Shown: piece by piece, positions 1 through 58,967 of the stretch
How positions within the stretch are numbered: position 1 is the stretch's first letter
Layout: the number at the start of each line of letters is the position of its first letter
DNA from: Candidatus Woesearchaeota archaeon
Lineage (GTDB): Archaea; Nanobdellota; Nanobdellia; Pacearchaeales; GW2011-AR1
Length of the DNA stretch: 58,967 bases
Direction of reading: 5' to 3'
NCBI GenBank assembly: GCA_964574775.1
Contig: CAZNOS010000001.1
Coordinates: 1-58,967, forward strand
Notes under the pieces: generated by a model
What the model was told of the DNA's origin: nothing
The model's input: only the letters and a program-made list of their open reading frames with translations
Databases searched by the model: none
Position numbers and translations under genes: made by a program

Positions 1-69
1 AGTTGTACTAAAGAGATATATTCTAAAACCCCAACATTTATTAATTTCGTCGTCATTAAATAATTGTTC

Positions 70-1104
70 ATGGGCGTACAAATATCCGACATAATACCAA
101 AAAAAGAAATAGAACTTTCAGACTTAAAAGGAAAAGTAATTGCCATAGATGCATTCAATGCACTTTATCAATTTCTCACCACAATAAGACAGCAAGATGG
201 AACACCACTAATGGACTCTCAAGGAAGAATCACCTCTCACCTTTCTGGTCTCTTTTATCGAAATATAAATCTCTTAACCGAGGGAATAAATCTCATCTAT
301 GTTTTCGACGGAGAACCACCAGAACTAAAATTAAAAGAAATAGAAGAAAGACAAAAAGCAAAACAAATAGCCCAAGAAAAATTTGAAGAAGCTAAAGAAA
401 AAGAAGACGAATCTGGTATGCGAAAATATTCTGCCCAAACTGTAAAACTCACAAAAGAAATAATCGAAGAAAGTAAAGAGCTCCTTAACGCAATGGGAAT
501 ACCGACTATCCAAGCATCCGGAGAAGGAGAAGCCGAAGCCGCACTAATCGCCCGACACGGTTTCGCATGGGCATCTGCATCGCAAGATTATGACTCTCTA
601 TTATTTGGAACACCTAAACTAATTCGAAACCTAACTCTCTCCCGAAAAAGAAAAACTTCTTCCGGTTCAATAGTAGACACGAGCATTGAGTTGATAGAAT
701 TCGAAGACGTTCTCAATAAACTTCAGATTGACAGAGAGCAACTAATATGTCTCGCTATTCTAGTTGGAACGGATTATAATCCTGGCGGAGTAAAAGGAAT
801 CGGTCAGAAACGAGCGCTAGAAATTGTGCAAAAATATCAATTCCCATTCGCTATTTTCGAATACGTAAAAAACTCTCCAAAATATACAATAGATTTCGAC
901 TGGCAAGAAGTTTTCAAACAATTTAAAGAATTTAAATCTGAAACAAAAGAAAAAATAATTCAACTAAAACCAGACAAAGAAAAAATAATGGAGCTCATGG
1001 TAAAAAAACACGACTTCTCCGAAGAAAGAATAAACAACGCCCTAGATAAAATAAAAAACTTAGAAGAAGAAAGAAAACAGAAAACAATGAAAGATTTCTT
1101 TTAA
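70..1104 (+). CDS. fen: Flap endonuclease 1 (FEN-1, XPG/Rad2 family)
   Basis: MGVQISDIIPKKEI...VIAIDAFNALYQFL, IYVFDGEPPELK, GEGEAEAA and SQDYDSLLFG are hallmark XPG-N/XPG-I motifs. ATG at 70 is preferred over the TTG at 64 used by the ORF track. Confidence 0.95.
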   Translation: MGVQISDIIPKKEIELSDLKGKVIAIDAFNALYQFLTTIRQQDGTPLMDSQGRITSHLSGLFYRNINLLTEGINLIYVFDGEPPELKLKEIEERQKAKQIAQEKFEEAKEKEDESGMRKYSAQTVKLTKEIIEESKELLNAMGIPTIQASGEGEAEAALIARHGFAWASASQDYDSLLFGTPKLIRNLTLSRKRKTSSGSIVDTSIELIEFEDVLNKLQIDREQLICLAILVGTDYNPGGVKGIGQKRALEIVQKYQFPFAIFEYVKNSPKYTIDFDWQEVFKQFKEFKSETKEKIIQLKPDKEKIMELMVKKHDFSEERINNALDKIKNLEEERKQKTMKDFF

Positions 1105-1252
1105 ATCGTATTTTGTACATTTTTTCAACAAAAAGTACACTTACAATACAATATAGCTATACTATTAATCTATTTAGCACTAAAAGTAACATAATACTTA
1201 ATTTATGATACCAAATAGCAACATTTATAAAGTTATAACAATTAAATAAATC

Positions 1253-2488
1253 ATGGCAACCAAGTATGATTATTTTGAATTAGTTTACAAAAATAAGTCC
1301 TCTATGAAACCCATAGAAATAACAAGAAATTTTAACAAAGAAAATTATGCAACGATTCATAAACAGCTAAACGAACTCGTAAAAGAAAAATTACTAATAA
1401 GGGTCCAACAAGGCTTTCAAGTCGAGACTAGTCCAAAAGTAGAACTGCTCCATCAAATAATATCATATTGTGTAAAAAATGAAATTAATTACAATCTTCT
1501 ATTAGAAGAAAATTTTGTAAAATTTGTCAAGAACGCTCTAGAAAAAAAAATCAGTTCTAAAAATATGGGCATTAACCCACGAACCTTAAAAAAATATTTA
1601 TCAATATTAGAGAGATATGGGCTTGTGCTAATAATCTCAGAAAAACCCATAGAAGCTAAGGTGTTTTATAACCCGCTTCTAAACAATCTCCTACTATACT
1701 TTAACCACAAAACTATTAAGATAAATAATGAGCTAACTAATTATCTAAATGAAATAGAAAAAGAAATAAGTACTTTTAAAAAATTAAGAAAGAACAATGA
1801 ATTGAAATATAAAAAAATTCTTGAAGATCTTCAAATCTCATTTATTTATCATAGCCTATCATTAGAAGGCAACCCAATAACACTTCCGGAAACAATAAAA
1901 ATATTGCAAGACAAACTCATACCGGCTGACTTAAGAGCCATTGACGTAGAAGAGATAAAGAATTACCAGGAAGCAATAAGACAAATGTTAAAAGATACAG
2001 ACGAGAGAAAATTACTAAACATTCCTTCAATTCTCGAATATCATAAAATAGCAATGAAACATAGAATTAGTATTGCCGGAGCAATTAGGACCATTCCGGT
2101 TTTTATAAATGGAAATCCTGAATTCAAAACAACCGATCCATCTAAAATCAAAGAAGAACTTGATAAATTGATTCAAAACTATAATCAATTTTCAAATAGA
2201 AGATCGATTTCTTTCAAAGAAACTCTAAATTTTGCCGTCTACTTCCATAATGAATTTCAGCACATACATCCATTTGAAGACGGAAACAGTAGGACTACTC
2301 GTTTGATTACATTTTATATTTTCCAACAACAAGACATTCCTATTTTAGACATTCCATTCGGACTCTTAGATGAATATTTAACGAATACTAAGGGTTCAAA
2401 AAAAAGAGAAGATGAAAAATTAAGTCAAACGCTTCAAAAAATAGTATTATACAATCTAAAAACAATGAATAAAAAACTCAAGTATTAA
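1253..2488 (+). CDS. Fic/DOC family protein (AMPylase-like) with N-terminal putative winged-helix region
   Basis: Fic active-site motif HPFEDGNSRTTR (HxFx[DE]GN[GS]RxxR) in the C-terminal half. The N-terminal wHTH assignment is inference only. Confidence 0.8.
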   Translation: MATKYDYFELVYKNKSSMKPIEITRNFNKENYATIHKQLNELVKEKLLIRVQQGFQVETSPKVELLHQIISYCVKNEINYNLLLEENFVKFVKNALEKKISSKNMGINPRTLKKYLSILERYGLVLIISEKPIEAKVFYNPLLNNLLLYFNHKTIKINNELTNYLNEIEKEISTFKKLRKNNELKYKKILEDLQISFIYHSLSLEGNPITLPETIKILQDKLIPADLRAIDVEEIKNYQEAIRQMLKDTDERKLLNIPSILEYHKIAMKHRISIAGAIRTIPVFINGNPEFKTTDPSKIKEELDKLIQNYNQFSNRRSISFKETLNFAVYFHNEFQHIHPFEDGNSRTTRLITFYIFQQQDIPILDIPFGLLDEYLTNTKGSKKREDEKLSQTLQKIVLYNLKTMNKKLKY

Positions 2489-3069
2489 GTTTGACTTTTG
2501 TCTAACAAAACACGAGTTAGCCTTTCATAAACTAACGGATTGGGAAAACCATTCTCCCTAAACCAACATTCATATTCATCATACTTGAAAGCTTCTTGTT
2601 TGTAATGGTCCCCAATTGCCGCACAAGTCGCCCAACTCCTACTTACCCCAGCAAAACAATGAATCATAACGTCCTTAAATTTCCCCATATTCTTTGCAAC
2701 AAACCTCTTAATATCTAACGCCTGTGCTCCATTAAAATAAATATAATCCGACCCATCGTCCGGCTTTCTCTCAAAACTAAAAAAATCATCTTCAACCTTT
2801 CCCGCCTCTAATCTTCTTTGTAAATCCGACGCCTTTGCTCTAGAAAACCAAGACACATCTTCTCCACACTCCTTCTCTATTATGTCATCAAAAACAACAT
2901 TAAGAACATCTACATATTGATCTTCCAAAAATAAACAATCTTCATTCTTTCTATCGTGCCTCTTCTCGCAAAACTTAGACATCAAACATCTAATTGCAAT
3001 TGTAGGTACAACTGGATAAAAATTTGCGGGAGAACCACAAACCTCGGCCTGACTAAAAACCTTTATCAT
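2485..3069 (-). CDS. Cys-based (dual-specificity/PTP-like) protein phosphatase
   Basis: P-loop HCFAGVSRS matches HCx5R[ST]. Convergent with the Fic gene, overlapping it by 4 nt. Confidence 0.7.
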   Translation of the reverse strand: MIKVFSQAEVCGSPANFYPVVPTIAIRCLMSKFCEKRHDRKNEDCLFLEDQYVDVLNVVFDDIIEKECGEDVSWFSRAKASDLQRRLEAGKVEDDFFSFERKPDDGSDYIYFNGAQALDIKRFVAKNMGKFKDVMIHCFAGVSRSWATCAAIGDHYKQEAFKYDEYECWFRENGFPNPLVYERLTRVLLDKSQT

Positions 3070-3089
3070 TTGAACATATCAAAAACTAT

Positions 3090-4289
3090 TTATTTTTTCT
3101 TTTTATTAGATTGTGCTCTTTTTTTCTTAGCAGCAACGATCCACCAAGCAACTCCAAGCAATATTAAGAATATAACAACACCAAGAGACCATCTACCTGC
3201 AGTTGTACCAATAACCGCACCAGTTATTGCACTAATAAAATTTGTAGCAGTAGAATTTGTCGCATTTTCTTCGACAAGTGTTTGATTATCTTGATTATCA
3301 TTTAGAACTGGAACACTACAAGATCTTAAATCCATTGGTTCAGAGGCCTCTGGTTCACAATAATTTGCTGGATAAGAACAAGTTCTACTTTGAACTCCGC
3401 CATTACATTCGGACCAGTCAGTACATGTCCATACTGTAGTACAAGAAGAACTTCCGCCACCATTTCCACCAGTTACTGGAGCAGCGTTTACTATTACTGT
3501 TCTATTTAACGAAGCAGAATTCCCAGCATTATCTACAACACTATATTGAACATAATAAGTTCCAACAGCGGAAGTATTTACATTTGAAATATTAGTTATA
3601 TTAGAGGTTAAATTCCCACTTACACCATCATCTGCAGTTGCGCCCTTGTCTGTATAAACATCGCCGACTGTTAAAGTTTCATTTCCACCGATCAAAGTAA
3701 TAACTGGCTTAATCGTATCAACTGTAAAAGATAAAATTCTTGTAGTGCAAGTATCTCCATCTACACAAAATTTAAGAGTTAAATTATTTTCGCCCTCTAC
3801 TGCTTCATAATTTACATCATACCAATATTCATCGTCACCATATAAAGAAGTATCGTCGAAATAAAACACGCCAATGTATCCTGGTGCAGAAATATTGATA
3901 TCTACAAACAAAGAATTAACCAAGCTATTAGGACTAACAAAACTAATAGGTAAATTATAAAAGGTAAGATTTGCATATTCATATTCTCCCGAAGAGTCAT
4001 TAATAAACATCAAGGGAACCACGTTTTCACCATTTTGAACAATCCAATCGTCATAATACCAGTATGCATCGCCATCATTACTCAAAAGACTACTGCTACC
4101 ATCTTCCACAAAAGAAACATCATTATAGCCAATTACAGATAAATTAATCAAAGTAAAAGAATTATCTGTTATAATAGAATCATTTAGCGGAGAAATAAAA
4201 GAATAAGAATTAGAAGACGGTAAAGCACTAGCAAAAGATAAAACTAATAAAAATGCAAAAACGAAAGATAAAATATTTGTTTGTTTCAT
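3090..4289 (-). CDS. Glycoprotein-like surface protein with Ig-like (DUF5011/HYR-like) domain, Cys-knot stalk and C-terminal membrane anchor
   Basis: Signal peptide MKQTNILSFVFAFLLVLSFASA and at least a dozen N-x-S/T sequons. Segment KPVITLIGGNETLTVGDVYTDKGATADDGVSGNLT...YYVQYSVVDNAGNSAS resembles bacterial Ig-like DUF5011. Motif CTTVWTCTDWSECNGGVQSRTC, then C-terminal TM plus KKKRAQSNKKKK tail. Confidence 0.7.
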   Translation of the reverse strand: MKQTNILSFVFAFLLVLSFASALPSSNSYSFISPLNDSIITDNSFTLINLSVIGYNDVSFVEDGSSSLLSNDGDAYWYYDDWIVQNGENVVPLMFINDSSGEYEYANLTFYNLPISFVSPNSLVNSLFVDINISAPGYIGVFYFDDTSLYGDDEYWYDVNYEAVEGENNLTLKFCVDGDTCTTRILSFTVDTIKPVITLIGGNETLTVGDVYTDKGATADDGVSGNLTSNITNISNVNTSAVGTYYVQYSVVDNAGNSASLNRTVIVNAAPVTGGNGGGSSSCTTVWTCTDWSECNGGVQSRTCSYPANYCEPEASEPMDLRSCSVPVLNDNQDNQTLVEENATNSTATNFISAITGAVIGTTAGRWSLGVVIFLILLGVAWWIVAAKKKRAQSNKKKK

Positions 4290-4337
4290 TTGAATGTATA
4301 TGTTTTAGTATATATGTTTATTTATAAACCCTTTTGT

Positions 4338-4865
4338 TTATTTAGTGCCTAATTTAAAAAAGCCGTTTCTCTTGAAATCATCAGACGCATAAGCCACGGT
4401 AGCACTAATTTCCTTATTTAAATCGGACGTAGCATTGTAACATTTAGCCAATCTAGAAGTCCAGGTTTTTAAATCCGTAGAATCATGAACATAATAATTA
4501 ACACCTTGCGTCAAATTTGTAGCCGAAACAGTTACATAAACTCTATTGGGAAAAGCGGGCTTAACTTCTCTAGATATCCTAGTTATATGTGGTCTATTAG
4601 CAACAATAGCCATAGCCACAGGAGTATCATTTGAAGCAACACCTGCAACAGAATAATCATTTGAAGCAACACCTGCAACAGAATAATCATTTGAAGCAAC
4701 ATTTGAAACATCATTTGTAGAAGCTAAAGAAGATCCAGCAAGTACAGGAGTATCATTTGAAACAACATTCGCAACATCTTTCGTTCCGCCAAAAGCAGAA
4801 GCAGCACTAGCCAATATAGCTAATCCGCCAGCAATTGTTGAACGTATTTGATTCATCATGAACAT
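4338..4865 (-). CDS. Secreted repeat protein (SND-rich decapeptide repeats), unknown function
   Basis: Signal-like N-terminus (IAGGLAILASAASAFG). Repeats SNDYSVAGVA x2 plus degenerate copies. Arg-using, Lys-poor C-terminal domain ending GFFKLGTK. Confidence 0.6.
   Translation of the reverse strand: MFMMNQIRSTIAGGLAILASAASAFGGTKDVANVVSNDTPVLAGSSLASTNDVSNVASNDYSVAGVASNDYSVAGVASNDTPVAMAIVANRPHITRISREVKPAFPNRVYVTVSATNLTQGVNYYVHDSTDLKTWTSRLAKCYNATSDLNKEISATVAYASDDFKRNGFFKLGTK
4621..4776. repeat. 30-bp tandem repeat (3 adjacent units, 27/30 identity to the middle unit, plus a degenerate 4th copy) inside CDS 4338..4865
   Basis: Units are 4621-4650 ggagtatcatttgaagcaacacctgcaaca, 4651-4680 gaataatcatttgaagcaacacctgcaaca and 4681-4710 gaataatcatttgaagcaacatttgaaaca. 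A degenerate copy lies at 4747-4776. Confidence 0.9.
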
Positions 4866-5034
4866 TTCAAAAGAACAGGCTATTTAAACCTTCCGATTTT
4901 GTCGTAACTATATAATGATACAAAAACCTCGACGGAAAATACACAAATAGTTAGCTTTTCCTACATTCCAACATATCTATTCTTCATAAAAATTCAAAAA
5001 ATACCATTTAAAAAACTACTGAAATCATCAAACC

Positions 5035-5706
5035 TTAAGGAGCAGCAGGAGTTGAAGCAGGAGTAGGAGTTGGAGCAGGAGTTAGAGTTGATGGATGTGC
5101 AATTTTACAATCTTGCTCAGAAAGATAAACTTCGCTAGAAGCCCTACAAACAGCTACCTTCTCTGTCGAACCTGCATATTTAACGCAAGCAGTACCATCC
5201 GTATTAAAGCACCAGCTTTCTAATCCCAAAATATCTCTCACTAAAATAAGGTTTTTCTTAGTACAATCTTTACCATTAATCAAAATACTATAACTAGAAG
5301 AACCAGAATTCTCATTTATTGCTAATTGACATCTCTCTACCCAAGTGGTTTCTGGACACTTTATTGCCGCTTCATTATAATTCTCTATGCTTGCAACAGA
5401 AGTCTTTATTGTAGAATTAAGATACTCGCAATTAACCAACTGTTTACTAAGACCAAAAAAACTCTTTTTTTCTATAGTCTTAAAATCATTACAAAACTTT
5501 TTTTGCAAATCAACTGGACCGACAGACAAATCAGTACTACATCCACCAGCAGCAGCGACAACTACGGCATCATTTGCGCCCAGTGCAGCACCAGCAGTTC
5601 CAAGTACTCCTTTATAAAAACCGACAACAAGAAGTCCGATAATAATAACAACGACAAATACAATTATAAAATTCATCAAAGCATCGCCCTTTTTATTCAT
5701 CACCAT
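5035..5706 (-). CDS. Prepilin-like (class III signal-like) Cys-rich secreted protein, cluster member A
   Basis: N-terminus MVMNKKGDALMNFIIVFVVVIIIGLLVV. 11 Cys in the ectodomain. Pro/Thr-rich C-terminal tail TLTPAPTPTPASTPAAP. Confidence 0.7.
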   Translation of the reverse strand: MVMNKKGDALMNFIIVFVVVIIIGLLVVGFYKGVLGTAGAALGANDAVVVAAAGGCSTDLSVGPVDLQKKFCNDFKTIEKKSFFGLSKQLVNCEYLNSTIKTSVASIENYNEAAIKCPETTWVERCQLAINENSGSSSYSILINGKDCTKKNLILVRDILGLESWCFNTDGTACVKYAGSTEKVAVCRASSEVYLSEQDCKIAHPSTLTPAPTPTPASTPAAP

Positions 5707-5754
5707 TAGAATACTAAAAAGAAATCTATTTATAAATCTTTCTTTGATTCACTA

Positions 5755-6714
5755 CTAACTACTAATAATCATAGTTTCAGCACCAGATGGACAAAACGCC
5801 AAATTTGTCGAGGATTTTCCCTCTTCGAAATAATTAAACGCCAAACTAAATTCTAGCTTTTTCATTTCCTTATTAATATAATATCTATCCTTACTCGTTA
5901 ATTTCGCTAAAATACTAACTGGTTTCGCATATCCACTAAGGCTACTAACGACATTAACATTACTACCCGTATCACCAGAAACATATGTTGGTGGCGTAGG
6001 CTGGGCAGAAATCGAACTAAATCCTTGCAAAGCAACATCTTCAAAACTCACATCAAAATCAGAAAATTTATTTTCAAAACATATTTTCGCAGCGTCCGAA
6101 CTCGAAGATCTTAGACACTCGCAATAAATTCCGACGATATCATCTAAACTCAACAACCCCAACATTTGAAAACTTACATCAGCATTTATCATAGAAGAAT
6201 AATTAACTCGCAATAACACATTCCCATCAGAGTCAACTCTACTAATATTAGTACGCCAGTTTTCAGCTCTCACTCTCGCACTCTTCCCATCAAAACTATA
6301 AACCGCATTATTACCACGGAAAAAATCTCCTACCGCACCAACTCTTTGCATATCTTCGCCATCAAAACTAAACAATACACCATCACCAAAATTCTCCACT
6401 TTCGTACCCGTTACTTTCTCCCTAAATATCTCATTCAAATTCACATTATCGTGCCCAATTTTTTCAGAATAATCCTTCAAGACAACCTGATAGTTATTCA
6501 AAAAAGATTCTACCAAAATAAAATATAAACTATTTTCTAAACTACTCTCATTTGCATAAACCCTACCATACCAGAGAGCATCATCAAAATTTCCAGAAAC
6601 CTTCAATGATCCCATCGAAAGAATAGACAGTATTCCCGTAAATAAAAACAAAACTCCCAACACCATTATCGCGATACTTACAGAACCCTTTTTATTTTTA
6701 GAAAAACTAAGCAT
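5755..6714 (-). CDS. Prepilin-like protein, cluster member B
   Basis: N-terminus MLSFSKNKKGSVSIAIMVLGVLFLFTG. Overlaps the upstream gene by 8 nt. Confidence 0.7.
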   Translation of the reverse strand: MLSFSKNKKGSVSIAIMVLGVLFLFTGILSILSMGSLKVSGNFDDALWYGRVYANESSLENSLYFILVESFLNNYQVVLKDYSEKIGHDNVNLNEIFREKVTGTKVENFGDGVLFSFDGEDMQRVGAVGDFFRGNNAVYSFDGKSARVRAENWRTNISRVDSDGNVLLRVNYSSMINADVSFQMLGLLSLDDIVGIYCECLRSSSSDAAKICFENKFSDFDVSFEDVALQGFSSISAQPTPPTYVSGDTGSNVNVVSSLSGYAKPVSILAKLTSKDRYYINKEMKKLEFSLAFNYFEEGKSSTNLAFCPSGAETMIISS

Positions 6715-7207
6715 TTTTACACTCCCTCACCAAAACACCCACGTTAGAATATTCCTGTTTTTTTGTTGGCAAATAAAACGAACTCACGTCATCCCACACT
6801 CCACAACCCGCTACATCTTTTGAATCCGGTTGAGGTCTTACCACCACTCTTATCTGACCTATCACCAAACCGAAATAATCATAACTAATCATTTTAATAA
6901 ACTCGTCTACGGATTTTCCGAACGCAGCCTCTCCCTTATAACTACTATAAACATTCCCCAATAATTCGCCCTTCTCAGAACTAGAAAAATCACTCATCAA
7001 AAGCGCAGCACCAATTCTCTGATTCGCAAGAGAATTATGAAAACTATACTCTCCACTAGACAAAACAATCTCGATATCCGCTTTTTTTCCAAGTCCACCA
7101 AGATTGTAAGCCAATATTACAACAATCACCAAAACAAAAATTAATATTAATCCAGCCGCCCAACTAAAAACCTCTCCCGCTCCTTTTTTATTTATTTTTT
7201 TAAACAT
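6707..7207 (-). CDS. Prepilin-like protein, cluster member C
   Basis: N-terminus MFKKINKKGAGEVFSWAAGLILIFVLVIVVIL. ATG at 7207 shares one nt with the TGA of the upstream gene. Confidence 0.7.
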   Translation of the reverse strand: MFKKINKKGAGEVFSWAAGLILIFVLVIVVILAYNLGGLGKKADIEIVLSSGEYSFHNSLANQRIGAALLMSDFSSSEKGELLGNVYSSYKGEAAFGKSVDEFIKMISYDYFGLVIGQIRVVVRPQPDSKDVAGCGVWDDVSSFYLPTKKQEYSNVGVLVRECKNA

Positions 7208-7731
7208 CAAACAACACTCCTTTTACCAATATTATCTGACACAACTAAAACCACAACACTAACTCTTTCTATATTTCCCTCTTTATTTATAAAAAGATAA
7301 CTCTCATTTCTATATAGACAGCCATGTGTGTCGAAAGATTTTTTGTTTCTATTTACATCACAATCACTCTGATACAAAGAATTTCCAGCCGACAAAGAAT
7401 TTCTTACACGAAAACCAGTACCATTAAAAAAACTAATATTAAACCAAAAATAATCCCCTCTAGCGTCGTCACTAGCCGGATCTAAAATATCTTTATTTAA
7501 ATGACAATACGAATACACATTAAAATCATCTGCAAAAACATCGTTCACGATATATCCGTTCTCTGTTATACATTCCATAAAATTCGTATAAAGAATTTCA
7601 GTCTCTAAAGGCCGCACGTCCACCGGACTATTAATATATTGAGCAACTAAAACAATAACTCCCGCACCAATTAAAAGTAAATACAATATAAATATCACAG
7701 ACATTATCTTCTCACTTCCACGTTTGTTCAT
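7207..7731 (-). CDS. Prepilin-like protein, cluster member D
   Basis: N-terminus MNKRGSEKIMSVIFILYLLLIGAGVIVLV. ATGA overlap with the upstream gene. Confidence 0.7.
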   Translation of the reverse strand: MNKRGSEKIMSVIFILYLLLIGAGVIVLVAQYINSPVDVRPLETEILYTNFMECITENGYIVNDVFADDFNVYSYCHLNKDILDPASDDARGDYFWFNISFFNGTGFRVRNSLSAGNSLYQSDCDVNRNKKSFDTHGCLYRNESYLFINKEGNIERVSVVVLVVSDNIGKRSVV

Positions 7732-8171
7732 TCTTTCACCTCTATTTTTATTGTAACTCTTCCATTGTTGCCCAGATTCGGAGGAGAAAAAAGAATGTTA
7801 TAATTGGAAAAATAGCAATATGTATAACCGCCCGTCTTAGAACCCAAAGAAACAAAAATACAAGGCTCATCCTTAACTTTCGAAAAACTTTCACCCTTCG
7901 CCCTCACAACATCTCTCTTCTCTTTTAGCGCTATATTATATGCATCCGTAACATCTAACGTAATATCCGTACCTGGCCTCGCTCCGTCAATAATCAACGC
8001 AATTTTTTTTGCATAAATTTCCTCATTAATAGATGCCCCACCTATAGAATTTTTAGCAAAGACTAAAAGAATAAAGGCAAAAACTAAAAATAAAATCAAA
8101 TAAGTAATCTCCGGCCAAGCAATAGCATTTGCAGAACCCCTCTTGTTTTCTTTAAAATCCAAAATCACCAT
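7728..8171 (-). CDS. Prepilin-like protein, cluster member E
   Basis: Start set at the internal ATG (MVILDFKENKRGSANAIAWPEITYLILFLVFAFILLVF). The ORF-track start at 8213 is probably an over-extension. Confidence 0.65.
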   Translation of the reverse strand: MVILDFKENKRGSANAIAWPEITYLILFLVFAFILLVFAKNSIGGASINEEIYAKKIALIIDGARPGTDITLDVTDAYNIALKEKRDVVRAKGESFSKVKDEPCIFVSLGSKTGGYTYCYFSNYNILFSPPNLGNNGRVTIKIEVKE

Positions 8172-8217
8172 ACGAAACAAACCACTTTTAACATTATAAA
8201 TCTTGCCAAACAATCAA

Positions 8218-9270
8218 CTAAACGTTCTGGAATTCCTGTATGCCGTATTTTTCAAATCCATCTTTACTATAATCAGTTAATACCAATCCCCCAACCGCCA
8301 CAGAATCCTTTAGCGGACCCGAAACAAAAAATCCTTGCAACCAATCTCCAAAATCTCCAACAACACTAAGAACCGAATAACCAAGTCCAACACCAGCTAT
8401 ATTTCCTGCGCTACCTCCTCCAGCAAGAACCAATACTCCCTTTCCAAGAATAGAGGACGCCCCAGGAACAAAAATACAAACAGCCGCTATAGCAGCACCT
8501 GCTGTTGTGCCAGCAATAACCTTTCCTAGATTTGTATTTGTAGTTTCAATATAAGTTATAGCTTTAACTCCAGTCAGATTCAAGAAATCACTATTTTTCA
8601 AATCGGCACTTGTCTCAATCGGAACAAGAGATCCATACAACTGAGCAGCCGAATCTCCCTCGGGAGTATTTCTAAGATAATCCATATAACTATAATTTTG
8701 AGTCGGAACCTTATGCGTCGTCATATACTGAACTAATCCTGTAATATTTTTTATATCATCAGATGGATCATCCTTATCTTTACCAAAAAGAATACTATCA
8801 TCAAATTCTATCTTATCACATATAATTCCTTTAGAAACATCCGCATCTGTAATTTTCCATGCCCTAGAAAAAATCTGCAACTTACCCTCTCCAAACATAT
8901 TCCAACAATCAGCCATTTCTCTAGCTAAAAACATTCTTATCTGTTCTTTCTGTTCAATAACAGTCGTGGCCGACAACCTTTGTGTTTCATATGTTTTCCC
9001 GATACCTGTACAATTCCCCTTACCGGAAGCCTTAGTCGTAAGACAAATCACTCTAGACTTACACCGAACAGAAACAAGATCTTTCGCAGGAACATCTCCA
9101 CCAGGAAGTATTGCCTTAAGCAAAATTGATTCTTTACATGCCGCTCTATCTATAGTTTGTTGAAATGGGAAAAAAACAAAGATAAGCACGAAAACAGCTA
9201 ACGTAATAACTGCCAAAATTATACTGACAACAAACCAGTTTACATCTCCTCTTTTATTAAAAATAAACAT
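8218..9270 (-). CDS. Prepilin-like protein, cluster member F, with Gly-rich hydrophobic C-terminal region
   Basis: ATG at 9270 gives MFIFNKRGDVNWFVVSIILAVITLAVFVLIF. C-terminal segment AGTTAGAAIAAVCIFVPGASSILGKGVLVLAGGGSAGNIAGVGLG. Confidence 0.7.
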   Translation of the reverse strand: MFIFNKRGDVNWFVVSIILAVITLAVFVLIFVFFPFQQTIDRAACKESILLKAILPGGDVPAKDLVSVRCKSRVICLTTKASGKGNCTGIGKTYETQRLSATTVIEQKEQIRMFLAREMADCWNMFGEGKLQIFSRAWKITDADVSKGIICDKIEFDDSILFGKDKDDPSDDIKNITGLVQYMTTHKVPTQNYSYMDYLRNTPEGDSAAQLYGSLVPIETSADLKNSDFLNLTGVKAITYIETTNTNLGKVIAGTTAGAAIAAVCIFVPGASSILGKGVLVLAGGGSAGNIAGVGLGYSVLSVVGDFGDWLQGFFVSGPLKDSVAVGGLVLTDYSKDGFEKYGIQEFQNV

Positions 9271-9303
9271 AATCAAAATACAAAAACCTTCTTTTTATAT
9301 TTA

Positions 9304-9417
9304 ACTAAGAAAGATTCGTCAGAAACTTAATTACGTAAACAACTGCCAATATTAAAATTCCAATTAGAATCGCTATTGAAATATCCTCAACCGTATTACT
9401 GCCCGTATCATCTGCCA
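9304..9417 (-). CDS. Small (37 aa) single-TM protein inside the prepilin-like operon (absent from the ORF track)
   Basis: Hand translation gives MADDTGSNTVEDISIAILIGILILAVVYVIKFLTNLS*. It fills the gap between members H and F on the same strand. Confidence 0.45.
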
Positions 9418-9463
9418 TAAAAAAATAACTTAAACCACATTAATAAATGTTATTAGAAATCAC

Positions 9464-10732
9464 TCAACATGTATGTTCAAAATTTTTAGAAAAAATGAGA
9501 TTACCAGACAAATCTACAACATCAATTTTTATTATTCTCTTCTGACCATCACTACCATGTGAACAAATGAACTCACTTACGCCCAAAAAGTTTAAAGCTG
9601 GACTGGTTCTAAAAATAGCACGATTTAACGTAGTCAATTGTTTATTATTAGAATCATAAATAGACGTCTTCGCATTAAATTCCACATCACCACAAGATTC
9701 CTCAAAAGAAACGACATAAGATAATGGAGCAGTCTCTGTAATATCCGATATTTTACAATCAGAAATTTCATTAATCTCTAAACCACTCGAATCAAAAACA
9801 TTCGATACCCCATTCTGAAAAGAAGCATACTCCCAAATAAAACCATATTTTATTTTATATTTTCCAGAAACAATCTTATCCTTCGGATAAACACATGAAA
9901 GATTTAAAACTCCACCTGAAACATAGTTCATACTAATCTTTTTTTCATACTTTATACCTAAATTAGAAAATCTACAAGAAACACCCTGCACTACGAAATC
10001 ATCATCACGCAATAAGTCAAAAATTACCACCTTTAAAAGAGAAAAATCACAATTACTAAACCGACTCGTTATATTAACACGGATATCATCCCCTATTATC
10101 TCAGAAGCAGCACGAACATCCTCCAAACTACATCCCGCATTTTGAGAATAAGTTTTATACGCTAAATCATTAAGATACATAAAATAATTATCATTCGTCT
10201 TTCTTACAAAAACACTTCTTGGAACCGGACTCACATGAATAAAACACATATCCGCTAAAATAACAGTTTCAAATATTTTCGGATTATAACGTGCAGGAAA
10301 CCATTCTTTATACCAAACTCTATCTCCCTCATCTAATGCCTCCCAAATCTCCTCAGATAAACTAAGACACGGCGTCCCATCGTGATCATAATCAATTGGC
10401 CTGTCCAAATCTACACAAGCCTGATTATCCGCACAACTCATCTCCTTAAAATTGGCTGGAGAACATAAGCAAAATTTCTTTTCATCAAACATGAACACCC
10501 AATCTTTTGGACTTTCAATAACAAACTCCTTAATTTCGTCAGTCTTCATTTCGGAAAATCCGTCGGATAAAACACGCAACGTTCCCTTAGCCTGCTCAAC
10601 TTGTAAATTCGTAGTAACCATTTTTATAAGAGCAACAAACAGCAATCCAATTACAATCAAAACACCTATTGCTAAAACAGTTTTCACTATTTCCTCAGTC
10701 GTAATATCTCCTCTCTTGTTCCCAAAACTCAT
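9464..10732 (-). CDS. Prepilin-like Cys-rich protein, cluster member H (first gene of the 8-gene unit)
   Basis: N-terminus MSFGNKRGDITTEEIVKTVLAIGVLIVIGLLFVALI. Multiple Cys (FCLCSPANFKEMSCADNQACVDLD...). Confidence 0.7.
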   Translation of the reverse strand: MSFGNKRGDITTEEIVKTVLAIGVLIVIGLLFVALIKMVTTNLQVEQAKGTLRVLSDGFSEMKTDEIKEFVIESPKDWVFMFDEKKFCLCSPANFKEMSCADNQACVDLDRPIDYDHDGTPCLSLSEEIWEALDEGDRVWYKEWFPARYNPKIFETVILADMCFIHVSPVPRSVFVRKTNDNYFMYLNDLAYKTYSQNAGCSLEDVRAASEIIGDDIRVNITSRFSNCDFSLLKVVIFDLLRDDDFVVQGVSCRFSNLGIKYEKKISMNYVSGGVLNLSCVYPKDKIVSGKYKIKYGFIWEYASFQNGVSNVFDSSGLEINEISDCKISDITETAPLSYVVSFEESCGDVEFNAKTSIYDSNNKQLTTLNRAIFRTSPALNFLGVSEFICSHGSDGQKRIIKIDVVDLSGNLIFSKNFEHTC

Positions 10733-10814
10733 ATTAATTAAAAAAAATCATTCTTAATAAACATTACCAATCAATCGCCATAATATTTAAATAAAAAAGA
10801 CGGCATAAAAAATA

Positions 10815-12083
10815 ATGTCATTGGAAAAAATCTTGAAGACTGGAAGAAATCTGCTTATGGCCACCTTTTTGTCTGCCTCACTGACGAGCTTATCCCCAGC
10901 ACAAAATCCACCAGAAGAAGCCATGATACCCATTCCCGTAGATCAGTCTCTTTCGTGGTTCCGTCCAATTAACGGAGTTTTAACTTGCAAAAATAAAAGC
11001 AACACAACTTCACCATCAGCACAATTTGCCTCTCAATATACCGTTACAAATACATTTTATCTAACTGGAAAAACGACAGAAGATGGTTGTTTAAACGTAG
11101 GTTTTTTTAGCGCAGACCCAAGAAAAAAACCAGAAAAAACACACTACAGAATAGATTATGCGAATTCCAAACTCTACATAATGTGTTCACCAAACCTATC
11201 AATTGATTCTAATACACAATATGCAGAAGAACTCACGCTAACCGATAAACTTGCATCCACCAAACTAGTTCCAAAAGAAGAAGCCAAGGGATTTTGGATT
11301 CGGGCAGAACAAAGGGTTTTAGAAACATTAGAAAATTACGATCCAAGCAGAAAATTTTTAGAAGTATACACATTAGGAACAGCAACCGATTATTGCTTTT
11401 CCGAATTAATAAAAAATCACGCCATTGCCATGAACACCACCGTAGGAGAAAGAATGAAAAATGAAATAGACGATAGAAATGCAATAGGCACGATTCAAAT
11501 TCCTTTTCATTCTAAAGAAAAAAATGTTTTATTTCGCAACGAATTTGGAAGAAAGTTTAGAATATTCTTAGGTGCTCAAAATCCAACCACACCAGTCCGA
11601 GTTTTATATCATATAGAAACAGAATTTGACGACGGAACATCTAGTGCAAGAGGAACGCTCGAAGCTTTCACGGAAGAATTTCCAGCATTCACAATACCGA
11701 AAGAAAATCCTCCATCAGAACAAAAACCGTCAACACAAAAATGGCCAACAGGAATTTGGATAAAAGAACCACGAACGGACAAAACAGTAACTCCGGAAAA
11801 ACTCGAATCGCAAGAACTATATCAAGCCGGTTATTGTATAGATAACGACGGGAATCTATATCAAATATATTCATCTAGAAGATTTCCCGCATTCACAGAA
11901 ACAAGACAAGATGGAACCATCGCCGTATATCATAAAGACGTATCTAACGGAGTAAAAATCACAGAAAGAAATAATAGTTCGCTAGAAATACTTAGGCCAC
12001 TAAACGTAGACACAATGGAACAAACAACTACTGACACATCTACAGGAACAACAATAAGAAGAAACATATTCAAAAGAAAATAA
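10815..12083 (+). CDS. Secreted hypothetical protein on the opposite strand, splitting the prepilin-like cluster
   Basis: Signal-like N-terminus LLMATFLSASLTSLSPAQNPPEE. Its composition differs from the neighbouring genes (more Pro/Arg/Thr). Confidence 0.65.
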   Translation: MSLEKILKTGRNLLMATFLSASLTSLSPAQNPPEEAMIPIPVDQSLSWFRPINGVLTCKNKSNTTSPSAQFASQYTVTNTFYLTGKTTEDGCLNVGFFSADPRKKPEKTHYRIDYANSKLYIMCSPNLSIDSNTQYAEELTLTDKLASTKLVPKEEAKGFWIRAEQRVLETLENYDPSRKFLEVYTLGTATDYCFSELIKNHAIAMNTTVGERMKNEIDDRNAIGTIQIPFHSKEKNVLFRNEFGRKFRIFLGAQNPTTPVRVLYHIETEFDDGTSSARGTLEAFTEEFPAFTIPKENPPSEQKPSTQKWPTGIWIKEPRTDKTVTPEKLESQELYQAGYCIDNDGNLYQIYSSRRFPAFTETRQDGTIAVYHKDVSNGVKITERNNSSLEILRPLNVDTMEQTTTDTSTGTTIRRNIFKRK

Positions 12084-12088
12084 TTAAA

Positions 12089-12853
12089 TTATTTCGTAGA
12101 AATTTTTAATGCACTTGCTAATTTTGCATAATTATCCACCAATAGGTTGGTTTGTATATTTGCCTGTAAATCATCATTTATATACAAAACTGGATTTTGA
12201 AATCTCTTTAATAAAATTAAATCTGGCGTATTATAGCTCCTAGAATTATCTGGGCCCTGACCACCAACCCAAGTAGTATCGCAAGGTAAAGAAACTTGTT
12301 GGTTTGCATCTAGCGTCGTTTTGGATAAGAAATATTTTCCAACATCATCTGGAGAATAAGCAAAATAAACAACGCCATTTAAAGAAATGGCTCCAACAAT
12401 TACATCCTTAGGGAACCAAAAAGAAGTCTCTTTTAGGTATAGCACAATATGATTTTTATATTTCTTTAAATATATCGCATTCTCATAACCATTTCCCCAA
12501 AAACTTGCATCCACCTTACACAGCCTTAAGCTCAATATAGCATTCTCAAAAATATACACTGACTCCGTATTTGCACCCTTAGTGGTATTAACTATTATAT
12601 AATTAAATACGGGTGGAGCGATTTGCCCACTATCACCAACCACATCCGCCAACTCATCACTTCCCTCTATAACTCCATAGGATTGATTTGCCTCCCCTTT
12701 CATATCGGGCAAAATATTTTGTAACATCGTTTTAAATTGAGTCGGAAAAATAATAAAATAAACAGCCATAGCAATAATCGCCACGCTAATTACTAGGGCC
12801 ACGACAGTGCCCGCCGTCATATCTCCTTTTTTATTTTGAACAATCTTTCTCAT
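12089..12853 (-). CDS. Prepilin-like protein, cluster member I
   Basis: Start set at the internal ATG 12853 (MRKIVQNKKGDMTAGTVVALVISVAIIAMAVYFIIF). The TAAAATG junction links it to the small upstream ORF 12855..13013. Confidence 0.7.
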   Translation of the reverse strand: MRKIVQNKKGDMTAGTVVALVISVAIIAMAVYFIIFPTQFKTMLQNILPDMKGEANQSYGVIEGSDELADVVGDSGQIAPPVFNYIIVNTTKGANTESVYIFENAILSLRLCKVDASFWGNGYENAIYLKKYKNHIVLYLKETSFWFPKDVIVGAISLNGVVYFAYSPDDVGKYFLSKTTLDANQQVSLPCDTTWVGGQGPDNSRSYNTPDLILLKRFQNPVLYINDDLQANIQTNLLVDNYAKLASALKISTK

Positions 12854-12854
12854 T

Positions 12855-13013
12855 TTACGAACCAAACCTAAACCAGTCAAAGAAACTATGCAACCACCCC
12901 GTTGCCTGTTCTTTAAAAAAAAGTAACATAACCACGCCAACCCCAACTAAAGCTATAATGGCCAAAATAAGTCCTTGTACAAAATCAAATTCCGAACCTC
13001 TCTTATTCACCAT
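12855..13013 (-). CDS. Small (52 aa) prepilin-like protein, cluster member J (absent from the ORF track)
   Basis: Hand translation gives MVNKRGSEFDFVQGLILAIIALVGVGVVMLLFFKEQATGWLHSFFDWFRFGS*. Same N-K-R-G-S plus helix motif as the other members. Its stop lies 1 nt before the ATG of member I. Confidence 0.55.
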   Translation of the reverse strand: MVNKRGSEFDFVQGLILAIIALVGVGVVMLLFFKEQATGWLHSFFDWFRFGS

Positions 13014-13083
13014 AAATATAAACCCCCTTTATCCTTAATAAATCTTTACAAATCTTTATATAACCAGGCTCACTTTAACTAAT

Positions 13084-13605
13084 ATGGATAAAATTAAGGC
13101 AACATTCATATCCGAAAAAATATTCTCTAACTCGAAAGAGGCGTTCGGTATGTTTGAATCTCAAAGGTTTGGTGAAAGAACTGGCGAAAAAATTTTCTAC
13201 ACCCTCCAAGAAACACTTTTCTTAGTGGAAACAGGAAAAATGGAAATAATAGACTCTAAAGATAAAAAAATACCCGAAAGAGAAATCTTAAAAAAATTCG
13301 CCAAAATAGATAAAAAATTCAAAACAAAATACCTAGTCTTCAGAGATTTAAGAAAGAAAGGATTAATTGTAAAAACCGCACTCAAATTTGGAGCAGAATT
13401 CAGAGTTTATGAAAAAGGAAAATCTATCGGAGAAGATCACGCAAAATGGATTCTATTCCCAGTCTCACAAAACGAACAACTTACATGGCAAGATTTTTCT
13501 GCAAAAAACAGAATTGCGCACTCCACAAACAAAAAATTATTAATTGCAGTTGTAGATGAAGAAAATCAAGTCTCATATTACGAAGTAAATTGGTTGAAAA
13601 TATAA
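13084..13605 (+). CDS. endA: tRNA-splicing endonuclease
   Basis: YLVFRDLRKKGLIVKTALKFGAEFRVYEKG...HAKWILFPV...IAHSTNKKLLIAVVD is typical of the archaeal EndA catalytic domain. Confidence 0.85.
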   Translation: MDKIKATFISEKIFSNSKEAFGMFESQRFGERTGEKIFYTLQETLFLVETGKMEIIDSKDKKIPEREILKKFAKIDKKFKTKYLVFRDLRKKGLIVKTALKFGAEFRVYEKGKSIGEDHAKWILFPVSQNEQLTWQDFSAKNRIAHSTNKKLLIAVVDEENQVSYYEVNWLKI

Positions 13606-13606
13606 A

Positions 13607-14614
13607 ATGGGGAAAATAGACGTATCCGAAGTAAAAAAGAAAATACTTGCATTTCTAGAGCATAATGGACCAAGTCTACCAATCCCAATAGCAAAACACA
13701 TTCTTCTTCAGCCAATGTTTGCATCCGCCATTTTATCCGAACTACTCAATGAAAAAAGAGTAAAGACAAGTTCTATGAAAATCGGTTCATCTCCACTTTA
13801 TTTAATACCCGGCCAAGAAGCAAAACTTGAGTCATTCACGGAAAATCTTACGGGAGTAGAAAAAGAAGCTTACATCAAACTAAAAGACAATAAATTTTTA
13901 GAAGATCAAACCCAAGAGCCAAGAATTCGTGTTGCAATGAGAGGACTAAAAGATTTTGCAATCCCAATCCAGCTAAACAACAAGCTCTACTGGAAATATC
14001 TTACTTCATCAACAGAAAAAATAAAAGAATCCATGGAAGACGAGGGAGAAATTGCAATTGGAGAAAGAGTAGTTGGTCAAAAAATATGGGAAGACATCAA
14101 AAAAGAACAACCCAAAATAGAACCAATTGAAGAAAAAACAAAACAGGAAAAAATAGTACACATCCTAAAAACAGAAGCCGAAAACACTTCTAAGAATATA
14201 GAAAACATCTTCGAAGAAGAAAAAATAATTATAATAAAAGAAGAGAATATTGAACCATCGCCAGAAAAAGCAATAGAATCAAAACCCCAAAAAATAAAAA
14301 AATTAACAGAAAAAGACATCTTCTTAGAGCAGGTAAAGCACATTCTAGAATCAAAAAATATTGAACTTTTAGAAATAATTCAATTTGACAAAAAACAAGT
14401 AATAGCAAAAGCCAGAGTTAACGTAGACAAAACCTGCATCTTATTTTTTATAGATAAAAAACGCCCCGACGAAAAAGATATGGTTAGAGCCTATAAGAAA
14501 TCGCAAGAATATAAGTTACCCTACTACATCGTAACACAAACGCAACCACAGAAAAAACTAAAGGAAACAGCAGATTTATACAAGGCACTACTTGGTTTCG
14601 GAAGCATTGAATAA
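13607..14614 (+). CDS. Hypothetical protein with N-terminal winged-helix-like domain and K/E-rich linker
   Basis: KKKILAFLEHNGPSLPIPIAKHILLQPMFASAILSELLNEKRVKTSSMKIGSSPLYLIPG looks like a wHTH. No confident family assignment. Confidence 0.6.
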   Translation: MGKIDVSEVKKKILAFLEHNGPSLPIPIAKHILLQPMFASAILSELLNEKRVKTSSMKIGSSPLYLIPGQEAKLESFTENLTGVEKEAYIKLKDNKFLEDQTQEPRIRVAMRGLKDFAIPIQLNNKLYWKYLTSSTEKIKESMEDEGEIAIGERVVGQKIWEDIKKEQPKIEPIEEKTKQEKIVHILKTEAENTSKNIENIFEEEKIIIIKEENIEPSPEKAIESKPQKIKKLTEKDIFLEQVKHILESKNIELLEIIQFDKKQVIAKARVNVDKTCILFFIDKKRPDEKDMVRAYKKSQEYKLPYYIVTQTQPQKKLKETADLYKALLGFGSIE

Positions 14615-14657
14615 TCAAATAACAAACCTTTTAAACCCCTAAAATTAGCTATATTCC

Positions 14658-14858
14658 ATGGGACGAATAAAAACAAAGCAAGTTAAAAGAGCATCATTAT
14701 CCTTAGTTGAAAAAGCTCCAGAGATGTTTGATTCGACATTCGATCATAATAAAAAAGTTCTAGGAAGAGAAATGCCTAGTAAGAAAGTAAGAAACATGAT
14801 TGCAGGATATATCACGAGAATCAAGAGGAATACAAAAAAAATAATCCAGGACGAGTAA
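14658..14858 (+). CDS. rps17e: 30S ribosomal protein S17e (eS17)
   Basis: MGRIKTKQVKRASLSLVEKAPEMFDSTFDHNKKVL...NMIAGYITRIKRN. Confidence 0.9.
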   Translation: MGRIKTKQVKRASLSLVEKAPEMFDSTFDHNKKVLGREMPSKKVRNMIAGYITRIKRNTKKIIQDE

Positions 14859-14865
14859 TTCTAAC

Positions 14866-15156
14866 ATGGAAGACAATACTTCTGACAATTCGATTTTTAT
14901 CGGTAGCAAACCCTTTATGAATTATGTTACTGCCGTAGTAATGCAATTTACGACACAGAAAGCAAGTGAGGTAAAATTAATATCAAGAGGAAAATTTATT
15001 TCCAAAGCAGTTGATGTTGCAGAAGTAGCAAGAAAAAAATTCTTAAAAGAACTTAATATAAAAGTAAAAGAAGTAAAAATGGACAGCGAAGAGTTCGATT
15101 CAAAAGAAGGCAAACACGTTACTGTTTCTACGCTGGATATCGTTTTATCAAAGTAG
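14866..15156 (+). CDS. albA: Alba DNA/RNA-binding protein
   Basis: IFIGSKPFMNYVTAVVMQF...EVKLISRGKFISKAVDVAEVARKKF...VSTLDIVLSK. Confidence 0.85.
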   Translation: MEDNTSDNSIFIGSKPFMNYVTAVVMQFTTQKASEVKLISRGKFISKAVDVAEVARKKFLKELNIKVKEVKMDSEEFDSKEGKHVTVSTLDIVLSK

Positions 15157-15158
15157 GA

Positions 15159-15566
15159 TTACAATCTATTGTAATATCCAACCAAGTCTTCTTCAGATCT
15201 TGCTATATCATTAAGTGAATTTGTTCTGTAATTACAGAGATCCTTGAATTCTCTTACTGATGCAAATTTAATATCAACTCCTTCTGGACCACTTCTTGCT
15301 GGGCCATATCCTTCTTTAAACACATAAGTTGGTTTTAAAGGAAAAGCCTTAGACGCAGCTTGATAAATTACATCCGGACTATTATCTCCATCCAAATCCG
15401 TTACTTGCCATTGCCTAATTTCATGTGCACGCACAAGTGCTCTATCGCTTGGCATTGACGCTGAAGTATAAATTAAACCGGCTGTTACACTAGCAATAAT
15501 TGTGCCCATAATTCCAAAACGCACCTCGGCTGCATTTTCCTTCAATATTTGTTTTAATGTTCTCAT
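15159..15566 (-). CDS. Membrane-anchored hypothetical protein (DxDGD Ca-binding-like loop)
   Basis: TM segment FGIMGTIIASVTAGLIYT and motif TDLDGDNSPDVIY. Strong SD (GGAGGT) 7 nt upstream of the ATG. Arg-rich composition. Confidence 0.6.
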   Translation of the reverse strand: MRTLKQILKENAAEVRFGIMGTIIASVTAGLIYTSASMPSDRALVRAHEIRQWQVTDLDGDNSPDVIYQAASKAFPLKPTYVFKEGYGPARSGPEGVDIKFASVREFKDLCNYRTNSLNDIARSEEDLVGYYNRL

Positions 15567-15605
15567 TTTTTTAACCTCCTTACATTACGTAAAGATAATA
15601 ATATC

Positions 15606-16409
15606 ATGAAAGCATTAGATTTAAATATTAGGTCCCCCTTATGGATACCTATGGAAACAAGTATTCTAAGAGAAATTGGACTAACAGAATCTGAATCAAA
15701 AGTCTATTTAGCACTTTTAGAACTCGGAGATTCTACGCGAGGAGATATTGTAAAAAAATCACAAATCGCAGGATCAAAATTATACGAAATCATAAATAAG
15801 CTACAAGAAAAAGGACTTGTCTCCGTTTATGCTCAAAACAAAATACAACATTTTAAATCAACCAATCCAAAACAAATATTAAACTATCTAGAAGAGAAAA
15901 GACATAGAATAACTCAAACAGAAAAAGATGCTAAATTATTAATTCCGCAACTACTCTCGCTGTATAGTTCATCCAAAGAAGACCAAGAGGTTGAATTATT
16001 AAACGGACTCAAGGGACTGCAAATTATCTTCGAAGAACAGATAGAAATTTTAAACAAAGACGAAACATGCTATGTTATAGGTGGAACAAGGGGGAGCGAT
16101 GAGCAAACAATACTAGACTTTTTTGAAAAAATCCATATGCTGAGAGAAGACAAAAAGATTCATACAAAAATGCTTTTTAACGAAAGACAAAAAGAAAACA
16201 CAAAAAAAATTTACTCTTCAAAAAAATATCCTCTAACAAAAACAAAATTCATCTCCTCAACCTCTCCAGTAGCGATTAACATCTATAAGAACAGGACAAT
16301 TATAATCATCTTCGGAAAGAAAATAAGCGCAATCCAAATAAAATCCGAGGAAGTTGCCAATAGCTTCCTAGAGTATTTCAATCTGCTTTGGGGTAATGCA
16401 AAAGACTAA
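15606..16409 (+). CDS. TrmB-family transcriptional regulator
   Basis: LREIGLTESESKVYLALLELGDSTRGDIVKKSQIAGSKLYEIINKLQEKGLVS is a TrmB-type wHTH. The true start may be the internal MET at 15651. Confidence 0.8.
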   Translation: MKALDLNIRSPLWIPMETSILREIGLTESESKVYLALLELGDSTRGDIVKKSQIAGSKLYEIINKLQEKGLVSVYAQNKIQHFKSTNPKQILNYLEEKRHRITQTEKDAKLLIPQLLSLYSSSKEDQEVELLNGLKGLQIIFEEQIEILNKDETCYVIGGTRGSDEQTILDFFEKIHMLREDKKIHTKMLFNERQKENTKKIYSSKKYPLTKTKFISSTSPVAINIYKNRTIIIIFGKKISAIQIKSEEVANSFLEYFNLLWGNAKD

Positions 16410-16495
16410 ACGTAGAATGATTAAGTCTGCTATAAATACATCTCCCAAATTCCACTAGTCCAACTAAAAAAAGAAAAAATAAATTCTCCCGATTA

Positions 16496-16636
16496 TTACT
16501 CTACGTCAGCTGAGTGAATCATCTTCAAAACCGCAACTTCTTCGGGTAAAAGCCCCATCTCATCAAGAGCCAAGGAGGTATCCAACCCCATAGTTCTACC
16601 TACTCCGCTAGAAGCGCGCATTCTCGTTTTTACCAT
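16496..16636 (-). CDS. Small (46 aa) hypothetical ORF with strong SD (absent from the ORF track)
   Basis: Hand translation gives MVKTRMRASSGVGRTMGLDTSLALDEMGLLPEEVAVLKMIHSADVE*. GGGAGG lies 8 nt upstream of the ATG. G+C is higher than in the surroundings. Confidence 0.35.
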   Translation of the reverse strand: MVKTRMRASSGVGRTMGLDTSLALDEMGLLPEEVAVLKMIHSADVE

Positions 16637-16999
16637 ATTCTGCCTCCCATTTAGTTTTTCCCAATTCCAGAATCAGTTAGTGCTCAAACAGGACCTTCAG
16701 ATATTTTCTTAAAATGTTTGTAGAATGATGATCTAAAGGCCCTGAAAGAATCAGTAATAGAACCCTAGAATTATCTTTGTAGATGTGACTGGCTCAGTAG
16801 TATTATTACAACTCCCATTCCAATTGTGCATCTGCATAACAATTTCAAGGATAACAAATATATAAATGTTTCTAAAATGCAATTTAATCAAACAAACAAG
16901 ATTTAAAAAAGCACTTTCTTTGAGTTTTTTATGGCTCTGCCCTCGCCCTATCTTTTAAAAACAAAAGATTTAAGTGCGAATAAAGAGTCCAAAATCCAT

Positions 17000-17071
17000 G
17001 GCTCGGTAGCTCAGTGGTAGAGCATCGCTTTCATACGGCGAGGGTCGAGAGTTCAATTCTCTCTCGAGCCA
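17000..17071 (+). tRNA. tRNA-Met or Ile2 (anticodon CAT), non-initiator type
   Basis: Manual fold: GGCTCGG TA GCTC AGTGGTA GAGC A TCGCT TTCATAC GGCGA GGGTC GAGAG TTCAATT CTCTC TCGAGCC A. The G1-C72 pair and lack of a GGG/CCC anticodon stem argue against an initiator. Confidence 0.85.
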
Positions 17072-17121
17072 TATAATTTATTTCTATAATTTAAACATTC
17101 GAGATGAATATAGCACAAGAA

Positions 17122-17146
17122 GAGAGTTCAATTCACCAACCATAAC
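17122..17146 (+). other. Ghost copy of the tRNA-Met T-arm/3' end
   Basis: gagagttcaattc (17122-17134) is identical to tRNA positions 17047-17059. Both copies end in ...ccata. The copy has no complementary acceptor strand. Confidence 0.6.
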
Positions 17147-17189
17147 CAATCTCATAAATCTTTAAATACCCGAACATCTTTTATTTTTT

Positions 17190-17435
17190 ATGCCGGAAAC
17201 AGAATGCGCACAACCGAGAGAAACATTTGAAAGCAGAGCTGAGAAGTTTTATGGACCAATATTAATGCAAGAAGCTCGTGAAGAACACGCAAGAAATCCA
17301 ACTCGAGGTAGTTTAGTCTCTGCAATATCCAGAGTTTTAGCAAGGCGCAATAGACAAGACGACATAGATATGTATGCATTTTTAAGACAAAGACTTAATT
17401 CTTCTGTTGACGATAAAGACATAATTTATGGTTAA
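17190..17435 (+). CDS. Hypothetical Arg-rich protein (81 aa)
   Basis: 11 Arg versus 2 Lys, which is atypical for this genome. A TATA-like ctttaaata lies about 22 nt upstream of the ATG. Confidence 0.5.
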   Translation: MPETECAQPRETFESRAEKFYGPILMQEAREEHARNPTRGSLVSAISRVLARRNRQDDIDMYAFLRQRLNSSVDDKDIIYG

Positions 17436-17497
17436 GCTATGGGTTTCATAATAACACATAACGTATAATTTATATAATCCATTGATTTTAATATTTA

Positions 17498-17752
17498 ATG
17501 GTCATAAATGAAACTGGAATTACAATAACCGATGTTGCTAGAGCAATTTACCCATTGGTTTCCGGCGACATAACTCCCCTAGTGAATATATTTAAGGCTG
17601 CGGGAATAATTATTATCATCTATATTCTCTTTTTAATTATCCAATCCATACTAAAGATAAAAGACAGAAGACGACTAAAAAGAATAGAAGAAAAATTAGA
17701 TACTCTATTAAAAGTACAAAACAAAGATAAAAAAAAGAAAACTAAATATTAA
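17498..17752 (+). CDS. Small single-TM protein with basic C-terminal tail
   Basis: TM segment AAGIIIIIYILFLIIQSIL followed by KIKDRRRLKRIEEKL...KDKKKKTKY. Confidence 0.5.
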   Translation: MVINETGITITDVARAIYPLVSGDITPLVNIFKAAGIIIIIYILFLIIQSILKIKDRRRLKRIEEKLDTLLKVQNKDKKKKTKY

Positions 17753-18545
17753 TTTGACTCTCGTATAATCTACGTCTTAATGCTTCCCTATTTTCTCCTT
17801 CCCTAGAAAACTTTTTCCCGAAAAAATTTGAAAAAAACCCTTTTTTCTCTTTCTCTCCGACTAAAGCTCTAGCTAATTTTTTTACCTCTTTAGAAACATC
17901 ATTCAAACTATCATAAATAGTAATTGGTACCTTAAAATGACTAGCCTCTAAAATCTTCTTATGATCTTTAATCCTCGCAACGACTGGCAATTCTATCATT
18001 TCTTCAATTTCGTTCAAATCAACTTCATATCGCGAATCTTTTATCTTGTTAATTATGACTCCCTCGACATTTGTCTTACTCTGCTTAGCCATCGCCGCCG
18101 CTTTAATTGAAGTATGAAGAGTAACTCTATCTGGAGTAGTTACAACAAAAATTTTATCTGCTGCCGCTATTGCTGGCAACATTTCAGAATGATGGGGTGA
18201 AGAATCAATAATAATAAAATCATATCTCGATTTATATTTTTCTAAAACTTTTTTTAATTTATATGGATCTACATCATCCTTAAAATATAACGAAGAAGGA
18301 ACAATATCCATTCCATACGCCTCGTAAATTGCTGCGTGTAATCCTTCCCTATCCCCCAAAACATCGTGCAATGTTAAATCATTCTTCATGCCCAGATAGA
18401 GCGCTATATTCGGTGCAGAAAAATTTGCATCAACCAGTAAAACTTTTTTTCCAAAGTCGTTTGCTAAAGCAGAAGCAGTTTCTAAGGCCAATGTCGTTTT
18501 TCCGACTCCACCCTTTATAGATACAAAACTAATAATTATTCCCAT
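17742..18545 (-). CDS. minD: MinD/ParA-family P-loop ATPase
   Basis: Deviant Walker A SIKGGVGKTTLALETASALA. Also VLLVDANF and IIIDSSP. Confidence 0.85.
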   Translation of the reverse strand: MGIIISFVSIKGGVGKTTLALETASALANDFGKKVLLVDANFSAPNIALYLGMKNDLTLHDVLGDREGLHAAIYEAYGMDIVPSSLYFKDDVDPYKLKKVLEKYKSRYDFIIIDSSPHHSEMLPAIAAADKIFVVTTPDRVTLHTSIKAAAMAKQSKTNVEGVIINKIKDSRYEVDLNEIEEMIELPVVARIKDHKKILEASHFKVPITIYDSLNDVSKEVKKLARALVGEKEKKGFFSNFFGKKFSREGENREALRRRLYESQINI

Positions 18546-18594
18546 ATCACTCTCTCATAAATTATTAGTTAATCATTCTTTTTAAGAGTTATGT

Positions 18595-19341
18595 TTATTC
18601 AAGTAACAACAAACTCACCATCACGAGAACGCCTAAGATGAAAGTTAAAATCTGAATTAAAGACGCTGAGACCTTAGTTTCCTTATGTAATTCTGGAATC
18701 AAATCACTTCCAGCGATATAAAGAAATCCGCCAATAGCAACTCCAACAAAATACTGTTCAATGCCAACAAACCAATCGCTCAACAAAAGAGCAACGACAA
18801 CCCCAAAAATAGCAGTTAGGGCTGTAAGGAAGTTCATCAAAATAGCTCTCTTTTTTGAAAAGCCAGCATATACCAAAACACCAAAATCTCCAATCTCTTG
18901 CGGAATTTCATGCAATAAAACGGCAATCGTCGTAGCAATTCCAGCCGGAATACTAACGATATAACTCGCAGCGATAATCAATCCATCAATGAAATTATGC
19001 AAAGCGTCTCCAAATAGATTCATATACGCAAACGGATGAACATGTGTTTTCGTCATAGGCATATGACAATGTCGCCAGTGTATGACTTTTTCTAAAGAAA
19101 AAAACAAAACAATTCCAAAAATAATAGAAAGAGAAACTCCTAGCGCAATTCCACTCTCTGCAATCTCGGGCAATAGATGTATAAATGCGTCTCCAAATAA
19201 TGCTCCAGCAGAAAAGCTAATCAAATAAATTAAAATTTTCTTTAATCTTTCAGTATTAACAGAAAGCGTAACTAATCCGACAATAGCAACCAAACTAACT
19301 AAAAATACACTAATCAACGAATATAACCAAATTGAATTCAT
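18595..19341 (-). CDS. ZIP-family divalent metal transporter
   Basis: HNFIDGLIIAASY and HEIPQEIGDFGVLVYAGFSKKRA are ZIP signature helices. Confidence 0.85.
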   Translation of the reverse strand: MNSIWLYSLISVFLVSLVAIVGLVTLSVNTERLKKILIYLISFSAGALFGDAFIHLLPEIAESGIALGVSLSIIFGIVLFFSLEKVIHWRHCHMPMTKTHVHPFAYMNLFGDALHNFIDGLIIAASYIVSIPAGIATTIAVLLHEIPQEIGDFGVLVYAGFSKKRAILMNFLTALTAIFGVVVALLLSDWFVGIEQYFVGVAIGGFLYIAGSDLIPELHKETKVSASLIQILTFILGVLVMVSLLLLE

Positions 19342-19342
19342 C

Positions 19343-20824
19343 TTATTCCTTCACCCTAGTTTCAACTGGTTTTCCAAACTTCAAGACATCTTCTCCCTCA
19401 ACAATATTTCTCACAACTTCTCTTAGTTCAGAAATTTTAACACGAACTTGTTTCGTTGTATCTCTATCTCTGATAGTAACAGATTTGTCCTTAGGAGTAT
19501 CTTCATCAATTGTAATACACATTGGCGTTCCTATTTCATCATTTCTCGAATATCTTCTGCCAATAGAACCAGACTTATCATAAACAATATTCCACTCCTT
19601 TCTTAAATCAGAAACAATCTCCTTGGAAATTTTTTCATAATTCTCATCTTTCATTATCGGAAAAACTGCAGCCTTAATTGGAGCTAACCTTGCAGGCAAT
19701 TTCAAAACCACATTCTGTCTCTTATCGTCGAAATTATACGCCTTAGTTAAAATTGCTAAAAAAACCCTTTCCATTCCGAATGTCGGTTCAATAACTCTAG
19801 GTATCATCTTGTTTTTATATTTCTCGTCGAAAACTTCCATCTTTTCTCCACTTGCCTTCATGTGCTGAGTTAAATCATACTGTCCTCTATTCGCATTTCC
19901 AGCAACTTCCTTGGAACCAAATGGATATTCATAATCAATATCAAAAGTAGCTGAAGAATAATGAGACAACTCATCTTTTGTATGCTCTCTAATTTTTATT
20001 TCGTTAAGACCTAATTGCTTAAACCACAACACCTGCTCAGCCAACCAGTATGCGTGCCATTCCTCAAGCTTTCCTTTTTTAAGCATCTCACCAATTGTTG
20101 TATCTTTTAGAGTGGTTTTATCAGCCTTTTGCGTCTCTGCATCCAATAATCTCACCTCGACATTAAGCTGTTTTTTGTCCAACAAATCACACTTTTTTTC
20201 TTCTGGATTTATAAAAAATTCAAACTCTCCTATGTGAAATTCTCTACTTCTAAATAAAAAATCTCTCGGAGCAATCTCATTTCTAAAACATCTTCCGATT
20301 TGCGCAATACCGAATGGTAAATTCATTCTAGATGTTTGTTGAACATTCTTAAAATCTAAAAACATTCCCTGCGCAGTCTCACCTCTCAAATAAGCATCTG
20401 TCGCGTCGATAGCTCCGACCTTAGTTTTAAACATCAAACTAAACTCTCCTTTTATTTCGTATTCTCCATTACATTTATCACACTTAACTTTTCCAACTTC
20501 ACTCTTATCTATCTTTGTAGAAATTTTGCATTTAGGACAATAAACAGCAACGTCATTAAAATTAGCAACGTGTCCGGACGCAATCCATGTTTTTGGATGA
20601 GAAATAATAGACGCCTCCACACCAACCATGTTGTCTTTTTGATGTACAAAATAATTCCACCAATCCTTCTTTATATTATTCATTAGTTCTACTCCGAGTG
20701 GTCCCAAATCCCAGAAACCAGCAAACCCACCATAAATTTCACTAGACCTAAAAACAAATCCCTCTCTCTTGCAAAAATTAGCAAGTTCATCAATAGATAT
20801 TTTCGCACTTTCACTTTTAACCAT
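19343..20824 (-). CDS. glyS: Glycine--tRNA ligase (archaeal/eukaryotic alpha2 type)
   Basis: FVFRSSEIYGGFAGFWDLGPLGVELMNNIKKDWW, FRNEIAPRDFLFRSREF and MERVFLAIL. ATG at 20824 is preferred over the TTG at 20845. Confidence 0.92.
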   Translation of the reverse strand: MVKSESAKISIDELANFCKREGFVFRSSEIYGGFAGFWDLGPLGVELMNNIKKDWWNYFVHQKDNMVGVEASIISHPKTWIASGHVANFNDVAVYCPKCKISTKIDKSEVGKVKCDKCNGEYEIKGEFSLMFKTKVGAIDATDAYLRGETAQGMFLDFKNVQQTSRMNLPFGIAQIGRCFRNEIAPRDFLFRSREFHIGEFEFFINPEEKKCDLLDKKQLNVEVRLLDAETQKADKTTLKDTTIGEMLKKGKLEEWHAYWLAEQVLWFKQLGLNEIKIREHTKDELSHYSSATFDIDYEYPFGSKEVAGNANRGQYDLTQHMKASGEKMEVFDEKYKNKMIPRVIEPTFGMERVFLAILTKAYNFDDKRQNVVLKLPARLAPIKAAVFPIMKDENYEKISKEIVSDLRKEWNIVYDKSGSIGRRYSRNDEIGTPMCITIDEDTPKDKSVTIRDRDTTKQVRVKISELREVVRNIVEGEDVLKFGKPVETRVKE

Positions 20825-20845
20825 GTTTACACAATCAATCTTCAA

Positions 20846-20863
20846 TTTATAAAGTTTTAGAAA
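20846..20863 (-). promoter_or_regulatory. BRE/TATA-like promoter of glyS (5'-TTTCTAAAACTTTATAAA-3' on the minus strand)
   Basis: TTTATAAA ends 21 nt upstream of the glyS ATG. The 18-mer is identical to 22766..22783. Confidence 0.5.
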
Positions 20864-20866
20864 CCA

Positions 20867-22744
20867 CTAATTAATAATATTTTCTATAAACGCACTTGGC
20901 ATAAGATTGCCACCCCAAACCCAATAAGAAATATCTTCTCTCTTGCCGTCTAACAACCTTCCATTTGGAGATTTAGAACTAATTAAATCCAATGGAAAAA
21001 AAGACCCGCCATCTTTAAATGGCATCGCGTAAATACCGTCTATATTTGTTTTTCTAAATGACAATCTATCGTTGTTCTCGTAGCCAATCATTTCTGGAGA
21101 AAATCCTAATTGACGAATAGTTGGTTTCCTTTCATTACTAATAGCAAATCCATCTTTTTTTATCGCATCATAATATTCTCTATCTACGAAAAGCACAAAA
21201 TCCGCTGGATGAACCCTATACCCACTCAAATTTGATCCATTGAAAGCCCCTATACCTCCCTCATCTACTTTAGTGGTTTCCTGTGCCGACTCATACTTAA
21301 CATCAGACGCTAACCAAAATTCCGGAATTCCATTTTGTAAATTTAGAACTTTAGATCTAACCGCACCAACCGCAGATTTTGACTTCGTTTTTAACGGAGA
21401 TATTTCTTTAAATGTCACGCTTCCATCGACAACACTCTCAATATATTGCGCAGGAATCTGAAAAACACCTTCTCTCGGCCTAATAGCTGACCAATTAGAA
21501 TCAATCACGACTCCATCCTGGACATAGAGAGCCCTTTTGCCACTCAAAAATTCTCTAAATATGAGCATGTTTTTTTTCATAATAACTTGCTCCAACTCTG
21601 GAGAATGACAAGTGCCCTCATCTAACGAAAGATAGTCTTTAGTCCCCTCCTTGCTCGAAGAATATCCTGCATTATAATAATAAGTCCAATTATCTCCCAG
21701 AGATGACGCCCTGGCATGATTTTTTAGATGGGGATATTTTTTTGCTCCATAATTTATAAATTCCGGACCAGCAAATTTCAACCTCCTACTAGATGGATGA
21801 ACGACAAAAACCTCGCCACTATTGCTATATTCCTCAGCTAACATATCCTTGCTTAATTGCATTTTGAGAAAAATTTCTGGAGAACGGTATTCCAGACCAC
21901 TAAGCAAAAATGAAGCATTAGCCAAAACACCAACAACTGGCTCCCTTATTGCAGAATTAGGATCTATCTCCAAAACAAAATGATAATTTCTGTCACCATT
22001 AGCAATATTTTTTTGTCTTCTAATCGCATCATCCAATTCTTGTCTGGCCCCTGCAGCCCTTTCTCGCAATTGTGATAGTTCTGCAATCGACTTCGAACCT
22101 GCTTGCTTAATCAGATACTCAGAATAGTCTATATTTCTTTGCAAATTAGAATTATCAGCCTTAATCAGCGGAAAAACTTCTGGCTTTATTTTAAAAACAC
22201 AATATGATTCATTCTGTCCACAATCGATATTCGGAAGGATGTCAGAAAATAATCTTTGTTTAAACGCGTCTACAGAATATACAGAATATGCTCCGTTAAT
22301 TCCGACTTTCCTCTTTTCATACCCCCTAGATGTTGATACATCTGCGGCACCAAAATTATATTCCTCCACCATTCCGACTCCAACTCTCAGATCTGAATGC
22401 AAAAAATCTATAGAAGTATTTTCAGAATTTAATGCAATCGGTTTATTCTGCTCGCCCACCTTCGGAATTAATAAAATCCTCACTCCCGCTGGTTCCTGTT
22501 CTAAAACAACCTCCAATGAATCTTTTAAAACCCTTTTACCATCTAAAGAAGCTAAGTCACAGGTTGTTTTAACGCATGCAAAATCTGTCCATTTATAATC
22601 AGGATAGCGAGCTGGCGCCTCAGGGGCAACGATATCGTTTTCTAAAACCTCTCTTCCAAATGCATCCCGTTCACCAAGAGCCACGGGACAAAAAGCTAAC
22701 AAAGCAGAACTCAAAATCCCAGCAAGACTCTTTCTAAATTTCAT
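20867..22744 (-). CDS. Secreted hypothetical protein (625 aa)
   Basis: Signal peptide MKFRKSLAGILSSALLAFCPVALG. No recognisable domain. Richer in Arg/Gly/Ala than the core genes. Confidence 0.7.
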   Translation of the reverse strand: MKFRKSLAGILSSALLAFCPVALGERDAFGREVLENDIVAPEAPARYPDYKWTDFACVKTTCDLASLDGKRVLKDSLEVVLEQEPAGVRILLIPKVGEQNKPIALNSENTSIDFLHSDLRVGVGMVEEYNFGAADVSTSRGYEKRKVGINGAYSVYSVDAFKQRLFSDILPNIDCGQNESYCVFKIKPEVFPLIKADNSNLQRNIDYSEYLIKQAGSKSIAELSQLRERAAGARQELDDAIRRQKNIANGDRNYHFVLEIDPNSAIREPVVGVLANASFLLSGLEYRSPEIFLKMQLSKDMLAEEYSNSGEVFVVHPSSRRLKFAGPEFINYGAKKYPHLKNHARASSLGDNWTYYYNAGYSSSKEGTKDYLSLDEGTCHSPELEQVIMKKNMLIFREFLSGKRALYVQDGVVIDSNWSAIRPREGVFQIPAQYIESVVDGSVTFKEISPLKTKSKSAVGAVRSKVLNLQNGIPEFWLASDVKYESAQETTKVDEGGIGAFNGSNLSGYRVHPADFVLFVDREYYDAIKKDGFAISNERKPTIRQLGFSPEMIGYENNDRLSFRKTNIDGIYAMPFKDGGSFFPLDLISSKSPNGRLLDGKREDISYWVWGGNLMPSAFIENIIN

Positions 22745-22765
22745 GAAAAAAATAGATATCCATCT

Positions 22766-22783
22766 TTTATAAAGTTTTAGAAA
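22766..22783 (-). promoter_or_regulatory. BRE/TATA-like promoter of the 625-aa gene, identical 18-mer to the glyS promoter
   Basis: TTTATAAA ends 21 nt upstream of the ATG at 22744. Confidence 0.5.
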
Positions 22784-22829
22784 ATGAATTACACAAATAT
22801 ATATAAAGATTCAATTGCTCAATATTACT

Positions 22830-23066
22830 ATGAGATGGACAACATATCTCGTATTGTATTTCGGAACCGGCGGCTCATCAAAACCAACCGAAATAGTATC
22901 AAAAATAGAATCTTTAAATTTTACAAGTGCCCTAGGCCCAGTTGACTTTACATACGATTGGAATGACAAAAAACCAAATAAAGAAGAAGTTTTAATGTTG
23001 GCAAACAAAATTTCTGAAATCTTAACTGGAACAAATTGTGTATTTAACCTAGATACACACGATTAA
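22830..23066 (+). CDS. Hypothetical protein (78 aa)
   Basis: ORF starting at ATG 22830 (MRWTTYLVLYFGTGGSSKPTEIV...). No family recognised. Confidence 0.4.
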   Translation: MRWTTYLVLYFGTGGSSKPTEIVSKIESLNFTSALGPVDFTYDWNDKKPNKEEVLMLANKISEILTGTNCVFNLDTHD

Positions 23067-23113
23067 TCTACGCCAACAAATCTTTAAAAACTCTTATTCG
23101 TTCAAATTTTCAT

Positions 23114-23135
23114 GCAGGTATAGCTAAGTGGTAAG
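23114..23135 (+). other. Ghost copy of the tRNA-Cys 5' end (19/22 identical)
   Basis: gcaggtatagctaagtggtaag versus tRNA gcaggtatagccaagcagtaag. The downstream sequence does not fold as a tRNA. Confidence 0.6.
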
Positions 23136-23236
23136 ATCGAGCCATTCGCTTTGAGCAAACTAATAGCTGTCTTGTAATAAATTGCGAAATGCAAATTGCG
23201 AGTAAAAGGCAGCGCCTTTTGTCAGCAAAAAATAAC

Positions 23237-23308
23237 GCAGGTATAGCCAAGCAGTAAGGCAAAAGGCTGCAACCCTTTGACGCGCCGGTGCAATTCCGGC
23301 TACCTGCT
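23237..23308 (+). tRNA. tRNA-Cys (GCA)
   Basis: Manual fold: GCAGGTA TA GCC AAGCAGTAA GGC A AAAGG CTGCAAC CCTTT GACGC GCCGG TGCAATT CCGGC TACCTGC T. Confidence 0.85.
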
Positions 23309-23320
23309 TTTATAATTTCA

Positions 23321-23336
23321 GGAATTGCGCAATTCC
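23321..23336. repeat. Perfect 16-bp palindrome GGAATTGCGCAATTCC 12 nt downstream of tRNA-Cys
   Basis: Read directly from the sequence. It shares gcaattcc with the tRNA T-arm (23291-23298). Confidence 0.8.
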
Positions 23337-23400
23337 CGAGTTGTTTGGCTTTTAAAAAAAACTTAAACTTACTACAACTTTAAAAGAGCAGACAATGAGC

Positions 23401-23411
23401 AGCTACCTGCT
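23401..23411 (+). other. Ghost copy of the tRNA-Cys 3' end (gctacctgctt, 11/11)
   Basis: Identical to tRNA positions 23299-23309. It abuts or overlaps the stop of CDS 23411..23908. Confidence 0.5.
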
Positions 23412-23908
23412 TAATCTTTTTTTATCCATTCTGGAACGGGAACTTTTGTTGTAATCTCTGTATCTATAGGTATCAAAATATCTTTATTTATAACAAATGA
23501 AAATGACTTATCTATATCTAAACTGATATTCTTATTTATATCCATCTTTTTGTAAACATTAATTGTTGTATTAATAGAGATAGTCTTCTTAATAGGAACA
23601 TCAACTATTATCTCTCCGGTAGGCAAACTTACTGGAACTTTTATAACCTCATCCAAAACAAAAAAAGTATTTATTGGGACACTCTCATTAATTATAAATG
23701 AATCACTAACGGGAAAAACAATAGCTGTTCTAATTGGAATATCTACCAGCTGATTTATCTCAAAACTAAATGTTTGGTTAATGGGAATCTTAACCTCAAA
23801 CAAAGACTCCTGTAAGACCATCTGACCGTAAACGTATCCACCATACGCAACAGCTACTATAATCACCAAGAAAATTACAACCTTAAATACACTCCCAATG
23901 AAACTCAT
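23411..23908 (-). CDS. Membrane-anchored hypothetical protein with repeated [IV]P[IV] motifs
   Basis: TM segment VFKVVIFLVIIVAVAYGGYVY. The body is repetitive and beta-rich. Confidence 0.6.
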   Translation of the reverse strand: MSFIGSVFKVVIFLVIIVAVAYGGYVYGQMVLQESLFEVKIPINQTFSFEINQLVDIPIRTAIVFPVSDSFIINESVPINTFFVLDEVIKVPVSLPTGEIIVDVPIKKTISINTTINVYKKMDINKNISLDIDKSFSFVINKDILIPIDTEITTKVPVPEWIKKD

Positions 23909-23937
23909 AAAATAATAAAATAACTTTTCTTTTTAAA

Positions 23938-24858
23938 TTATTCCAAAAGCATCTTTAACAAAGCCATTCTAATAAACAACCCATTTTCTGCCTGTCTAAA
24001 ATATGAAACTCTTTTATCATTTTTCTCAATATCTAATGACAAATCAATTTCTTCAACGTGTGGCAATGGATGCATAACGATAGCATCACTTTTTATTAAA
24101 TGAAAATTATCTTTATTAATCACAAATTTGCCTTTCGCCTTCTCGTAATCTTCAACTGATATTCTCTCTTTCTGAATTCTAGTCATATAAATTACGTCAA
24201 CTTCTGACAAAAGCTTATTCAAATCGTCTTCTTCTCTAAAATTAACGTTATGTTTCTTCAAATATTCTTTTATATCCTCTCTCATTTTCAAATTTTCTGG
24301 CGAAACAAAAATTATTTCTATATTAGAAAACTTGCCCAGCAAATAACATAAAGAACGTACGGTTCTACCAGAAGCTAAATCTCCCACAAAAGCAATCTTA
24401 AAATTATCAACCCTTCCAATCTCTCTATAAATAGTATACAAATCCAACAAAGCCTGAGTGGGATGTTGCCCCTTACCATCTCCAGCGTTTATCATTGGAA
24501 TACTAATAACATCTGCCGCCCTTTTGGCAGAACCCTCTTCGTAATGTCTCATAACTATACAATCGGCATACATCGCCATAATTCTAGCAGTATCCTCCAT
24601 ACTCTCTCCCTTTACAGAAGAGGAAAATTCTTTGGCATTTTCCGTACTAATAATACTTCCACCCAATTTTTTCGTTGCAGACTCAAAACTTAATCTTGTT
24701 CTTGTACTTGGTTCATAAAATAGCGTTGCAACCACCTTACCCTTTAAAACATCAGAAAACAGCTTCGGATTTGATCGTATTTCATCCGCACTTTTAAATA
24801 AAGAAAATAAAATATCGGGAGTTAATTGCTGTGACTCAATCAAGTTTCCCAACTTCAT
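23938..24858 (-). CDS. pyrB: Aspartate carbamoyltransferase catalytic subunit
   Basis: ATLFYEPSTRTRLSFESA, HPTQALLD and VMHPLP motifs. Confidence 0.93.
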   Translation of the reverse strand: MKLGNLIESQQLTPDILFSLFKSADEIRSNPKLFSDVLKGKVVATLFYEPSTRTRLSFESATKKLGGSIISTENAKEFSSSVKGESMEDTARIMAMYADCIVMRHYEEGSAKRAADVISIPMINAGDGKGQHPTQALLDLYTIYREIGRVDNFKIAFVGDLASGRTVRSLCYLLGKFSNIEIIFVSPENLKMREDIKEYLKKHNVNFREEDDLNKLLSEVDVIYMTRIQKERISVEDYEKAKGKFVINKDNFHLIKSDAIVMHPLPHVEEIDLSLDIEKNDKRVSYFRQAENGLFIRMALLKMLLE

Positions 24859-24965
24859 AATATATTAAATTATTTTTTATTTAAATATTTATGCAATATT
24901 GAAAATAAAAAATCAATTCACCCAAAAGCATAATTTTAAATACGATTTTTTGGTGGTATTTTTAG

Positions 24966-25040
24966 GCCCGAGTAGCTCAGCCTGGATAGAGCAGCTGCCT
25001 TCTAAGTAGCAGGTCCGGGGTTCAAATCCTCGCTCGGGCG
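24966..25040 (+). tRNA. tRNA-Arg (TCT)
   Basis: Manual fold: GCCCGAG TA GCTC AGCCTGGATA GAGC A GCTGC CTTCTAA GTAGC AGGTC CGGGG TTCAAAT CCTCG CTCGGGC G. Confidence 0.88.
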
Positions 25041-25087
25041 TTTTATATATAATTTATAAACTATATGCCCTAGTATATAATAAGAAA

Positions 25088-25996
25088 ATGGCAGAAAAAA
25101 TACAACTCACATTTTTAGGAACAGGCTCGGCAGTACCCACAGCAAGACGAAATCACCCAGCCGTGCTTCTACAATACAAGGATGAAAATATCTTATTTGA
25201 TTGCGGAGAAGGAACTCAGAAACAATTTAGAATCGCAAAACTAAATCCATGCAAAGTCACAAGAATATTTATTTCTCACTGGCATGGCGATCACATATTC
25301 GGACTTCCTGGACTCCTGCAAACACTAATGCTAAATAATTATTCCAAAACACTTTACATCTACGGACCGAAAGGAACAAAAGATTTTATCGACCTCTACA
25401 AAAGAATGTATATTTCAAAAGGCGACGACTATAAAATCGAAACAAGAGAATTATCCAGTGGACTAGCCCTAGAAGAAAAAGAATTCAAAATAGAATGCGC
25501 CCCAATGCAACACGACGCCCCATGTCTAGCTTACTCATTCACAATAAAAGAAAAATCAAGAATTGATAAAGCTAAACTAAAAAAATTAAAACTCCCAGAA
25601 AATTCGCCACTAATTGGACAACTTGCTCAAGGCAAAACAATTGAATTTGAAAAGAAAAAAATAGACGGTAAAAAATTAATTTACACAGAACCGCAAAGAA
25701 AAATAACCTACATAATGGACACAAGAGAAAATGAAAATACTATAAAAATCGCAGAAAATTCAGATATCTTGATTTGCGAATCAACCTACTCAGCCGAGGA
25801 AGAAGAACAAGCAAAAGAATACTCCCACTTAACCTCCACGCAATCCGCAGAAATCGCAAAAAAATCAAAATCAAAACAGCTTATATTAATGCATCTTTCA
25901 CAAAGATATGAAAACCCAAAGCCGATTTTAAACGAAGCAAAAAAAGTTTTCAAGAACACGAAAGTCGCAGAAGATTTTGATAAAGTTGAGATTTAA
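25088..25996 (+). CDS. rnz: Ribonuclease Z (tRNA 3' endonuclease)
   Basis: LTFLGTGSAVPT..RNHPAVLL, CGEGTQKQ and ISHWHGDHIFGLPGLL (metallo-beta-lactamase HxHxDH). Confidence 0.9.
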   Translation: MAEKIQLTFLGTGSAVPTARRNHPAVLLQYKDENILFDCGEGTQKQFRIAKLNPCKVTRIFISHWHGDHIFGLPGLLQTLMLNNYSKTLYIYGPKGTKDFIDLYKRMYISKGDDYKIETRELSSGLALEEKEFKIECAPMQHDAPCLAYSFTIKEKSRIDKAKLKKLKLPENSPLIGQLAQGKTIEFEKKKIDGKKLIYTEPQRKITYIMDTRENENTIKIAENSDILICESTYSAEEEEQAKEYSHLTSTQSAEIAKKSKSKQLILMHLSQRYENPKPILNEAKKVFKNTKVAEDFDKVEI

Positions 25997-26001
25997 AACA
26001 C
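25961..26001 (+). repeat. Direct repeat copy 1: last ~41 nt of rnz including the stop
   Basis: aaagtcgcagaagattttgataaagttgagatttaaaacac. It is re-used at 26381-26405 (22/25) and 26434-26453. Confidence 0.8.
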
Positions 26002-26002
26002 A

Positions 26003-26416
26003 ATGAAGCATGCAACTGCAATAATTTTATTTAATGATAAAAAACAGATTTTAGTTCAAGAGAGAGATGGTAATACGCTCATCCATCCAAATAAATGGAG
26101 TTTTTTTGGTGGCGGAATAGAGAAAAACGAAAGCCCTATTGAATGTGCAATAAGAGAATGCAAAGAAGAATTAAGTTATCAGTTAAAAAATCCTAAATTT
26201 ATTTTTTCTAAGATAATTAATGAACTAAACACAAAATTGTTTGTCTTTATAGAGAATTTCAACCACATACAAACATTAAAATTAAACGAAGGTAGAAGCA
26301 TGAGATGGATATCTATTGATAATGCCAGCACATTATCGTTTCAGCCCGGATTTAAAGAAATATTACCGGAAATATTTACGAAAATCGCTGAAGATTTTGA
26401 TAAGGCAGAAATATAA
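26003..26416 (+). CDS. NUDIX hydrolase
   Basis: Nudix box GGGIEKNESPIECAIRECKEELSY. The C-terminal AEDFDKAEI copies the rnz C-terminus AEDFDKVEI. Confidence 0.85.
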   Translation: MKHATAIILFNDKKQILVQERDGNTLIHPNKWSFFGGGIEKNESPIECAIRECKEELSYQLKNPKFIFSKIINELNTKLFVFIENFNHIQTLKLNEGRSMRWISIDNASTLSFQPGFKEILPEIFTKIAEDFDKAEI

Positions 26417-26453
26417 TTCTTATAAAAATTTTAATAAAATTGAGATTTAACAC
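26381..26453 (+). repeat. Direct repeat copy 2 of the rnz 3' end, split by a ~28-nt insert
   Basis: 26381-26405 aaaatcgctgaagattttgataagg and 26434-26453 ataaaattgagatttaacac. Confidence 0.75.
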
Positions 26454-27731
26454 TTATCCATATACAAACCACAAAAAGGCACAAGCTACTAAAACAGCAA
26501 CTAAAGTAAACGCCAAACCGATTCTAACAAATTCCATAAACTTAACATTATATCCCCTCTTTCTCATTATTCCCATCGCAACAATATTTGCACTTGCACC
26601 AATCGGAGTCACGTTTCCACCGACGCTCGCACCGATTAATAATCCGAAATAAAACAAATAAGGACTTGCGCCCAAACTATCTGTGACAATCTTTACAACT
26701 GGGAGCATAGCTAATAAATATGGAACATTATCAACAAATGCACTTAATAAAACAGAAAACAAAACAACCACAATAAAAACAACAAGAACGTTTCCTCCGC
26801 CAACAGATAAAATAAAATCAGAAACATAATCTAATAATCCATTCGCAGAAATACTCTCAACTAGAATAAAAATTCCAGCCAAAAAAATAGCAGTATCCCA
26901 ATCCATTTTTCTAATGAAAGCCTTTATTTTTTCTTCACGTTCATAATGAAAGATATACCAAACAAAACCAACCATTCCCAAAACTAAACAAATTAAACCA
27001 TTCATATACTCTATATTTGATTCAAAAGAAGATGAGATTATTAACGACAAAACTAAAACAATAACGAAAATACTCGGAATTAGTGTCTTAGGATATTCTT
27101 TTTCTAATTTCGGCATTAATTTCCTTTCTTTCCTAAATACAAAATACAAAACAACTAATGAAGCAAAAAATGCCAGCTGCACGGCAAAAAAGATACTTGG
27201 CTTACCATCAACAAAAAAGAAATCATTAAAATTCATACCCGCAAACCCCGCTAAAAGCATACTTGGTGGATCCCCAATCAAAGTTGCTGCTCCTTGCAAA
27301 TTGGAGACTAACGCAATTCCAATAAACAGTGGAACTGGATTAATTTTACACTTCGTAGCTACGCTAAGCGCTATAGGGGCCATCAATAAAACAACTGCAA
27401 CATTTTCTAGAAAAATAGAAAGTATGCCCGTAACTGCACAAATAATTAACATTGCTCCCCAAACTTTTTTAGCACGAGAAGAAAATATCTCTGCCAAAAA
27501 ATCTGGCATCTTAGAATATAAAAACAATTCACTAATAAACAACATTCCAATATATAAAAACATAACATTAAGATTAATCGATGCAAGCGCCTGCTGCCCA
27601 CTTAAAACTCCAAACAATAAAATAACGACAACGGCTGCCCAAACAATAATAGATTTTTTATTATAAAATAAGATAACTAATAAATAAGTTACAACAAAAA
27701 CCAATAATGCAATCACCTGGACACTTAGCAT
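26454..27731 (-). CDS. ArsB/NhaD-superfamily (citrate transporter-like) permease
   Basis: About 10-12 TM helices. LIGDPPSMLLAGFAGMNFNDFF and GGNVTPIGASANIVAMGI resemble ArsB/NhaD/YbiR-type anion permeases. Confidence 0.7.
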   Translation of the reverse strand: MLSVQVIALLVFVVTYLLVILFYNKKSIIVWAAVVVILLFGVLSGQQALASINLNVMFLYIGMLFISELFLYSKMPDFLAEIFSSRAKKVWGAMLIICAVTGILSIFLENVAVVLLMAPIALSVATKCKINPVPLFIGIALVSNLQGAATLIGDPPSMLLAGFAGMNFNDFFFVDGKPSIFFAVQLAFFASLVVLYFVFRKERKLMPKLEKEYPKTLIPSIFVIVLVLSLIISSSFESNIEYMNGLICLVLGMVGFVWYIFHYEREEKIKAFIRKMDWDTAIFLAGIFILVESISANGLLDYVSDFILSVGGGNVLVVFIVVVLFSVLLSAFVDNVPYLLAMLPVVKIVTDSLGASPYLFYFGLLIGASVGGNVTPIGASANIVAMGIMRKRGYNVKFMEFVRIGLAFTLVAVLVACAFLWFVYG

Positions 27732-27765
27732 ATTTTAATTAACTAAAAACTATTTATAAATATAA

Positions 27766-28446
27766 CTAGAATGGAAATTCTTCTCCACTCAAAATTTCCG
27801 TAGCAACGACAACACAAGAAACTGGTATTACAGCATGTTCATTGGGCCAATAGAAATTATCCCACCAATGATCTGGAAAAGATTTCACAAGCCCTCTAAT
27901 TGCTCTATTTCTTGCCTTGCCCTCCAAAGAAGCAAGCTGTGCCAAATAATTGTATCGTGATTCTGTGTTCACTTTGGCGGCAGAAGACCAATCACATGAA
28001 GAGCCAGAGAAACTCCTTTTGGCAAGTGAGCCTATCAAACCATCTAAAAAATTTTCCTTGTTACGCACATACACCTCAATATCTTGACTCGAGTCTGCCT
28101 CGCTCAAATCGGCTCTACGCTCATATTGAGAACCCGCAATATCGTAAAGTCTTTGTCTTACATTCAAAAGAAAATTATAAACAGGATCGGATTTTACGTC
28201 TACCCTTAATGCTTCACGAGAATCATCTGCAATATTTTCCAAAACCCTAAACTCGAGAGGAAGTTCTCCATTCTTTTTGAGTTCATCATACTTATTATAA
28301 CCCGCTAGAGATTCTTCTCTTCGAACTTCTCTAAAAGTCTTTGTAGTTAAAGGCACAAGAGAATGAATATAGTTTACCTTATCTCTTTGAAACATTCTCC
28401 TAAGTGCAGCTTTTCTTTCGTCACTCATAATTCTTGGTTTATCCAT
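27766..28446 (-). CDS. Hypothetical Arg/Asp/Glu-rich protein (226 aa)
   Basis: Start set at MDKPRIMSDERK, with TTTATATA about 21 nt upstream. Composition is atypical for this genome. Confidence 0.6.
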   Translation of the reverse strand: MDKPRIMSDERKAALRRMFQRDKVNYIHSLVPLTTKTFREVRREESLAGYNKYDELKKNGELPLEFRVLENIADDSREALRVDVKSDPVYNFLLNVRQRLYDIAGSQYERRADLSEADSSQDIEVYVRNKENFLDGLIGSLAKRSFSGSSCDWSSAAKVNTESRYNYLAQLASLEGKARNRAIRGLVKSFPDHWWDNFYWPNEHAVIPVSCVVVATEILSGEEFPF

Positions 28447-28610
28447 AAAACAAAACTTCAACGAAGATATATAAACATTATTATGATAAAGTTCCAACTA
28501 GCCTAATTTAAACCACTATTTCTAATCGAAACCCATTAAAGTTGCAACTAGTTAAAATAACGCACAAAGAATTATTCTGTGCTGTAGCAAAAACTAAATC
28601 AGCTAAATGC

Positions 28611-28850
28611 TTACTTCAAATTTGACGGAGATATAAACACAATCGTGTCGCCCCTCAAGAAAGCCAAGCCATAACTCTTTACCATCTGGCCGTTGTCCAT
28701 CTCTTTTGCATTATCAATTACCACATTGATGTGGATATCAAATGCTAACAGAGTACCAACAAGTTGCTTGCCGCTCTTAAGCTGCACTATTATCTCCTTC
28801 CCCTTAGAACTATTTAACAAGTCCAAAGGTCTCTCGATTCCGTTAACCAT
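28611..28850 (-). CDS. Sm-like archaeal protein (SmAP/LSm)
   Basis: RPLDLLNSSKGKEIIVQLKSGKQLVGTLLAFDIHINVVIDNA...FLRGDTIVFISP contains the Sm1 and Sm2 motifs. Confidence 0.9.
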   Translation of the reverse strand: MVNGIERPLDLLNSSKGKEIIVQLKSGKQLVGTLLAFDIHINVVIDNAKEMDNGQMVKSYGLAFLRGDTIVFISPSNLK

Positions 28851-28917
28851 AATCTCAAGGATTATTTTACATTTTTAAACATATGTATAATCCAGAATAA
28901 AAAACAAAATCATCAAT

Positions 28918-28935
28918 CCCCAAAACCTTTATAAA
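28918..28935 (+). promoter_or_regulatory. BRE/TATA-like promoter of rps8e (ccccaaaacc-TTTATAAA)
   Basis: TATA ends 21 nt upstream of the ATG at 28957. The same consensus precedes rpl44e, tfb, srp54 and fen. Confidence 0.5.
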
Positions 28936-28956
28936 GCAATTTTTCTCAATCAATTC

Positions 28957-29313
28957 ATGGCAGGAAGAAAAATATCAGGCGGAAAATATCACAAGCAATG
29001 CAAGAAACAAAAACATGCAATGCGTGGACATGTTAGAATTGTAAAGCTTGGTGATAAAAAAACAAAAATAATGAGGGGAATGGGCGGAACATTAAAGACA
29101 GTTTCACTTTCACAAAACACAATCAATGTAATTAAGAACGGAAAATGCAAAACAGTAAAAATAAAGAACGTTCTTGAAACACCATCTAATCGTTTCTTAG
29201 CTAGACAAAACGTGTTGGTTAAAAGCGCCATCGTAGACACTGATTTGGGAAAAGTAAGAATCACAAACAGACCCTCACAAGAAGGAATAGTACAAGGCGT
29301 TTTGGTCGAATAA
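28957..29313 (+). CDS. rps8e: 30S ribosomal protein S8e (eS8)
   Basis: MAGRKISGGKYHKQCKKQKHAM...NRFLARQNVLVKSAIVDTDLGKVRITNRPSQEGIVQGVLV. Confidence 0.9.
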   Translation: MAGRKISGGKYHKQCKKQKHAMRGHVRIVKLGDKKTKIMRGMGGTLKTVSLSQNTINVIKNGKCKTVKIKNVLETPSNRFLARQNVLVKSAIVDTDLGKVRITNRPSQEGIVQGVLVE

Positions 29314-29321
29314 AAATTTTC

Positions 29322-29663
29322 TTAAAAAATTATCGCACAAATTAATCCAATTACTCCTAAAATAAATCCAATTAGTGCACCCATCGTCGGAGTTTGCCCA
29401 AATATTGTAAAAATGATTAATGGTTCTACAATTAAAAGAGTTGTTAATGAAACAACCGTAATAATCCAAAGATTCTGAAATCCTTTATATCCATAATAAT
29501 AACCCAAAAACAAAAACAAACCACTAATAGTTATTAATAAAATCATCCTCCAAAAACCAGAAGAAAACATTTGATATTTTGTCCCGAAAGTTTCAGCTAA
29601 TACTGCGAAAAGCTCTCCTAGAAAAACCAATAATACCCCTGCAATTTTAAATCCCAAATTCAT
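29322..29663 (-). CDS. Small 4-TM membrane protein (SMR/DMT half-transporter-like)
   Basis: 113 aa with four hydrophobic helices. ATGA-type overlap with the upstream paralogous-type gene. Confidence 0.55.
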   Translation of the reverse strand: MNLGFKIAGVLLVFLGELFAVLAETFGTKYQMFSSGFWRMILLITISGLFLFLGYYYGYKGFQNLWIITVVSLTTLLIVEPLIIFTIFGQTPTMGALIGFILGVIGLICAIIF

Positions 29664-29986
29664 TTTTCAGCCAACTCCAACATTATTATTGCTATTATTC
29701 CTAAGGTAATTCCTGCAATTTCATATATTCCTAACTTTTCCTTAAAATAAAAATAACTGAACAATAAAAGTGTAATAATATTTATTAAAATAAAAATAAC
29801 AGAAGCAACTGCTATATTTTTATATTTAAAACTAAAAGCTAGAAAATTTAATCCGATAATATAAAAAAACATTCCAATAATATATATCCAAAAAAAATTA
29901 GAAACAACCCACTTTTTCATAAACAGATCACCTATGGTTAAAACCACTCCCCCAATTGCTAAAAGTCCCAATGCCAACCAATTCAT
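29660..29986 (-). CDS. Small 4-TM membrane protein (SMR/DMT half-transporter-like)
   Basis: Start set at MNWLALGLLAIGGVVLTIGDLFMKKW. 108 aa with four helices. Paired with 29322..29663. Confidence 0.55.
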   Translation of the reverse strand: MNWLALGLLAIGGVVLTIGDLFMKKWVVSNFFWIYIIGMFFYIIGLNFLAFSFKYKNIAVASVIFILINIITLLLFSYFYFKEKLGIYEIAGITLGIIAIIMLELAEK

Positions 29987-30093
29987 AATTTCCAAAACAA
30001 AGGATATTATATAAATCTTCTCAATTCTTCTCCTCGACAAAAACCGAAAGCTTTAAAAAGCCAAACCATTTAAAAACCTTACGATAGTCTAAG

Positions 30094-31056
30094 ATGGTTC
30101 AAGCAAAAAAATGTCCCGAATGTGGTAGTTCTCATTTAATATATGATGAAGCAAGAAGCGAAGTAATTTGCGGAGATTGTGGTCTTTTAGTAGAAGAAAA
30201 GATGGTTGATACAACTCACGAACTTCGTGCTTTTGATAAATCTGAAAAAAAATCCAGAGGTGGCGCACCAATTTCTATGCAAAAATTCGATAAGGGTTTA
30301 ACAACTAACGTTGGTGAAATCTCAGACATTTACAAATTAGATTCCGCAAACCAAACAAGAAAATACTTAAGATTAAAAAAATGGCAAGAAAGAGTTTCTA
30401 CCTCAATTGAAAGAAATTTAAGACTAGCAATGGCTGAGTTAAGAAGAGTCGCATCTTTCTTAGAATTGCCGTCGGTAGTTAAAGAAGAAGCTGCTAGAGT
30501 TTACAATTATGTTTTACAAAGAGGATTAGTAAGAGGGCGTTCAATGGAATCTGTAATTGCAGCTTGCATTTATGCAGCCTGTCGTTCTTATAATATCCCA
30601 AGAACTCTAGACGAAATTTCAATTGCATCAGAAGTAGAAAGAAAAGAAATTGGTAGAACTTACAGATTTATCATCAGAAGAATCGGAATCAAAGTAACTC
30701 CCTCTTCTCCAAAAGATTATATTTCCAGATTTGGCTCCACATTACATCTTTCTCCAAAATCACAAAACGGTGCACTAGAAATATTAAACAAAGCAGAAAT
30801 ATCCGAATTAACATCTGGGAGAGGCCCTGCGGGAATTGCTGCAGCCGCACTATATGTTTCCGCACTACTTAACGACGAGAAAAAGACGCAAAGAGAGGTT
30901 GCTGACGTTGCAGGAATAACAGAAGTTACAATCAGAAACCGATACAAGGAACTTTTAGACAGACTTGGATTGGAAGAAAAAATAAAACTTAAAGAGACCG
31001 AAAAAGAAGAAGCTAAGGAAGAAGCAAGAAAAGAGAAAAAGAAAAAACAACAATAA
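30094..31056 (+). CDS. tfb: Transcription initiation factor IIB (TFB)
   Basis: Zn-ribbon CPECGSSHLIYDEARSEVICGDCG followed by two cyclin-fold repeats (IAACIYAACR..., AAAALYVSALL...). K/E-rich tail. Confidence 0.95.
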   Translation: MVQAKKCPECGSSHLIYDEARSEVICGDCGLLVEEKMVDTTHELRAFDKSEKKSRGGAPISMQKFDKGLTTNVGEISDIYKLDSANQTRKYLRLKKWQERVSTSIERNLRLAMAELRRVASFLELPSVVKEEAARVYNYVLQRGLVRGRSMESVIAACIYAACRSYNIPRTLDEISIASEVERKEIGRTYRFIIRRIGIKVTPSSPKDYISRFGSTLHLSPKSQNGALEILNKAEISELTSGRGPAGIAAAALYVSALLNDEKKTQREVADVAGITEVTIRNRYKELLDRLGLEEKIKLKETEKEEAKEEARKEKKKKQQ

Positions 31057-31125
31057 TTTTAAATTTTAAAAATAATAATCCTCAATCTCATTCTAAAAAT
31101 ATCTTAATTACTTTAAAAAAGCAAA

Positions 31126-31208
31126 TGGGGAGAAGAGGATTTGAACCCCTGAAGGCGTAAGCCACTAGAGCCTAAATCTAGCCCGTTAGACCACTCCGGC
31201 ATCTCCCC
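31126..31208 (-). tRNA. tRNA-Leu (TAG), class II with long variable arm
   Basis: Manual fold of the minus strand: GGGGAGA TG CCG GAGTGGTCTAA CGG G CTAGA TTTAGGC TCTAG TGGCTTACGCCTTC AGGGG TTCAAAT CCTCT TCTCCCC A. Confidence 0.88.
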
Positions 31209-31363
31209 ACTGTTTGCTATGTCTCAATATTCCGGACATTGAAAATCTATCAATGCTTTTCCGACATCTCTACACAATAAATTCCAATAAATCATACTTA
31301 TAAAACTAACGGAGTGGATAAAAGCTTAACTAGATAAAACACTTAGAGAAAAATTAAAAATAA

Positions 31364-34300
31364 TTATTTATCTGAGACAAAAGTATATCCTTTTTCAGAT
31401 AACTTGGTAGAAGCAGAACCTACTGGAATAGTTTGAGTTGCAGTTTGTCCACTTTGTTTAATAGTTATTACGACGCCACCGCTAGCTGTAGTAGAACTAA
31501 CCACGGAATATTTAACACCATCCTTCTCTAAAATATTTCCAGAAACCAAATCTCCCAGGGTTTTATCAGTAGTAGTCGTTGCAGTTGTCACCGGTGTTTC
31601 AGTACTGGTCGACGGCATATTCACCGCCGAAAGCAAAGTTCCTTTACCATTCTTTAATCTTACAATCGTTTCATATAATTTATATCTCAAATAAACTCCC
31701 TTAGCCTGATAAACATTTGAAAACCCTCTATCCTGCAATGTTGTAATATTACTCAATATAGGAAGATGTGCACCAGCTTTAACACCATCATTTGTTAATG
31801 CATGAATATCATTATTAATTTTAACCGCTAATTCCTGACTTGCGTCCTCTGTCAATGTGCCACTAGCACCATTTAAAATTTCCAAAGAATTTTCAGCCTG
31901 ATTCATATCCTCCGAAATATTCCATATTTGAGACGTTGCAGCCGACACAGACTCTGTGTCCAACCAGCAAACCATATTTGCATCTCCACAAGTCCCAACA
32001 CTTTTCCATCTGGAAGATTTCGATGTGCCATCTCCTGGATTTACAGTCGAACAAATTCTAACAATTCCTTGTAAATCAATTCTCGGATCAACAACGTTTT
32101 CTACCGCAGCCTGTGGATTAATAGAAGTAAATCCAATAACAGAAGAACTTCCCTGTTGACATTCTTTCTCGGTAGTAATTTGAGTTTGACTCACCTGAGA
32201 TTGAACATATGAATTAGTCAAAGCATTAACTGCAAAATCAGTTGTAACCTTTCCAAAGCCACACTCTTCCTGTCCATTTATCGACACACAAAGCTCCTTA
32301 TATCCTTCTGGCGCAGTAAAATCTTTCGAAACCTGCTTCTGTTGTCCTTTAGTAACGTAACCCGTTTCTACATTAATATACGGAATTCCAGTATAATAAC
32401 TCGAATCTGGTGGATTCTTTAAGTAAATAGAATAACTAACTCCTGTATCATTTCCAGCGTAAATATGTGCGAATACTTTATATTGTGACGTTGGAGGAAC
32501 TGTTGCATCTGTATGTGGTATTTCCTGAAACTCTGCATAAAATTGATATGGGGACTCAGGCGCAAGCAAGGAATCTAATGCCTCTGCCGACGTAGGGAAT
32601 GAAGTTCCAACAAACGAATTACAAACTTCCGTTCCAAATTGTTGCGTATTGCCAAACTTAAATTGAGTAAATGAATTTGCGCCATAAGTATTTTTGAAAT
32701 AATCTAAACTTGCCTCCATATTATTCCAAGATTTTTGGAAAGTCATATATTCTCCACCACCAGCCTTTTGTGTTCCGGTCACGAGCGAAAATATATTTGG
32801 CAAGAAATTACTAATCGCCGGCTGAATTTGATTCCAAAATAAATTACATTTGTAAACCGCTGTCATATAATCACACATACCAATATACTCACCATTATCT
32901 GCATTTGCCTGTAAACAGTCTCTCTGGGCTTTTAATATCGACAAATACGCATCTAATCCCGCATGTACCCCTGTTAAACAAACTGGGATATAAACATCTC
33001 CGCCAAATAATTTGAAATTCGGTAAACACAAAACTAAACTTCCAATAACTCCCGATTGAATAACATTTGAAACGGGATATTTACCGCCCAAATCACATCT
33101 CGAAGTTGGGCACATAACTGGATCACAAACATTAAACATTAACGCGCAATCTTCTGGCGACATGAAATCCTGACACTCTTCAATCGGACCACCCTCTCCC
33201 GTCGGAGTTCCTCTTTCTGCTTCAATATCTGCTCTGCCAGAAATCTTAATTATAATTTTCCCCTTCGAAGAATATTGTCTTCCCGCCTGTCTCAAAGCCT
33301 CTTGCGCATCTAAAATTAATCTCGTTCTTTCGTTAGATGACATTTTACAGCCCGCAACACTCACCAGATTTGTCGTTTCACCTACTGAATTCACATTAAT
33401 AGTTGTACATGCATCATCTGGAGTTTGCCTACCATCCTGTCCAACATTGCATACAGAGAATGTATTAACACTTCCAGAATCAGAATATCCTTTCGATTCA
33501 GACGACAGCAATCCACCCTGCGATGCAGAAACTTTCACATACCAACCCAAATCAGCATCGAAAGGAGTTGCTGCAGCAAGTCCCTTTGCACTTCCACTAT
33601 CGTAATAATTAACAGTTGGATTCAAATTTTTATTTTTACAATTTCCAGACGAAACAAAACGCGCGTTGGATAAAGTTTTTTTAATATCGCCATCAGCTAA
33701 TTCTATCCAGGAATTCGTATTTCTTTCATAAACAGAACTAACGCTTCTTTGTCCAGAATTTTCTTCACTTAAAATCAAAAGATAATTTATTGTATTATAT
33801 CTAGTTAAATAAACAGCAGTTCCAGTCGCAACATTAGCAACAGAACCAACGCCAGAATCACCGACCTTATCTCCGCCCCAAACCAACTCTTTTGTTTCCT
33901 TGTTCTCCCATAGATTAACATTGGCACCGCCAGAAGTTGTACCAGACTGAGATTGAGCATTTGCCGCATTCACTATTGGTATCAGAGCCGCATCTCTATC
34001 AACCTTAATTTTATTTATTAATTTAGACGAAGCGCCACTAGATTTAATATTTTCATACAATAAATAAGCCCTTACTGACTCCCAACTATTCAACGAAGAA
34101 ATCGGCAACGTCGCAGTTGTCGTCGACATATTTATATCAGTTATAGTTCCACCACCCAAACTCGCAACAAATTTCGTAATATTTTTTTCCGTTCCAATCT
34201 TGTCATTCACCGCCTTTACTGCATTTGTATAGGCATCTACATCTTTGCTGATATTTGCACCCATTCTGTTATAGCAAACATCCCTAGTCTCCTTAACGCC

Positions 34301-36646
34301 AAAAACAGTAGTCTCCGCATTTGAATCGCAATAACTTCTCCATACGTCCATAACTTCTTGTCTAGCAAGAGATTCTCCAGAATAACCCGCTAATAAATTC
34401 TTTACATTCAATGCGAGATTTGTAATATAGCAAACTCCCTTTAATCCCTTTATCACTTCAGCTAAATTAGCCAACTTCTTTTCCATTTTAGCAATAGTTT
34501 TATTTAACTCTGCAGCTTTTTCTGAAGACTTATTTGGATTTAATTTTATAGTCCTTTGTTCAATTCCAATCTTATAACTAAAATTAGATGCAGTAGTTGT
34601 CTTTTGAGTATTTGTAATTAATTCCACTTTAACGACAGTTGGAACTTCAATATCATCAACCTCTAATTTATAGGGCTTAGTATTTATCGTCTCTTCCTTA
34701 ATTTCGTCTAGTCTGATAGTAGAAGGTCTCTGTCTAACCCAACCATTAATGTTATTAGTATTCGTATAAACAAAAATACTAACCTCCACACGACTAGAAT
34801 ATATTTTATCAACAACGAGCTTTTCCGAATCCTTCTGTAGTTCTATTTCTTGCCCCTCGCCAAAAACACCCCTATATTTTTCATCAACATAAAATCCTGC
34901 TTTTTTAGACTCTCTATCTGCCGCCCTAAACTTTCTCAATGTTATGGAATATGTTTTTCCATTTATCTCAAAATTTTTCATTGTATTTGAAGTGTCATAA
35001 TTTTTTTCCGAAGACAATTGTGCCTGTATCAATGAAGCGTAATCCGAATCTGGAAAATTATCTACAAAACTTTGCATCAATAATATTTTTACGGCGCTCT
35101 CGGTAACAAGATTAATTTGTTCGAGAGATGCAAGCTCGCTAAATCTATTCAAATCTCCACGAACCTCTTTATAATCAGCCAATAACTCATCAACTGCCTC
35201 GTCGGCATTGTCTAAATCACTAACAACCGCTGCATTAACTTCATTGGATTCGCTAGCACTATCTTTTCCAACCAAACTATTAAGTTTAATTTCTCCAAGA
35301 TTAGAATTAATCGGGGAATCTTTCTCATTTAAAATAATCATACTTTCACCAAGCTTAAATCCAGAAAGAGAAATATCTTTAATTTTTACAATACTATTGT
35401 CACCCATCCCAATAGCAGTTTCATCAATATTAGAAATCTTTTTCGCCAACTCAGAATATACAGTCGACTTCATTTCTTTTTCAGAACCAAGTAAAACAAC
35501 CAAACTTTCTTTACTCCCCTCTTTTCCAACATAACCAGAATAAGCCAACTTCCAAGTCAATGATTTTCCAGGAGTAATATTTCCAACGAAAACCCTCTCG
35601 CTAATATTATATAATTTAGAAGCAAAGCCCACAGAAATATTCGCAGGATATCCCCCAACGACACTTAATTCAATTTTCCCCGCACCCTGACAACTCAAGG
35701 TTACTTTTCCAGAGCTATCTGTGTATAAATTCACATCAGAAACAGTGCATCTACCGTCAAGAATTTTCGAATCCTTTCTAACCCAAATTTCACTACCATC
35801 AACGTTTAACAATGCACTATCTTCAGTAGAAGTCATTTGTGAAAGCTTTAATTTAAAACTTGCCTTACAATAATATCCTGGAAAATAAACAGTTGGACTA
35901 GTCTCGCCCTCTTTTAATATATGCTCGTCAATTAACTCACCATTCTGAGAATAAACACCAATCCTAGCTTGCGTAGAGTCAACATCTAACAAACGCAAAT
36001 AACCCTTACCATTCCAAAAGGTTGCCATTCCCATCTGAGAATCAGCGCCAGAAAAATCACTTCCCTCTAAATAAAGCACCGCATCTCCGACGCCATAAGC
36101 AGATTCTGCATCAAAACTAATTCTAGCAGTCAAATTACCGCTAATATATTTAGACATATTATTTTCATTTGGATTTCTTTTTAAGATAATTACAACATAA
36201 CCAACATTATTGTATAACGGATCTCCCAATAAAGTATTATAACTTCTAAGTCCCGCTCTTGCCGGATAAAAACTAACTCCAGAAACCTCGCTAGGCATTT
36301 TTCCACTAAAACTAACTGTTTTAATCGCAGAAATTTTAATCAATGGATTTACTCTTACAGAAGACAATTTACAAAAAACTGGAACATTTTTTTCAGCAAG
36401 CAAGTCACTTCTAACTGCCATAGGTTCACATCCTCCTGGTGGAATCATTAAAACTATATCTGTAGACTCGGCGCAATTACTTTCATCAAATGCGGTTTCT
36501 AATCCAGACCAATATGTGGAAGCAGAAGAGCCATAAATACTATTTACAGAAGGATTTGAATACTGAACACCATTTACGGAATTATAAAATTGCGCAGACG
36601 CAAAACCAATAAAAAATAAAATAAAAATGAATAAAACTTTTTTCAT
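31364..36646 (-). CDS. Giant (1760 aa) secreted protein of unknown function
   Basis: Signal peptide MKKVLFIFILFFIGFASAQ. Cys-dense block (ECQDFMSPEDCALMFNVCDPVMCPTSRCDLGG...) and Thr-rich linker STSTETPVTTATTTTDK. No C-terminal anchor. ATGA overlap with the upstream gene. Confidence 0.8.
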   Translation of the reverse strand: MKKVLFIFILFFIGFASAQFYNSVNGVQYSNPSVNSIYGSSASTYWSGLETAFDESNCAESTDIVLMIPPGGCEPMAVRSDLLAEKNVPVFCKLSSVRVNPLIKISAIKTVSFSGKMPSEVSGVSFYPARAGLRSYNTLLGDPLYNNVGYVVIILKRNPNENNMSKYISGNLTARISFDAESAYGVGDAVLYLEGSDFSGADSQMGMATFWNGKGYLRLLDVDSTQARIGVYSQNGELIDEHILKEGETSPTVYFPGYYCKASFKLKLSQMTSTEDSALLNVDGSEIWVRKDSKILDGRCTVSDVNLYTDSSGKVTLSCQGAGKIELSVVGGYPANISVGFASKLYNISERVFVGNITPGKSLTWKLAYSGYVGKEGSKESLVVLLGSEKEMKSTVYSELAKKISNIDETAIGMGDNSIVKIKDISLSGFKLGESMIILNEKDSPINSNLGEIKLNSLVGKDSASESNEVNAAVVSDLDNADEAVDELLADYKEVRGDLNRFSELASLEQINLVTESAVKILLMQSFVDNFPDSDYASLIQAQLSSEKNYDTSNTMKNFEINGKTYSITLRKFRAADRESKKAGFYVDEKYRGVFGEGQEIELQKDSEKLVVDKIYSSRVEVSIFVYTNTNNINGWVRQRPSTIRLDEIKEETINTKPYKLEVDDIEVPTVVKVELITNTQKTTTASNFSYKIGIEQRTIKLNPNKSSEKAAELNKTIAKMEKKLANLAEVIKGLKGVCYITNLALNVKNLLAGYSGESLARQEVMDVWRSYCDSNAETTVFGVKETRDVCYNRMGANISKDVDAYTNAVKAVNDKIGTEKNITKFVASLGGGTITDINMSTTTATLPISSLNSWESVRAYLLYENIKSSGASSKLINKIKVDRDAALIPIVNAANAQSQSGTTSGGANVNLWENKETKELVWGGDKVGDSGVGSVANVATGTAVYLTRYNTINYLLILSEENSGQRSVSSVYERNTNSWIELADGDIKKTLSNARFVSSGNCKNKNLNPTVNYYDSGSAKGLAAATPFDADLGWYVKVSASQGGLLSSESKGYSDSGSVNTFSVCNVGQDGRQTPDDACTTINVNSVGETTNLVSVAGCKMSSNERTRLILDAQEALRQAGRQYSSKGKIIIKISGRADIEAERGTPTGEGGPIEECQDFMSPEDCALMFNVCDPVMCPTSRCDLGGKYPVSNVIQSGVIGSLVLCLPNFKLFGGDVYIPVCLTGVHAGLDAYLSILKAQRDCLQANADNGEYIGMCDYMTAVYKCNLFWNQIQPAISNFLPNIFSLVTGTQKAGGGEYMTFQKSWNNMEASLDYFKNTYGANSFTQFKFGNTQQFGTEVCNSFVGTSFPTSAEALDSLLAPESPYQFYAEFQEIPHTDATVPPTSQYKVFAHIYAGNDTGVSYSIYLKNPPDSSYYTGIPYINVETGYVTKGQQKQVSKDFTAPEGYKELCVSINGQEECGFGKVTTDFAVNALTNSYVQSQVSQTQITTEKECQQGSSSVIGFTSINPQAAVENVVDPRIDLQGIVRICSTVNPGDGTSKSSRWKSVGTCGDANMVCWLDTESVSAATSQIWNISEDMNQAENSLEILNGASGTLTEDASQELAVKINNDIHALTNDGVKAGAHLPILSNITTLQDRGFSNVYQAKGVYLRYKLYETIVRLKNGKGTLLSAVNMPSTSTETPVTTATTTTDKTLGDLVSGNILEKDGVKYSVVSSTTASGGVVITIKQSGQTATQTIPVGSASTKLSEKGYTFVSDK

Positions 36647-38472
36647 TGTTCTAACCCCACGGATAAAACCGAATCTTCAAACTTAATATAGTTTTCATTT
36701 ATATCTTCAATTTTTTGCGGCAAAGAAAAGATAGGAACATTAATTGCTATCGTTCCACCTTGACTTAGAGAATAATCGTCGAAAAATTCAACCGACTTTC
36801 CACCACCATTTAAAACTTGATCTATAGTCTGAGAAGGCATTTCAGTTGTAAAACATTTTGTTTCTACTTCGCCAGTAAGTGCACCAAACCCAGTCGCTGG
36901 AACTTCAAAACATCTGCTTTCAGTTCTTGCTGGGAAAGTTAAACTAGAATTTCTAAAAACCTGTACACTGACATTATAGACGCCCTCTACCAACTCTATC
37001 TTTCTCTCTGCAGGATACATAACACTTCTTGAAAAATCATCAGAAGTAAACTGAACGATTGCATTTCCAGAAACACTTCCTAAATTAAGACCCAGAGTAT
37101 AAACTTTTTTAACCAAAACATCCGCAGAGCTTTCTTGGCTTGAAGAAACGACATATCTACCAGAAGAATAATTTTCCGCTCTCGCCTCTATATATCCATT
37201 GATACAAACCGGAATTTTAGTTTGCAATGGACCAGATTTTGTTTCGCCCAAATAACATCTTTCTCCAAGACAACTATAACTCAGAGTTGCAGCAACTGGA
37301 TTTCCATTCAAATCAGAAACACCGATTTTCATATCATGATTTCTATTCTTACAAATTACCTCTTCCTCGCCAACGAATTCACCAATATTAGTAGAATTCC
37401 TAACTTGGTTTCTTTCAATCATAACAATAACTGGAAATTGAAAAAACTCCTCATCGTCATGAACCTGTATCAAAACTGGAAACATAAGATCATAAATAAG
37501 TTGATATTCAACGAAACAAAAACCAAGCGCATTCATTCCGGGCTGCAAACCAACTGGTTCGACAACATCGTCGCCATATATCTCAATTTTTGTAGGCCAA
37601 TCAGAAAAGTAAACAAAATCCACGCTCTCATCTGTCTTCATATCATCAACTACAAAATAATCATCCGAATTCAAATAGTAATCTCCGCTAATTTTTACAA
37701 ATTGAATATTTTCCACTAAAGCATCAGAAATGTTTTGTCTAATATTAGCAAAATTGAAAACCTTTGGAACACAACCCTCTTCAAATCCAACCGTCGGTGC
37801 ATTCAAGGTTAAAGTATCAAGCGCATAATTATCTAAAAATTTAACTCTTGATTGTGTGTCATATATTCCCTGGGCCAAATCATAAAATTTACCAATCTTA
37901 GAAGCAACAGAAATTTTGTGTTCGCTCACAACAGCGCTAGTATTGTCTTCAGAAAAGAAATAAACATTATTGTCTAAAACCACCTCTACGGAATTATCCT
38001 TAATCTCGACCTCTACATTACCAGAATCTACGTCGATAAAAATGCCGTCATCATTAAAATTTTTAAAATTACAATCTCTCATTGACTCAGAAATAAATCT
38101 TTCTAATTCAGAAACCATCTGTGATTTTGTCGGGATCTGTTCCTTTACTACATTATTTCCAGAAACATAAAACCAATAAGGAACACCAGCACCGCCGAAA
38201 TCTAACTGAGAAGAAGATGGCGCATAAATACTACCGGATTCAAATGGTAGCTCTTCCGTGTATATATAACCACCCTGCTCTCCCAATAATTTGATTCCAG
38301 ATTTTACTCTTTCAGTGATACAGGATTTATATGCATCTTCTGCGGATTGAAAATTTTTAGAAACTGTTCCAGTAAAACCACCCCTAAAAACATAATATAA
38401 AACTATTCCAGCAACCAAAATTATACCTAACACAATAAAGATAGTTACCTGTCCTTTTTTACTAATCACCAT
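36643..38472 (-). CDS. Prepilin-like (class III signal-like) 609-aa protein, translationally coupled to the giant protein
   Basis: N-terminus MVISKKGQVTIFIVLGIILVAGIVLYYVF. Its stop overlaps the start of 31364..36646 (36643-36646). Confidence 0.75.
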   Translation of the reverse strand: MVISKKGQVTIFIVLGIILVAGIVLYYVFRGGFTGTVSKNFQSAEDAYKSCITERVKSGIKLLGEQGGYIYTEELPFESGSIYAPSSSQLDFGGAGVPYWFYVSGNNVVKEQIPTKSQMVSELERFISESMRDCNFKNFNDDGIFIDVDSGNVEVEIKDNSVEVVLDNNVYFFSEDNTSAVVSEHKISVASKIGKFYDLAQGIYDTQSRVKFLDNYALDTLTLNAPTVGFEEGCVPKVFNFANIRQNISDALVENIQFVKISGDYYLNSDDYFVVDDMKTDESVDFVYFSDWPTKIEIYGDDVVEPVGLQPGMNALGFCFVEYQLIYDLMFPVLIQVHDDEEFFQFPVIVMIERNQVRNSTNIGEFVGEEEVICKNRNHDMKIGVSDLNGNPVAATLSYSCLGERCYLGETKSGPLQTKIPVCINGYIEARAENYSSGRYVVSSSQESSADVLVKKVYTLGLNLGSVSGNAIVQFTSDDFSRSVMYPAERKIELVEGVYNVSVQVFRNSSLTFPARTESRCFEVPATGFGALTGEVETKCFTTEMPSQTIDQVLNGGGKSVEFFDDYSLSQGGTIAINVPIFSLPQKIEDINENYIKFEDSVLSVGLEQ

Positions 38473-38521
38473 TAGTAATTTAAGAAAAACTTCCTATATA
38501 AATATATTTGTAGCGATATAA

Positions 38522-38547
38522 AATGATCCCACGAGGAATTAAACCTC
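38522..38547 (-). other. Ghost copy of the tRNA-Val T-arm/3' acceptor end (25/26 identical)
   Basis: Plus strand aatgatcccacgaggaattAaacctc versus tRNA aatgatcccacgaggaattGaacctc (38589-38614). No matching 5' half lies adjacent. Confidence 0.7.
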
Positions 38548-38590
38548 TCGCCGTTAAGCGACGCAGAAACAGATAATGCGAGGTTCCGAA

Positions 38591-38661
38591 TGATCCCACG
38601 AGGAATTGAACCTCGGCCTGCTCCACGTCAAAGAGCCGTACTACCGTTAGACAATGGGATC
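38591..38661 (-). tRNA. tRNA-Val (GAC)
   Basis: Manual fold of the minus strand: GATCCCA TT GTCT AACGGTA GTAC G GCTCT TTGACGT GGAGC AGGC CGAGG TTCAATT CCTCG TGGGATC A. The D-stem has one C-T mismatch. Confidence 0.75.
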
Positions 38662-38725
38662 TTATATTTCTCAGCTAAAAGCTGAATTTAAATCTAACCA
38701 TTGACTATGCCGAAGCATTTTTAGG

Positions 38726-38736
38726 CAATGGGATCT
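38726..38736 (-). other. Ghost copy of the tRNA-Val 5' end (11/11)
   Basis: Plus strand caatgggatct is identical to 38652-38662. It lies 64 nt upstream of the intact tRNA on the coding strand and is followed by an ATGC-TTCG-GCAT hairpin. Confidence 0.55.
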
Positions 38737-38767
38737 ATAAAACAACTACGATTTATATTTTAAAAAC

Positions 38768-39034
38768 CTACCTCTTTCCGCCCTTCACCTGCCCCCAATG
38801 CTCACGTAGATAACTAAATTTCAAAGATTTTTTGTCCATCTTTGCCAAAATAAGCAGATCATTAAAAAGATCTTCCGGTAGCGTTCTATTCTCGTTATAG
38901 TAGCTCTTGAGAGTCTCATAATTAATCTTTAGACCAAACTGTATCAGCGCCCTTAAAGAAGGCGAATTGGAATTAGAAATAACTTGATCTAAAAACTTTC
39001 TCTGTTGTCCGATGCGAAATTTAATCCTAACCAT
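38768..39034 (-). CDS. Small hypothetical protein, possible HTH
   Basis: 88-aa ORF MVRIKFRIGQQRKFLDQVISNSNSPSLRALIQFGLKINYETLKSYY... No family recognised. Confidence 0.5.
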   Translation of the reverse strand: MVRIKFRIGQQRKFLDQVISNSNSPSLRALIQFGLKINYETLKSYYNENRTLPEDLFNDLLILAKMDKKSLKFSYLREHWGQVKGGKR

Positions 39035-39121
39035 GTATTTTTACAAATTTACGAAGTAAATTTGGCTATTTTAATTCGGCGCAAGCCGAAATGCCAACGC
39101 GTCACTGCGCAACCATAACTA

Positions 39122-39137
39122 CCCCAAACTTTATAAA
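39122..39137 (+). promoter_or_regulatory. BRE/TATA-like promoter of rpl44e (ccccaaac-TTTATAAA)
   Basis: TATA ends 22 nt upstream of the ATG at 39160. Confidence 0.5.
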
Positions 39138-39159
39138 CCCTCCTGGTAACTCTCATATT

Positions 39160-39471
39160 ATGAAATTCCCAAAAAAGACAAATAGATTTTGTCCGCATTG
39201 TAATAAAGTTACAGAACAAAAAATAAAGATAGTTAGTTCTGGAACCAAAAGAGGCGCCTTAAAACGAGGCGGTATCGCAAGAGCAAAACTTAGAGGAAAA
39301 GGTAGAGGAATAGGTAATAAGGGTAAGTGGGGATCTAAACCAGCTGTTTCTAAATTTAAAATGAAAACTAAAACAACTAAAAAAGCAAAAATCCTTTATA
39401 CGTGTTCTGTTTGCAATAAAGGCAAAGACAGAAAAGCAGGAATAAGGGCAAGTAAGGTGTTACAAGAATAA
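39160..39471 (+). CDS. rpl44e: 50S ribosomal protein L44e (eL42)
   Basis: MKFPKKTNRFCPHCNKVTEQKIK...TKKAKILYTCSVCNKGK forms a CxxC...CxxC zinc ribbon. Start moved to the ATG at 39160. Confidence 0.85.
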   Translation: MKFPKKTNRFCPHCNKVTEQKIKIVSSGTKRGALKRGGIARAKLRGKGRGIGNKGKWGSKPAVSKFKMKTKTTKKAKILYTCSVCNKGKDRKAGIRASKVLQE

Positions 39472-40187
39472 TGGCAGTAAAAAAGAAATTTATTAATGTT
39501 GAAATTCCAATTATAAATGAATCCATGCCTGTTTTAGGCGATGCTGAAAATCTAGTCGGCCGAACAATCAAACTCGATCTTTCAAGAAAACTTAAGGGAA
39601 GAGGACTAGAAGTTGTGTTCCAAATCATGAATAAAGATGGCAAACTTGTTGCGCATCCAAAAAATTTAACACTAATGAGAAGCTATGTTCAAAGAATGAT
39701 GAGAAAAAGAGTAAATTACGTCGAAGATTCATTTATCGGTTCATGTAAGGACATCACAATAACAATCAAGCCGTTCTTAATAACTAGAAAAAAAGTTTCT
39801 AGAGCGATAAGAAATAACTTAAGAAAAACAGCAAAAGAATTTGTATTAGAATACGTCAAAACAAAAACATACATGGAACTTGCAGAAGAAATTATTTTTG
39901 GAGAAATGCAAAAACAAATGTATCCAAGATTAAAAAAAGTTTATCCACTTTCACTTTGTGAAATAAGAATTCTAGAAACAAAAGAACTTGCTAAAGCAGA
40001 CTTAACGGTCAAAATCCAAGAAACTCCTAAAGAAGAAGCTGTCGAACTAACGCAAGCTGAAGAAATAGAAGCAGAGCAAAAGAAAAAGGCAGAAGAAGCA
40101 AAAGAAAAGTCTGAAGAAATTAAAGAAGAAAAAACAGAAGACAAAAAAGAAAAGAAATCGAAAAAGAAACCCGAAGAAAAGGAGTAA
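39471..40187 (+). CDS. rps3ae: 30S ribosomal protein S3Ae (eS1) with K/E-rich C-terminal extension
   Basis: KKKFINVEIPIINE...AENLVGRTIKLDLSRKL...YVQRMMRKR...VYPLSLCEIRILE follows the S3Ae pattern. Confidence 0.75.
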   Translation: MAVKKKFINVEIPIINESMPVLGDAENLVGRTIKLDLSRKLKGRGLEVVFQIMNKDGKLVAHPKNLTLMRSYVQRMMRKRVNYVEDSFIGSCKDITITIKPFLITRKKVSRAIRNNLRKTAKEFVLEYVKTKTYMELAEEIIFGEMQKQMYPRLKKVYPLSLCEIRILETKELAKADLTVKIQETPKEEAVELTQAEEIEAEQKKKAEEAKEKSEEIKEEKTEDKKEKKSKKKPEEKE

Positions 40188-40189
40188 AT

Positions 40190-40726
40190 ATGACAATACA
40201 ATCGTGCTTAGTTTTAATTAAACCGGACGGACTTGTTAAATCTTTAACTGGAAATATAATCACCACTCTTTCTGAAACAAAATTAAAAATAATCGGAGCA
40301 AAAATCGTATCCGTAAAAAGAGAGCTCGCAGAAGCACACTATTCTAATTTAAAAGAACAGCAAATAAAAAAGAAAGGCGTCGAAAAAGGAACACAAATTT
40401 TTGAAAACACCATGAGATATATTATGGGAGAATTTCACACAAACCGAGTTTTTGCACTCGTTTATCACGGAGAAGATGCTATATCAAAAATAAGAACACT
40501 TATCGGACCAACAAATCCAGAAGAAGCAGATCCATGTTCAATTAGAGGAAAATATGGAAGAATAAATTCCAAAACGCAAGTTTTAGAAACTGTAGTTCAC
40601 GCATCCGAATCCGAACAAGACGCGAAAAGAGAAATTCAACTTTGGTTCCAAGCAGAAGACCTAACAGAAAATATTTATCCAACAAAAACAGAAAATATTA
40701 AGATTGATAAAATTTCTTGGGCATAA
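40190..40726 (+). CDS. ndk: Nucleoside diphosphate kinase
   Basis: LVLIKPDGLVKSL, GPTNPEEADPCSIRGKYG and VHASESEQDAKREIQLWF. Confidence 0.88.
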   Translation: MTIQSCLVLIKPDGLVKSLTGNIITTLSETKLKIIGAKIVSVKRELAEAHYSNLKEQQIKKKGVEKGTQIFENTMRYIMGEFHTNRVFALVYHGEDAISKIRTLIGPTNPEEADPCSIRGKYGRINSKTQVLETVVHASESEQDAKREIQLWFQAEDLTENIYPTKTENIKIDKISWA

Positions 40727-40747
40727 TCTTCTTTAATATCAGTGCTA

Positions 40748-41170
40748 CTAAATAGCAGCCGATGCCACCGCAGATATTTTTTTTACTCTCTTCGCCATAA
40801 GCTTCTCTAGAGATCTATTGTTCAATACAACCGTTGTTCTAACAACACCACTATTATCAACCATCACTAAAACGTCCTTATAATCTCTTTTTTCTCCTGG
40901 TTTTCTTACATGTATAATTCTCTGTCCGATTCCACCGCCATCAGGATTAACATCGGCTATGCCTCTCTTAAGGAAACATTTTACCACATGACCATTACGA
41001 TCGCTAGGTTGAATCTCGTATTCTTCATCTGGATTAGCTATCACATAATTAACTATAGTCGGAACAAGATGCCTCTCTCTCATTCTACCTTCAGCATGCT
41101 GTGTATATTCCCTCCCACTAATTGTTATACTATCCACGCCTTTCATTCCATTATCATCAATTATTGCCAT
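40748..41170 (-). CDS. Hypothetical protein with DUF4258-like (toxin-fold) N-terminal motif
   Basis: ITISGREYTQHAEGRMRERHLVPTIVNYVIANPD resembles the DUF4258 pattern T.HA..RM.ER.I....V..VI.NPD. Start set at the ATG at 41170. Confidence 0.45.
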   Translation of the reverse strand: MAIIDDNGMKGVDSITISGREYTQHAEGRMRERHLVPTIVNYVIANPDEEYEIQPSDRNGHVVKCFLKRGIADVNPDGGGIGQRIIHVRKPGEKRDYKDVLVMVDNSGVVRTTVVLNNRSLEKLMAKRVKKISAVASAAI

Positions 41171-41218
41171 AAAAAGAAACACGCAGACTTATTTAAAAAT
41201 ATTACTACAGATATAAAA

Positions 41219-41311
41219 AGCCTGCAGAGGGAGTCAAACCCCCGACCCCAAGTTTTTTTGAATTTTCTTGTTTATACAAAACTCGTGCTCTATCAACTGA
41301 GCTATGCAGGC
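41219..41311 (-). tRNA. tRNA-Thr (TGT) with a 20-nt intron after position 37
   Basis: Manual fold of the minus strand: GCCTGCA TA GCTC AGTTGATA GAGC A CGAGT TTTGTA [taaacaagaaaattcaaaaa] A ACTTG GGGTC GGGGG TTTGACT CCCTC TGCAGGC T. The intron is 41255-41274. Confidence 0.8.
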
Positions 41312-41360
41312 ATAAAAATACTAGAAAAAAATGCTTTTTAAAAGTTGTTATAATAGAAAA

Positions 41361-42182
41361 TTACAGCTCATCTGCAGTACTTCTTTCGTATTCTGATTCT
41401 CCACGCTCTTCTTTCTCCCTAGCTCTTCTCATAGATGCACTAGATGATGCCCCGACGCCGGTGACTGCCTCGGCTGCCCTTATTAATTTTTCCCTTGCCT
41501 CTATCTCATCTTCACGCCCCTTCTTCCTAGCGCTCTTTATTCTATACAACTTCAAAAGATCAACGGCCTTTTTAGAAAATCTAGAAAGCAAAATAAAAAC
41601 AACCGCCGCTACCGACCAAAGAAGTAGCTGTACATATGGATTCAAAACTAACTCTATCAGCGTAATCAACTTATTTGCCAAAAAAACTGAAGCACTCTGG
41701 AAAAGCTGAACTAATATAAAAACCACGAAAACCAACACATAAACTATAACATTAGTTGAACCAGAAAATAATTCCAAATCCCTAAGCGCCTGGTAAAAAG
41801 TATAAAAATATTTTATCAAAGTACACCATATGACAAAAACTAAAACAAATAACAACGAAAGCTGTGGAGTCATTCCTACTAAAAATTCAACAATCGGATC
41901 ACTATACGGCGAAACTTTTCTATACCCACCTATAACCTGTTTAAAAAAGGGTTTTGTCTCCAGCAATTTCCCCCACTCTTTCTTTAAATATTCCTTTCTC
42001 ACCTCATCCCTCGTTAAAAAATTCTCTGCATCTTGTATATCTTGTTCAGTTTGTTGAATACTACCCTCGATCTGATTTGCCTTATTTTCAATAGACGAAT
42101 CCACACTCGCATAAACAAAAGAAATAAATAATATTCCAAATAAGACTAAAGAAACAAAAACCAATCCTCTTTCTAACTTCAT
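41361..42182 (-). CDS. Polytopic membrane protein with charged C-terminal tail (paralog family member 1, divergent)
   Basis: Signal or anchor LVFVSLVLFGILFISFVYA. Shares the VEFLVG motif with the family. C-terminal tail KKGREDEIEAREKLIRAAE... Confidence 0.65.
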   Translation of the reverse strand: MKLERGLVFVSLVLFGILFISFVYASVDSSIENKANQIEGSIQQTEQDIQDAENFLTRDEVRKEYLKKEWGKLLETKPFFKQVIGGYRKVSPYSDPIVEFLVGMTPQLSLLFVLVFVIWCTLIKYFYTFYQALRDLELFSGSTNVIVYVLVFVVFILVQLFQSASVFLANKLITLIELVLNPYVQLLLWSVAAVVFILLSRFSKKAVDLLKLYRIKSARKKGREDEIEAREKLIRAAEAVTGVGASSSASMRRAREKEERGESEYERSTADEL

Positions 42183-42264
42183 AAAGAATACAAACAAAAA
42201 GGATTTATAATCCTAACGAAAAAGAAATATTTAAATACACAATCAAACTATTCATATAAAGAAC

Positions 42265-42546
42265 ATGGTGAATGCAATTTTAGGCTACGTCTTATCTGGA
42301 TTAGGTATAGTTAGCGTCGCACTTTCATCCGAAAAAACAAGGTCCATAATCCCAATTGATTTTATTGCAAATTTAAGCTCTAAAACTTTTGTTTCAATAG
42401 GCATCATCTTAGTTGCAGCGGGAATTGTTATAATGTTTTTATCTGGAAAACAATCTGGCAGCAACGTAAGACAATCTGCCGAGGAAGTTCCAATATATGA
42501 GGGCGAAGGTAAACATAGAAAGATAGTTGCTTACAGAAAAGGATAA
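42265..42546 (+). CDS. Small 2-TM membrane protein
   Basis: 93 aa with helices ILGYVLSGLGIVSVALS and FVSIGIILVAAGIVIMFL. Confidence 0.5.
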   Translation: MVNAILGYVLSGLGIVSVALSSEKTRSIIPIDFIANLSSKTFVSIGIILVAAGIVIMFLSGKQSGSNVRQSAEEVPIYEGEGKHRKIVAYRKG

Positions 42547-42573
42547 AAAAATAATTTTTATTTTTATATTAAA

Positions 42574-43347
42574 TTAATAAGTATGCTTAAACAGGGCTTT
42601 TTGCTGCTTCTTTAATTCTATCATCCTATTGTTATAATAATCCTGATCTATAACCTTATTTTGCAAATCAATCGCTAATTCATGCATTCTTCTCTTTATC
42701 GCAACCTCTGCATCCTGTAATGTACTTTTACCGGACGCCTTAACCTTATTCCACGCCATAGTCCGCGCAATCGTACCATCTAAAAGCAAGAATAACAGAG
42801 AAACCAACGCTGTCCAAATATAAACCTGGCCATAAAACTGATTCTCCGCAGTTGTATATAATCCCAAATAAACACAGCCGAATAATATCCATCCAATTTT
42901 TCTCACACCCGGGCTATTTGGCGCAATACCCATTAAGAAAAAGAAATAAATAACAAACGGCAAGAAGGCAGTCATTGCTATTCCAAAAACTTGATAAGAC
43001 ATTAAAATCGTATTCATCCACTCGAAATTAATATAACGGACGGAAAGTAACGGAACCACAAGGGACAACACAACTACCGCTGGTTTTTGATCCTTGAAAA
43101 ATGGCGCCTTAAATAGAGCAACGAATGTTATAGAAAATATAATTAAGAAAACTAAAAATCTTTCAAATAACAACTGACCCGTATAATCAAAGCCACCTAA
43201 AAAAAACTGTGCAAGTGGCTGAATAGATCTCGCTGCGTTATCGATAGAGTATCCCAAATCAAAATAAGCGAAAACTCCGCTCGATAAAAAAATTGAAGAA
43301 ACTAATAATAATCCAAAAAATAAAACCACCTTTTTAGTATCAACCAT
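42574..43347 (-). CDS. Polytopic membrane protein with coiled-coil tail (paralog family member 2)
   Basis: Family motifs QFFLGG, LLSVRYINFEW, LPFVIYFFF, VYIWTALVSLLFLLLDGTI. Confidence 0.7.
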   Translation of the reverse strand: MVDTKKVVLFFGLLLVSSIFLSSGVFAYFDLGYSIDNAARSIQPLAQFFLGGFDYTGQLLFERFLVFLIIFSITFVALFKAPFFKDQKPAVVVLSLVVPLLSVRYINFEWMNTILMSYQVFGIAMTAFLPFVIYFFFLMGIAPNSPGVRKIGWILFGCVYLGLYTTAENQFYGQVYIWTALVSLLFLLLDGTIARTMAWNKVKASGKSTLQDAEVAIKRRMHELAIDLQNKVIDQDYYNNRMIELKKQQKALFKHTY

Positions 43348-43381
43348 GTAAAATTAAGTTATTAGATATTTATAAAGATTA

Positions 43382-44314
43382 TCATGGAGCATCGATAATA
43401 GCTGACAACTCAGACATTCTCTTAGTTACCTTTGCATATTCTGCCGCATACCCTGCATATTCTGGTCTTCCAGCGGTCAATTCCATTTGCGCTTTAAGAT
43501 AATCAAATCTTATGTGTAACTTCTTCCACTCTGTCTGAGCCGCTTCTTTTTTATAATTTCTTTTCCTTTTTTCACCGCCAATTTTCTTTTTAGTTGCCTC
43601 AGCCGCTTTCTGACCAATTAAGACCATAAATAATGCAGCAAGAGCTGTCCACAAATAAATTTCATAATATGTGTCTCCTGCAGTTGCAGTTGCTATAGCA
43701 CCTGCCCCGACTGTTCTGCTATACCATAAATACAAAAAGATAAGACCAAAAAAGACCCAAGCAATCTTCTTTTGAGTTTCAGATGAAAATTTTTCAACTA
43801 AAAAATAATATAACACAAATGGTAATCCAGCGGAAATGGCAATCCCTAGAGTAGAATATGGTAACAAGATTGTAATCAACCACGCAGCACTTAAAAATCT
43901 AACAGACAACAACGAAATGGAAATGGAAATAACCCAAACGGTCCAAGAATGCTCCGAATTATTAAAAAACGGTATAGACTTAACGATAATAAAAACAATA
44001 CTAAACACAATTATTAAAATTAATAGAGCCATGGAAAAAAAATCATCCATTTTATTAGTGTCGCCCTTCACGTCGTAACCAACCAAATATTCTAAAACTG
44101 GCTGGATATAGTCACTAAAAGTTGTTTTAACAGAATCCTTAAGCGCGTTCCCAGTTATTACATTTCCAGTAACACCATCATATACAAAAAACAAAACAGC
44201 TAATAAAACGACAATACCCAATGCCCACCAAATCCAAGACGGAACAGACTGAGATTTTTTCTTCTGAAAACTAACTTTTTTATCCACCTTCTTCGCACTC
44301 TTCTTTTTTGGCAT
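43382..44314 (-). CDS. Polytopic membrane protein with coiled-coil tail (paralog family member 3)
   Basis: Family motifs LEYLVG, LLSVRFLSAAW, LPFVLYYFL, IYLWTALAALFMVLIG. Basic N-terminal extension. Confidence 0.7.
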   Translation of the reverse strand: MPKKKSAKKVDKKVSFQKKKSQSVPSWIWWALGIVVLLAVLFFVYDGVTGNVITGNALKDSVKTTFSDYIQPVLEYLVGYDVKGDTNKMDDFFSMALLILIIVFSIVFIIVKSIPFFNNSEHSWTVWVISISISLLSVRFLSAAWLITILLPYSTLGIAISAGLPFVLYYFLVEKFSSETQKKIAWVFFGLIFLYLWYSRTVGAGAIATATAGDTYYEIYLWTALAALFMVLIGQKAAEATKKKIGGEKRKRNYKKEAAQTEWKKLHIRFDYLKAQMELTAGRPEYAGYAAEYAKVTKRMSELSAIIDAP

Positions 44315-44413
44315 ACTGTACAGATAATATTTAGGTTTATAAATATTTCCCTACTTTCAAATTAATAAAACGCAAAAAGAAAGAAATAAAAGCACGAGAA
44401 CAATAATACAAAT

Positions 44414-44977
44414 ATGCAAAATAAAAAATTCATACTATCCATCTTATGCCTGCTTATTGTAAATATTTTTTCAGTATATGCGACATCTGAAAACACATCA
44501 GTTCAAACACTTCAGATTTTAGAGCAAAAAATTTCAAATCCAAATTTATCCATTCTAGGAATACATGAAGAAATTACCCTAAAAAATTTAATAGTCGTTG
44601 GATGTCTACTAATAATGGTTATAGCAATGCTCTATGACTTAATGAGCACCGCTGGTTTTATAAAAAATAATTTAATTAATTTATCAATCGCAATTATCAT
44701 ATCTTTAATTGGAACTTATGGCGGAGTTTTATATAATATAACAAAATACCTATCTTCGATATCAGACACGATATTTGCATCTTCTAAATCTGGCGCACTC
44801 GGATTAATTTTAGTTTTGGTGATAGCTATAACAATATTTATCGTACTAAAATTCTTTATGAAATTTATCAGAAAAGATATCGCCAAATCTAAAGAAGAAG
44901 AAAGAACGAATAAACTAGAAACACTGAGAAAACTCCAAGACATAGAGTATACTAGTAGACCTAAAAGATCACAATAA
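44414..44977 (+). CDS. Membrane protein with signal peptide and charged C-terminal tail
   Basis: Signal ILSILCLLIVNIFSVYA, three further helices and tail KDIAKSKEEERTNKLETLRKLQ. Similar architecture to the neighbouring family, but homology is not evident. Confidence 0.6.
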   Translation: MQNKKFILSILCLLIVNIFSVYATSENTSVQTLQILEQKISNPNLSILGIHEEITLKNLIVVGCLLIMVIAMLYDLMSTAGFIKNNLINLSIAIIISLIGTYGGVLYNITKYLSSISDTIFASSKSGALGLILVLVIAITIFIVLKFFMKFIRKDIAKSKEEERTNKLETLRKLQDIEYTSRPKRSQ

Positions 44978-45120
44978 TTAAAACACCTTATGAGAAAATC
45001 GACAAGCCAGAATAGCAATATTCACATCATCTCCCCTAAGCTCATCAACAATTTCATCAAATACGAATAAATAAAAACTAGTCTACAAAAAATAAAGCTT
45101 ACACATCTAAAAATCAATAA

Positions 45121-45156
45121 AATAAAAAAAGAAAAATCCCCAAAATAAAATGGGGA
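45121..45156 (-). terminator. Hairpin plus T-run terminator downstream of 45160..46002
   Basis: The minus strand reads TCCCCA-ttttattt-TGGGGA followed by tttttcttttttt. Confidence 0.5.
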
Positions 45157-45159
45157 AAA

Positions 45160-46002
45160 TTAACTACTTCTCTTAGATTCGTATTCAGCAATATCCTTTT
45201 CGATTTGACGCTTCTCTGAAATCAACTTAACTCTTTCATCGTTAGCAGATTTCTCTACTCTACCAGAAAGATTAGCCAATCTTGCATCAATTTCATCAAG
45301 TCTATTCTTCATTTTTATAACCGCAGCATTGTCTCCAGCAGCTATATCATTCTTTAAATTCTTCTTTCTAAAGAACCCTTGTATTGTACCATCCAACAAG
45401 AAGAATACTATACAAACGGCAACAATTATTAAGTAAATCCAATAGAAATTAGTCCAATTTCCTTTTGAAGTAGACCAATTATATGCCAAAAGAGACACCA
45501 TTATGACTGCATAAACAATCCATAAAAGTTTTCTCACAGCACTCGGTGCCTTAAGAATCAATGTAGCTACAACTATAAATGGAACAATTAAGAATAGTGC
45601 ACCAACAAGTCCTTCAGAACCCAATGTAAAGGCCCTCAATGCATTAACTTCGATAAATCTAACTCCAATTAGCGCGACAATCACTGCAATACCCCAGTCT
45701 GTCCAAGCTCTTTCGCCGAAAATTTTCATCGGAGAAAGCACCCCTGCAATAACTAAAACTGTAAGCAAGAAAGCCATCAAAGCAACAAATCCACCATCTC
45801 CAGTACTTTTCTCTGTGCTTCCAGCACTATCAAAAAGGAAATGTGTGATGGGTGAAGCAACGTTAACAACTCCTCCAAGAAAGGCCTCAATGCCATCCCC
45901 AGAAGCAGCGACCCATTTAGGCTCCGCACTAACTGTGCTCATTACAAATGTAGAAACTAAAAGTAATGCAAAAAATATAACAAAACTCTTTTTATAATTC
46001 AT
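45160..46002 (-). CDS. Polytopic membrane protein with coiled-coil tail (paralog family member 4)
   Basis: Family motifs EAFLGG, LIGVRFIEVNAL, VPFIVVATL, FYWIYLIIVAVCIVFFLLDGTI. SD AGGAGGT 8 nt upstream of the ATG. Confidence 0.7.
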   Translation of the reverse strand: MNYKKSFVIFFALLLVSTFVMSTVSAEPKWVAASGDGIEAFLGGVVNVASPITHFLFDSAGSTEKSTGDGGFVALMAFLLTVLVIAGVLSPMKIFGERAWTDWGIAVIVALIGVRFIEVNALRAFTLGSEGLVGALFLIVPFIVVATLILKAPSAVRKLLWIVYAVIMVSLLAYNWSTSKGNWTNFYWIYLIIVAVCIVFFLLDGTIQGFFRKKNLKNDIAAGDNAAVIKMKNRLDEIDARLANLSGRVEKSANDERVKLISEKRQIEKDIAEYESKRSS

Positions 46003-46144
46003 ATTTTAAAACCTCCTTTCATTTTAGATAATTTAATTATCATTTAAAACCGAAGAATACGACCTTTATAAAATTTGTCGTAACGAATTTTATATTGTAA
46101 AACTCTGAAGTTTTGTCTTATAAAAATTGTTGTTTTTAAACTAC

Positions 46145-46699
46145 CTAGTCTTCTTCCAAAATTTCAATCTTTTTATCTTGGACTAAAATCTCAACAATTT
46201 GTTTATTTAAATTAGCAATTTCGCCCTTATTGAATGGTCCAATACTTTCCCCTTCTAAATCCAAAAACTCCTCAACTCTATCGTTAAACTTAACAAGCCT
46301 AAATTTCGAATCAACCCGACCACCAGACATAGAATCACTCAAATTCTTATCTGCCTTTTCCAGGCTCTTAACTATATCCTCAAATAACTCCTTTTCAAAA
46401 TCTAACAAATTCTCAAAATCTTTTTTACTAATTCCAGTTTCAGAAGCAACAAAAGCCAAATTCAATATCTTCTTTCTTCTTCTCAGTAGAAGCTCCTTAT
46501 ATAGGGACATAGCATTTTCAAGTTTCTTTTTACTCTTCAAAACTACGTCCGAAAACATATCATCATCTTTATCAGAGAATTTCTTCTTCTCAGAAAAATA
46601 CTCAGCTGCCTCAGGCAAAAATGTTTTCTTCAATAACTGTAAATCATCACTATATCTCTCCTTTCGGAGTGCCTCATAAAGATCATTATACGCAATCAT
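46145..46699 (-). CDS. GINS subunit (Gins51/Gins15-type), probable
   Basis: The helical A-domain (LYEALRKERYSDDLQLL..., LLRRRKKILNLA) and C-terminal B-domain (VKFNDRVEEFLDLEGESIGPFNKGEIANLNKQIVEILV) match the archaeal GINS pattern. Confidence 0.55.
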   Translation of the reverse strand: MIAYNDLYEALRKERYSDDLQLLKKTFLPEAAEYFSEKKKFSDKDDDMFSDVVLKSKKKLENAMSLYKELLLRRRKKILNLAFVASETGISKKDFENLLDFEKELFEDIVKSLEKADKNLSDSMSGGRVDSKFRLVKFNDRVEEFLDLEGESIGPFNKGEIANLNKQIVEILVQDKKIEILEED

Positions 46700-46789
46700 A
46701 CTAGGAGAAAATCAGTTCGCTTTAAAAGAATTTATATTCTCTTAAGAATAGAAACAAAACTATTTAAATAACTCAATTCGAGTACTATT

Positions 46790-47521
46790 ATGAATCAACA
46801 GTTAGCTATTATCGTGATCATTTCCATTCTAGGGCCCGTTATTGGTTCTCTCATAGGCGTCTTAAAAAAACCCTCTGAAAAATTTATGTACAACATGCTA
46901 GCTTTTGCGGGTGGAGTCATGCTTGCAATTTCTTTTTTGGAATTAATTCCAGAAAGCATCGAACTTTCTTCAATCTGGATCGCAATAATTGGAATCACAT
47001 TCGGATCTTTGATGATGTATGCTATCGACAGAGCAATCCCACACATACACCCAGAACTGTGCGAACAAGAACAAGGACAAAAATTAAGAAGAACCGCACT
47101 GTACTTAATAATTGGTATATTTATACACAACTTCCCAGAGGGAATGGCTATAGCACTCGGTACGGTTACTCAAATAGAATCTAGTTTAATTATTGCTATT
47201 GCTATTGCTATACACAACATCCCGGAAGGAATCTGTACTTCCGCACCATATTTTCACGTAACAGGAAAAAAATTAAAATCTTTTTTAGTTTCTTCATCAA
47301 CGGCAATACCAATTCTATTGGGATTTTTATTCGCCAACCAACTCTACAAATATATATCCAACACAATGATTGGATTTATAGTGGGCGCAACTGCAGGTTT
47401 AATGATTTACATCACCGCGGACGAAATCATCCCCGCATCATGCCGCAGAACAACCGACCACAAAACAATATTCTCTTTAATAATAGGAATTCTATTTGTA
47501 ATCTTACTCGGATTAATATAA
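46790..47521 (+). CDS. ZIP-family divalent metal transporter (second copy)
   Basis: HNFPEGMAIALG and HNIPEGICTSAP. Confidence 0.85.
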   Translation: MNQQLAIIVIISILGPVIGSLIGVLKKPSEKFMYNMLAFAGGVMLAISFLELIPESIELSSIWIAIIGITFGSLMMYAIDRAIPHIHPELCEQEQGQKLRRTALYLIIGIFIHNFPEGMAIALGTVTQIESSLIIAIAIAIHNIPEGICTSAPYFHVTGKKLKSFLVSSSTAIPILLGFLFANQLYKYISNTMIGFIVGATAGLMIYITADEIIPASCRRTTDHKTIFSLIIGILFVILLGLI

Positions 47522-47624
47522 TATTATCTTTCTTACTTTTTATCCAAAAAAACCAGCAAGGATTCCGATTGAGGTAGAAGCACCCCAACCACATATTTTT
47601 AAACTACAGACGACACATCAATTT

Positions 47625-48917
47625 ATGTTCAAATTCCTTAAAGAAAAGATACACGACTGGAAAGAAAAGCTAAAAGAAGAATTCACAGAAGAGGTGAAAC
47701 AAGTTAAGGAAAAAACAACTAAGATAAAATCACCTAAAAAAGAAAAACTCTCAAAAAAATCAAAAGAAACAACAGTTAAATCTAAAGCTACAAAAAAGAC
47801 AGACAAGATAAAATTAATAGATGCTCCAACAAAATTTAATCCCGTAGATGGAACACTAAGTCTCGACCTAGAAAAAGTAGATGAAATTTCTAAAGTCAAA
47901 CAAGAAGAGCATAGGGGATTTTTCTCAAAACTATTTTCAAAAGAAGACAAAACTGCAGAGTTAATTATTGAGGACATAAAAAAAGAAGGACGAGAAATAA
48001 CAAGCCCCGAAGCCAGATTAGAATCTGAGTCGTCACTCGAAGAAACTAAATCAGAAGAAACACACGGATTTTTCGATAAATTCAAGAAAAAAGTTACAGA
48101 GGAAAGATTCGAAGAAATATTCCAAGAACTACAAATTATCATGCTCCAAAACAACGTTGCTTACGAAGTAGTCGAATACCTAAAACAAAGACTAAAGCAC
48201 GACTTAGTCGGAAAAAATCTTTCAGAAGTAAATTTAGAAGAAAAGTTGAGAGATGCTATATCTGAAATTTTAATCAACCCACCAAGTCTAGTAAAAGAAA
48301 TAAAAGAAAGCCTAAAGACTAAAAAACCATACGTCATCGCATTCGTCGGAATTAATGGCTCTGGAAAAACAACGTCTATCGCAAAAGTAGCTCATCTTCT
48401 AAAAAAAGAAAAGCTTTCAGTTTGTTTGGCCGCAGCCGATACTTTTAGAGCAGCCGCAATAGAACAACTAGAAATTCACGCCGATAGATTAAAAATTCCT
48501 ATCATAAAAAAAGATTACAACTCCGACCCTGCCTCAGTCGGATTTGAAGCAATATCCTACGCAAAAAAACACGGAATAGATGTCGTATTGATTGACACAG
48601 CCGGAAGAATGAACACGAAAGAAAGTTTAATGAAAGAGATGGAAAAAATAATAAAGGTTTGTAACCCAGATAAAAAAATATTTTTAGGAGAAAGCATAAC
48701 CGGCAATGATGCAACAGAACAAGCAAGGGCATTCAACCAACACATTTCAATCGATGGAATGATTTTAAGTAAAGCTGACATAGATGAAAAGGGCGGCACG
48801 GCGCTATCTGTTTCTTATATAACCAAAAAACCAATTTATTTTTTAGGAACTGGCCAAACCTACGACGACCTAGAAATTTTTGACAAAGACAAGATGATTA
48901 AAAGATTAGGATTGTAA
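47625..48917 (+). CDS. ftsY: Signal recognition particle receptor FtsY
   Basis: K/E-rich A-domain followed by an NG domain: VIAFVGINGSGKTTSIAKVA, ADTFRAAAIEQL, VLIDTAGR, SKADIDEKGG. Confidence 0.93.
   Translation: MFKFLKEKIHDWKEKLKEEFTEEVKQVKEKTTKIKSPKKEKLSKKSKETTVKSKATKKTDKIKLIDAPTKFNPVDGTLSLDLEKVDEISKVKQEEHRGFFSKLFSKEDKTAELIIEDIKKEGREITSPEARLESESSLEETKSEETHGFFDKFKKKVTEERFEEIFQELQIIMLQNNVAYEVVEYLKQRLKHDLVGKNLSEVNLEEKLRDAISEILINPPSLVKEIKESLKTKKPYVIAFVGINGSGKTTSIAKVAHLLKKEKLSVCLAAADTFRAAAIEQLEIHADRLKIPIIKKDYNSDPASVGFEAISYAKKHGIDVVLIDTAGRMNTKESLMKEMEKIIKVCNPDKKIFLGESITGNDATEQARAFNQHISIDGMILSKADIDEKGGTALSVSYITKKPIYFLGTGQTYDDLEIFDKDKMIKRLGL
48897..48917 (+). repeat. 21-bp direct repeat copy 1 (last 6 codons plus stop of ftsY)
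   Basis: attaaaagattaggattgtaa is identical to 50122..50142. Confidence 0.95.
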
Positions 48918-49817
48918 ATGGCAAGAACAAAAAGGCGAAATAGCGATTCAGAGGAAGACACGATAAGACAAGAGCTTGGGCCAGAGGTGCAAAAAACATG
49001 CCATACTTTTTTTAATAGATTGTGTGACCAATTGGGATTACAGGATGTAAGCCCCCCAAAAGTTTTATTCGAACCGAATGTAAAAACGCCATACGGGACA
49101 AGAGAAACTGACATTCCCACGTGCCACTCACAGGGAATCATAACAATAACTGAACCAAATATGTATTCGAAGGGAGCGTACGGAGAAGAAATATCTCATT
49201 ATCTCAGAAACCAACTTAGGGGCAGTCCTTCTCGGAATCCAAATACGGAAGAATTCTATGGATTTCTCGGAAGAAGACTTTTGGCACCCAAAGAAACACA
49301 CGAACCTCCATTTAAATCAGATCAGGAATATCGACAATATATTTTAAAAATTAATGCAATGATTAAGTCTGAAAAAGATAATGCTAGAATTGCTAAATTA
49401 AAAAGAAGAAGAAAAGATGCCCAAGATCACTACGAAGGATATAATTATGCAGCCAAGATTGACCCATCTAAAATAAAAAATTGGAAAGATTTTTTTTCAA
49501 TGCCAGAAGAGGAAGTGCACAGAAGATTTTTTAGGGAAGACCCTGACTATCCAGAAGAAAGAAAAGAACAAGGAGAGCTGGAATCTAAACTACCAATAAT
49601 ATTAATCTCTCTTTCCATATTATCAATTCTTTACTCTGTTGCAAACACCGAACTAACTGGCCTAACAATCGCAATTCCGACAAAAACGAACTTTACCGCT
49701 GGAGTAATTTTGCTTGCATTTCTATTGCTTGGATTAATAATCCTATCCCACAAATTAATACAAAAAATTACAAGAAAAACGTTTAAATACCCGTTGTGCG
49801 ACCCACAATTAGAATGA
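48918..49817 (+). CDS. Hypothetical protein with C-terminal double-TM anchor (299 aa)
   Basis: Arg-rich soluble part, then LPIILISLSILSILYSV and AGVILLAFLLLGLIILS. The ATG follows the ftsY stop directly. Confidence 0.6.
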   Translation: MARTKRRNSDSEEDTIRQELGPEVQKTCHTFFNRLCDQLGLQDVSPPKVLFEPNVKTPYGTRETDIPTCHSQGIITITEPNMYSKGAYGEEISHYLRNQLRGSPSRNPNTEEFYGFLGRRLLAPKETHEPPFKSDQEYRQYILKINAMIKSEKDNARIAKLKRRRKDAQDHYEGYNYAAKIDPSKIKNWKDFFSMPEEEVHRRFFREDPDYPEERKEQGELESKLPIILISLSILSILYSVANTELTGLTIAIPTKTNFTAGVILLAFLLLGLIILSHKLIQKITRKTFKYPLCDPQLE

Positions 49818-50104
49818 AAACACCAAAACCACTAACAATATTGGCAGAAGAAGGAATACTAACGGTTGAAACCATTAGGGGACTTAAAAACGCATGGATT
49901 CAAGACGTGGACGCCCTTTATTCACTAGTCAGAGCTACTCAATCCTCGGATGTTTTAAGTACAAAAAGAGCACTAGTAACCGTACTTGGAATTCAAGAAG
50001 CAACAATTGGAGAATTCATGAAACGAATTGAACCATACACTTCAGAAGAAACAATCAACGCAAAACAACCACCCAAATATCCACTTGGATATAAATTCAA
50101 CTAA
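49814..50104 (+). CDS. Hypothetical protein (96 aa)
   Basis: ATGA overlap with the previous ORF. MKTPKPLTILAEEGILTVETIRGLKNAW... Confidence 0.5.
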   Translation: MKTPKPLTILAEEGILTVETIRGLKNAWIQDVDALYSLVRATQSSDVLSTKRALVTVLGIQEATIGEFMKRIEPYTSEETINAKQPPKYPLGYKFN

Positions 50105-50121
50105 TTCTAAAAACAAACAAA

Positions 50122-50142
50122 ATTAAAAGATTAGGATTGTAA
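50122..50142 (+). repeat. 21-bp direct repeat copy 2
   Basis: attaaaagattaggattgtaa, 21/21 identical to the ftsY 3' end. Confidence 0.95.
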
Positions 50143-50143
50143 T

Positions 50144-50335
50144 TCAACTACTTCTACTACCAAGCGGATAAAAATCTGCTATTTGTCTATCCAGTTCTTT
50201 TCTAAATGCTGGATCACGCAAACCGATTTCATACCTCGCCATCATCTCAACTTGCCCCAAAAGAAAAGCCTCAACTCCGTCGGCAAAGGCAGTCTCGCTC
50301 AAGCCAAAATCATCCTCTTCTAATGAATCAACCAT
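50144..50335 (-). CDS. Small acidic, Arg-using hypothetical protein (63 aa)
   Basis: MVDSLEEDDFGLSETAFADGVEAFLLGQVEMMARYEIGLRDPAFRKELDRQIADFYPLGSRSS. 5 Arg versus 1 Lys. It abuts repeat copy 2. Confidence 0.45.
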   Translation of the reverse strand: MVDSLEEDDFGLSETAFADGVEAFLLGQVEMMARYEIGLRDPAFRKELDRQIADFYPLGSRSS

Positions 50336-50413
50336 GAATTATTAAAGAAATCACACTTTTTATACTTTATCAAAATCCCAAAACCTTAAAACCTTCAAAT
50401 TCTACCCCATTTT

Positions 50414-51784
50414 ATGCTAGAAAAACTATCCGAAACGCTAACAAAAGGAATTAAAAAAATATCCAGTGCGATATTTGTAGACAAGAAACTAATAGACGAA
50501 GTCATAAAAGATCTTCAAAGATCACTTATCGAAGCAGATGTTAATGTAGAATTAGTTTTCCAACTCTCCCAAAAAATTAGAGAAATAGCTATTGACGAAA
50601 ACATTAAAGGAATAGAAAAAAAAGAGCAACTAGTAAAACTCATTCACGACCAAATAGCACTTTTAATTGGAAAAGGAAAAGAATTGAAGATAGAAAAGAA
50701 AACGAAAATTCTTCTTCTGGGTTTATACGGCTCCGGTAAAACCACAACAATCTCAAAGCTCGCATTTTATTACGCCAAAAGAGGAAAAAAAGTTTGTGCG
50801 TTGGGATTAGACACTCAAAGACCTGCCGCTATGACTCAACTAGAAACAATGTGTAAAAAGGCAAACGTTCCGGCTTTCATTGATACTGAAGAAAAAGACC
50901 CTGGAAAAATAATTAAAAAATACGAGAAAGAATTAGAAGATTATGACATCGTTTTCATAGACACGGCCGGCAGAGACGGACTAAATAAAGATTTAATTAC
51001 GGAAATAAAATCAATCGAAAAAAAACTAAAACCGACTTACAGAATTTTAGTTATCCCTGCAGATATTGGTCAAACCGCAAAAACTCAAGCCCAAGAATTT
51101 CAAAAAGCACTTTCTATTGACGGAGTTATTATAACTAGAATGGACGGAACTGCAAAGGCTGGCGGAGCAATAACTGCCTGCGCTGAAACAAACGCCCCGG
51201 TTTTCTTTATTGGAACGGGAGAAAAAATACACGAATTCGAAATTTTTAATCCAACATCTTTTATTTCAAGATTGTTGGGCATGGGCGACTTAGAAGGATT
51301 ACTTGAAAAAGTTCGTTCTGCAGTTGACGAAAAACAACAAGAAAAAATAGAACAAAGACTCAAGGAAGGAAAATTCACACTTCACGACTTATATTCTCAA
51401 CTAGAATCCATGAGTCAAATTGGAAGTTTCGATAAGTTAATGGGAATGATTCCAGGATTTGGAAACGCAGCTGCAAAAGTTCCAAAAGAAGCGATGCAAA
51501 AACAAGAAGAAAAAATGAAACGTTGGAAATATGCAATTCAATCAATGACAAAAGAAGAAGTTGAAAATCCAGAATTATTCGACAAACAAACCTCAAGAAT
51601 CCAGAGAGTCTCAAGAGGATCTGGCACAACAACTTCCGAAATTAGAGAACTTTTGAAACAATACAAAATGATTAATGATTTAATGAAATCTCAATCTTCC
51701 ATGCAAGGATTGCAAGAGGGAAAGATAGACAAAAAAACCATGATGAAAATGGCTAGGCAGTTTAAAGGGAAGATGAAATTTTAA
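50414..51784 (+). CDS. srp54: Signal recognition particle protein SRP54
   Basis: LLGLYGSGKTTTISKLA, FIDTAGR, TRMDGTAKAGGA and a Met-rich M-domain. Confidence 0.95.
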   Translation: MLEKLSETLTKGIKKISSAIFVDKKLIDEVIKDLQRSLIEADVNVELVFQLSQKIREIAIDENIKGIEKKEQLVKLIHDQIALLIGKGKELKIEKKTKILLLGLYGSGKTTTISKLAFYYAKRGKKVCALGLDTQRPAAMTQLETMCKKANVPAFIDTEEKDPGKIIKKYEKELEDYDIVFIDTAGRDGLNKDLITEIKSIEKKLKPTYRILVIPADIGQTAKTQAQEFQKALSIDGVIITRMDGTAKAGGAITACAETNAPVFFIGTGEKIHEFEIFNPTSFISRLLGMGDLEGLLEKVRSAVDEKQQEKIEQRLKEGKFTLHDLYSQLESMSQIGSFDKLMGMIPGFGNAAAKVPKEAMQKQEEKMKRWKYAIQSMTKEEVENPELFDKQTSRIQRVSRGSGTTTSEIRELLKQYKMINDLMKSQSSMQGLQEGKIDKKTMMKMARQFKGKMKF

Positions 51785-51883
51785 AAAAATTCTACTTAAT
51801 TACTCATGGCATTTAACTAAACCAATAAATCCATCTTCCAAACCATTACATATCTTTAAAAAATAGAATTTGATTAAATCCAA

Positions 51884-52390
51884 ATGGTAGACGTTTCATC
51901 CGCACTAACAACAACTATGATAGGTATGCTTGGAGTAGTATTTGGAGCTATTTTGAGCAACTACGTAAACAGCAGAATCGCTTCTAAAAATTCCAGAAGA
52001 GAAATAATATTCAGAAAAAAAATGGACTATTTCGAAAGCATCGTACAGTGCATAGAAAAAAACACAAAATTATATCTTCAATCAATTAGAGAATTCGAAA
52101 AAAACCAAAACGCCAAAGTAGCTCACAAAATTGTCAAAAAACTAAAATCCAACAGGGGTAAATTCGATGCAAAAACTAGCCCAATCTATCTCGACACTAG
52201 ACTATTCTCGAAAGACATAAAGAATTTCGTCAATCTAGAAAAAACAATTTTCCTCGCATTCGAAAATCTCTCAAAATCAAATTCAGACAAAGAATATATC
52301 ATAAAAAGCCTAAAAACAAACATGAATTCCTTAACTCAATTAGGCAACAAAATAATCTCTAAAATGAGACTAGATATAATAAAAAAATAA
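51884..52390 (+). CDS. Membrane-anchored hypothetical protein
   Basis: N-terminal TM TTTMIGMLGVVFGAILSNYV followed by a helical K-rich body. Confidence 0.55.
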   Translation: MVDVSSALTTTMIGMLGVVFGAILSNYVNSRIASKNSRREIIFRKKMDYFESIVQCIEKNTKLYLQSIREFEKNQNAKVAHKIVKKLKSNRGKFDAKTSPIYLDTRLFSKDIKNFVNLEKTIFLAFENLSKSNSDKEYIIKSLKTNMNSLTQLGNKIISKMRLDIIKK

Positions 52391-52404
52391 AATCGCTTAT
52401 ATAT

Positions 52405-53510
52405 TTACCCAAAATTATTCCTCATCATATCTCTATCCATCGAGTAACTAACAGCAGTAGTTGCAGAAATTTTTCCCGCTCTATATAACGTCATTAAAGA
52501 ACTATCCATCTGAACCATTCCCTCAGTTGAACCAGACTGAATAGTAGACGGAATTTGAGACAATTTCCCAGTTCTGATTAAATTTTTTATTCCTGAAGTA
52601 TTTCTCATAATTTCCATCGCCAACACACGTCCGCCCTTAACGCCGGGAACCAACTGCTGACACACGATATATTCTAAATTATCAGCCAACGCTCCCCTAA
52701 CGTAATTTCCATCATTACCAGAAACAAAATCCAAACAACGAGTAATAGTCCCAGCCGAATCTTTAGTGTGCAAAGTTGAAAAAACTAAATGTCCAGTATC
52801 CGCCGCATTTACAACACCTTGCAACGTCTCGGAATCTCTCGTCTCTCCAACAACAATTACGTTCGGATCCTGTCTCATCGCCTGAGAAACTCCCTCTGAA
52901 AAACCTCTTATGTCTCTATATAATTCTCTCTATATAATTCTCTCTGTATAACGCTTGCCTTAATTCCATTGTGAACATATTCAATCGGATCTTCTAATGT
53001 AATAATTTTCCTAGCATAATTTCTATTTATATGCTGTATCAACGAAGCTAACGTAGTTGATTTTCCAGAACCAGTTACTCCAGTCACAAGAACCAAACCT
53101 CTTTGTAAAGAAACGATTTGCTTCCATATCTCATTTGGAAATCCTATTTCACTAATTTCCCTAATTCTATTTGGAATTACTCTTGCCGTAAAAAACGGTC
53201 CGTTCTTCGCGCTAGCGACATTAACTCTAAAATTTCTACCATTGTGCTCATAAGCAAAATCAACCGCAAAAGCCTGTTTATATCTGTCTTTTTGTTCGTC
53301 CGTCAGAATAGCGTTTACCATCCCCTCAACACGTTCCCTACTCAAAACATCACTATCCTCGGCTGACCCAAGTTGCCCATCAATTCTAAAAAGAGGATGT
53401 GCACCAGATTGAACATGTAAATCAGTCGCAAATCCGCCCTCAGTAGTCGCACTCAACAATTCCCTAAACTGGTCCAGATAATCATTTTGCTCTGCCATCC
53501 TAAACACCAT
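52405..53510 (-). pseudogene. pilT: PilT/PilU-family type IV pilus retraction ATPase, frameshifted by a 14-bp tandem duplication
   Basis: N-part carries Walker A LVTGVTGSGKSTT and ITLEDPIEY. C-part carries RQDPNVIVVGETRD, TGHLVFSTLHT and GIKNLIRTGK (AIRNLIRE-type). Removing one 14-bp copy gives a single 364-codon ORF (363 aa plus stop). Confidence 0.85.
52917..52944. repeat. Perfect 14-bp tandem duplication (tatataattctctc x2) at the pilT frameshift
   Basis: 52917-52930 is identical to 52931-52944, flanked by ctc microhomology. Confidence 0.95.
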
Positions 53511-53548
53511 AATTAAACATTTATAAATAAAATTATACTGCAGTATTT

Positions 53549-54193
53549 ATGTCAAAGATAATAGCCCAAGGCGCAGAAGCGATAATAACTTTAGATAAAG
53601 ATATCATAACAAAAAATCGTATTCCAAAATCTTATCGTCTAAAAGAACTCGACGAAAAAATACGAAGAAAGCGAACTGAAAAAGAAACAAAGATTTTGAA
53701 AAAAGCAAAGCTATTTGGAATAAACGTTCCAAACGTCCTTCATGAATTCACCGCACAAAACCAAGTAACAAAAGAATATTCTCTTCACGACCCATATAAA
53801 ATAATAATCGAATACATCGACGGCGACAAACTATCTGATAAACTCAATTCCTACCCCGAAGAAAAACAATTTATGACAATGAAAACACTCGGTCAAGAAG
53901 TTTCAAAACTCCATCAAAACGATATAATTCACGGAGATCTAACGACTTCCAACACAATTTTAAAAGAAGATAAAGTTTTCATCATCGACTTCGGATTAGG
54001 TTTCATCTCAAAAAGAATCGAAGACAAAGCCGTAGATTTACATTTAATAAAACAAGCACTAGAAGCAAAACACTTCCAAAATTTTGAAAAACTTTTTGAA
54101 AACTTCAAAGAAGGATATGGAAATAATCCTGAATCAAAAAAAGTTTTTGAACAACTTAAAAAAGTAGAAGGACGAGGACGTTATAAACATTAA
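53549..54193 (+). CDS. bud32: KEOPS complex kinase Bud32 (Kae1-associated kinase)
   Basis: IAQGAEAIIT, HGDLTTSNTIL, IIDFGLGF, DKAVDLHL. Confidence 0.88.
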   Translation: MSKIIAQGAEAIITLDKDIITKNRIPKSYRLKELDEKIRRKRTEKETKILKKAKLFGINVPNVLHEFTAQNQVTKEYSLHDPYKIIIEYIDGDKLSDKLNSYPEEKQFMTMKTLGQEVSKLHQNDIIHGDLTTSNTILKEDKVFIIDFGLGFISKRIEDKAVDLHLIKQALEAKHFQNFEKLFENFKEGYGNNPESKKVFEQLKKVEGRGRYKH

Positions 54194-54234
54194 TAATTAA
54201 TAACCCACCAAAAATTTTCGCTCTTGAATAATTA

Positions 54235-54307
54235 TAGCCCCACCCGGATTCGAACCGGGGTCACAGGCGTCAAAGGCCTGTATCCTTGACCACTAGACTA
54301 TAGGGCT
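54235..54307 (-). tRNA. tRNA-Gln (TTG) with A1-U72
   Basis: Manual fold of the minus strand: AGCCCTA TA GTCT AGTGGTCAA GGAT A CAGGC CTTTGAC GCCTG TGAC CCCGG TTCGAAT CCGGG TGGGGCT A. Confidence 0.85.
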
Positions 54308-54399
54308 TTTAGGGAAACCGAAGTCCCCATGGTCCAGTCCCTAAACTAAACCGTTATTATTCACAAAATTTAAACGTTTTTAAGGGTTGTGTTTTACAA

Positions 54400-54774
54400 T
54401 CATATGCCCTTCAGGTTTTTATCACTATAATGTTTCGCAACAACCCAACGAACCGGAAAATGAACATAATTTTCTCCTTGATAAATAATAATTTTTTCAA
54501 CTCCCTCTGCAGAACCAATACATGCACCCGCCGAATCACCCCGATATGTATCAAATCTATCTCTAATCCCTATAGTACCGAAACCGGGGTGAAAATACTT
54601 TCTAAATCGTTTATTCAAATCTTCTTTCATAAAATCACGAGTGGAAATAAAGAAATTCAAATCCATCCTAGAAGAACCAATCACATCATACGCCAAAATA
54701 CAAAATCCCTGCTCATTAACAAATCTGTCCGCCAAAGAAACACATCGCTTCAAGCTCATCGATACCTTAGCCAT
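54400..54774 (-). CDS. Hypothetical protein (124 aa)
   Basis: Start set at MAKVSMSLKR. Arg-using composition. Lies 4 nt downstream of the small zinc-ribbon ORF. Confidence 0.5.
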   Translation of the reverse strand: MAKVSMSLKRCVSLADRFVNEQGFCILAYDVIGSSRMDLNFFISTRDFMKEDLNKRFRKYFHPGFGTIGIRDRFDTYRGDSAGACIGSAEGVEKIIIYQGENYVHFPVRWVVAKHYSDKNLKGI

Positions 54775-54778
54775 GCCC

Positions 54779-54925
54779 TTACAACTTAATTCCAGCATCC
54801 TTCACGTGCTCGTCATGCTGATCCATATCCCCACTCATTAAACAATCAAAACACGTATGAACAGTTCCATTTTTCTCTTTAATAAAGCCCGTTCCATGAC
54901 ACTTCGAACAACTCATATTTGCCAT
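54779..54925 (-). CDS. Small (48 aa) zinc-ribbon protein with CxxCxGxG motif (absent from the ORF track)
   Basis: Hand translation gives MANMSCSKCHGTGFIKEKNGTVHTCFDCLMSGDMDQHDEHVKDAGIKL*. CSKCHGTG plus CFDC resembles a DnaJ-type zinc finger. Confidence 0.45.
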   Translation of the reverse strand: MANMSCSKCHGTGFIKEKNGTVHTCFDCLMSGDMDQHDEHVKDAGIKL

Positions 54926-55039
54926 AATAAATATTATAATAAAGCATATTTAAGCATATATGTAAGCGAGTGTATATTTGAAAACCGAATAAAAAACAGA
55001 AAAACAAATCTTTAAAAAGCAAGAAAAACACCTCAAACT

Positions 55040-55405
55040 ATGGCAAAAAAAACATTGGAACAAAAATATCCGAAACCAGCTTGGCTTAAAATATCCGAAG
55101 ATGAGTTAAAAAAAATCATCACAACACTTGCAGAAAAATATCAACCAGCACAAATCGGTTTAATACTTAGAGATCAATATGGAATTCCAACAACAAAAGT
55201 TTACGGAAAAAAGATCTCAGCATACTTAAAAGAAATGGGTAAAAACGACTTCTTTGAAGTGAAAAACGTTGAGAAGAAAGTTAGCGATTTGAGAGACCAT
55301 ATGAAAGCAAATATAACTGATAAAAAGGCAAAGCATAAATTCCAAAAAGCAAACTCTAGACTTAACGCTTTAAGAAAATATTTCTCAAAAAGAAAGAAAA
55401 ACTAA
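55040..55405 (+). CDS. rps15: 30S ribosomal protein S15 (uS15/S13e)
   Basis: PAWLKISEDELKKII..LAEKYQPAQIGLILRDQYGIP...KAKHKFQKANSRLNALRKYF. Confidence 0.88.
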   Translation: MAKKTLEQKYPKPAWLKISEDELKKIITTLAEKYQPAQIGLILRDQYGIPTTKVYGKKISAYLKEMGKNDFFEVKNVEKKVSDLRDHMKANITDKKAKHKFQKANSRLNALRKYFSKRKKN

Positions 55406-55490
55406 TTTATTCTTTAATTTTAAAATAGTACAACAAACCTTAAAAAGAGATTTAATTTGATTTCTTCGTTCAGATAAAAAGAGTGATAAA

Positions 55491-56816
55491 ATGATTAATT
55501 CGATGTCTATTTTAGCAAAGGAATTCCTAGAAATAGCTGGAAACAAACCAGTTAGACTAATATCTCACTATGATACTGACGGAATAACTTCCGCAGCCAT
55601 AATGACTAAAACACTGAAAAGACTACAAAAAAATTTCAGTCTAAGAATCGTCAAGGGAATAGATAAAAATATTCTCTCGGAAGAACTAAAGAGAAACAAG
55701 AAAGAAATAATATTTTTCGTAGACCTTGCTTCAAATAGCCTAGACTCATTTCAAAATTTAGAAAATCCCATATTTATTCTAGATCACCACGAAATAGATA
55801 AATCAAAATTGAATAACAAGATAAAAATAGTTAACCCACACTTATTTTCAGAAGAAGAAATATGCAGTGCTGGACTATCTTATTTATTCTCTAAAGCAAT
55901 TTCAGAAAAAAATCAAGACCTCTCTGCGTTAGCCATAATTGGAATGATTGGAGACAGACACGAAACACATCTTAGTAAAATATATCAACAAATCATAAAT
56001 GATACTGATGGATTAGAAATTAGAAAATCACTCCTAATATTTTCTGCAACACGTCCGCTAAGAAAATCACTTGAATATTCCACAAATTTCCTTATACCCG
56101 GAGTTACTGGCTCCTCACAAGGCGTCCAAGAACTCTTGAGAGAAAATCAAATTTCAAGCGAAAAAACACTTTGCGAATTAACAGAAGAAGAGGTATCAAA
56201 ACTTGTCACATCAATACTGGTTCGCATGGCATCGAAAGGAGATAAAACTGAAATCATCGGAAACATATATTTAATGAAATTTTTTAACAGAAAGGAAGAC
56301 GTCCGAGAACTTTCAGTTTTGATAAACGCGTGCTCCAGACTCGGTAGCCCGGATATAGCACTATCGTTTTGTCTTCAATGCGAAAGAGCAAAAGACCAAG
56401 CTCAAGATATTTATCTTCAATATAAACAAGAATTAATTGAAGCATTAAAAAACGCAAGTAAAATAGAAAAGATAAGCGGAAACGGATTCACAATCTTAAA
56501 CGCAAGAGATTTAATTAAAGACACAATTATTGGCACAATAACGTCCATATTATCTTCCTCCCTAGACTATCAATCTGGAACTGTTCTCATCGGCATGGCA
56601 TACAATCAAGATAAAATAAAGATATCTGCGAGAATTGCTGGAAGAGACGGGAAAAACCTGAAAGAAATATTAGAAAAAACCATCAAACTCGTAGATCTTG
56701 AGGCAGAAGTTGGTGGACACCAAAAAGCCGCTGGATGCTTAATTAAAAAAGAAGACGAGCAAAAATTTATTGATGAAATCCAAAAAATTCTCGGAGTAGA
56801 AGTTGTAAAAATCTAA
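55491..56816 (+). CDS. recJ: RecJ-like DHH/DHHA1 phosphoesterase (archaeal GAN/Cdc45-like)
   Basis: ISHYDTDGITSAAIM, FILDHHE (DHH) and VGGHQKAAG (DHHA1 GGGH-type). Confidence 0.8.
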   Translation: MINSMSILAKEFLEIAGNKPVRLISHYDTDGITSAAIMTKTLKRLQKNFSLRIVKGIDKNILSEELKRNKKEIIFFVDLASNSLDSFQNLENPIFILDHHEIDKSKLNNKIKIVNPHLFSEEEICSAGLSYLFSKAISEKNQDLSALAIIGMIGDRHETHLSKIYQQIINDTDGLEIRKSLLIFSATRPLRKSLEYSTNFLIPGVTGSSQGVQELLRENQISSEKTLCELTEEEVSKLVTSILVRMASKGDKTEIIGNIYLMKFFNRKEDVRELSVLINACSRLGSPDIALSFCLQCERAKDQAQDIYLQYKQELIEALKNASKIEKISGNGFTILNARDLIKDTIIGTITSILSSSLDYQSGTVLIGMAYNQDKIKISARIAGRDGKNLKEILEKTIKLVDLEAEVGGHQKAAGCLIKKEDEQKFIDEIQKILGVEVVKI

Positions 56817-56861
56817 CTCATCCCACTAAAAACTTCTTGCTCAGGATAAACAGTAATTCAC

Positions 56862-58967
56862 TTAATAAAAACCATAATGTCTTTTATTCCTATGATTTTT
56901 TTCAATTCTCCTTACCCAAAAATACTCTTCTATCCTATTTCTGTTTTTTTTCCAAACAAAAAACAAAATAATTAACAAAACTAAGACAATAGCTACAATT
57001 GCTCTCCAATAAGAATGTTTTATTTCTTTTTCAAAAAAGTTTGCAACAATATTTTTTTCTTCTACAATCTGCTTACTATCTGTTTTTATTTCTTGTATAA
57101 ACACCATTGCCTGTCTTGATGTAGAATTCATTCCATCATATCTTGCTCTAATATCATTTACAGAATCATTATTCAAATCAAACTCATATAAAACTCCCTT
57201 CTGTAAATAAGCAATAATAGGATTTGATTGTATCAAAACCTTCGCGTGAGTTGCATTAAATGTATTCAATGTCAAAGTATGATTTGTAAAATTAACAACA
57301 AATTTAATCTTATCGTTATATCTCAAATTAAAACTATTTCCAGATAAAGGCAAATTAACGTCGGAGAAATAAGTTTGGGGAGAATAACTTGAAGAAGTCG
57401 TAGTTGTTGTTTGATTCTCTTCAATAGTTGTTGCTGCTTCAACAGTCAAACTTCTTGTTTTAGATGTCTTGATTAACCCTGTATTATCTTTACATTGGAT
57501 ATTCCAAGTGTAATTGCCATTGGATAAATTTAAAGATAAAATATTATTCTGTTCTTTAACAATAGATGTTGAAGAATTCTTATATTGTCTTGTATAAAGC
57601 GCCAATACTTCGCTAGCAGAAAGAGAACGATTCCAGATTGCAAGTTCATCCAAATAACCCTCGATGTTTTCACTTGATGCAAAAGGTATATCTCCACCTA
57701 TTGCTCTAAACGCATTATTGATTACTAGGGGCTCTGCACTACTCAGGGTAAAGCTCCCGTCACTAACACCATTTACATAGAATGATACAATATTATTTTG
57801 TCTAACTGCCACAACATTATACCATTTATTTAGCGAAAGTATACCTCCTCCAGATCCGCTCCCTATAGAATTAGTATAAAAGTCAACATGCCTACTATTT
57901 ATAGAAAAAAGGAATTCATCGCCACCACTACCAAAAGCAAGAATAGAGTCATAGCCATCATTGTTATTAAGTTTAACCCAAGCAGAAAGAGTAAAATTAC
58001 CTATTGAGGTAAAAACAGCATTATCTGGCAAGATAATATTCTGTGTACCATTTAAATAATAGGATGCATTTCCAAATTTATATGATGTATAATTAAATTC
58101 TCCGCCATTTGCAGTACCATCATTTCCATTTCCAGAAGAGTCTACTAAATTATCATTCAAATGCCACAAGGCTAGTAAATCACTTTCATTAGATTCAATT
58201 TCAGATGTTCTTGAGCTATCTACCGTTAAGTTACAATATTCAATTTCTTGCTCATCTAAAATCATTGTCGTATTAAATACAAAAGAAACAGGACTTGAAC
58301 TTGCAGAATTATTTGAAGGTGAAACAATATTTACTCTTAAGGATGGTACTCCATTAGATTGCCATTTTAAAATAGGATAATCTCTACCATCATAAGCATC
58401 GCTCCAAACATTAGTGAAATCCCAAACATCTCCATTTTCACCAGCAGTATAAACTCCATGACTAGTATCATAAAATGCAACAGCAGAACTTTCATTGTAA
58501 CTAATGAACTCTACAGGGCTATCAACACCCAAATCGTATCCAATAGCAACCGAAGCAGAATCTGTAGTAACCCATCCACAATTAATATAATCATTAGGAC
58601 TACTTCCTATAAACCCTCCAGCAGTCTCTATATTTTCAGAAGTCAAACTTCCGGCAGCATATGAAGAATAAATAGAATCGCCTGCATTTATTCCAGCGAA
58701 ACCACCTATGGATGCTCCTTCTGAATTAACATCTCCTACCGAATAACAATTATATATATCGCCTGGATTTTGTCCAACAAATCCGCCAACATAGTTGGAG
58801 ATATATCTATCAGAAACATCACCTCTTGTATAAGAATTATTAATAAATGAACCCAATCCATTAAATCCTATAAATCCGCCCACACTACTTCCTGCTGACT
58901 CTGTCCTAACATTTCCCAGGGCGTAAGAACTTTCTACAAATCCATAATTTACTCCTATAAATCCACC
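56862..58967 (-). CDS. Surface adhesin-like protein with GLUG-type GGF[IVA]G repeats, LamG/ConA-like domain and C-terminal TM anchor (5' end outside the window)
   Basis: The frame stays open to the window edge (GGFIGVNYGFVESSYALGNVRTESAGSSVGGFIG...). LamG-like segment FTLSAWVKLNNNDGYDSILAFGSGGDEFLF...WYNVVAVRQNNIVSFYVNGV. Anchor AIVAIVLVLLIILFFVW. Confidence 0.75.
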   Translation of the reverse strand, partial: GGFIGVNYGFVESSYALGNVRTESAGSSVGGFIGFNGLGSFINNSYTRGDVSDRYISNYVGGFVGQNPGDIYNCYSVGDVNSEGASIGGFAGINAGDSIYSSYAAGSLTSENIETAGGFIGSSPNDYINCGWVTTDSASVAIGYDLGVDSPVEFISYNESSAVAFYDTSHGVYTAGENGDVWDFTNVWSDAYDGRDYPILKWQSNGVPSLRVNIVSPSNNSASSSPVSFVFNTTMILDEQEIEYCNLTVDSSRTSEIESNESDLLALWHLNDNLVDSSGNGNDGTANGGEFNYTSYKFGNASYYLNGTQNIILPDNAVFTSIGNFTLSAWVKLNNNDGYDSILAFGSGGDEFLFSINSRHVDFYTNSIGSGSGGGILSLNKWYNVVAVRQNNIVSFYVNGVSDGSFTLSSAEPLVINNAFRAIGGDIPFASSENIEGYLDELAIWNRSLSASEVLALYTRQYKNSSTSIVKEQNNILSLNLSNGNYTWNIQCKDNTGLIKTSKTRSLTVEAATTIEENQTTTTTSSSYSPQTYFSDVNLPLSGNSFNLRYNDKIKFVVNFTNHTLTLNTFNATHAKVLIQSNPIIAYLQKGVLYEFDLNNDSVNDIRARYDGMNSTSRQAMVFIQEIKTDSKQIVEEKNIVANFFEKEIKHSYWRAIVAIVLVLLIILFFVWKKNRNRIEEYFWVRRIEKNHRNKRHYGFY

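Follow-up and report, generated by a model that had tools for sequence, protein, structure and literature searches.

The ten-gene island at positions 5035 to 13,013 of the DNA analyzed here (a stretch of 58,967 nt, referred to as the window) very probably encodes the substrates (pilins) of a type IV filament system conserved across Woese-, Pace- and Nanoarchaeota-type DPANN. This reading is supported by comparative genomics and not by domain or fold matches: in relatives, the operon lies between an ATPase/platform block and an A24 peptidase gene, which argues for a pilin function of the genes in between. The preliminary description had proposed a multi-subunit pilus of a host-dependent archaeon with class III heads and had called it an undescribed system. 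The first part is borne out for DPANN by the flanking machinery of relatives. The second part does not stand, because type IV filament loci of this kind, of which the island makes up the pilin portion, are very common among Woese- and Pacearchaeota and their machinery is already annotated. In the DPANN literature this machinery is routinely labeled FlaI/FlaJ/FlaK or 'type IV pilus' (PMC5994134, PMC11606122, PMC8561730).

Organization of the island

The ORF listing of the window places all ten island ORFs on the minus strand (Table 1), and their start codons were refined against independent gene calls. Neighboring genes are separated by gaps of +45, +34, +46 and +48 nt or overlap by 4, 1 and 8 nt, which agrees with the tightly spaced island described before. 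The second gene starts with the ATG at 12853 (MRKIVQNKKGD), 1 nt past the stop of the 52-aa gene, and not with a long upstream ORF. A gene call in locus L001 gives 254 aa, and positional orthologues are present in loci L002, L004 and L006. The 37-aa ORF had rightly been singled out as the sole exception to the common head, while its coordinates (9304..9417) were 1 nt off.

Table 1. Genes of the island and further genes discussed in the text. Slashes mark predicted cleavage after glycine.
Position	Strand	Product	Basis or remark
12855-13013	-	pilin-like, 52 aa	candidate major filament subunit
12089-12853	-	pilin-like, 254 aa	gene call; positional orthologues
10815-12083	+	422 aa, signal-peptide-like N-terminus	ORF listing; splits pilin operon in two
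9464-10732	-	pilin-like, 422 aa, 14 Cys	head type; phmmer matches
9305-9418	-	single-helix membrane protein, 37 aa	ORF at matching position in relatives
8218-9270	-	core minor-pilin-like, 350 aa	alignment A1; 79 species loci
7728-8171	-	core minor-pilin-like, 147 aa	homologues in 83 of the loci compared; AF2 model
7207-7731	-	core minor-pilin-like, 174 aa	homologues in 80 of the loci compared
6707-7207	-	pilin-like, 166 aa	orthologues within clade; head type
5755-6714	-	pilin-like, 319 aa	head type
5035-5706	-	pilin-like, 223 aa, Cys-rich; last gene in operon	positional counterpart in distant loci
36643-38472	-	head-bearing protein, 609 aa, MVISKKG/QVTIFIVLGIIL	same head kind as island

The product of the opposite-strand gene 10815-12083 has no Pfam match. 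Locus L004 contains a gene at the same position and in the same orientation (5421-6623), and a homologue is encoded in locus L009 (E 6e-17). A counterpart is missing from the machinery-linked loci, and membership of this gene in the pilin system is uncertain.

Distribution of the K-[KR]-G head

Nine of the ten island genes encode an N-terminus in which N-K-[KR]-G is followed by a hydrophobic helix. A count over all window ORFs with 50 aa or more returned ten occurrences of [NSQ]K[KR]G, each located N-terminally and preceding a hydrophobic stretch. Nine of the 26 window ORFs with a hydrophobic start possess a [KR][KR]G head (eight island genes and 36643-38472). The other 17, including Sec-type signal peptides and polytopic transporters, are devoid of it. 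Both the additional copy outside the island and the absence of the head from other signal- or anchor-bearing proteins, as previously claimed, were thus recovered, and within the window the motif is not common to most membrane proteins. After residue shuffling, [KR][KR]G was located within the N-terminal 45 aa of 2.7 +/- 1.6 of 60 proteins, compared to nine observed; nine was also the maximum reached in 2000 shuffles. The clustering of eight of the nine head proteins in one run of adjacent genes is a stronger signal than this excess.

Pairwise comparison revealed that similarity between island proteins is confined to the first ~35-45 residues. In 29 orthologues of the 350-aa protein (alignment A1), the glycine of the head is invariant and the preceding lysine nearly so. 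Several island heads contain a polar spacer of 3-10 residues ahead of the helix. Only about four of the ten heads fit a FlaFind-style class III signal rule, reportedly going back to Szabo et al. 2007, at positions +1 to +3. Heads ending in KKG/Q are present in 36643-38472, in the small pilins of the window's clade and in the last pilin of Pace-type loci.

The end of the stand-alone 36643-38472 gene overlaps by 4 nt with the start of a gene for a 1760-aa Sec-signal protein (31364-36646). Its product matches no family or domain, has a homologue in only one of the loci compared and is a probable further substrate of the peptidase proposed for the island proteins.

Linkage to assembly genes in relatives

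Operon orthologues were found in 79 species-level DPANN genomes labeled Woese-, Pace-, Nanoarchaeota or Diapherotrites. Gene order is maintained with position-specific head signatures, and three island genes have homologues that align along their entire length in 80-85 of the loci compared. Upstream of the operon and on the same strand lie genes for an ATPase of ~760 aa (Pfam T2SSE, E 1e-13 to 1e-16; 59 loci) and for a membrane protein of ~727 aa with eight predicted TM segments (63 loci). The last pilin gene is followed in 54 loci by a gene for a ~280-aa protein with an AGGDAK motif, which scores 48 bits against Pfam Peptidase_A24 (E ~1e-12; cutoff 26.5 bits) and, with 5-8 predicted TM segments, is FlaK/PibD-like. 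All three genes surround the operon in 49 loci. In 48 of these the peptidase gene is located downstream on the same strand, and the interval between platform and peptidase genes mostly comprises 5-8 head-bearing genes (range 1-8). Locus L015 combines a window-like pilin set with flanking ATPase, platform-like and peptidase genes; in locus L018, such a set directly follows the ATPase and platform genes, and the contig stops before the peptidase position. This arrangement supports the proposal that the heads are class III (prepilin) signal peptides. Position and topology suggest that the 727-aa protein is platform-like. One member of its family showed a faint match to T2SSF (E 0.098), and both a profile search against PDB sequences and a test for internal repeats were negative.

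That the operon of 49 species is bracketed by genes for ATPase, platform and A24 peptidase also bears on the possibility that K-[KR]-G is a generic positive-inside feature of paralogous membrane anchors unrelated to type IV filaments. The Lys-rich proteome, from which the shuffled frequency given above results, and the lack of a pilin family or fold match would fit such anchors. Apart from synteny, which already contradicts this explanation, the motif is missing from the 17 other hydrophobic-start ORFs and the mature domains are not paralogous, making it very improbable.

Among solved structures, the ATPase is most closely related to A. fulgidus GspE2 (E 3e-25) and to CpaF of the Tad system (4e-22), followed by FlaI (3e-13). 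In NCBIfam, the models for the TadA family and for FlaI score best, at about the same level. The T2SSE domain begins near residue 410 of 762, leaving a long N-terminal extension. An archaellum (motility) locus, as implied by KEGG flaI/flaJ/flaK labels for Woesearchaeota (PMC5994134, PMC11606122) and compatible with the FlaI score, is hardly to be expected: the ATPase is nearer to GspE2 and CpaF, the ~44-aa first subunit is unlike archaellins, and archaellin, FlaH, FlaF and FlaG families were absent from the scanned operon proteins and annotated neighborhoods.

A headless candidate major subunit

The 12855-13013 product starts with MVNKRG/SEFDF. Its mature part of ~44-46 aa consists of a hydrophobic helix and a short tail ending in DWFRFGS, without a globular head. 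In 70 loci, the leading pilin-like gene encodes a member of this family; in L059, for example, it directly follows the platform gene. Mature lengths in the family have their peak at 44 aa, [IV][IV][ST][ED]YLPWLLIA is the N-terminal consensus, and 56 of 79 sequences have an acidic residue at +4 and an aromatic one at +5. A C-terminal RFG motif is common to the family including the window's protein, whose match to Pfam Flp1_like (E 0.0047) is below the cutoff. The 52-aa product resembles Flp and EpdE and is likely the filament subunit. Among the island products it qualifies best as the filament body since it has no globular head and corresponds to the first pilin after the platform gene in related loci.

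This subunit is relevant to a further explanation, namely a short pseudopilus or surface-display machine, similar to a bindosome or type II secretion, which would present or export large heads for substrate capture. Each operon codes for at least eight different large 'pilins', LamG, Glug, NosD/beta-helix and VWA proteins are encoded in or beside the operons of relatives, and a 2026 census proposes that TFFs are functionalized with class III-signal binding proteins (10.64898/2026.04.22.720090). We consider such a machine unlikely, given that a headless ~44-aa subunit is highly conserved in 70 loci, that headless subunits build the filament body in Tad and Epd pili (10.64898/2026.04.22.720090), and that substrate-binding-protein domains are absent from all island proteins in Pfam and NCBIfam searches.

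The larger pilin-like proteins

None of the island proteins matched a Pfam or NCBIfam family, and comparison with solved pilins gave neither a PDB fold match (Foldseek) nor a sequence-profile match. In line with a pilin-like fold, AF2 modeled the 147-aa protein (pLDDT 79.6) with a long N-terminal helix (helices 19-43 and 48-63) and a beta-rich domain behind it, but Foldseek did not match it to solved pilins.

The 350-aa protein (NKRG/DVNWFVVSIIL) belongs to a family with ~1975 clusters at 50% identity. Alignment A1 revealed six invariant cysteines, which fit an extracytoplasmic location, a hydrophobic region rich in Gly around residues ~250-320 and conservation of the C-terminus (VGGLxLTDYSxxGF...FEN). 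Its AF2 model (pLDDT 65) found no fold match in PDB. The 147-aa protein (NKRG/SANAIAWPEITYLILF) contains conserved EExYAKKIALxID and GGYSYxFF motifs (alignments A3 and A4). Homology to this protein and to the 174-aa protein (MNKRG/SEKIMSVIFILYLL) extends over the full length, and the gene of the latter always adjoins the counterparts of the other two in the loci inspected.

The 254-aa protein begins with MRKIVQNKKG/DMTAGTVVALVISV. The 14-Cys protein (MSFGNKRG/DITTEEIVKTVLAIG) has phmmer matches in 22 loci, and its head type, KRGxxxxEExxK, equals that of the second pilin gene (KKGFLLAEETLK) of distant loci. The head of the 37-aa product is degenerate (DDTG/SNTVEDISIAIL); no other island protein lacks K-[KR]-G. 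An ORF of 37 aa is conserved at this position in L004, L089 and L002, and reads MINNKG/EFDEIVKVV in L018. The head types of the 166-aa (NKKG/AGEVFSWAAGLILIF) and 319-aa (NKKG/SVSIAIMVLGVLF) proteins equal KKGQxGExxTW and KRGDIPVTILVxGV of distant loci, respectively; orthologues of the former were found within the clade. The 223-aa protein (MNKKG/DALMNFIIVFVVV) has a Pro/Thr-rich tail and a weak match in locus L021 (E 7e-5). By position, it corresponds to the last pilin (KRGQGLSTNAIILIILG), whose gene precedes the A24 peptidase gene in distant loci.

Comparison with known systems

Euryarchaeal PilB/PilC-PilA adhesion pili ('System 2'; clade 2 of Makarova et al. 2016; PMC4858521; 10.64898/2026.04.22.720090) share several features with the DPANN loci: an ATPase with a long N-terminal extension, one platform-like gene with several pilins per locus, adhesin-like LamG/Glug proteins in or beside the operon, and a MinD/ParA gene nearby, as in the window and its clade. 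GspE2 as best solved relative of the ATPase tentatively points in the same direction. In contrast, the DPANN pilins match neither Pilin_N/PilA nor another Pfam family and begin with a headless one, the T2SSF model misses the platform protein, and the locus itself includes the peptidase gene.

The Epd pilus of Methanococcus maripaludis ('System 1') resembles the DPANN loci in its many class III-signal minor pilins encoded in one multi-gene operon, its small major pilin without globular domain and its dedicated peptidase. KKG/Q-ending heads also occur among DPANN proteins, but Q is the +1 residue in only ~19% of the heads of head-bearing genes across loci. System 1 has two platform genes (10.64898/2026.04.22.720090) compared to the single 727-aa gene, and its peptidase EppA (arCOG02300) is a 9-TM form (PMC4858521, 10.64898/2026.04.22.720090), unlike the ~280-aa FlaK/PibD-like enzyme of the DPANN loci.

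Similarity to bacterial Tad/Flp pili is seen in the CpaF/TadA-like ATPase, in larger pseudopilin-like proteins following the small pilin as with TadE/F/G, and in VWA proteins beside the operon in L002 and L004. The headless ~44-aa candidate major subunit carries an acidic-aromatic pair (E/D4-Y5) near its mature N-terminus, resembling the Flp motif G/xxxxEY. The DPANN pair is shifted by one residue, and it is not conserved in the window's clade. Further differences are the sub-threshold Flp1_like match, the many more minor pilins and the absence of a secretin or outer-membrane parts from DPANN loci.

Gram-positive ComG operons display the same order of ATPase, platform, small major pilin and a string of minor pilins, and likewise depend on A24 peptidase processing. 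The locus might hence encode a competence-type pilus by which a nucleotide-auxotrophic symbiont takes up DNA; the order in 49 loci, with the prepilin peptidase gene at the end, mirrors comGA-GG plus comC, and biosynthetic capacity of DPANN is generally reduced (e.g. PMC5994134). However, the ATPase is far closer to TadA/FlaI/GspE2 than to ComGA (E 1e-36 vs 2e-11), and no DNA-uptake genes of the ComEA or ComEC type were seen in the annotated neighborhoods inspected, so that DNA uptake is a rather improbable function.

A stand-alone operon in this lineage

For the window and ten species-level loci of its clade (L007-L014, L016, L017), inspection of up to 10 kb on either side found no ATPase, platform or peptidase gene, consistent with the earlier statement that assembly genes are lacking in and next to the island. 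The PilT-family gene of the window stands elsewhere (52405-53510). It codes for a bacterial-type ATPase and is frameshifted, while its copy in a sister contig is intact. An ancestrally single operon is broken here by the opposite-strand gene. As the operon is apart from the ATPase, platform and peptidase genes, the machinery would have to act in trans from elsewhere in the genome.

Alternatively, the machinery may have been lost, with the former pilins staying as uncleaved, N-terminally anchored surface proteins (adhesins or envelope components) that form no filament. Such a relic or repurposed module would agree with the empty flanks, as opposed to 49 other loci with all three genes, with the interrupted operon, and with mature parts that are larger and more Cys-rich than in machinery-linked loci. 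Against this, every clade orthologue has kept the K-[KR]-G head with its invariant glycine at 40-73% overall identity, which would hardly be expected unless a peptidase continued to recognize it. Retention extends to the headless 52-aa pilin, and archaeal pilin genes are often encoded away from the machinery (PMC4858521). We regard loss of the filament as a doubtful explanation.

Proposed function of the pilin module

Archaeal TFFs require an ATPase, a platform, a class III peptidase and a filament subunit (10.64898/2026.04.22.720090). According to the pilin-module reading, each prepilin would carry a basic leader of 4-10 residues with K-[KR]-G at its end and, behind it, a hydrophobic N-terminal helix, and the A24 aspartyl prepilin peptidase would cleave after the glycine. 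By analogy to type IV filaments, a TadA/FlaI-like hexameric ATPase and the polytopic platform would pull the processed subunits from the membrane, and the subunits would polymerize through their N-terminal helices. The 52-aa headless product would form the filament body, as do the Flp pilin of Tad pili and the major, likewise headless pilin of Epd. Eight larger proteins, unrelated to one another and in part Cys-rich, would act as minor pilins, most likely as priming/tip complex and adhesins, with the universally conserved trio (8218-9270, 7728-8171 and 7207-7731) as their core. The island would belong to a known kind of system whose pilin families lack annotation. Capture of DNA or substrate by the filament is conceivable; its most likely role is adhesion or host-cell contact.

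The island encodes predicted pilins with a common N-terminal head

The window is archaeal with approx. 34% G+C, and apart from a tRNA-Tyr and a tRNA-intron endonuclease it encodes TFIIB, the ribosomal proteins S8e, S3Ae and S15, GINS and SRP54/FtsY. Among species-representative genomes its closest relatives are MAGs labelled Candidatus Woesearchaeota, and genes identical to those of the window are carried by JGI metagenome 3300045131, SRR12261223 and SRR12261225. All ten minus-strand ORFs listed for the island (5035-13013) in the preliminary description are present. Start codons were refined against independent gene calls before spacings were computed. In 5′ to 3′ order of the genes, the spacings were +1 nt, an interval of 1356 nt containing an opposite-strand gene, and then +45, +34, +46, -4, -1, -8 and +48 nt. 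Scans with Pfam and NCBIfam yielded no family above cutoff for the island proteins or for the operon proteins of L059, one of the related loci.

Among all window ORFs of at least 50 aa, the motif [NSQ]K[KR]G occurs ten times, in every case at the N-terminus and ahead of a hydrophobic stretch. A short basic leader ending in [KR]-[GA] just before a hydrophobic helix of about 20 residues is present in nine of the ten island genes and in 36643-38472. Window ORFs starting with a hydrophobic segment number 26. Eight island genes plus 36643-38472, nine in all, carry the [KR][KR]G head. In the window, the motif is not common to most membrane proteins, since it is absent from the other 17. After residue shuffling, 2.7 +/- 1.6 proteins were expected to carry the loose motif within their first 45 residues, as compared to nine observed; the occurrence of eight motif carriers in adjacent genes is a stronger signal than this excess. 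All 29 orthologues of the 350-aa protein (8218-9270) have the head glycine, and nearly all have the lysine before it; among the heads from 48 machinery-linked loci, 88% carry K or R at position -3. Similarity among the island proteins ends after approx. 35-45 residues and is therefore attributed to a common N-terminal signal joined to unrelated mature domains.

A FlaFind-type rule attributed to Szabo et al. in 2007 reportedly demands [ALIFQMVED][ILMVTAS][ILMVTAS] at positions +1 to +3. By eye, about four of ten heads (5035, 9464, 12089 and 36643) fit this rule, and the remaining heads either carry S at +1 or have a polar spacer, 3-10 residues long, ahead of the helix. Across loci, the offset between the head and the hydrophobic window varies from 1 to 12.

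Outside the island, the 609-aa protein encoded by 36643-38472 (-) carries a KKG/Q class III-like head, and its gene overlaps by 4 nt with the start of 31364-36646 (-), which codes for a protein of 1760 aa bearing a Sec-type signal peptide. Pfam gave no match for either protein, and a homologue of the 609-aa protein was found in just one of the loci compared. The two may represent a large pilin-like adhesin pair. The "KLERG" protein was rejected as a prepilin; it belongs to a separate paralogous family and has four predicted hydrophobic segments and a coiled-coil-like tail. It is part of a cluster of five unannotated proteins outside the pilin set, which are all built alike: a signal or anchor at the N-terminus is followed by several TM segments and, at the C-terminus, by a charged, coiled-coil-like tail.

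Features of the window and of related loci, with examples of head signatures by operon position (L-numbers are relatives' contigs or loci; the slash marks the presumed cut after G)
Feature	Location or signature	Detail
tRNA-intron endonuclease	window 13084-13605	
tRNA-Tyr	window	93 nt
MinD/ParA-type ATPase	window 17742-18545 (-); L004 453-1253; L006 4041-4847	
Five-protein cluster	window 41361-42197 ("KLERG" protein), 42574-43347, 43382-44314, 44414-44977 (+), 45160-46002	
Split PilT-family ATPase gene	window 52405-53510 (-)	200-aa and 157-aa ORFs
14-nt tandem duplication	window, near 52915-52945	agagagaattatat x2
Intact PilT	L090 6001-7089	362 aa
VWA-domain protein	L002 13955-15820; L004 13905-15374	489-621 aa
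Genes in place of VWA gene	window 3090-4865	175 aa and 399 aa
Large canonical-head proteins	L004 8249-9955; L007 7928-9940; L009 7789-9972; L002 1577-3775	Glug (L004); NosD/beta-helix (L002)
uvrA-uvrC-uvrB block	L086 12545-18809	
Long ATPase ORFs	L019 2804-6592; L066 3011-6874	~1260-1290 aa
Head signature, position 1	KKRG/IISEYLPW	~50 aa
Head signature, position 2	KKG/FLLAEETLK	
Head signature, position 3	KKG/ELTTQQIV	350-aa family match
Head signature, position 4	KRG/xILxENxIF	
Head signature, position 5	KKG/xDKxxSVYWF	
Head signature, position 6	KKG/QxGExxTW	
Head signature, position 7	KRG/DIPVTILV	
Head signature, position 8	KRG/QGLSTNAIILI	

The gene order of the island is conserved in relatives

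The 350-aa protein has 32 database relatives with 31-73% identity, none of which is annotated, and a profile of its family retrieved approx. 1975 clusters at 50% identity, 1047 of them with E <= 1e-10. In contigs of close relatives the island is syntenic as a whole and adjoins the endonuclease gene. There, a 55-aa gene is followed by a 220-300-aa gene, sometimes an opposite-strand gene, a gene of about 450 aa and the 37-aa ORF, after which comes a series of 340, 140, 167, 140, 250 and 190 aa. A scan with one genome per species revealed 79 loci in MAGs labelled Woese-, Pace- and Nanoarchaeota and Diapherotrites. In nearly all of them the match is surrounded by a collinear run of head-bearing genes with position-specific head signatures, to which the heads of the window correspond. 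Full-length homologues among the loci compared were found in 85 for 8218-9270, in 83 for 7728-8171 and in 80 for 7207-7731; a word-seeded search for the 147-aa protein (7728-8171) gave 5 relatives as compared to these 83. A complete archaeal-type locus comprising ATPase, platform, pilins and A24 peptidase also occurs in L082 (JAHYJW010000004.1), a contig labelled "Patescibacteria group bacterium", whose bin is probably mislabelled or mis-binned.

In some relatives, large proteins (568-732 aa) with the canonical archaeal pilin head KKG/VSAVVATVLIIMITVAA lie in or beside the operon, and two head types are therefore found in one locus. Domain labels for these proteins cover L004 and L002. In close relatives, the gene after the last pilin gene codes for a VWA-domain protein that recalls tip adhesins of the PilY1/TadG type. 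In its place the window encodes two proteins, one of 175 aa with VASNDYSVAG repeats and one of 399 aa, an Ig-like surface protein anchored at its C-terminus.

Orthologous loci contain filament assembly genes

In 59 loci, a protein of about 760 aa matching Pfam T2SSE (E 1e-13 to 1e-16) is encoded upstream on the same strand. This ATPase is followed in 63 loci by a very conserved membrane protein of about 727 aa, which has eight predicted TM segments as well as two cytoplasmic domains. In 54 loci, the gene immediately 3′ of the last pilin-like gene codes for a polytopic protein of about 280 aa with an AGGDAK motif and 5-8 predicted TM segments, which matches Pfam Peptidase_A24 (PF01478; E ~1e-12, 48 bits versus a cutoff of 26.5). 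Its match to NCBIfam FlaK is weak, FlaK_Arch being its best model. All three genes occur together in 49 loci. In 48 of these, which have the peptidase gene downstream on the same strand, the interval between platform and peptidase genes mostly contains five to eight head-bearing genes (range one to eight).

Among solved structures, A. fulgidus GspE2 and the Tad ATPase CpaF are the nearest to the ATPase, with FlaI behind both. The ATPase scores equally on the NCBIfam TadA-family and FlaI models, well under the cutoff in both cases. At E <= 1e-20 it has more than 4600 matches among database proteins; the best 120 of these are 76-100% identical to the query from L015, a Pacearchaeota locus, and are labelled "type II/IV secretion system ATPase" or "FlaI". 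The 727-aa protein is the putative platform, judging from its position, its eight-TM topology and one faint T2SSF match (E 0.098). Its profile found no match among PDB sequences, and alignment of its two halves by hhalign gave no significant sign of an internal duplication of the PilC type (probability 0.3). In L019 and L066 the ATPase ORF is much longer than the usual ~760 aa, which suggests an intein or other insertion. In L086, a Pacearchaeota-type contig, a uvrA-uvrC-uvrB block separates the pilus ATPase gene from a 717-aa platform-like gene.

L015 contains a window-like pilin set plus all three machinery genes. In L018, a Nanoarchaeia contig that stops short of the peptidase position, a window-like set including the 37-aa ORF lies immediately 3′ of the ATPase and platform genes. 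Within flanks of up to 10 kb, no ATPase, platform or peptidase gene was detected in the window or in its clade's loci (L001-L014, L016 and L017), and neither a peptidase nor a platform was found among the unannotated membrane proteins of the window. The preliminary description had stated that no assembly genes are nearby, which holds for the window, where none lie in or beside the island, but not for relatives, which have them.

A small pilin-like protein is the candidate major subunit

The product of the first pilin gene of the operon belongs to a family present in 70 loci, with mature lengths peaking at 44 aa. This small gene lies immediately 3′ of the platform gene, for example in L059. Its product consists of a hydrophobic helix followed by K-x-K-G and a short tail ending in RFG, with no globular domain, and 56 of 79 sequences carry an acidic residue at +4 and an aromatic one at +5. 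The 52-aa protein of the window (12855-13013; NKRG/SEFDF...DWFRFGS, cut after G) belongs to this family as judged by its position and C-terminal motif. Its match to Pfam Flp1_like (E 0.0047, 16.8 bits) is below the 33.5-bit cutoff, and its homologues from L059 and L015 gave no match to curated Flp or class III pilin family models. Tad/Flp pili and the Epd pilus are known to have headless major subunits (10.64898/2026.04.22.720090).

Predicted structures of two core proteins

An AF2 model of the 147-aa protein, built from a five-sequence alignment (pLDDT 79.6), displayed helices at 19-43 and 48-63 followed by approx. six strands and two short helices, which is the general pilin layout as far as the model goes. 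The model of the 350-aa protein (pLDDT 65) consists of an N-terminal helix (9-33) plus an alpha/beta domain. Foldseek comparison of both models with the PDB returned no pilin (best E-values 0.14 and 0.54), the matches of the 147-aa model being non-significant beta-sandwich proteins throughout, and the profile of the 147-aa family had no match among PDB sequences. The predicted folds thus agree with the pilin reading without being diagnostic of it. Residues ~250-320 of the 350-aa protein form a second hydrophobic stretch, which is Gly-rich and highly variable and is followed by a conserved C-terminal motif, VGGLxLTDYSxxGF...FEN. This arrangement is unusual in a pilin and was modelled with low confidence; the stretch could be another segment that interacts with the membrane.

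PilT and MinD/ParA genes in the window

A PilT-family ATPase gene of the window is split into two ORFs by a 14-nt tandem duplication. Removal of one copy of the duplicate restores a 363-aa protein matching bacterial PilT (P. aeruginosa) at E 1e-75. L090, the metagenome contig Ga0172375_10009836, which is syntenic with 50.4-56.8 kb of the window (SRP54 97%, DHH 93% and S15 90% identical), carries an intact PilT at 79% identity. According to a 2018 review, no archaeal PilT homologue had been identified (PMC6098224). The detached, expanded pilin module and the resident bacterial-type PilT might together yield a retractile pilus for host contact or uptake. It would be the first type IV pilus of an archaeon to work with a true PilT, and its pilins would form DPANN-specific families that escape standard class III signal predictors and domain libraries; we consider this reading improbable.

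A MinD/ParA-type ATPase gene lies a few kb from the pilin island, in a position that is syntenic between the window and its clade. It has been proposed that System 2 archaeal pili have MinD-like ATPases as partners (10.64898/2026.04.22.720090); the proximity seen here could be a coincidence.

Discussion

DPANN archaea presumably live attached to host cells, and to our knowledge the attachment apparatus is poorly defined. We interpret the island described here as the part of a type IV filament system that supplies the pilins, an assignment carried by the head motif, the conservation of the operon and its linkage in relatives to genes for an ATPase, a platform-like protein and an A24 peptidase. 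Retention of the head across the clade despite overall identities of 40-73% argues for continued processing. The leader would be cleaved after the head glycine and the processed subunits would polymerise, the 52-aa protein possibly serving as the filament body and the larger island proteins as minor pilins or a tip complex. The machinery genes would then reside elsewhere in this genome. The preliminary description had thus correctly sensed a real pilin-type island; what it took for an undescribed system is a known kind of system with unannotated pilin families.

Archaeal type IV filaments have four core parts (10.64898/2026.04.22.720090), all of which are present in the orthologous locus. By gene content, the locus resembles System 2: the ATPase is extended at its N-terminus, there is one platform gene, and pilins are numerous and accompanied by adhesin-like proteins. 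The latter include a LamG protein in L059 and Glug-domain proteins (annotated in L004, presumed in L007 and L009) with canonical KG/VSAVVATVLI heads. The headless small pilin is shared with System 1 (Epd) and Tad. In contrast to System 1, whose platform is split into two genes and whose peptidase is EppA-type with 9 TM segments, the locus has one 727-aa platform-like gene and a peptidase of about 280 aa with 5-8 predicted TM segments, whose best model is FlaK_Arch. An archaellum was rejected, as no archaellin, FlaH, FlaF or FlaG was found among the island proteins, the L059 operon proteins and the precomputed Pfam annotation of the neighbourhoods.

A 2016 census of archaeal type IV pili described one ATPase clade, also present in "nanoarchaea", without identified cognate pilins (PMC4858521), and according to a groundwater preprint of 2020, DPANN genomes lack type IV pilus components (10.1101/2020.05.14.094862). 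The machinery itself has been noticed in DPANN MAGs as flaI/J/K or "type IV pilus (FlaIJK)" (PMC5994134, PMC11606122, PMC8561730), and Woesearchaeota papers call it flagellar genes, flaI/J/K (PMC5994134, PMC11606122). No description of the present pilin set was found in the literature searched. New is the observation that the ATPase-platform-peptidase locus of Woese- and Pacearchaeota carries a fixed set of about eight pilin-like genes, which can be annotated now that position-specific head signatures are given. The 350-aa family amounts to approx. 2000 clusters at 50% identity, all without annotation. The headless candidate major subunit and the universally conserved core of three proteins provide targets for structure prediction, metaproteomics and cryo-ET.

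Follow-up and report, generated by a model that had tools for sequence, protein, structure and literature searches.

What is the function of two overlapping genes that together take up 12% (7,109 of 58,967 bases) of a stretch of woesearchaeal DNA? A first-pass annotation of the whole 58,967-base stretch, hereafter the window, had noted this share of the sequence, which we confirm. It proposed that a prepilin-like protein and a giant secreted protein form an adhesin module at the tip of a filament. To our knowledge the lineage has no cultured member and no known host. We approached the question through the genes, their conservation, the predicted structures of the two proteins and the domains carried by their relatives.

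A coupled gene pair in a fixed neighbourhood

Both genes lie on the minus strand, as do all features of the pair and the two flanking tRNA genes whose coordinates are given below. The partner gene (36643..38472) encodes 609 aa and the giant gene (31364..36646) encodes 1760 aa, exactly as first annotated. At the base composition of the window, open frames of 1760 and 609 codons are expected by chance with probabilities of ~1e-59 and ~1e-20, respectively. A separate Logan assembly encodes a 1760-aa giant with 1759 of 1760 residues identical. Because this independent assembly carries a near-identical protein, the giant reading frame is intact elsewhere and not interrupted.

The partner stop codon overlaps the giant start codon in an ATGA (36643..36646; read in sequence as ...gaacaATGAaaaaag), which indicates translational coupling of the two genes. 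The same ATGA was present at the junction in 37 of 68 loci, and the two codons overlapped or were separated by a gap of ≤1 nt in 60 of the 68. A TATA-box-like element (TTTATATA, 38495..38502) was read in the sequence 30 nt upstream of the partner ATG. Going by the archaeal TATA consensus, it probably acts as promoter for a bicistronic transcript with no leader or almost none.

The giant is encoded in 574 stretches of GTDB species-representative genomes. A survey of relatives, as the first-pass annotation had suggested, placed the partner directly upstream of the giant in all 68 loci with enough DNA upstream of the giant gene; the arrangement was also present in four relatives at 37-49% identity. 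The pair is flanked by genes for tRNAs, TFB and ribosomal proteins, in the fixed block S8e-TFB-tRNA-Leu-giant-partner-tRNA-Val-L44e-S3Ae. In the window the upstream boundary is a tRNA-Val(GAC) gene (38591..38661), kept in 10/10 relatives. The downstream boundary is a tRNA-Leu(TAG) gene (31125..31209), and a tRNA-Leu gene occupies this place in 10/10 relatives (TAG in nine, AAG in L067).

Nearly all of the 80 loci inspected for taxonomy are titled Woese- or Pacearchaeota, Nanoarchaeota or archaeon. The exceptions are an Aenigmarchaeum-labelled contig and two contigs labelled bacterial, probably mis-binned. None of the viral contigs searched encodes a relative. The fixed block from S8e to S3Ae argues for vertical inheritance, and we take the pair to be cellular and not mobile. 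The pair is a core feature of Woese-/Pacearchaeota (DPANN) and not an oddity of a single contig. It is also a coupled and strongly selected two-gene module: the selection first suspected from its size is borne out by its invariant synteny and tight junction.

A prepilin-type head on a body with no recognised pilin fold

The partner starts with a class III (prepilin-type) signal peptide, whose n-region MVISKKG (38452..38472) has a predicted cleavage site between G7 and Q8. A hydrophobic helix follows (residues 8-32, QVTIFIVLGIILVAGIVLYYVF...; 38377..38451) with a Kyte-Doolittle peak of 2.88. This segment would either anchor the protein in the membrane or lie in a filament core. The short basic n-region, G/A at -1 and subsequent hydrophobic stretch of ~20 aa or more are those of class III signals, and the head, first described as prepilin-like, proved to be conserved as such. 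Across partner homologs the consensus is [KR][KR][GA]↓Q-x-T-x-F, with Q-[ILVMA]-T-x-F present in 113 of 120. Within this set of 113, 112 sequences carry G or A at -1, and K or R occupies -2 in 99 and -3 in 103. Q8 and F12 were invariant in an alignment of 71 sequences.

EppA substrates have Gln at +1 and a 5-13-aa signal peptide with a terminal Gly (PMC3875500, PMC4390842), and Q8 provides the +1 Gln in the partner. A TFF system 1 has been reported in DPANN (bioRxiv 10.64898/2026.04.22.720090). The Epd pilins (EppA-type) of M. maripaludis share with it the short basic n-region leading to Gly, the +1 Gln and a hydrophobic helix of ~22 aa. We infer from the sequence that the partner is cleaved after Gly7. 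In other respects the partner differs from archaeal pilin-like proteins. The +5 position holds an invariant Phe (F12) instead of Glu, a residue likewise missing from Sulfolobus pilins (PMC3875500). Known archaeal pilins measure 62-299 aa (PMC3875500), compared with 609 aa for the partner, and the partner gene is not found alongside TFF machinery. None of its Pfam and NCBIfam matches at E≤1 was to a pilin or class III signal family.

More than 417 partner homologs occur across Woese-/Pacearchaeota, nearly all of ~600-640 aa, and the protein has 10 invariant Cys. In the AlphaFold model, a helix at residues 5-32 is followed by a low-confidence break (31-38) and a second helix (39-65). The highly conserved α/β ectodomain (residues 39-360; 37393..38358) had no structural match. 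The C-terminal β-sandwich domains (residues 379-609; 36646..37338) were assigned from the model and from fold matches: ~80 aa resemble carboxypeptidase-regulatory/transthyretin-like sandwiches (2nsm, 1qmu and 9hfj; probability ~1.0 over 75-82 columns). Beyond generic β-sandwiches the model matched nothing in the PDB. No type IV pilin was among the Foldseek matches, and a pilin fold was not seen in the modelled globular part.

These findings bear on the proposal of a long type IV-like pilus whose tip contains the partner as a minor pilin and the giant as an adhesin. Strong conservation of the head would be expected if it had to be compatible with both a peptidase and a filament core. Bacterial modular type IV pilins, such as PilB of Streptococcus sanguinis, also carry a large functional module after the head (PMC8179133). 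The window itself contains an island of eight pilin-like ORFs (5035-12946) and a T2SSE-family ATPase gene. The first-pass annotation had assigned the same head to island and partner. Both do have heads of one class, but those of the island read NK[KR]G[D/S/A]... before the hydrophobic helix, and the partner's GQVTIF (GQ-x-T-x-F) has its single occurrence in the window in the partner. The ATPase gene, the only T2SSE gene in the window, lies 14 kb from the pair and is frameshifted, and so split, by a 14-nt tandem duplication. Neither a TFF ATPase nor a platform protein or peptidase is encoded at the pair's locus, and the pair never adjoined TFF genes at the loci examined. Across the 59-kb window no TFF platform was found, and the scanned ORFs included no peptidase A24-type protein and no GxGD motif. 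Class III signals are, moreover, also found on non-filament surface proteins, for example the sugar-binding proteins of the Sulfolobus bindosome (cited in PMC3875500). No pilin fold was seen in the partner ectodomain and no TFF genes at the locus. Placement at a filament tip gained no support, and we consider it quite unlikely.

The giant is a secreted protein without a membrane anchor

The giant has a Sec-type signal peptide (residues 1-18, MKKVLFIFILFFIGFASA↓QF; 36593..36646) with predicted cleavage at ASA↓QF, as judged from sequence and hydrophobicity. An N-terminal hydrophobic signal was present in 107 of 120 giant homologs. No strongly hydrophobic segment follows the signal peptide, and a C-terminal TM segment was seen in 0/120 homologs. 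The classical signal peptide, the missing anchor and the absence of a recognizable domain had all been noted at first pass and withstood these searches: Pfam and NCBIfam gave zero matches at E≤1, and the AlphaFold model, which covers two-thirds of the giant, found no match in the PDB or BFVD beyond generic β-sandwiches. Judged by their models, the folds of partner and giant are novel. We found no domain shared between the two proteins.

Homolog alignment delimits a conserved N-terminal domain (residues ~25-330; 35657..36574) with the motif IPPGGC.P..VRSDLLAE.NVPVFC, and homolog coverage then falls in variable region 1 (residues 331-480; 35207..35656). The AlphaFold model continues with an ApaG/Fn3-like β-sandwich (residues 566-680) and long helices (residues 704-900, one of 51 residues), together at 33947..34951. 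The family signature is a conserved Cys-rich core (residues ~1130-1565; 31952..33259), defined by homolog alignment and cluster search and present in 1,030 clusters at 50% identity. Among the best 150 matches of the core search it was limited to the giant's family and always located at about residue 1000-1650 of proteins of 1.7-3 kaa. Within it, sequence and model place a Cys-dense helical block (residues 1157-1271; 32834..33178) with ECQDFMSP.DC..FNVCDPV.CP.SRCDLGG and three moderately hydrophobic helices. Next comes a TPR/Sel1-like helical-repeat region (residues 1566-1665; 31652..31951), predicted from the model and a fold search; some giant homologs carry a TPR annotation. The protein ends with a Thr/Ser/Pro-rich linker (residues 1678-1696; 31559..31615; pLDDT <50) and a small β domain (residues 1697-1760; 31367..31558), which sits where relatives have peptidoglycan hydrolases. 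The Cys-dense block and the Thr-rich linker before a small C-terminal domain had already been picked out at first pass. Partner and giant alike contain many invariant Cys, which we count as a sign of extracellular chemistry.

The main rival to a role in surface contact is a two-component S-layer or envelope coat, with the giant as outer canopy and the partner as membrane-anchored stalk. The analogy is to Sulfolobales SlaA/SlaB, where a large anchorless secreted subunit is likewise co-transcribed with a smaller anchored stalk. A single-copy core pair that sits among housekeeping genes throughout the lineage would suit such a coat, as would the β-sandwich domains at the partner C-terminus and the Ser/Thr/Asn-rich composition of the giant with its 14 N-glycosylation sequons. 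The likeness is confined to gene logic, however, and PDB searches showed no sequence or fold similarity to SlaA/SlaB. The partner would be anchored by an N-terminal class III head, where SlaA/SlaB uses a C-terminal TM. Known archaeal S-layer proteins consist almost entirely of Ig-like β domains, whereas α-helix makes up 37% of the two-thirds of the giant that was modelled; some of the helices are long, and the Cys-rich core is helical. No PDB S-layer structure matched the giant. Many Cys are atypical in S-layer proteins, but the giant has 30 in total, mostly invariant. Its core is 45-55% identical across orders, well above the usual conservation of S-layer proteins. Finally, the giant is helix- and Cys-rich and its family has variable enzymatic C-termini, unlike SlaA/SlaB, and variable peptidoglycan hydrolases are unexpected on a lattice subunit. 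We regard this analogy-based reading as unlikely.

Relatives of the giant carry cell-wall hydrolases

The giant scaffold comprises ~1,560 aa, and at least 141 homologs (E down to 0) cover residues 1-1560. C-terminal to it, relatives carry SLT, Amidase_2/3, M15, phage tail lysozyme (on one homolog) or Polysacc_deac_2 domains. SLT (PF01464) was found in 12 of the 120 listed giant homologs and in 6 of the 19 longest. The hydrolase-bearing relatives are spread across the family tree, and their C-terminal extensions range from 111 to 1335 aa. The extension of the window giant is ~190 aa and holds no enzyme domain, and no hydrolase was found in it or its clade (12 sequences). Likewise, Pfam, NCBIfam and the fold search revealed no peptidoglycan hydrolase catalytic domain in partner or giant.

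The giant appears to belong to a published large extracellular SLT-domain family (fam00969-type), with which we equate it by description. It is very probably an ortholog within that family, because SLT-bearing homologs at 33-37% identity are annotated so. Castelle and colleagues reportedly described, in 2015, an AR20 protein of the same large extracellular SLT-type family. The fam00969-type family and the giant share lineage, size range (to ~3,000 aa) and extracellular prediction; homology among the giant's relatives extends over the full-length scaffold, and in the loci inspected the giant's family is all but restricted to Woese-/Pacearchaeota. The difference is that the fam00969-type family has SLT, and the window giant and its clade have neither SLT nor another hydrolase. 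In the excerpts available, "large extracellular murein-transglycosylase proteins" are described for Woese-/Pacearchaeota (PMC8204110) and 'large lytic murein transglycosylase' is the name used by Vigneron 2022 (PMC9723730); these excerpts read the giant family alike, with a link to the cell wall. Apparently, then, the family was already in the literature, which the first-pass annotation missed. Available excerpts of this enzyme-domain literature make no mention of the scaffold, the obligatory partner, its prepilin-type head or the fixed gene position.

The hallmark architecture of polymorphic toxins joins variable C-terminal enzymes to a conserved N-terminal scaffold; it is seen in the giant family, though not in the window copy. 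CdiA, Rhs and phage tape-measure proteins or tail lysins similarly join a conserved scaffold to interchangeable C-terminal domains. The giant might on these grounds be a shed, polymorphic-toxin-like bacteriolytic exoprotein for competition or scavenging, with the partner as an export or folding helper and not a tether. The lack of an anchor agrees with this, and archaeal peptidoglycan hydrolases that kill bacteria are reported to be prominent in Nanoarchaeota (PMC12352652). Yet the window clade, without an enzyme head, strongly conserves the full scaffold and the partner. For a diffusible enzyme, a 1,560-aa carrier would also be a heavy burden on a minimal genome, and the strict 1:1 coupling to a membrane-attached protein suggests a complex. 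Pfam and fold searches detected no homology to known toxin scaffolds such as FHA, RHS/YD and LXG, or to phage scaffolds. In contrast to polymorphic toxins, no immunity gene is apparent, and the giant family is vertically inherited as a single chromosomal copy. A shed toxin thus strikes us as very doubtful.

A proposed two-part complex for contact with other cells

We put at about even the chances that the pair is a two-part cell-surface complex for host or cell contact, maintained as a core feature of Woese-/Pacearchaeota. A single transcript would yield partner and giant in fixed proportion. The partner would be exported via its EppA-type class III signal peptide, cut after Gly7 and retained by its N-terminal hydrophobic helix, which would sit in the membrane or be part of a short type-IV-filament-like assembly, with the disulfide-bonded ectodomain and β-sandwich stalk pointing outward. 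The giant would be exported through Sec and kept at the surface by the partner. Since the giant is secreted and anchorless, such tethering, already suggested by the first-pass annotation, is the natural reading, and it presumes that the two proteins bind each other. The ~1,560-aa disulfide-rich scaffold of the giant would then form a presentation platform.

Because relatives hang varied peptidoglycan hydrolases on the C-terminus of the scaffold, the complex would most likely touch a foreign cell envelope, probably that of a bacterium serving as host or prey. The fused hydrolases fit the contact role in the original proposal. Structure searches recognised no adhesin fold in the giant. Further observations count against the proposed complex. 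The scaffold is far more conserved than typical host-specific adhesins, no prepilin peptidase or TFF platform was found across the 59-kb window, and the partner matched no pilin N-terminal model and lacks the +5 Glu.

In the hydrolase-bearing relatives, the contact complex would also cut the target envelope. A bacterial target for the window copy is extrapolated from these relatives, as its own clade has no hydrolase. The C-terminal end of the window giant consists of helical repeats, the Thr-rich linker and the small β domain, so its role would be one of contact or recognition only.

Conservation of the gene pair

The first-pass annotation had described a prepilin-headed protein of 609 aa (the partner, 36643..38472 (-)) followed by a secreted protein of 1760 aa (the giant, 31364..36646 (-)). 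Both open reading frames, and the overlap of the partner stop with the giant start as ATGA at 36643-36646, are present in the sequence as it had claimed. The window as a whole is archaeal DNA low in GC (~34%), and its genes include TFB, ribosomal proteins S8e, L44e and S3Ae, FtsY, SRP54 and tRNA-splicing endonuclease. From base composition, the chance of an open frame of the giant's length was computed as ~1e-59, and an independent Logan assembly yields a 1760-aa product that matches the giant at 1759/1760 residues. The presence of TTTATATA 30 nt upstream of the partner ATG (38495-38502 (-)), with no other obvious leader, suggests that the pair is transcribed as a leaderless bicistronic mRNA. 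A scan for bacterial-type promoters and terminators was set aside as uninformative for archaeal DNA.

Homologues of both proteins are numerous, with at least 141 full-length giants (1.7-3 kaa) and more than 417 partners (~600-640 aa) in metagenome-assembled genomes (MAGs) labelled Pacearchaeota, Woesearchaeota or Nanoarchaeota. When the giant core (residues 1001-1570) served as query in an exhaustive HMMER search, 1,030 clusters at 50% identity were returned, of which 893 had E<=1e-30. Among the best 150 of these 1,030 clusters the core always occupied approximately residues 1000-1650 of a giant; shorter core matches look like fragments. When one genome per GTDB species was scanned, 574 stretches were found to encode a giant relative. 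Eighty of these loci were sampled for synteny, 68 of which included enough upstream DNA to be scored. The partner was encoded directly upstream of the giant on the same strand in 68/68 cases, decisively contradicting the notion that the pair might not be syntenic in any relative. Partner stop and giant start overlapped or were <=1 nt apart at 60 of the 68 loci, the junction being ATGA in 37 and a 1-nt overlap in 13. Judged from these sequences, the two proteins are co-expressed through translational coupling.

The neighbourhood of the pair is also fixed. Relatives with giants 37-49% identical share the order S8e, TFB, tRNA-Leu, giant, partner, tRNA-Val, a ~90-aa ORF, L44e, S3Ae and NDK; FtsY and SRP54 lie farther along. 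This unusually stable block spans 28957-51784 in the window and is also found at relatives' loci L001-L005. The pair sits between a tRNA-Val(GAC) and a tRNA-Leu, both here and in 10/10 relatives checked; in those relatives the tRNA-Leu anticodon is TAG (nine) or AAG (one). The flanking tRNAs had raised the possibility of a mobile island, which was rejected on account of the same brackets and housekeeping neighbours in 10/10 relatives. A viral or proviral origin was likewise ruled out, as no giant relative was found in viral contigs. The fixed neighbourhood, the tRNA brackets and the virus-free distribution argue that the pair is a vertically inherited core module of the clade and not a mobile island.

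Two of the loci lie in MAGs with bacterial labels, L066 (DAOTCN010000002.1) in a Paceibacterota bacterium and L085 (JAHITY010000143.1) in an Omnitrophota bacterium. Both encode an archaeal giant, L066 additionally the partner, L44e and S3Ae, and they are probably mis-binned archaeal contigs. The genome of the relative encoding protein P0035 (0.88-0.96-Mb contig) contains a second, larger ORF just past S8e, which at >4,400-4,950 aa exceeds the locus end (L001 20165-26951, L002 19173-26951) and has no counterpart in the window. An 88-aa ORF (38768-39034 (-)) located upstream of the partner, just beyond tRNA-Val, lacks a Pfam or PHROG match. About half of the related loci keep it (tblastn E<=1e-5), and it could encode a small regulator associated with the pair.

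The partner and its prepilin-type head

Partner heads have a short n-region (median 8 aa) and follow the consensus K-x-G-Q-V-T-I-F-I-I…, with Q8 and F12 invariant in an alignment of 71 partner sequences. Q-[ILVMA]-T-x-F was found in 113/120 partner homologues; among these 113, 92 have G and 20 have A at position -1, and K or R occupies position -2 in 99 and position -3 in 103. The head thus has the appearance of a class III (prepilin-type) signal. Pilin-like proteins of Methanococcus maripaludis possess 5-13-aa signals ending in Gly and a conserved +1 Gln required by EppA (PMC3875500, PMC4390842), and the type IV filament family (TFF) "system 1" of methanogens has been reported in DPANN too (bioRxiv 10.64898/2026.04.22.720090). 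In contrast to known pilins, the partner has Phe instead of Glu at position +5, is 609 aa long and is not matched by the pilin models of Pfam or NCBIfam. Further ORFs at relatives' loci L060 and L066 bear the same GQ-x-T-x-F head, so that several proteins of these organisms use this class of head.

The AlphaFold model of the partner (mean pLDDT 86.5) comprises a TM-like helix (residues 5-32), a second helix (39-65), a conserved α/β region extending to ~residue 360 and β-sandwich domains (379-609). Foldseek matches in the PDB were confined to ~80-aa carboxypeptidase-regulatory or transthyretin-like sandwiches and included no pilin or enzyme; a sequence profile of the partner also found no match in the PDB. 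Ten Cys are invariant in the 71-sequence alignment, which fits an extracellular, disulfide-bonded ectodomain.

Pilin-like and filament genes in the window

The partner head had been described as the same as that of the window's pilin-like island. This holds loosely: the heads are of the same class, but KKGQVTIF is unique to the partner within the window and the island heads read NK[KR]G[D/S/A]…. The island (5035-12946 (-)) consists of eight ORFs of 161-422 aa whose class III-like NK[KR]G and hydrophobic helix are unlike the partner's head; many are Cys-rich and 0/8 have a Pfam match. No ATPase or platform gene lies within 5035-12946, and neither a prepilin peptidase nor a TFF platform was found within the window. 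A 14-nt tandem duplication near 52930 (GAGAGAATTATATA, present twice) breaks a PilT/T2SSE-family ATPase gene (52405-53510 (-)) into the ORFs 52908-53510 and 52405-52878. In silico removal of one GAGAGAATTATATA copy restored an intact 363-aa ATPase. The split gene could have become a frameshift pseudogene, could vary within the population or could be switched by slippage.

A model in which the pair specifically forms a pilus tip draws on the pilin-like head of the partner. We consider it quite unlikely, since no pilin fold was recognised in the partner model, its head motif differs from that of the island, the pair is not linked to TFF genes at the loci examined and the only T2SSE ATPase of the window is broken by the duplication.

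The giant

Closer analysis bore out what had been read from the giant's sequence. A Sec-type signal peptide (…GFASA|QF) opens the protein and is followed by no strongly hydrophobic segment. The giant contains a Cys-dense block (residues 1157-1271) and a Thr-rich linker (residues 1678-1696) preceding a 64-aa terminal β domain. As claimed, it has no recognisable domain: Pfam and NCBIfam scans gave no meaningful match, and the same was true of the partner. Across the family an N-terminal signal was present in 107/120 members and a C-terminal anchor in 0/120; the giant is thus predicted to be Sec-exported and lacks an anchor, and its partner has a class III-type head. Residues 1-320, 480-840 and 1000-1560 are conserved, whereas 320-480, 840-1000 and everything past ~1560 are variable. 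The window giant has 30 Cys, and many Cys as well as the motif FNVCDPV.CP.SRCDLGG are invariant in the family. In both proteins the Cys conservation is of the extracellular type.

The AlphaFold model of the giant covers residues 561-1760 (pLDDT 72). A β-sandwich (566-680) is followed by long helices (704-900, one of 51 residues) and a β-rich region. Next come the helical, Cys-rich core (~1157-1360), a second β-sandwich and helical repeats (1566-1665), and finally the linker and the small β domain. Foldseek searches of this model against the PDB and BFVD gave no match at E<=1e-3, only ApaG/Fn3-like sandwiches; diphtheria-toxin and Sel1 matches were dismissed as weak and of low probability. PDB sequence profiles did not match the giant, a PHROGs scan of both proteins found nothing meaningful, and profile-profile comparison detected no domain shared between them. 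A homologue search with the C-terminal 201 aa of the giant came back empty, self included, probably owing to a word-index limit.

C-terminal heads of the giant family

Peptidoglycan-directed domains in giant relatives are always C-terminal to the ~1,560-aa conserved scaffold. These heads comprise SLT; Amidase_3 with Polysacc_deac_2 and DUF1615; Amidase_2 with Peptidase_M15_4; and phage tail lysozyme. DUF2272, matrixin and a trypsin-like domain also occur. A recognisable peptidoglycan-directed domain was found in ~15 of the 120 closest homologues, and SLT or phage tail lysozyme in 7 of the 19 longest family members. Hydrolase-bearing giants are dispersed across core-sequence clusters, and their C-terminal extensions measure 111-1335 aa. 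In the window giant's own clade (12 sequences) the extension is uniformly short (177-199 aa) and enzyme-free. The architecture of the family as a whole is a scaffold with an interchangeable cell-wall-hydrolase head.

The main rival to a cell-contact function is an S-layer, by analogy with the gene logic of SlaA/SlaB. It is unlikely, as the giant is helix-rich, Cys-rich and unusually conserved, and the family carries enzyme heads. The least probable reading we considered is that the giant is a polymorphic bacteriolysin shed by the cell, the partner playing a helper role.

Members of this family have been noticed before. Castelle et al. proposed attachment to bacterial cell walls (PMC8204110), and Vigneron et al. 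2022 named these proteins "large lytic murein transglycosylases" and inferred predation on bacteria (PMC9723730); PMC11537232 and PMC12352652 are related reading. The window giant is almost certainly a hydrolase-less orthologue of this published family, matched by description, and adds an enzyme-less member to this family, which the DPANN literature had previously flagged. Nowhere in the searched portions of that literature is the obligatory partner or its prepilin-type head mentioned, nor the scaffold as a conserved unit, nor the fixed position of the locus. As far as could be found, it is new that the giant has a coupled prepilin-headed partner, that both proteins are structurally novel and that the C-termini are polymorphic.

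Function of the pair

Few uncultured archaea are as widespread as Woese- and Pacearchaeota, and the pair may bear on how they attach to partner cells and on which cells these are. Because the lineage has no cultured member, the function of the pair has to be inferred. The best-supported reading, in which we place about even confidence, is a two-part surface complex. The partner would be cut at G7|Q8, stay attached via its hydrophobic helix and keep the giant at the surface, where the complex would touch the envelope of another cell. For versions with hydrolase heads the target would be a bacterium, and the version in the window would serve binding or recognition only. The observation of the first-pass annotation is thereby confirmed and its interpretation supported in part: tethering by the partner is retained, the filament tip is not favoured.

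A more far-reaching scheme, rather unlikely, makes the pair the lineage-defining host-attack organelle of Woese- and Pacearchaeota. Here a type-IV-filament-like assembly system would be linked, through the prepilin-type subunit, to a 1,560-aa scaffold that has a novel fold and is locked by disulfides. The scaffold would dock on bacteria and use interchangeable wall-cutting heads to breach the bacterial envelope, while moderately hydrophobic helices of the Cys-rich core would engage the membrane. If true, archaeon-on-bacterium episymbiosis or predation would have its first molecular machine, in functional terms the archaeal equivalent of a phage tail tip or T6SS spike.

The SLT domain on some giants had served in the literature as an argument for bacterial hosts. 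The enzyme is now seen as an optional, polymorphic head on a far larger, universally conserved scaffold that is always accompanied by its translationally coupled prepilin-headed partner. Both proteins, the giant as modelled over residues 561-1760, are unlike any solved structure, and the giant is also unlike any viral model. Under the surface-complex reading the pair is a concrete two-protein target that could help to find the hosts and contact mechanism of the clade, and head types could inform host range. Its importance would rise considerably should these archaea turn out to use it as their host-contact machine.

Other features of the window

The tRNA-Val(GAC) gene (38591-38661) is flanked by copies of its own ends within 38522-38736 (-), 26 nt of the 3' end at 38522-38547 and 16 nt of the 5' end at 38721-38736. 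In the MFE fold (z = -3.6) the outer halves base-pair with one another, and neither ARAGORN nor Rfam called a second tRNA at 38522-38736. The orientation of tRNA-Val relative to the pair flips among relatives. The copies could be an inversion or integration remnant, or a disrupted or split tRNA.

Four other predicted surface or interaction proteins are encoded: an Ig-like surface protein that has a signal peptide plus a C-terminal TM (3090-4289 (-)), a family-less 625-aa secreted protein (20867-22744 (-)), one of 673 aa with Laminin_G_3, GLUG and a C-terminal TM (56862-58883 (-)) and one with a Fic domain (1253-2488 (+)). The tRNA-Tyr gene (41219-41311 (-)) probably contains an intron because it is 93 nt long; the tRNA-splicing endonuclease gene lies at 13084-13605 (+).

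Follow-up and report, generated by a model that had tools for sequence, protein, structure and literature searches.

Paralogous membrane proteins with basic cytoplasmic tails form a conserved gene set in Pacearchaeota-type archaea and are related to a small protein trio beside a FlaI/CpaF-type ATPase

Pacearchaeota and Woesearchaeota carry lineage-specific protein-family modules, among them modules 222 and 98 of Castelle et al. 2021 (PMC8204110). These consist largely of membrane-bound or extracellular families with no functional prediction, in the same lineages as the genes studied here; they are, however, bulk presence/absence lists that describe neither a module of genes nor paralogy, topology or a tie to an ATPase locus (PMC8204110). 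Another point of reference is CdpA (HVO_0739), the membrane anchor of the haloarchaeal division ring; "CdpA-like" proteins with other numbers of transmembrane (TM) helices are reported across archaea (PMC12126565). We present here an analysis of six membrane protein genes, A, s1, B, C, s2 and D, from a Candidatus Woesearchaeota archaeon (GenBank assembly GCA_964574775.1). They lie on contig CAZNOS010000001.1, of which positions 1 to 58,967 are called the window below.

Table 1. Genes and candidate signals of the six-gene region (window positions)
Feature	Position	Strand	Description
A	41361..42182	-	273 aa; signal peptide, ~90-aa helical ectodomain, three TM helices, basic tail
TATA-like boxes, divergent A/s1 intergenic region	42203..42236	none	ATTTATAA (42203-42210) upstream of A, at a distance of 21-28 nt; ATTTAAAT (42229-42236) upstream of s1, at 29-36 nt; both found by pattern matching alone, in a genome of 34% GC
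s1	42265..42546	+	93 aa; two TM helices, cytoplasmic C-terminal motif; convergent with a B-type gene in most loci
B	42574..43347	-	257 aa; cleavable signal peptide, ecto-helix, five TM helices, 65-aa basic helical tail
TTTATAAA	43369..43376	-	22-29 nt upstream of B start, inside the 34-nt C-B gap
C	43382..44314	-	310 aa; Lys-rich cytoplasmic N-extension, uncleaved anchor helix, ecto-segment, five TM helices, tail
TTTATAAA	44336..44343	-	22-29 nt upstream of C start, divergent C/s2 intergenic region
s2	44414..44977	+	187 aa; signal peptide, 3-4 TM helices, short charged tail
Terminator-like hairpin and T-run	45127..45156	-	TCCCCATTTTATTTTGGGGA (45137-45156), then TTTTTCTTTT; begins 4 nt past D stop
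D	45160..46002	-	280 aa; signal peptide, ecto-segment, five TM helices, 74-aa tail
GGAGG and TTTAAAT	46012..46048	-	GGAGG (46012-46016) and TTTAAAT (46042-46048), 10-14 and 40-46 nt upstream of D start

All six open reading frames (ORFs) that a preliminary description had placed in the window were found as placed, and the family of paralogous polytopic membrane proteins with charged helical tails that it proposed is real, as judged by profile scores, an AlphaFold model and tail composition. The homology claimed for B, C and D holds in pairwise blastp (B-C, E = 6.6e-21; B-D, 3e-10; C-D, 1e-10), and a profile built solely from members in other genomes ranks the three at the top of the genome's 1,814 ORFs (1.5e-74, 9e-57 and 2.5e-56). 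A had been called a more distant fourth. It has no significant direct match to B, C or D (blastp, 0.03-0.26), and the B/C/D profile reaches it at 3.5e-3 among the 1,814 ORFs, confined to the signal peptide and ectodomain; its membership is supported transitively, through s2. Among the genome's ORFs, s2 is matched by the A profile (1.7e-12) and by the B/C/D profile (6e-4), and the s2 profile matches D (1e-6), colinearly over residues 4-148. By these scores s2, previously described as a small interspersed membrane protein, is a truncated fifth family member that bridges A and B/C/D, and A is a probable truncated distant member, related to B/C/D solely through s2. Profiles from other genomes match A at 2e-39 and s1 at 4e-23; no other ORF of the genome scores with the s1 profile. 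s1 is unrelated to the other five proteins and is a conserved partner in most loci. About 1,900 clusters were found at 50% identity, every one with the same full-length architecture. As far as the search reached, the family is restricted to DPANN archaea.

The AlphaFold model of B (pLDDT 79) has a signal-peptide helix, an ecto-helix, five TM helices and three tail helices. Across 90 homologues, the -1 Ala of the signal-peptidase site is conserved in 88%, the Arg of VR[YF] in 77%, the Pro of LPF in 100%, the Tyr before the last TM helix in 91% and the Asp of DGT in 79%. The motifs earlier listed as shared were located, except that EAFLGG of D (residues 39-44) is out of register and the homologous stretch is PITHFLF (51-57). 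B and D have all the family columns (G51, K/R63, VR104[YF], LP130F, R149-K150..W153, Y176 and D190-G-T), and A and s2 retain just the part covering the ecto-motif and TM1-TM2. C is without the DGT motif, and its N-extension recurs in the orthologue at locus L005. The ectodomain is acidic. The tail is basic, with a median length of 64 aa and 21% K+R, and it is helical, as first described; its supposed coiled-coil character holds only in part, with moderate heptad periodicity (mean z 1.1; about 2.4 in C and D; -0.3 in B). In an alignment of A orthologues, the ectodomain motifs YL(K/Q)(K/Q)xW and SPY..P..EF.VG are conserved, and the ATG at 42182 is the right start of A because the orthologues begin MKK... 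The C-terminal motif of s1, EVPIYxG...K.IVGYR, is almost invariant in its alignment. We also considered B, C and D as archaeal type IV pilins with class III signal peptides, defined by a [KR]-G/A/S cleavage site that precedes the one hydrophobic helix at the N-terminus, with a globular domain outside the membrane after it; this was rejected on their five further TM helices and on the conserved Ala, which fits signal peptidase I. The genome's true pilins are on contig 57.

Candidate TATA-like boxes precede A, s1, B and C, and GGAGG and TTTAAAT precede D (Table 1), in agreement with the individual promoters or Shine-Dalgarno sequences reported earlier; the box in the C-B gap is a candidate for B's own promoter. 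A terminator had been proposed after D (45121-45156), and a hairpin and T-run do lie directly past its stop codon. The region has 3 terminator-like sites against a shuffled expectation of 2.6, which is not above it, and position alone supports the D hairpin.

The core of B, C and D is homologous to small-2, which lies in the middle of three tandem genes for small 5-TM proteins (small-1, small-2 and small-3). Comparison with small-2 by hhalign gave 97.7% for B, 97.3% for C and 97.0% for D (96.8-97.7% across comparisons), and the alignment with B covers 170 columns, the whole core (E = 2e-12). In a reciprocal profile search, B, D and C rank 4th, 7th and 8th of the 1,814 ORFs (3.6e-6 to 4.8e-3). 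The three tandem genes (occasionally two detected) recur in 26 genomes, and in all 21 complete trios each of the three positions corresponds to its own orthologous group. In at least 13 families of the class their neighbours are p240, p106, a T2SSE ATPase of the FlaI/CpaF type and a large polytopic protein. No T2SSF/FlaJ signature is present in the 730-aa partner of the ATPase. This genome has its own small trio beside the ATPase locus, on contig 11, and B, C and D are on contig 1. The trio locus also holds a prepilin peptidase and a KaiC/FlaH-like ATPase. We found no publication describing the small trio. These comparisons show that the 5-TM core derives from small-2, whose trio is found beside the FlaI/CpaF-type ATPase across the Woese-/Pacearchaeota class. 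In the Pacearchaeota-type genomes examined, the FEN1-Trm5 site is occupied by a member with an acquired signal peptide and charged tail, and in one subclade this tail-bearing member expanded to B, C, D, A and s2.

Searches against known families agree with the label of an uncharacterised family. For the six window proteins, every Pfam match fell below the curated cut-off (best E = 0.008); NCBIfam had no match above cut-off, and PHROGs had no match. PDB sequences gave just coiled-coil noise (E ≥ 0.17), Foldseek against PDB folds gave best E values of 0.66 for B and 9 for small-2 with TM-scores around 0.15, and BFVD had no match (best E = 0.64). Membership in a known transporter or protease family, which would have spoken against the label, was tested directly, and no curated family or structure matched. 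The B/C/D family has no known relatives, and the small 5-TM trio is itself unannotated.

Module conservation was examined at 36 loci from metagenome-assembled genomes labelled Pacearchaeota, Woesearchaeota or "Nanoarchaeota". Approximately 27 have at least two B/C/D-type genes together with s1, which was itself found in 28, and A orthologues are present in 26. The usual order is A< D< C> B> s1<, between FEN1 and Trm5. In the window the module is flanked by tRNA-Tyr/NDK and Gins51 and has the full A, D, C, B, s1 set with the D/A pair relocated, as in loci L005 and L025. Because the same set sits at FEN1-Trm5 elsewhere and between tRNA-Tyr/NDK and Gins51 here, the module moves as a unit. The distribution of s2 is sporadic, in only some genomes. 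In the tree, D of the window falls in a basal D clade, and B and C form separate clades, each with one orthologue per genome; D-clade genes adjoin A in most genomes. Stable order and one-orthologue clades are the signature of a fixed multi-subunit set, and the earlier suggestion of a currently diversifying family does not fit a composition and order that are usually kept over the 36 loci. The family did expand, with 1 to 6 copies at the syntenic site between deeper lineages, but the expansion is old. One or two tail-bearing copies occur without A or s1 in family f24 (L015, L016) and in genomes G031 and G249, so a homo-oligomer is viable and the extra subunits are not obligatory. Neighbourhood is weaker evidence than usual here, because in these tiny genomes conserved synteny extends to housekeeping genes with no relation to one another, such as PolB, FEN1 and Trm5.

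The explanation that we favour, tentatively and with rather less than even confidence, is that the six genes encode subunits of one hetero-oligomeric complex of the cytoplasmic membrane, a scaffold with docking tails rather than a transporter. B, C and D would be anciently diverged paralogues. In each, the N-terminus and a short acidic ecto-helix would lie outside, followed by a very hydrophobic core of five TM helices and, in the cytoplasm, a basic helical tail of ~65 aa. A and s2 would be truncated relatives retaining the ecto-motif and first TM helices, and s1 an unrelated 2-TM subunit whose invariant C-terminal peptide (EVPIYxG..IVGYR) would face the cytoplasm. We infer a membrane platform built from the three paralogues B, C and D, like that of the ancestral trio. 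This platform would serve as a scaffold or anchor to which a cytoplasmic partner docks through the tails and the s1 peptide; carriage of a solute seems less likely. In AlphaFold, monomers of B and of the small form reach pLDDT 78-79 with pTM of only 0.42-0.44, even with 118 sequences, and this combination weakly suggests helices that would pack fully only within an oligomer. The weakest step concerns the docked partner, which may belong to filament or cell-envelope machinery because of the analogy with the ancestral trio. As the B/C/D module never adjoins the ATPase locus in the genomes examined, and this genome keeps its small trio there, the link to filament machinery comes from paralogy alone.

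We regard as unlikely a hetero-oligomeric channel or carrier that imports solutes or lipids for biosynthesis-poor symbionts and relies on its C-terminal helices for assembly or gating, like CNG or KCNQ-type channels. A polytopic core followed by an assembly-type helical tail would suit such a protein, as would the conserved Arg (VR[YF]) and Asp (DGT) at opposite membrane boundaries and the invariant Pro that kinks the long TM3, and a genome of 0.83 Mb presumably requires uptake systems. The top Foldseek matches, all non-significant, are CNG and SthK channels with coiled-coil tails, but with E values of 0.66 or worse and TM-scores around 0.15, and neither Pfam nor NCBIfam gave a transporter or channel family match. 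Among the 90 homologues no charged residue is conserved deep in the TM helices and no acidic residue within them; the conserved basic residues are located at helix ends, and the mid-helix columns (S95, T126, T179) are merely weakly polar. Transport is mildly disfavoured because of this lack of deep conserved charge. The ancestral form, moreover, is tied to an assembly ATPase locus and does not lie beside substrate-binding or metabolic genes.

Similarly improbable, in our judgement, is a set of independent membrane anchors, in which each protein, as a monomer or homo-oligomer, would use its basic tail to tether a cytoplasmic partner of its own (part of the cytoskeleton or division apparatus, the nucleoid or the replisome), much as CdpA is described to do. 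Single-copy and two-copy lineages exist, the basic tails diverge strongly between B, C and D, and each gene apparently has its own TATA-like box; gene set and order are nevertheless kept in most loci examined and the ancestral form is also a three-gene set, both of which point to co-function. The module sits among replication genes, a neighbourhood that also includes unrelated genes such as Trm5 and a DsbA-like gene. The layout of CdpA (TM domain, cytoplasmic linker, small C-terminal domain) is similar, and PRC-barrel proteins act in archaeal division (PMC12126565). Six families (f1, f13, f31, f40, f42, f55) have a PRC-barrel gene immediately upstream of the small trio; in the other seven none was seen.

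The poorly conserved ectodomains and the copy number variation between lineages would fit an island, mobile or viral or acquired recently, that encodes fast-evolving surface proteins for host contact, but this reading is very improbable and already largely refuted by synteny and the tree. The GC content of the module is the same as elsewhere in the window, its chromosomal site is fixed and its genes are inherited vertically as orthologues; PHROGs and BFVD gave no matches, and only ~25 residues are exposed in B, C and D.

The proposed scaffold can be compared with several known systems. MotA/ExbB/TolQ stators are likewise oligomers of helical membrane proteins that have cytoplasmic helices and pair with a small subunit; they were rejected as relatives, with no Pfam or NCBIfam match, no conserved acidic TM residue in B/C/D or s1, and E. 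coli TolAQR at a Foldseek E of 5.4. The T2SSF proteins (FlaJ/PilC/TadB-TadC, PF00482) are polytopic membrane components of type IV filament loci, and TadB and TadC are a paralogous pair. They too were rejected: PF00482 is matched neither by the six window proteins (E ≤ 1) nor by the small forms (E ≤ 0.1 or E ≤ 0.01), and B/C/D differ in size and topology and have no cytoplasmic helical-bundle domain between TM helices. CdpA is similar in general layout: it begins with a polytopic TM domain and continues into a cytoplasmic extension, by which cytoplasmic proteins are tethered. It is described, however, with 4 TM helices and, after a long disordered linker, a small globular domain at the C-terminus, and no signal peptide is mentioned in that description (PMC12126565). 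Compared by described architecture alone, B/C/D would differ in having a signal peptide, then 5 TM helices and a helical basic tail. The small trio resembles B/C/D in its homologous 5-TM core, in being a set of three distinct paralogues and in the AlphaFold helix order (short N-helix, TM1, loop, TM2, tight turn, long TM3, TM4, TM5). Its members are 160-220 aa long, without signal peptide or tail, beside p240/p106/T2SSE, whereas B/C/D are 257-310 aa long, with a signal peptide or anchor and a basic tail of ~65 aa, and accompany A, s2 and s1. B, C and D all belong to the small-2 lineage, with no one-to-one match to the trio members. The homology of their 5-TM core to the ATPase-locus trio, seen in profile comparison, is new here.

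The Pacearchaeota and Woesearchaeota are uncultured archaea that occur abundantly and depend on hosts. Their genomes measure 0.5-1.5 Mb, and their lineage-specific proteins are mostly membrane proteins without predicted function. All six ORFs that the preliminary description reported in 41361-46002 are present, namely, the membrane-protein genes A, B, C, and D, a two-TM partner gene (s1), and a truncated family member (s2). This module spans about 4.6 kb, ~0.55% of the length of its host genome (826 kb, 77 contigs, 85% complete). The module's neighbors are housekeeping genes: L44e, S3Ae, NDK, a 144-aa orphan, and tRNA-Tyr on one flank and a Gins51-like gene, a ZIP transporter, and FtsY on the other. 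The orphan, a 144-aa ORF, separates ndk from the tRNA and matches nothing in NCBIfam at an E value of ≤0.1. The tRNA (anticodon GTA, called by ARAGORN) is 93 nt long, a length that implies an intron. The 184-aa protein directly upstream of D matches only Gins23 in NCBIfam (0.056), and its orthologue in the related locus L005 has a weak Gins51_C match; it is probably a diverged GINS subunit.

Coordinates of the module, its candidate signals, the ATPase locus, and related genes
Feature	Location	Coordinates	Strand	Basis or remark
144-aa ORF	window	40748-41182	-	
tRNA-Tyr	window	41219-41311	-	
A	window	41361-42182		
s1	window	42265-42546		
B	window	42574-43347		
C	window	43382-44314		
s2	window	44414-44977		
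D	window	45160-46002		
184-aa protein	window	46145-46699	-	
TTTATAAA	window	22-29 nt upstream of B and C starts		pattern match
A/T boxes	window	21-36 nt upstream of A and s1		pattern match
GGAGG	window	-10 to -14 of D		pattern match
Hairpin + T-run	window	starts 4 nt past stop of D		pattern match
TM helices	protein B	57-80, 88-105, 108-141, 146-166, 170-189		AlphaFold model
HerA/DUF87-type ATPase	L004	11110-12420	-	
~425-aa relative	L023	4091-5374	-	
~425-aa relative	L024	3910-5181	-	
PRC-barrel gene	contig 11 (L060)	5260-5595		window's genome
Small trio	contig 11 (L060)	5602-7580		
p240	contig 11 (L060)	7616-8266		
p106	contig 11 (L060)	8343-8801		
FlaI/CpaF-like ATPase	contig 11 (L060)	9055-11325		756 aa
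Polytopic protein	contig 11 (L060)	11659-13851		730 aa
Peptidase_A24	contig 11 (L060)	14020-14835		prepilin peptidase
KaiC/FlaH-like ATPase	contig 11 (L060)	14878-15660		
Pilin cluster	contig 57 (3,994 bp)	655-3994		window's genome

The homology claimed for B, C, and D was borne out by blastp, with E values of 6.6e-21 (B-C), 3e-10 (B-D), and 1e-10 (C-D). Profiles made solely from the members in other genomes recovered B at 1.5e-74, C at 9e-57, and D at 2.5e-56 among all 1,814 ORFs of the window's genome, and, as judged by sequence, the three are certainly homologues. A had been called a more distant fourth; it has no significant blastp match to B, C, or D but is linked to them through s2. Among the same ORFs, the A profile found s2 at 1.7e-12 and the s2 profile found D at 1e-6, colinear over residues 4-148; A and s2, homologous to each other by profile match, are therefore joined to B/C/D through s2. 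By the same kind of comparison, s1 is unrelated to the other five.

The motif strings first described for these proteins are real; in an alignment of 90 sequences they coincide with conserved columns, except that EAFLGG of D is out of register, PITHFLF being the homologous stretch. The conserved columns are P130 (100%), W153 (99%), K/R63 (94%), L65 (93%), Y176 (91%), R149/K150 (90-93%), R104 (77-79%), and D190 (79%). The AlphaFold model of B (pLDDT 79) consists of a signal-peptide helix, an ecto-helix at residues 31-50, five TM helices, and three tail helices. Ala at -1 of the signal-peptidase site is 88% conserved. With 1.4 K+R versus 3.9 D+E per sequence, the ecto-segment is acidic, and the tail, with 13.8 K+R per sequence, is basic, which fits a predicted N-out, C-in topology. 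C differs: like its L005 orthologue, it begins with a Lys-rich N-terminal extension and has an anchor that is not cleaved. Within the TM helices, none of the acidic residues is conserved, and the conserved basic residues sit at the helix ends. The tails have a median length of 64 aa and only moderate heptad periodicity (mean z of 1.1; about 2.4 in C and D; -0.3 in B). Relatives of ~425 aa from two other families (f26 and f70) have the same TM core but a helical, K/E/R-rich tail of ~200 aa that is highly charged, so the length of the tail varies widely across the superfamily. The peptide EVPIYxG..IVGYR of s1 is invariant. Promoter-, SD-, and terminator-like sites of the module are candidate signals found purely by pattern matching; the TTTATAAA copy of B lies inside the 34-nt C-B gap, and the region shows no enrichment of terminator-like sites (3 versus an expected 2.6).

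As the preliminary description held, the family is uncharacterized: nothing exceeds the curated cutoffs in Pfam, NCBIfam, or PHROGs. A profile search of PDB sequences returned only coiled-coil noise, on the tail. An exhaustive profile search collected 1,919 clusters at 50% identity (1,409 at an E value of ≤1e-10), all 200-340 aa long and matched over their full length, and all named database homologues are annotated "hypothetical protein." With Foldseek, the B model reached E values of at best 0.66 against PDB and 0.64 against BFVD, and the model of small-2, a related five-TM protein described below, had no PDB match (one entry at an E value of 9); neither model matched a known fold in PDB or BFVD. 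The family has no detectable relative among curated families or solved folds.

The module was compared across 36 loci (the window, L005, L012-L016, and the 29 named loci L025-L053); the related loci all come from MAGs labeled Pacearchaeota, Woesearchaeota, or "Nanoarchaeota." B/C/D-type genes are present in 36/36 loci, s1 in 28/36, and A in 26/36; s1 accompanies two or more B/C/D-type genes in about 27/36. The genes are usually arranged A< D<, C> B>, s1<, with s2 sporadic, and in L005 and L004 each window protein is matched by an orthologue of its own. The common context is PolB - FEN1 - module - Trm5 - HerA-like ATPase - DsbA-like - OB-fold - RFC, with flanking clusters named by matching sizes to Pfam hits in L004; these recurrent neighbors are of housekeeping type. 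The window's sublineage has the module between NDK and Gins51 instead, and the module therefore moves as a unit. In a maximum-likelihood tree, genes adjoining A form a basal D clade, B is separate from C, and the window's B, C, and D are placed beside their syntenic orthologues. The paralogy is old and stable, so the proposal of a currently diversifying family was not upheld. The HerA/DUF87-type ATPase (~437 aa, lacking TM helices) is located two or three genes away from the module in the common order and forms one cluster in 17 loci; inspection of two genomes showed no NurA-like gene next to it. It was set aside as a module partner because it is also present where the module is one gene.

Among 300 genomes sampled across the phylum, full-length matches occurred only in f1, the window's family, and f24, and many other families gave weak partial matches; outside the phylum, a pattern-limited scan covered species representatives. 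The f24 genomes have one or two B/C/D-type genes, without A or s1. Five f1 genomes at first seemed to be without the family, an absence later rejected. At the FEN1-Trm5 site, G031 and G249 each carry one diverged member, which combines a signal peptide and a TM core with a long charged tail and reaches 96.9% by hhalign in one genome and 85-89% in the second, and G241 carries A/s2-like genes; this site therefore holds the family in all these genomes, in 1 to 6 copies.

The weak partial matches represent a distinct small form of 157-220 aa with five TM helices, no signal peptide or tail, and the motif LQ.LG..D..LPFLLIF....A.L.K...FG; neither Pfam nor NCBIfam has a family for it. A profile of the small form that excluded the window's genome ranked B 4th (3.6e-6), D 7th (1.4e-3), and C 8th (4.8e-3) of its 1,814 ORFs, and the homology is reciprocal (hhalign, 96.8%). 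In 26 genomes (17 of 19 in one fetched set, five others, three f1 genomes, and the window's), the small form is encoded by tandem genes, three as a rule and occasionally two detected, next to p240 or a T2SSE ATPase. The three positions, small-1, -2, and -3, correspond to three orthologous groups in 21/21 complete trios, a partly circular result in that each profile contains its own members. The best match of B, C, and D alike is small-2 (hhalign, 97.7%, 97.3%, and 97.0%; for B, 170 aligned columns and an E value of 2e-12), which rejects a one-to-one pairing with the trio and therefore indicates an independent triplication of the small-2 lineage. The AlphaFold model of small-2 (118 sequences; pLDDT 78, pTM 0.42) has the same helix order as B. 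B/C/D and the small form constitute a new superfamily. One small-2 homologue (P0294) was deposited as "Methanococcoides sp. SA1" on a 134-kb contig, which could be mis-binned or a real occurrence outside DPANN; the other named matches are all from DPANN or unclassified archaea.

After the trio come p240 and p106, two convergent genes for cytoplasmic coiled-coil-like proteins; where the contig is long enough, a T2SSE ATPase of ~760 aa and a polytopic protein of ~700 aa come next, with one exception (L067). This cluster occurs in at least 13 families of the class (f1, f3, f5, f13, f20, f31, f40, f42, f44, f55, f69, f74, and f93), and f89 has the trio with p240 only. In the window's genome, the ATPase is nearest afGspE (2oap, 2e-29), then CpaF (5e-22) and FlaI (1e-18), and matches NCBIfam FlaI at 2e-38, below that family's cutoff. 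The 730-aa protein has no family match and, from its position, may be a FlaJ-like platform. No pilin gene was seen in 5260-15660 of this locus. A derivation of the B/C/D tails by fusion from p106 or p240 was rejected (hhalign, 13% and 6%). Elsewhere in the genome, contig 57 carries a classical archaeal pilin cluster of four tandem genes with class III signal peptides (e.g., MNSKKG/VSAVVATVLII...), followed by a second T2SSE ATPase cut by the contig end; this 4-kb contig held nothing informative on B/C/D.

The ancestral three-paralogue set is tied by neighborhood to a type IV filament-type ATPase locus, and the tail- and signal-peptide-bearing branch is derived; in a Pacearchaeota subclade it expanded to the A/B/C/D/s2 module, which comes with s1. 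B, C, and D would assemble as one membrane platform, probably together with A, s2, and s1, and the basic tails and the s1 peptide could serve as cytoplasmic docking elements. The module might otherwise be a channel or carrier, but a scaffold is the better fit for a hydrophobic core that has no conserved buried charges. B, C, and D may also be independent anchors analogous to CdpA (cf. PMC12126565); we take their stable paralogy to favor an assembly of several subunits or fixed sub-functions. A mobile surface-protein island is largely excluded by synteny and the tree, and the GC content of the window is 33-36% throughout.

For the membrane platform, paralogy hints at a filament-related or envelope-related partner. 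We consider it rather unlikely, though conceivable, that the trio and its derivatives B, C, and D, with A, s2, and s1, are an unrecognized core membrane component class of an archaeal type IV filament-like machine in Woese- and Pacearchaeota. They might then surround the ATPase and its polytopic partner, for example as a ring or alignment platform of three paralogues, and the Pacearchaeota module would be a second, specialized platform in host-dependent cells, its basic tails coupling the membrane to a cytoplasmic partner. The link of the B/C/D core to the trio beside the ATPase locus is the first testable handle on the family's function and suggests that a DPANN filament-type machine has a conserved component not described before. 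Should the proteins prove to be a membrane platform that serves surface filaments or anchors cytoplasmic structures, this would bear on envelope building and host attachment in ultra-small cells.

Our literature search found no description of the B/C/D family or the small five-TM trio. A census of archaeal type IV pilus loci from 2016 (PMC4858521), which predates the genomes analyzed here, mentions only unspecified extra membrane proteins, and Castelle et al. 2021 (PMC8204110) list Pacearchaeota/Woesearchaeota-specific, mostly membrane-bound families without function in bulk; new here are the small-form trio and its link to the ATPase locus.

Follow-up and report, generated by a model that had tools for sequence, protein, structure and literature searches.

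Does the split gene at positions 52405–53510 of the 58,967-nt archaeal contig analysed here (the whole stretch being referred to as the window) belong to the PilT retraction ATPases, and if so, how did it come to stand in an archaeal genome and in two pieces? In bacteria, PilT is the hexameric motor that depolymerises type IV pili. An earlier note on this DNA had stated that archaeal filament systems are not known to use such a motor, which the literature bears out: the lack of PilT homologues in archaea is stated flatly (PMC6098224, 2018; PMC11178785, 2024; also PMC6668835), the published evolutionary account of the superfamily of type IV filaments places the PilB/PilT duplication inside a bacteria-only clade (PMC6668835), and a survey from 2026 of the TFF machineries of archaea names no ATPases beyond arCOG01817–01819 and arCOG05609, PilT being nowhere mentioned. 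Our own literature search, which covered article texts and few subscription journals, found no paper that reports a PilT from DPANN or from any other archaea. The explanation that, taken as a whole, we consider likely is an old bacterial acquisition followed by vertical inheritance with repeated loss and by a recent frameshift through slippage. The features of the locus itself are the following:

52405–53510, minus strand: disrupted PilT/PilU-family ATPase gene, 1106 nt (repaired, 1092 nt and 363 aa; TIGR01420, Pfam T2SSE)
52908–53510, minus strand: N-terminal ORF, 200 aa, with the N-terminal domain, the Walker A GVTGSGKST and the Asp box ITLEDPIEY
52405–52878, minus strand: C-terminal ORF, 157 aa, with an internal Met start, the Walker B NVIVVGETRD, the His box TGHLVFSTLHT and the AIRNLIRE-like GIKNLIRTGK
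52917–52930, no strand assigned: copy 1 of the 14-bp unit TATATAATTCTCTC, from the sequence and the tandem-repeat count
52931–52944, no strand assigned: copy 2 of that unit, missing in both orthologues in the DNA alignment
52913–52945, no strand assigned: the whole period-14 stretch, with 5-nt TCTCT/AGAGA microhomology bracketing the unit

The proposal that these two ORFs are halves of a single PilT/PilU-family ATPase proved right. With the TIGR01420 pilT_fam model, whose curated cutoff is 319.1, the repaired protein of 363 aa reaches 349.3 bits over model positions 3–341 of 343, and the window gene matches Pfam T2SSE with E=2.9e-45; the next families lie well under their cutoffs (score/cutoff: TraJ 157/368, DotB 151/463, GspE 132/630, PilB 118/676). 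In a sequence search of the PDB, PilT chains scored 239–258 bits, the best being P. aeruginosa PilT, as against 173 for PilU, about 90 for PilB, and 40 for the archaeal FlaI. With the bacterial PilTs (P. aeruginosa 3JVU/3JVV, Aquifex 2EWV, Thermus PilT2 5FL3 and Geobacter PilT4 6OJX) the alignment is collinear and full-length, over some 340 residues at 258–212 bits, the Walker A, the Asp box, the Walker B, the His box and the AIRNLIRE-like motif all being present in the window protein. The motifs were defined as a Walker A of GxxGxGKS/T, an Asp box of EDPIE, a Walker B of hhhhGE.RD with the catalytic Glu, and a His box of TGHLVxxTLHT; the four corresponding segments of the window protein (GVTGSGKST, ITLEDPIEY, NVIVVGETRD and TGHLVFSTLHT) align with those of the P. 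aeruginosa, Thermus and Aquifex PilTs, and nearly all the catalytic-motif positions are invariant across the alignment of the clade to which the protein belongs. The motif naming of the earlier note we have corrected after the usual nomenclature, in which the name Asp box belongs to ITLEDPIEY, and RQDPNVIVVGETRD represents the atypical Walker B region.

Two departures lie within motifs. In the Walker A, Val replaces the usual Pro, so that the GPTGSGKST of the aligned P. aeruginosa, Thermus and Aquifex proteins reads GVTGSGKST here, as in 21 of the 24 aligned sequences. The AIRNLIRE of bacterial PilT corresponds to GIKNLIRT in the window protein, the usual clade forms being AIxNLIREGK and AIKNLIRSDQ, with the NLIR core retained in most members and the flanks variable. 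That motif is said, after Aukema and co-workers in 2005, to be specific to PilT and to separate it from PilU; PilU is not known to have an AIRNLIRE-like motif, and the window protein has the variant one just given. PilU—the PilT-dependent accessory retraction ATPase, represented by P. aeruginosa 9N32—shares the TIGR01420 family and the fold, but scores clearly lower (173 versus 258 bits) and falls outside the neighbour-joining (NJ) group, with 98% support, that contains the archaeal sequences.

The predicted structure points in the same direction. The AlphaFold2 model of the intact orthologue from the sister species (P0001; pLDDT 80.8, pTM 0.73) has as its top 30 Foldseek matches PilT or PilU chains exclusively, at TM values of 0.7–0.83 over some 350 columns, and shows over its full length the two-domain architecture of the bacterial protein (TM ~0.8)—an N-terminal PAS-like and a C-terminal RecA-like domain in about 350–360 aa, the N-terminal extension characteristic of PilB and GspE being absent. 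The archaeal TFF ATPases (FlaI/ArlI, AapE and PilB-like; arCOG01817–01819 and arCOG05609) belong to the same T2SSE superfamily and are those expected beside archaeal pilins; nevertheless, the FlaI model NF058587 reaches 55.8 bits where its cutoff is 550, and the PDB chains of FlaI and Archaeoglobus GspE2 give 40 and 38 bits, respectively, through the P-loop region only. Because the match is thus of 40–56 bits and confined to the P-loop core, the window protein is placed by its sequence outside the archaeal secretion-ATPase clades. We therefore read the locus as that of a genuine secretion ATPase gene of the PilT subfamily.

The context of that gene is archaeal, as had been proposed: the window encodes FEN1, a tRNA-splicing endonuclease, TrmB, S8e, TFIIB, GINS and S3Ae, and its SRP54 is nearest to Pacearchaeota, so the host is a Pacearchaeota-like DPANN archaeon. 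The neighbourhood comprises:

50414–51784, plus strand: SRP54, the conserved flank of the PilT slot, which places the window in Pacearchaeota-like DPANN
51884–52390, plus strand: a 168-aa ORF between SRP54 and PilT, the variable part of the slot, with no Pfam or NCBIfam match
53511–53548, no strand assigned: the 38-bp divergent PilT–Bud32 intergenic region, with the A/T-rich, TATA-like TTTATAAATA at 53520–53529
53549–54193, plus strand: a Bud32/RIO-type kinase, conserved next to PilT in divergent orientation
5035–12946, minus strand: a region of eight prepilin-like genes (5035–5706, 5755–6714, 6707–7210, 7207–7731, 7728–8213, 8218–9276, 9464–10732 and 12089–12946), each with an N-terminus of [KR][KR]G followed by some 20 hydrophobic residues
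10815–12083, plus strand: an ORF inside that region, not prepilin-like
36643–38472, minus strand: a ninth prepilin-like gene, of 609 aa, beginning MVISKKGQVTIFIVLGIILVAG and recognised by the same N-terminal motif

In the relatives other genes occupy the place of the 168-aa ORF. The 38-bp intergenic region might possibly serve as a shared archaeal promoter, and the ninth prepilin-like gene overlaps by 4 nt the start of the gene for a 1760-aa protein (31364–36646). The abundance of prepilin-like genes in the window that had been pointed out thus amounts to nine putative prepilins by N-terminal motif, the Pfam and NCBIfam scans having returned no model for any of them. The 59-kb window contains no assembly ATPase of the PilB/FlaI type and no platform gene, so that the link of this PilT to pili would be one of family analogy; nor do the bacterial type IVa partners (PilB, PilC, PilM/N/O and PilD) appear in either the window or the regions flanking the orthologues. 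Bacterial pilT, for its part, is often a loner gene (PMC6668835). The window copy accordingly differs from its bacterial counterparts in being frameshifted, in residing in an archaeal host whose putative prepilins are of the archaeal type (class III signal peptide-like), and in having no bacterial-type PilB, PilC or PilM around it.

The lesion is, as first described, a perfect 14-bp tandem duplication, which can be read directly from the sequence (52917–52930 being identical to 52931–52944), and whose period-14 stretch extends to 33 nt, the unit being flanked by a TCTCT of 5 nt, which the coding strand reads as AGAGA. The removal of one copy restores a 1092-nt open frame of 363 aa with the junction QRELYRDIRGFSEGVSQAMRQDPNV; the sister species reads QRELYRDVRSFSEGVSQAMRQDPNV at that point, the orthologues agree with the one-copy repair, and the DNA alignment indicates that the 14 nt are an insertion private to the window gene. 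Perfect tandem duplications with a period of 12–30 number two in the whole window—that in PilT and, at 4626, a repeat of 30 bp that keeps the frame—and only 0.017 are expected by chance per simulated window; the duplication therefore exceeds chance. Its consequence is a +2 shift after Arg194, between the Asp box and the Walker B and hence inside the ATPase core, upon which the 200-aa ORF ends with six out-of-frame residues (ENYIET) and a TAA. The true start of the gene is probably the ATG at 53498, the point at which the orthologues also start (MAE...).

Since the duplication splits the gene into ORFs of 200 and 157 aa, with no intact ORF in the window genome, the window copy is a pseudogene of a PilT/PilU-family member. 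Both pieces could be made, the loss of function of the split product being assumed, and a two-piece ATPase or a translational frameshifting across the duplication would leave the gene functional. Both ORFs are indeed intact, the ATG of the second is preceded by a purine-rich stretch (GAGGGAG, some 11 nt upstream), and the divergent promoter region is undamaged; yet the break lies in the RecA-like core and removes 12 residues (D195–A206) that belong to a strongly conserved part of the aligned clade, and all 18 of the full-length clade members aligned are single polypeptides, all of which makes a functional split gene very improbable. A programmed frameshift was considered and discarded, the sequence at the shift (ATA GAG ACA TAA) having no known slippery or shift-prone motif.

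The possibility of an assembly or sequencing artefact, the real gene being intact with one copy, had also been raised, and has in its favour that the window derives from a metagenome assembly, that the evidence consists of assemblies rather than reads, and that the JGI contig with the same split also has its SRP54 called in two pieces, which circumstance hints at errors there. Nevertheless, the Logan assembly of SRR12261225 matches window positions 51670–54263 at 100%, duplication included, and in SRR12261224 and the JGI contig (3300059473) the gene is split in the same way, into 200+157 aa, on a haplotype that a single SNP distinguishes (53130 C>A, E127D). Exact agreement is thus found among three assemblies, from different pipelines and two runs, one with a distinguishing SNP, and an identical 200-aa product was called in independent assemblies; the two runs, with consecutive accessions, come probably from one site, so that the independence covers data and assembler and not population. 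A perfect 14-bp duplication is furthermore atypical of short-read or long-read error, its chance expectation per window was the low one given above, and a k-mer assembler should be unable to invent the extra copy because no 31-mer recurs within the periodic stretch of 33 nt. An artefact, whose probability we consider minimal, is therefore effectively excluded.

The two-copy allele is, at the assembly level, the only one in NCBI, Logan (two runs) and JGI, beside which a minority one-copy allele, in a heterogeneous population such as the earlier note had proposed, may exist. Among 5.8 billion clusters no full-length protein exceeds 79% identity to the window protein, and therefore no intact allele of the window strain has yet been assembled. 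A search of metagenome contigs with a clade-specific degenerate DNA pattern (QRELYRD[IV]xxF[SA][ED]GV) recovered only an already known contig (L090/L095).

The survey of relatives that had been suggested did find intact orthologues, in the same SRP54–PilT–Bud32 slot, at 79% (L002, L090) and 52% (L004–6) protein identity. The dN/dS against the sister species is 0.125 and similar in both gene halves: PilT is under purifying selection in this Pacearchaeota-like lineage. These findings do not support the earlier suggestion of a lone, recent acquisition from a bacterium, and make such a transfer, or the mis-joining of a bacterial fragment into an archaeal contig, barely credible. In its favour stand the GC content of the gene (39.5% versus 34% for the window, with a slightly higher GC3), the membership of a family elsewhere bacterial, and an Arg-over-Lys usage that is real (R 7.4%, K 3.3%) and is unlike that of the 16 other window genes measured, in all of which K exceeds R. 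The Arg codons themselves, however, are host-like and AGA-dominated, synteny is kept in three archaeal lineages down to the 52% identity, the best bacterial matches, among those listed, are only about 45% identical, and archaeal genes lie on both sides within single contigs from several datasets. The minus-strand position, which had been taken as a sign of insertion, is not one because that orientation is conserved in the relatives.

Other relatives have neither PilT nor remnants of it at the slot, namely L091 (SRP54 at 88%) and L100 (SRP54 at 84%, on a 317-kb contig), whereas L004, with its SRP54 at 58%, keeps the gene though more distant than those two. This patchy presence is best read as repeated PilT loss among close relatives; and the broken copy, together with the relatives without the gene, portrays a motor that is dispensable and often lost. 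Bacterial pilT is likewise lost under phage or niche selection.

The same observations bear on whether the duplication might be a reversible slipped-strand switch, one copy for on and two for off, as could serve to evade viruses that depend on the pilus or to let cells pass from attachment to a free state and back. The copies are perfect and bracketed by the 5-nt microhomology, a precise excision would restore the frame, nothing else in the gene is damaged and every motif is intact, the disrupted allele occurs on two haplotypes and has therefore persisted, and the unstable presence of PilT in relatives suggests fluctuating selection. Against those points, the one-copy allele of the window strain is in no assembly searched, so that a repeat-number polymorphism with ON and OFF alleles is not found among the NCBI, Logan and JGI assemblies; the window has just two copies, of a unit that is long in comparison with classical contingency tracts; and the relatives show outright gene absence and not switching. 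Moreover, the undisrupted sister orthologue has the identical AGAGA...AGAGA spacing, unduplicated, and because that spacing merely encodes the conserved QRELYRD peptide the site of duplication is not specially evolved. We consider a switch unlikely, though less so than a functional split gene.

The history that we prefer, one of old acquisition, inheritance and recent breakage, would thus run as follows: an ancestor of DPANN would have acquired PilT from bacteria long ago; the Pacearchaeota-like lineage would have inherited the gene vertically, under purifying selection and always between SRP54 and Bud32; a replication slippage between the two AGAGA pentamers, 14 nt apart, would have produced the 14-bp duplication; and the +2 shift after Arg194, with its stop in the ATPase core, would have inactivated PilT in the sampled population. 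We favour a recent date for that inactivation—the event being young because the rest of the gene is undamaged—and the inactivation would fit the pattern of repeated loss in close relatives. The broken copy then offers, from nature, a clean case of a gene inactivated through strand slippage.

Of greater interest is the wider DPANN PilT clade, a small group of some 19 protein clusters whose sampled contexts are DPANN, from several environments; the contexts of P0017 and P0019 were domain-ambiguous (DnaJ/GrpE, RNase II, squalene cyclase and DisA), and those two were left out of the archaeal count. A dedicated PilT motor of old bacterial origin, kept by selection in DPANN archaea and acting on pili of the archaeal type, for instance by drawing the minute cell onto its host, is an idea that we advance tentatively, as somewhat less than an even prospect; that the ancestral role was to retract such pili would follow by analogy with the bacterial motor, the purifying selection giving a depolymerising activity its one, indirect, support. 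If true, the textbook statement that there is no archaeal PilT homologue would be wrong, and the window would represent a motor shed, or toggled off, in one population. The clade is in any event a concrete, testable counter-example, syntenic and under purifying selection in the Pacearchaeota-like subclade. The Aap pili of Sulfolobus acidocaldarius and the Tad pili of Caulobacter retract independently of PilT and have no dedicated retraction ATPase, and the papers concerned deny archaea a PilT homologue (PMC11178785; PMC6668835); with those systems the common question is whether archaeal or archaea-derived pili retract, to which the DPANN clade contributes a counter-example at the gene level. 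The episymbionts among the CPR/Patescibacteria, such as Saccharibacteria, combine PilT and type IV pili with ultrasmall cells, reduced genomes and habitats shared with DPANN, and the pili of such episymbionts are reported to serve host attachment (PMC9894109, PMC11623550).

A profile search of genome contigs with the clade alignment returned, among the matches listed, bacterial loci only, at no more than 44% identity, from which loci the named bacterial references of the tree were taken. That tree was constructed by NJ with the Kimura correction, and the monophyly of all the archaeal PilTs has a bootstrap of 24%; since the deep nodes are weak, we claim no single transfer and no donor phylum, and either one ancient transfer or several would be compatible with the sequences. 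The direction and age of the transfer, from bacteria to DPANN, we infer. The nearest bacterial relatives are PilT/PilU-family proteins of the Planctomycetota and Opitutaceae types, and the PilTs of Saccharibacteria and Patescibacteria stand apart from the archaeal clade.

The PilT/PilU-family gene on the minus strand at 52405–53510 is interrupted by a perfect 14-bp tandem duplication that splits a single reading frame in two, as the earlier note had described: TATATAATTCTCTC is found at both 52917–52930 and 52931–52944 (period 14, score 71 in Tandem Repeats Finder), and two open reading frames abut the repeat.

52908–53510, minus strand, N-terminal ORF, 200 aa
52405–52878, minus strand, C-terminal ORF, 157 aa

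Upon removal of one copy, 1092 nt remain as a single open frame of 363 aa, whose restored junction, QRELYRDIRGFSEGVSQAMRQDPNV, agrees with the QRELYRDVRSFSEGVSQAMRQDPNV of the sister species; and a DNA alignment with two orthologues located the 14 nt as an insertion present in only the window. The period-14 register spans 33 nt in total (52913–52945), exceeding two copies because the pentamer TCTCT (AGAGA on the coding strand) lies before, between, and after them. When the window was scanned exhaustively, perfect tandem duplications of period 12–30 numbered two, this one and an in-frame 30-bp repeat at 4626, the expected number in first-order Markov simulations of the window being 0.017. The 30-bp repeat (2.5 perfect copies, 4626–4701) belongs to a minus-strand ORF at 4338–4865, whose 175-aa product begins with a signal-peptide-like segment and is repetitive and VSND-rich.

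The repaired protein, with one copy removed, matched Pfam T2SSE and, over approximately the whole model, NCBIfam TIGR01420 (PilT/PilU family type 4a pilus ATPase) at 349.3 bits, the curated cutoff being 319.1 bits; the TraJ, DotB, GspE, ComGA, PilB, and FlaI models all scored far under their cutoffs (for FlaI, 55.8 bits versus 550). PilTs were likewise the best matches in the PDB.

PDB search with the repaired protein (bits)
P. aeruginosa PilT, 258
Thermus PilT2, 252
Aquifex PilT, 239
Geobacter PilT4, 212–223
PilU, 173
DotB, 128
GspE/PilB, 88–106
Archaeal FlaI, 40

The Walker A (GVTGSGKST), Asp box (ITLEDPIEY), Walker B (NVIVVGETRD), and His box (TGHLVFSTLHT), along with the AIRNLIRE-like GIKNLIRTGK, all aligned with their PilT counterparts, and the family assignment originally made from motifs was borne out. 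For the intact sister orthologue, an AlphaFold2 model (pLDDT 80.8) matched PilT and PilU structures over the full length with a TM of ca. 0.8.

The 200-aa fragment is recorded in both NCBI and Logan, the latter a set of SRA runs assembled independently. In Logan, the contig of SRR12261225 is 100% identical to window positions 51670–54263, duplication included, and that of SRR12261224 carries the duplication with one SNP relative to the window (53130 C>A) across 1382 bp; an E127D variant of the fragment is found in SRR12261224 and in the 9.6-kb JGI contig 3300059473, which two contigs share the 200+157-aa split. The duplication is therefore reproduced by three pipelines and two runs—the latter with consecutive accessions, and probably from one project and site—and sits on two haplotypes. 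Moreover, the 33-nt periodic stretch contains no repeated 31-mer, and therefore a k-mer assembler would have had no ambiguity to resolve wrongly. The earlier note had allowed for an assembly artefact, and in the JGI contig the essential gene SRP54 is also called as two pieces (genes 7112–7756 and 7883–8482, of 214 and 199 aa, versus an intact 456 aa in the window), so that errors in this particular assembly are possible; the split of SRP54 may reflect misassembly, a stretch of N, or a further lesion. The recurrence of the duplication in independent assemblies and on a second haplotype nevertheless renders an artefact extremely improbable.

The frameshift falls within the RecA-like core, between the Asp box and Walker B, and the split omits 12 residues of a strongly conserved stretch, from which arrangement we infer that the product is inactive; that the split or frameshifted protein might still function is, on the same grounds, very unlikely. 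Reversible switching between on and off states would be mechanistically possible, but no ON allele was seen in the assemblies searched, and we regard such a switch as unlikely. Among 5.8 billion clusters, no full-length protein exceeded 79% identity with the repaired PilT; an intact allele of the window strain has therefore been assembled nowhere. We consider it quite probable that a PilT-type motor, acquired long ago and then inherited vertically, was recently knocked out through slippage from one AGAGA pentamer to another 14 nt away; the pentamers simply encode part of the conserved peptide QRELYRD and occur, unduplicated, in the sister species too. By analogy with its family, the motor would have depolymerised pili, plausibly those formed from the prepilin-like proteins of the window.

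Intact orthologues were found in the same slot, between SRP54 and Bud32, at 79% and 52% identity. The closest homologue (P0001; 79%, 358 aa) adjoins a Bud32-type kinase; and L090, the contig of a sister species (DNA identity 76–84%, SRP54 97%, DHH 93%), carries a near-identical intact 358-aa gene flanked by SRP54 and Bud32, S15 and the DHH phosphoesterase lying beyond, just as in the window. The 52% homologue (P0007) lies in the order RIO1/Bud32-PilT-SRP54-FtsY on a 47-kb archaeal contig, whose SRP54 is only 58% identical to that of the window, and on two other contigs. Between the repaired gene and that of L090 the dN/dS was 0.125 (dS 0.93), the two halves being alike; Bud32 gave 0.107, and SRP54, S15, and DHH 0.02–0.05. 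The Arg-over-Lys usage cited in the earlier note is real (7.4% versus 3.3%) and was shared by none of 16 further window genes measured, but the Arg codons are mostly AGA, as in the host; GC3 is 0.32 versus 0.21–0.29 in annotated window genes. We read this composition as a family-level amino-acid signature and not as a sign of recent arrival. The conserved slot, with which these several measures agree, indicates an old transfer into the lineage, such that a recent transfer, or a chimeric contig, is scarcely credible.

Three further clade members likewise lie in archaeal contexts, their neighbours being tRNA-splicing endonuclease, S17e, and Alba on groundwater contigs (P0010); Sec61-beta and deoxyhypusine synthase (P0020); and Hjc in 0.1-µm-filtered groundwater (P0015); the neighbourhoods of two more members were ambiguous as to domain. 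A profile built from 18 members of this clade retrieved ca. 19 clusters at 519 bits or more, versus at most 466, and mostly ca. 400, for bacterial PilTs; in a 50%-identity library, ca. 6 single-domain representatives reached at least 435 bits, versus 17,179 PilT-like proteins at E<1e-30. The best matches in that library (P0249–P0255 and P0258; 708–1024 aa) contain two PilT-like stretches each and may have arisen by tandem PilT-PilT fusion or from the merging of separate gene calls. Walker A reads GVTGSGK[ST]T in 21 of 24 aligned sequences, whereas the three bacterial PilTs aligned (P. aeruginosa, Thermus, Aquifex) have GPTGSGKST; by comparison with those three, the Val may be diagnostic of the archaeal clade.

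Neighbour-joining support (200 bootstraps)
Seven-member Pacearchaeota-type subclade, 100%
Putatively archaeal sequences as one group, 24%
38-member group with Planctomycetota- and Opitutaceae-type PilT/PilU-family proteins, 98%

Neither PilU nor the PilTs of Pseudomonas, Clostridia, and Saccharibacteria belonged to the 38-member group. The nesting of the family among bacterial sequences points to transfer, in one or more events, from bacteria to archaea; the bacterial origin suggested in the earlier note agrees with this, though a recent or lone arrival is not supported.

Between SRP54 and Bud32, PilT was absent from L091 and two further relatives' contigs (SRP54 88%) and from L100 (317 kb, from an "uncultured archaeon"; SRP54 84%), and tblastn found no PilT remnants in those slots, which hold other small genes.

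Contents of this variable slot
Window: 168-aa ORF of no known family (51884–52390) and PilT
L090: nucleoside deoxyribosyltransferase (1780–2181) and PilT
L091, 7384–9731: phospholipase D and three small ORFs
L100, 11373–11714: single 113-aa ORF

Since PilT-bearing genomes (SRP54 97% and 58%) bracket the PilT-less ones, ancestral presence with repeated loss is the simplest history. At 69% identity or above, SRP54 clusters numbered more than 120; PilT clusters at 50% or above, only 7. The window gene, with a single lesion and otherwise pristine, appears to stand at the outset of another such loss.

Pseudogenisation is ordinary; the conserved archaeal PilT clade is what deserves attention. In keeping with the earlier note, a 2018 review stated that no archaeal PilT homologue had been identified (PMC6098224), and a 2024 study of Sulfolobus twitching that archaea do not possess them (PMC11178785); a phylogeny of the TFF superfamily placed the PilB/PilT duplication inside a bacteria-only clade (PMC6668835), and in a 2026 preprint reclassifying archaeal TFF machineries the ATPases listed comprise four arCOGs, with PilT mentioned nowhere. 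Our open-access search for PilT or twitching in DPANN lineages returned only papers on CPR bacteria. The JGI pipeline labels several clade proteins "twitching motility protein PilT," so the annotation already exists, and we found no discussion of it in the open-access literature.

The archaeal context recognised from the outset is supported by FEN1, tRNA-splicing endonuclease, TrmB, S8e, S3Ae, TFIIB, and GINS, in addition to SRP54/FtsY and a kinase of the Bud32/RIO type, among other genes; for SRP54, proteins named Candidatus Pacearchaeota archaeon match at 82% identity, the other named matches (70–73%) being Pacearchaeota or Nanoarchaeota. This gene content and these matches identify the host as a DPANN archaeon. 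The tRNA-Tyr probably holds an intron, and the splicing endonuclease is encoded in the same window.

41219–41311, minus strand, tRNA-Tyr, 93 nt
13084–13605, plus strand, tRNA-splicing endonuclease gene

Of prepilin-like genes, earlier reported as many, we counted nine (eight within 5035–12946, one at 36643–38472), assigned from the N-terminal motif ([KR][KR]G, then a hydrophobic stretch) and having no profile match in Pfam or NCBIfam; the window encodes neither an assembly ATPase nor a platform protein nor a prepilin peptidase. At 31364–38472 (minus strand) a prepilin-like 609-aa gene and a 1760-aa gene overlap by 4 nt, the product of the latter having a signal peptide and no Pfam match; the pair may be a pilus-associated giant adhesin operon. 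A Fic-domain gene occurs at 1253–2488 (plus strand), and another at 2578–3762 in L004, a distant relative's contig, less than 8 kb from PilT. Finally, two adjacent small membrane-protein ORFs (29322–29663 and 29660–30040, minus strand; 113 and 126 aa, 4-nt overlap), the second with a weak EamA match, are either a half-size transporter pair or a split gene.
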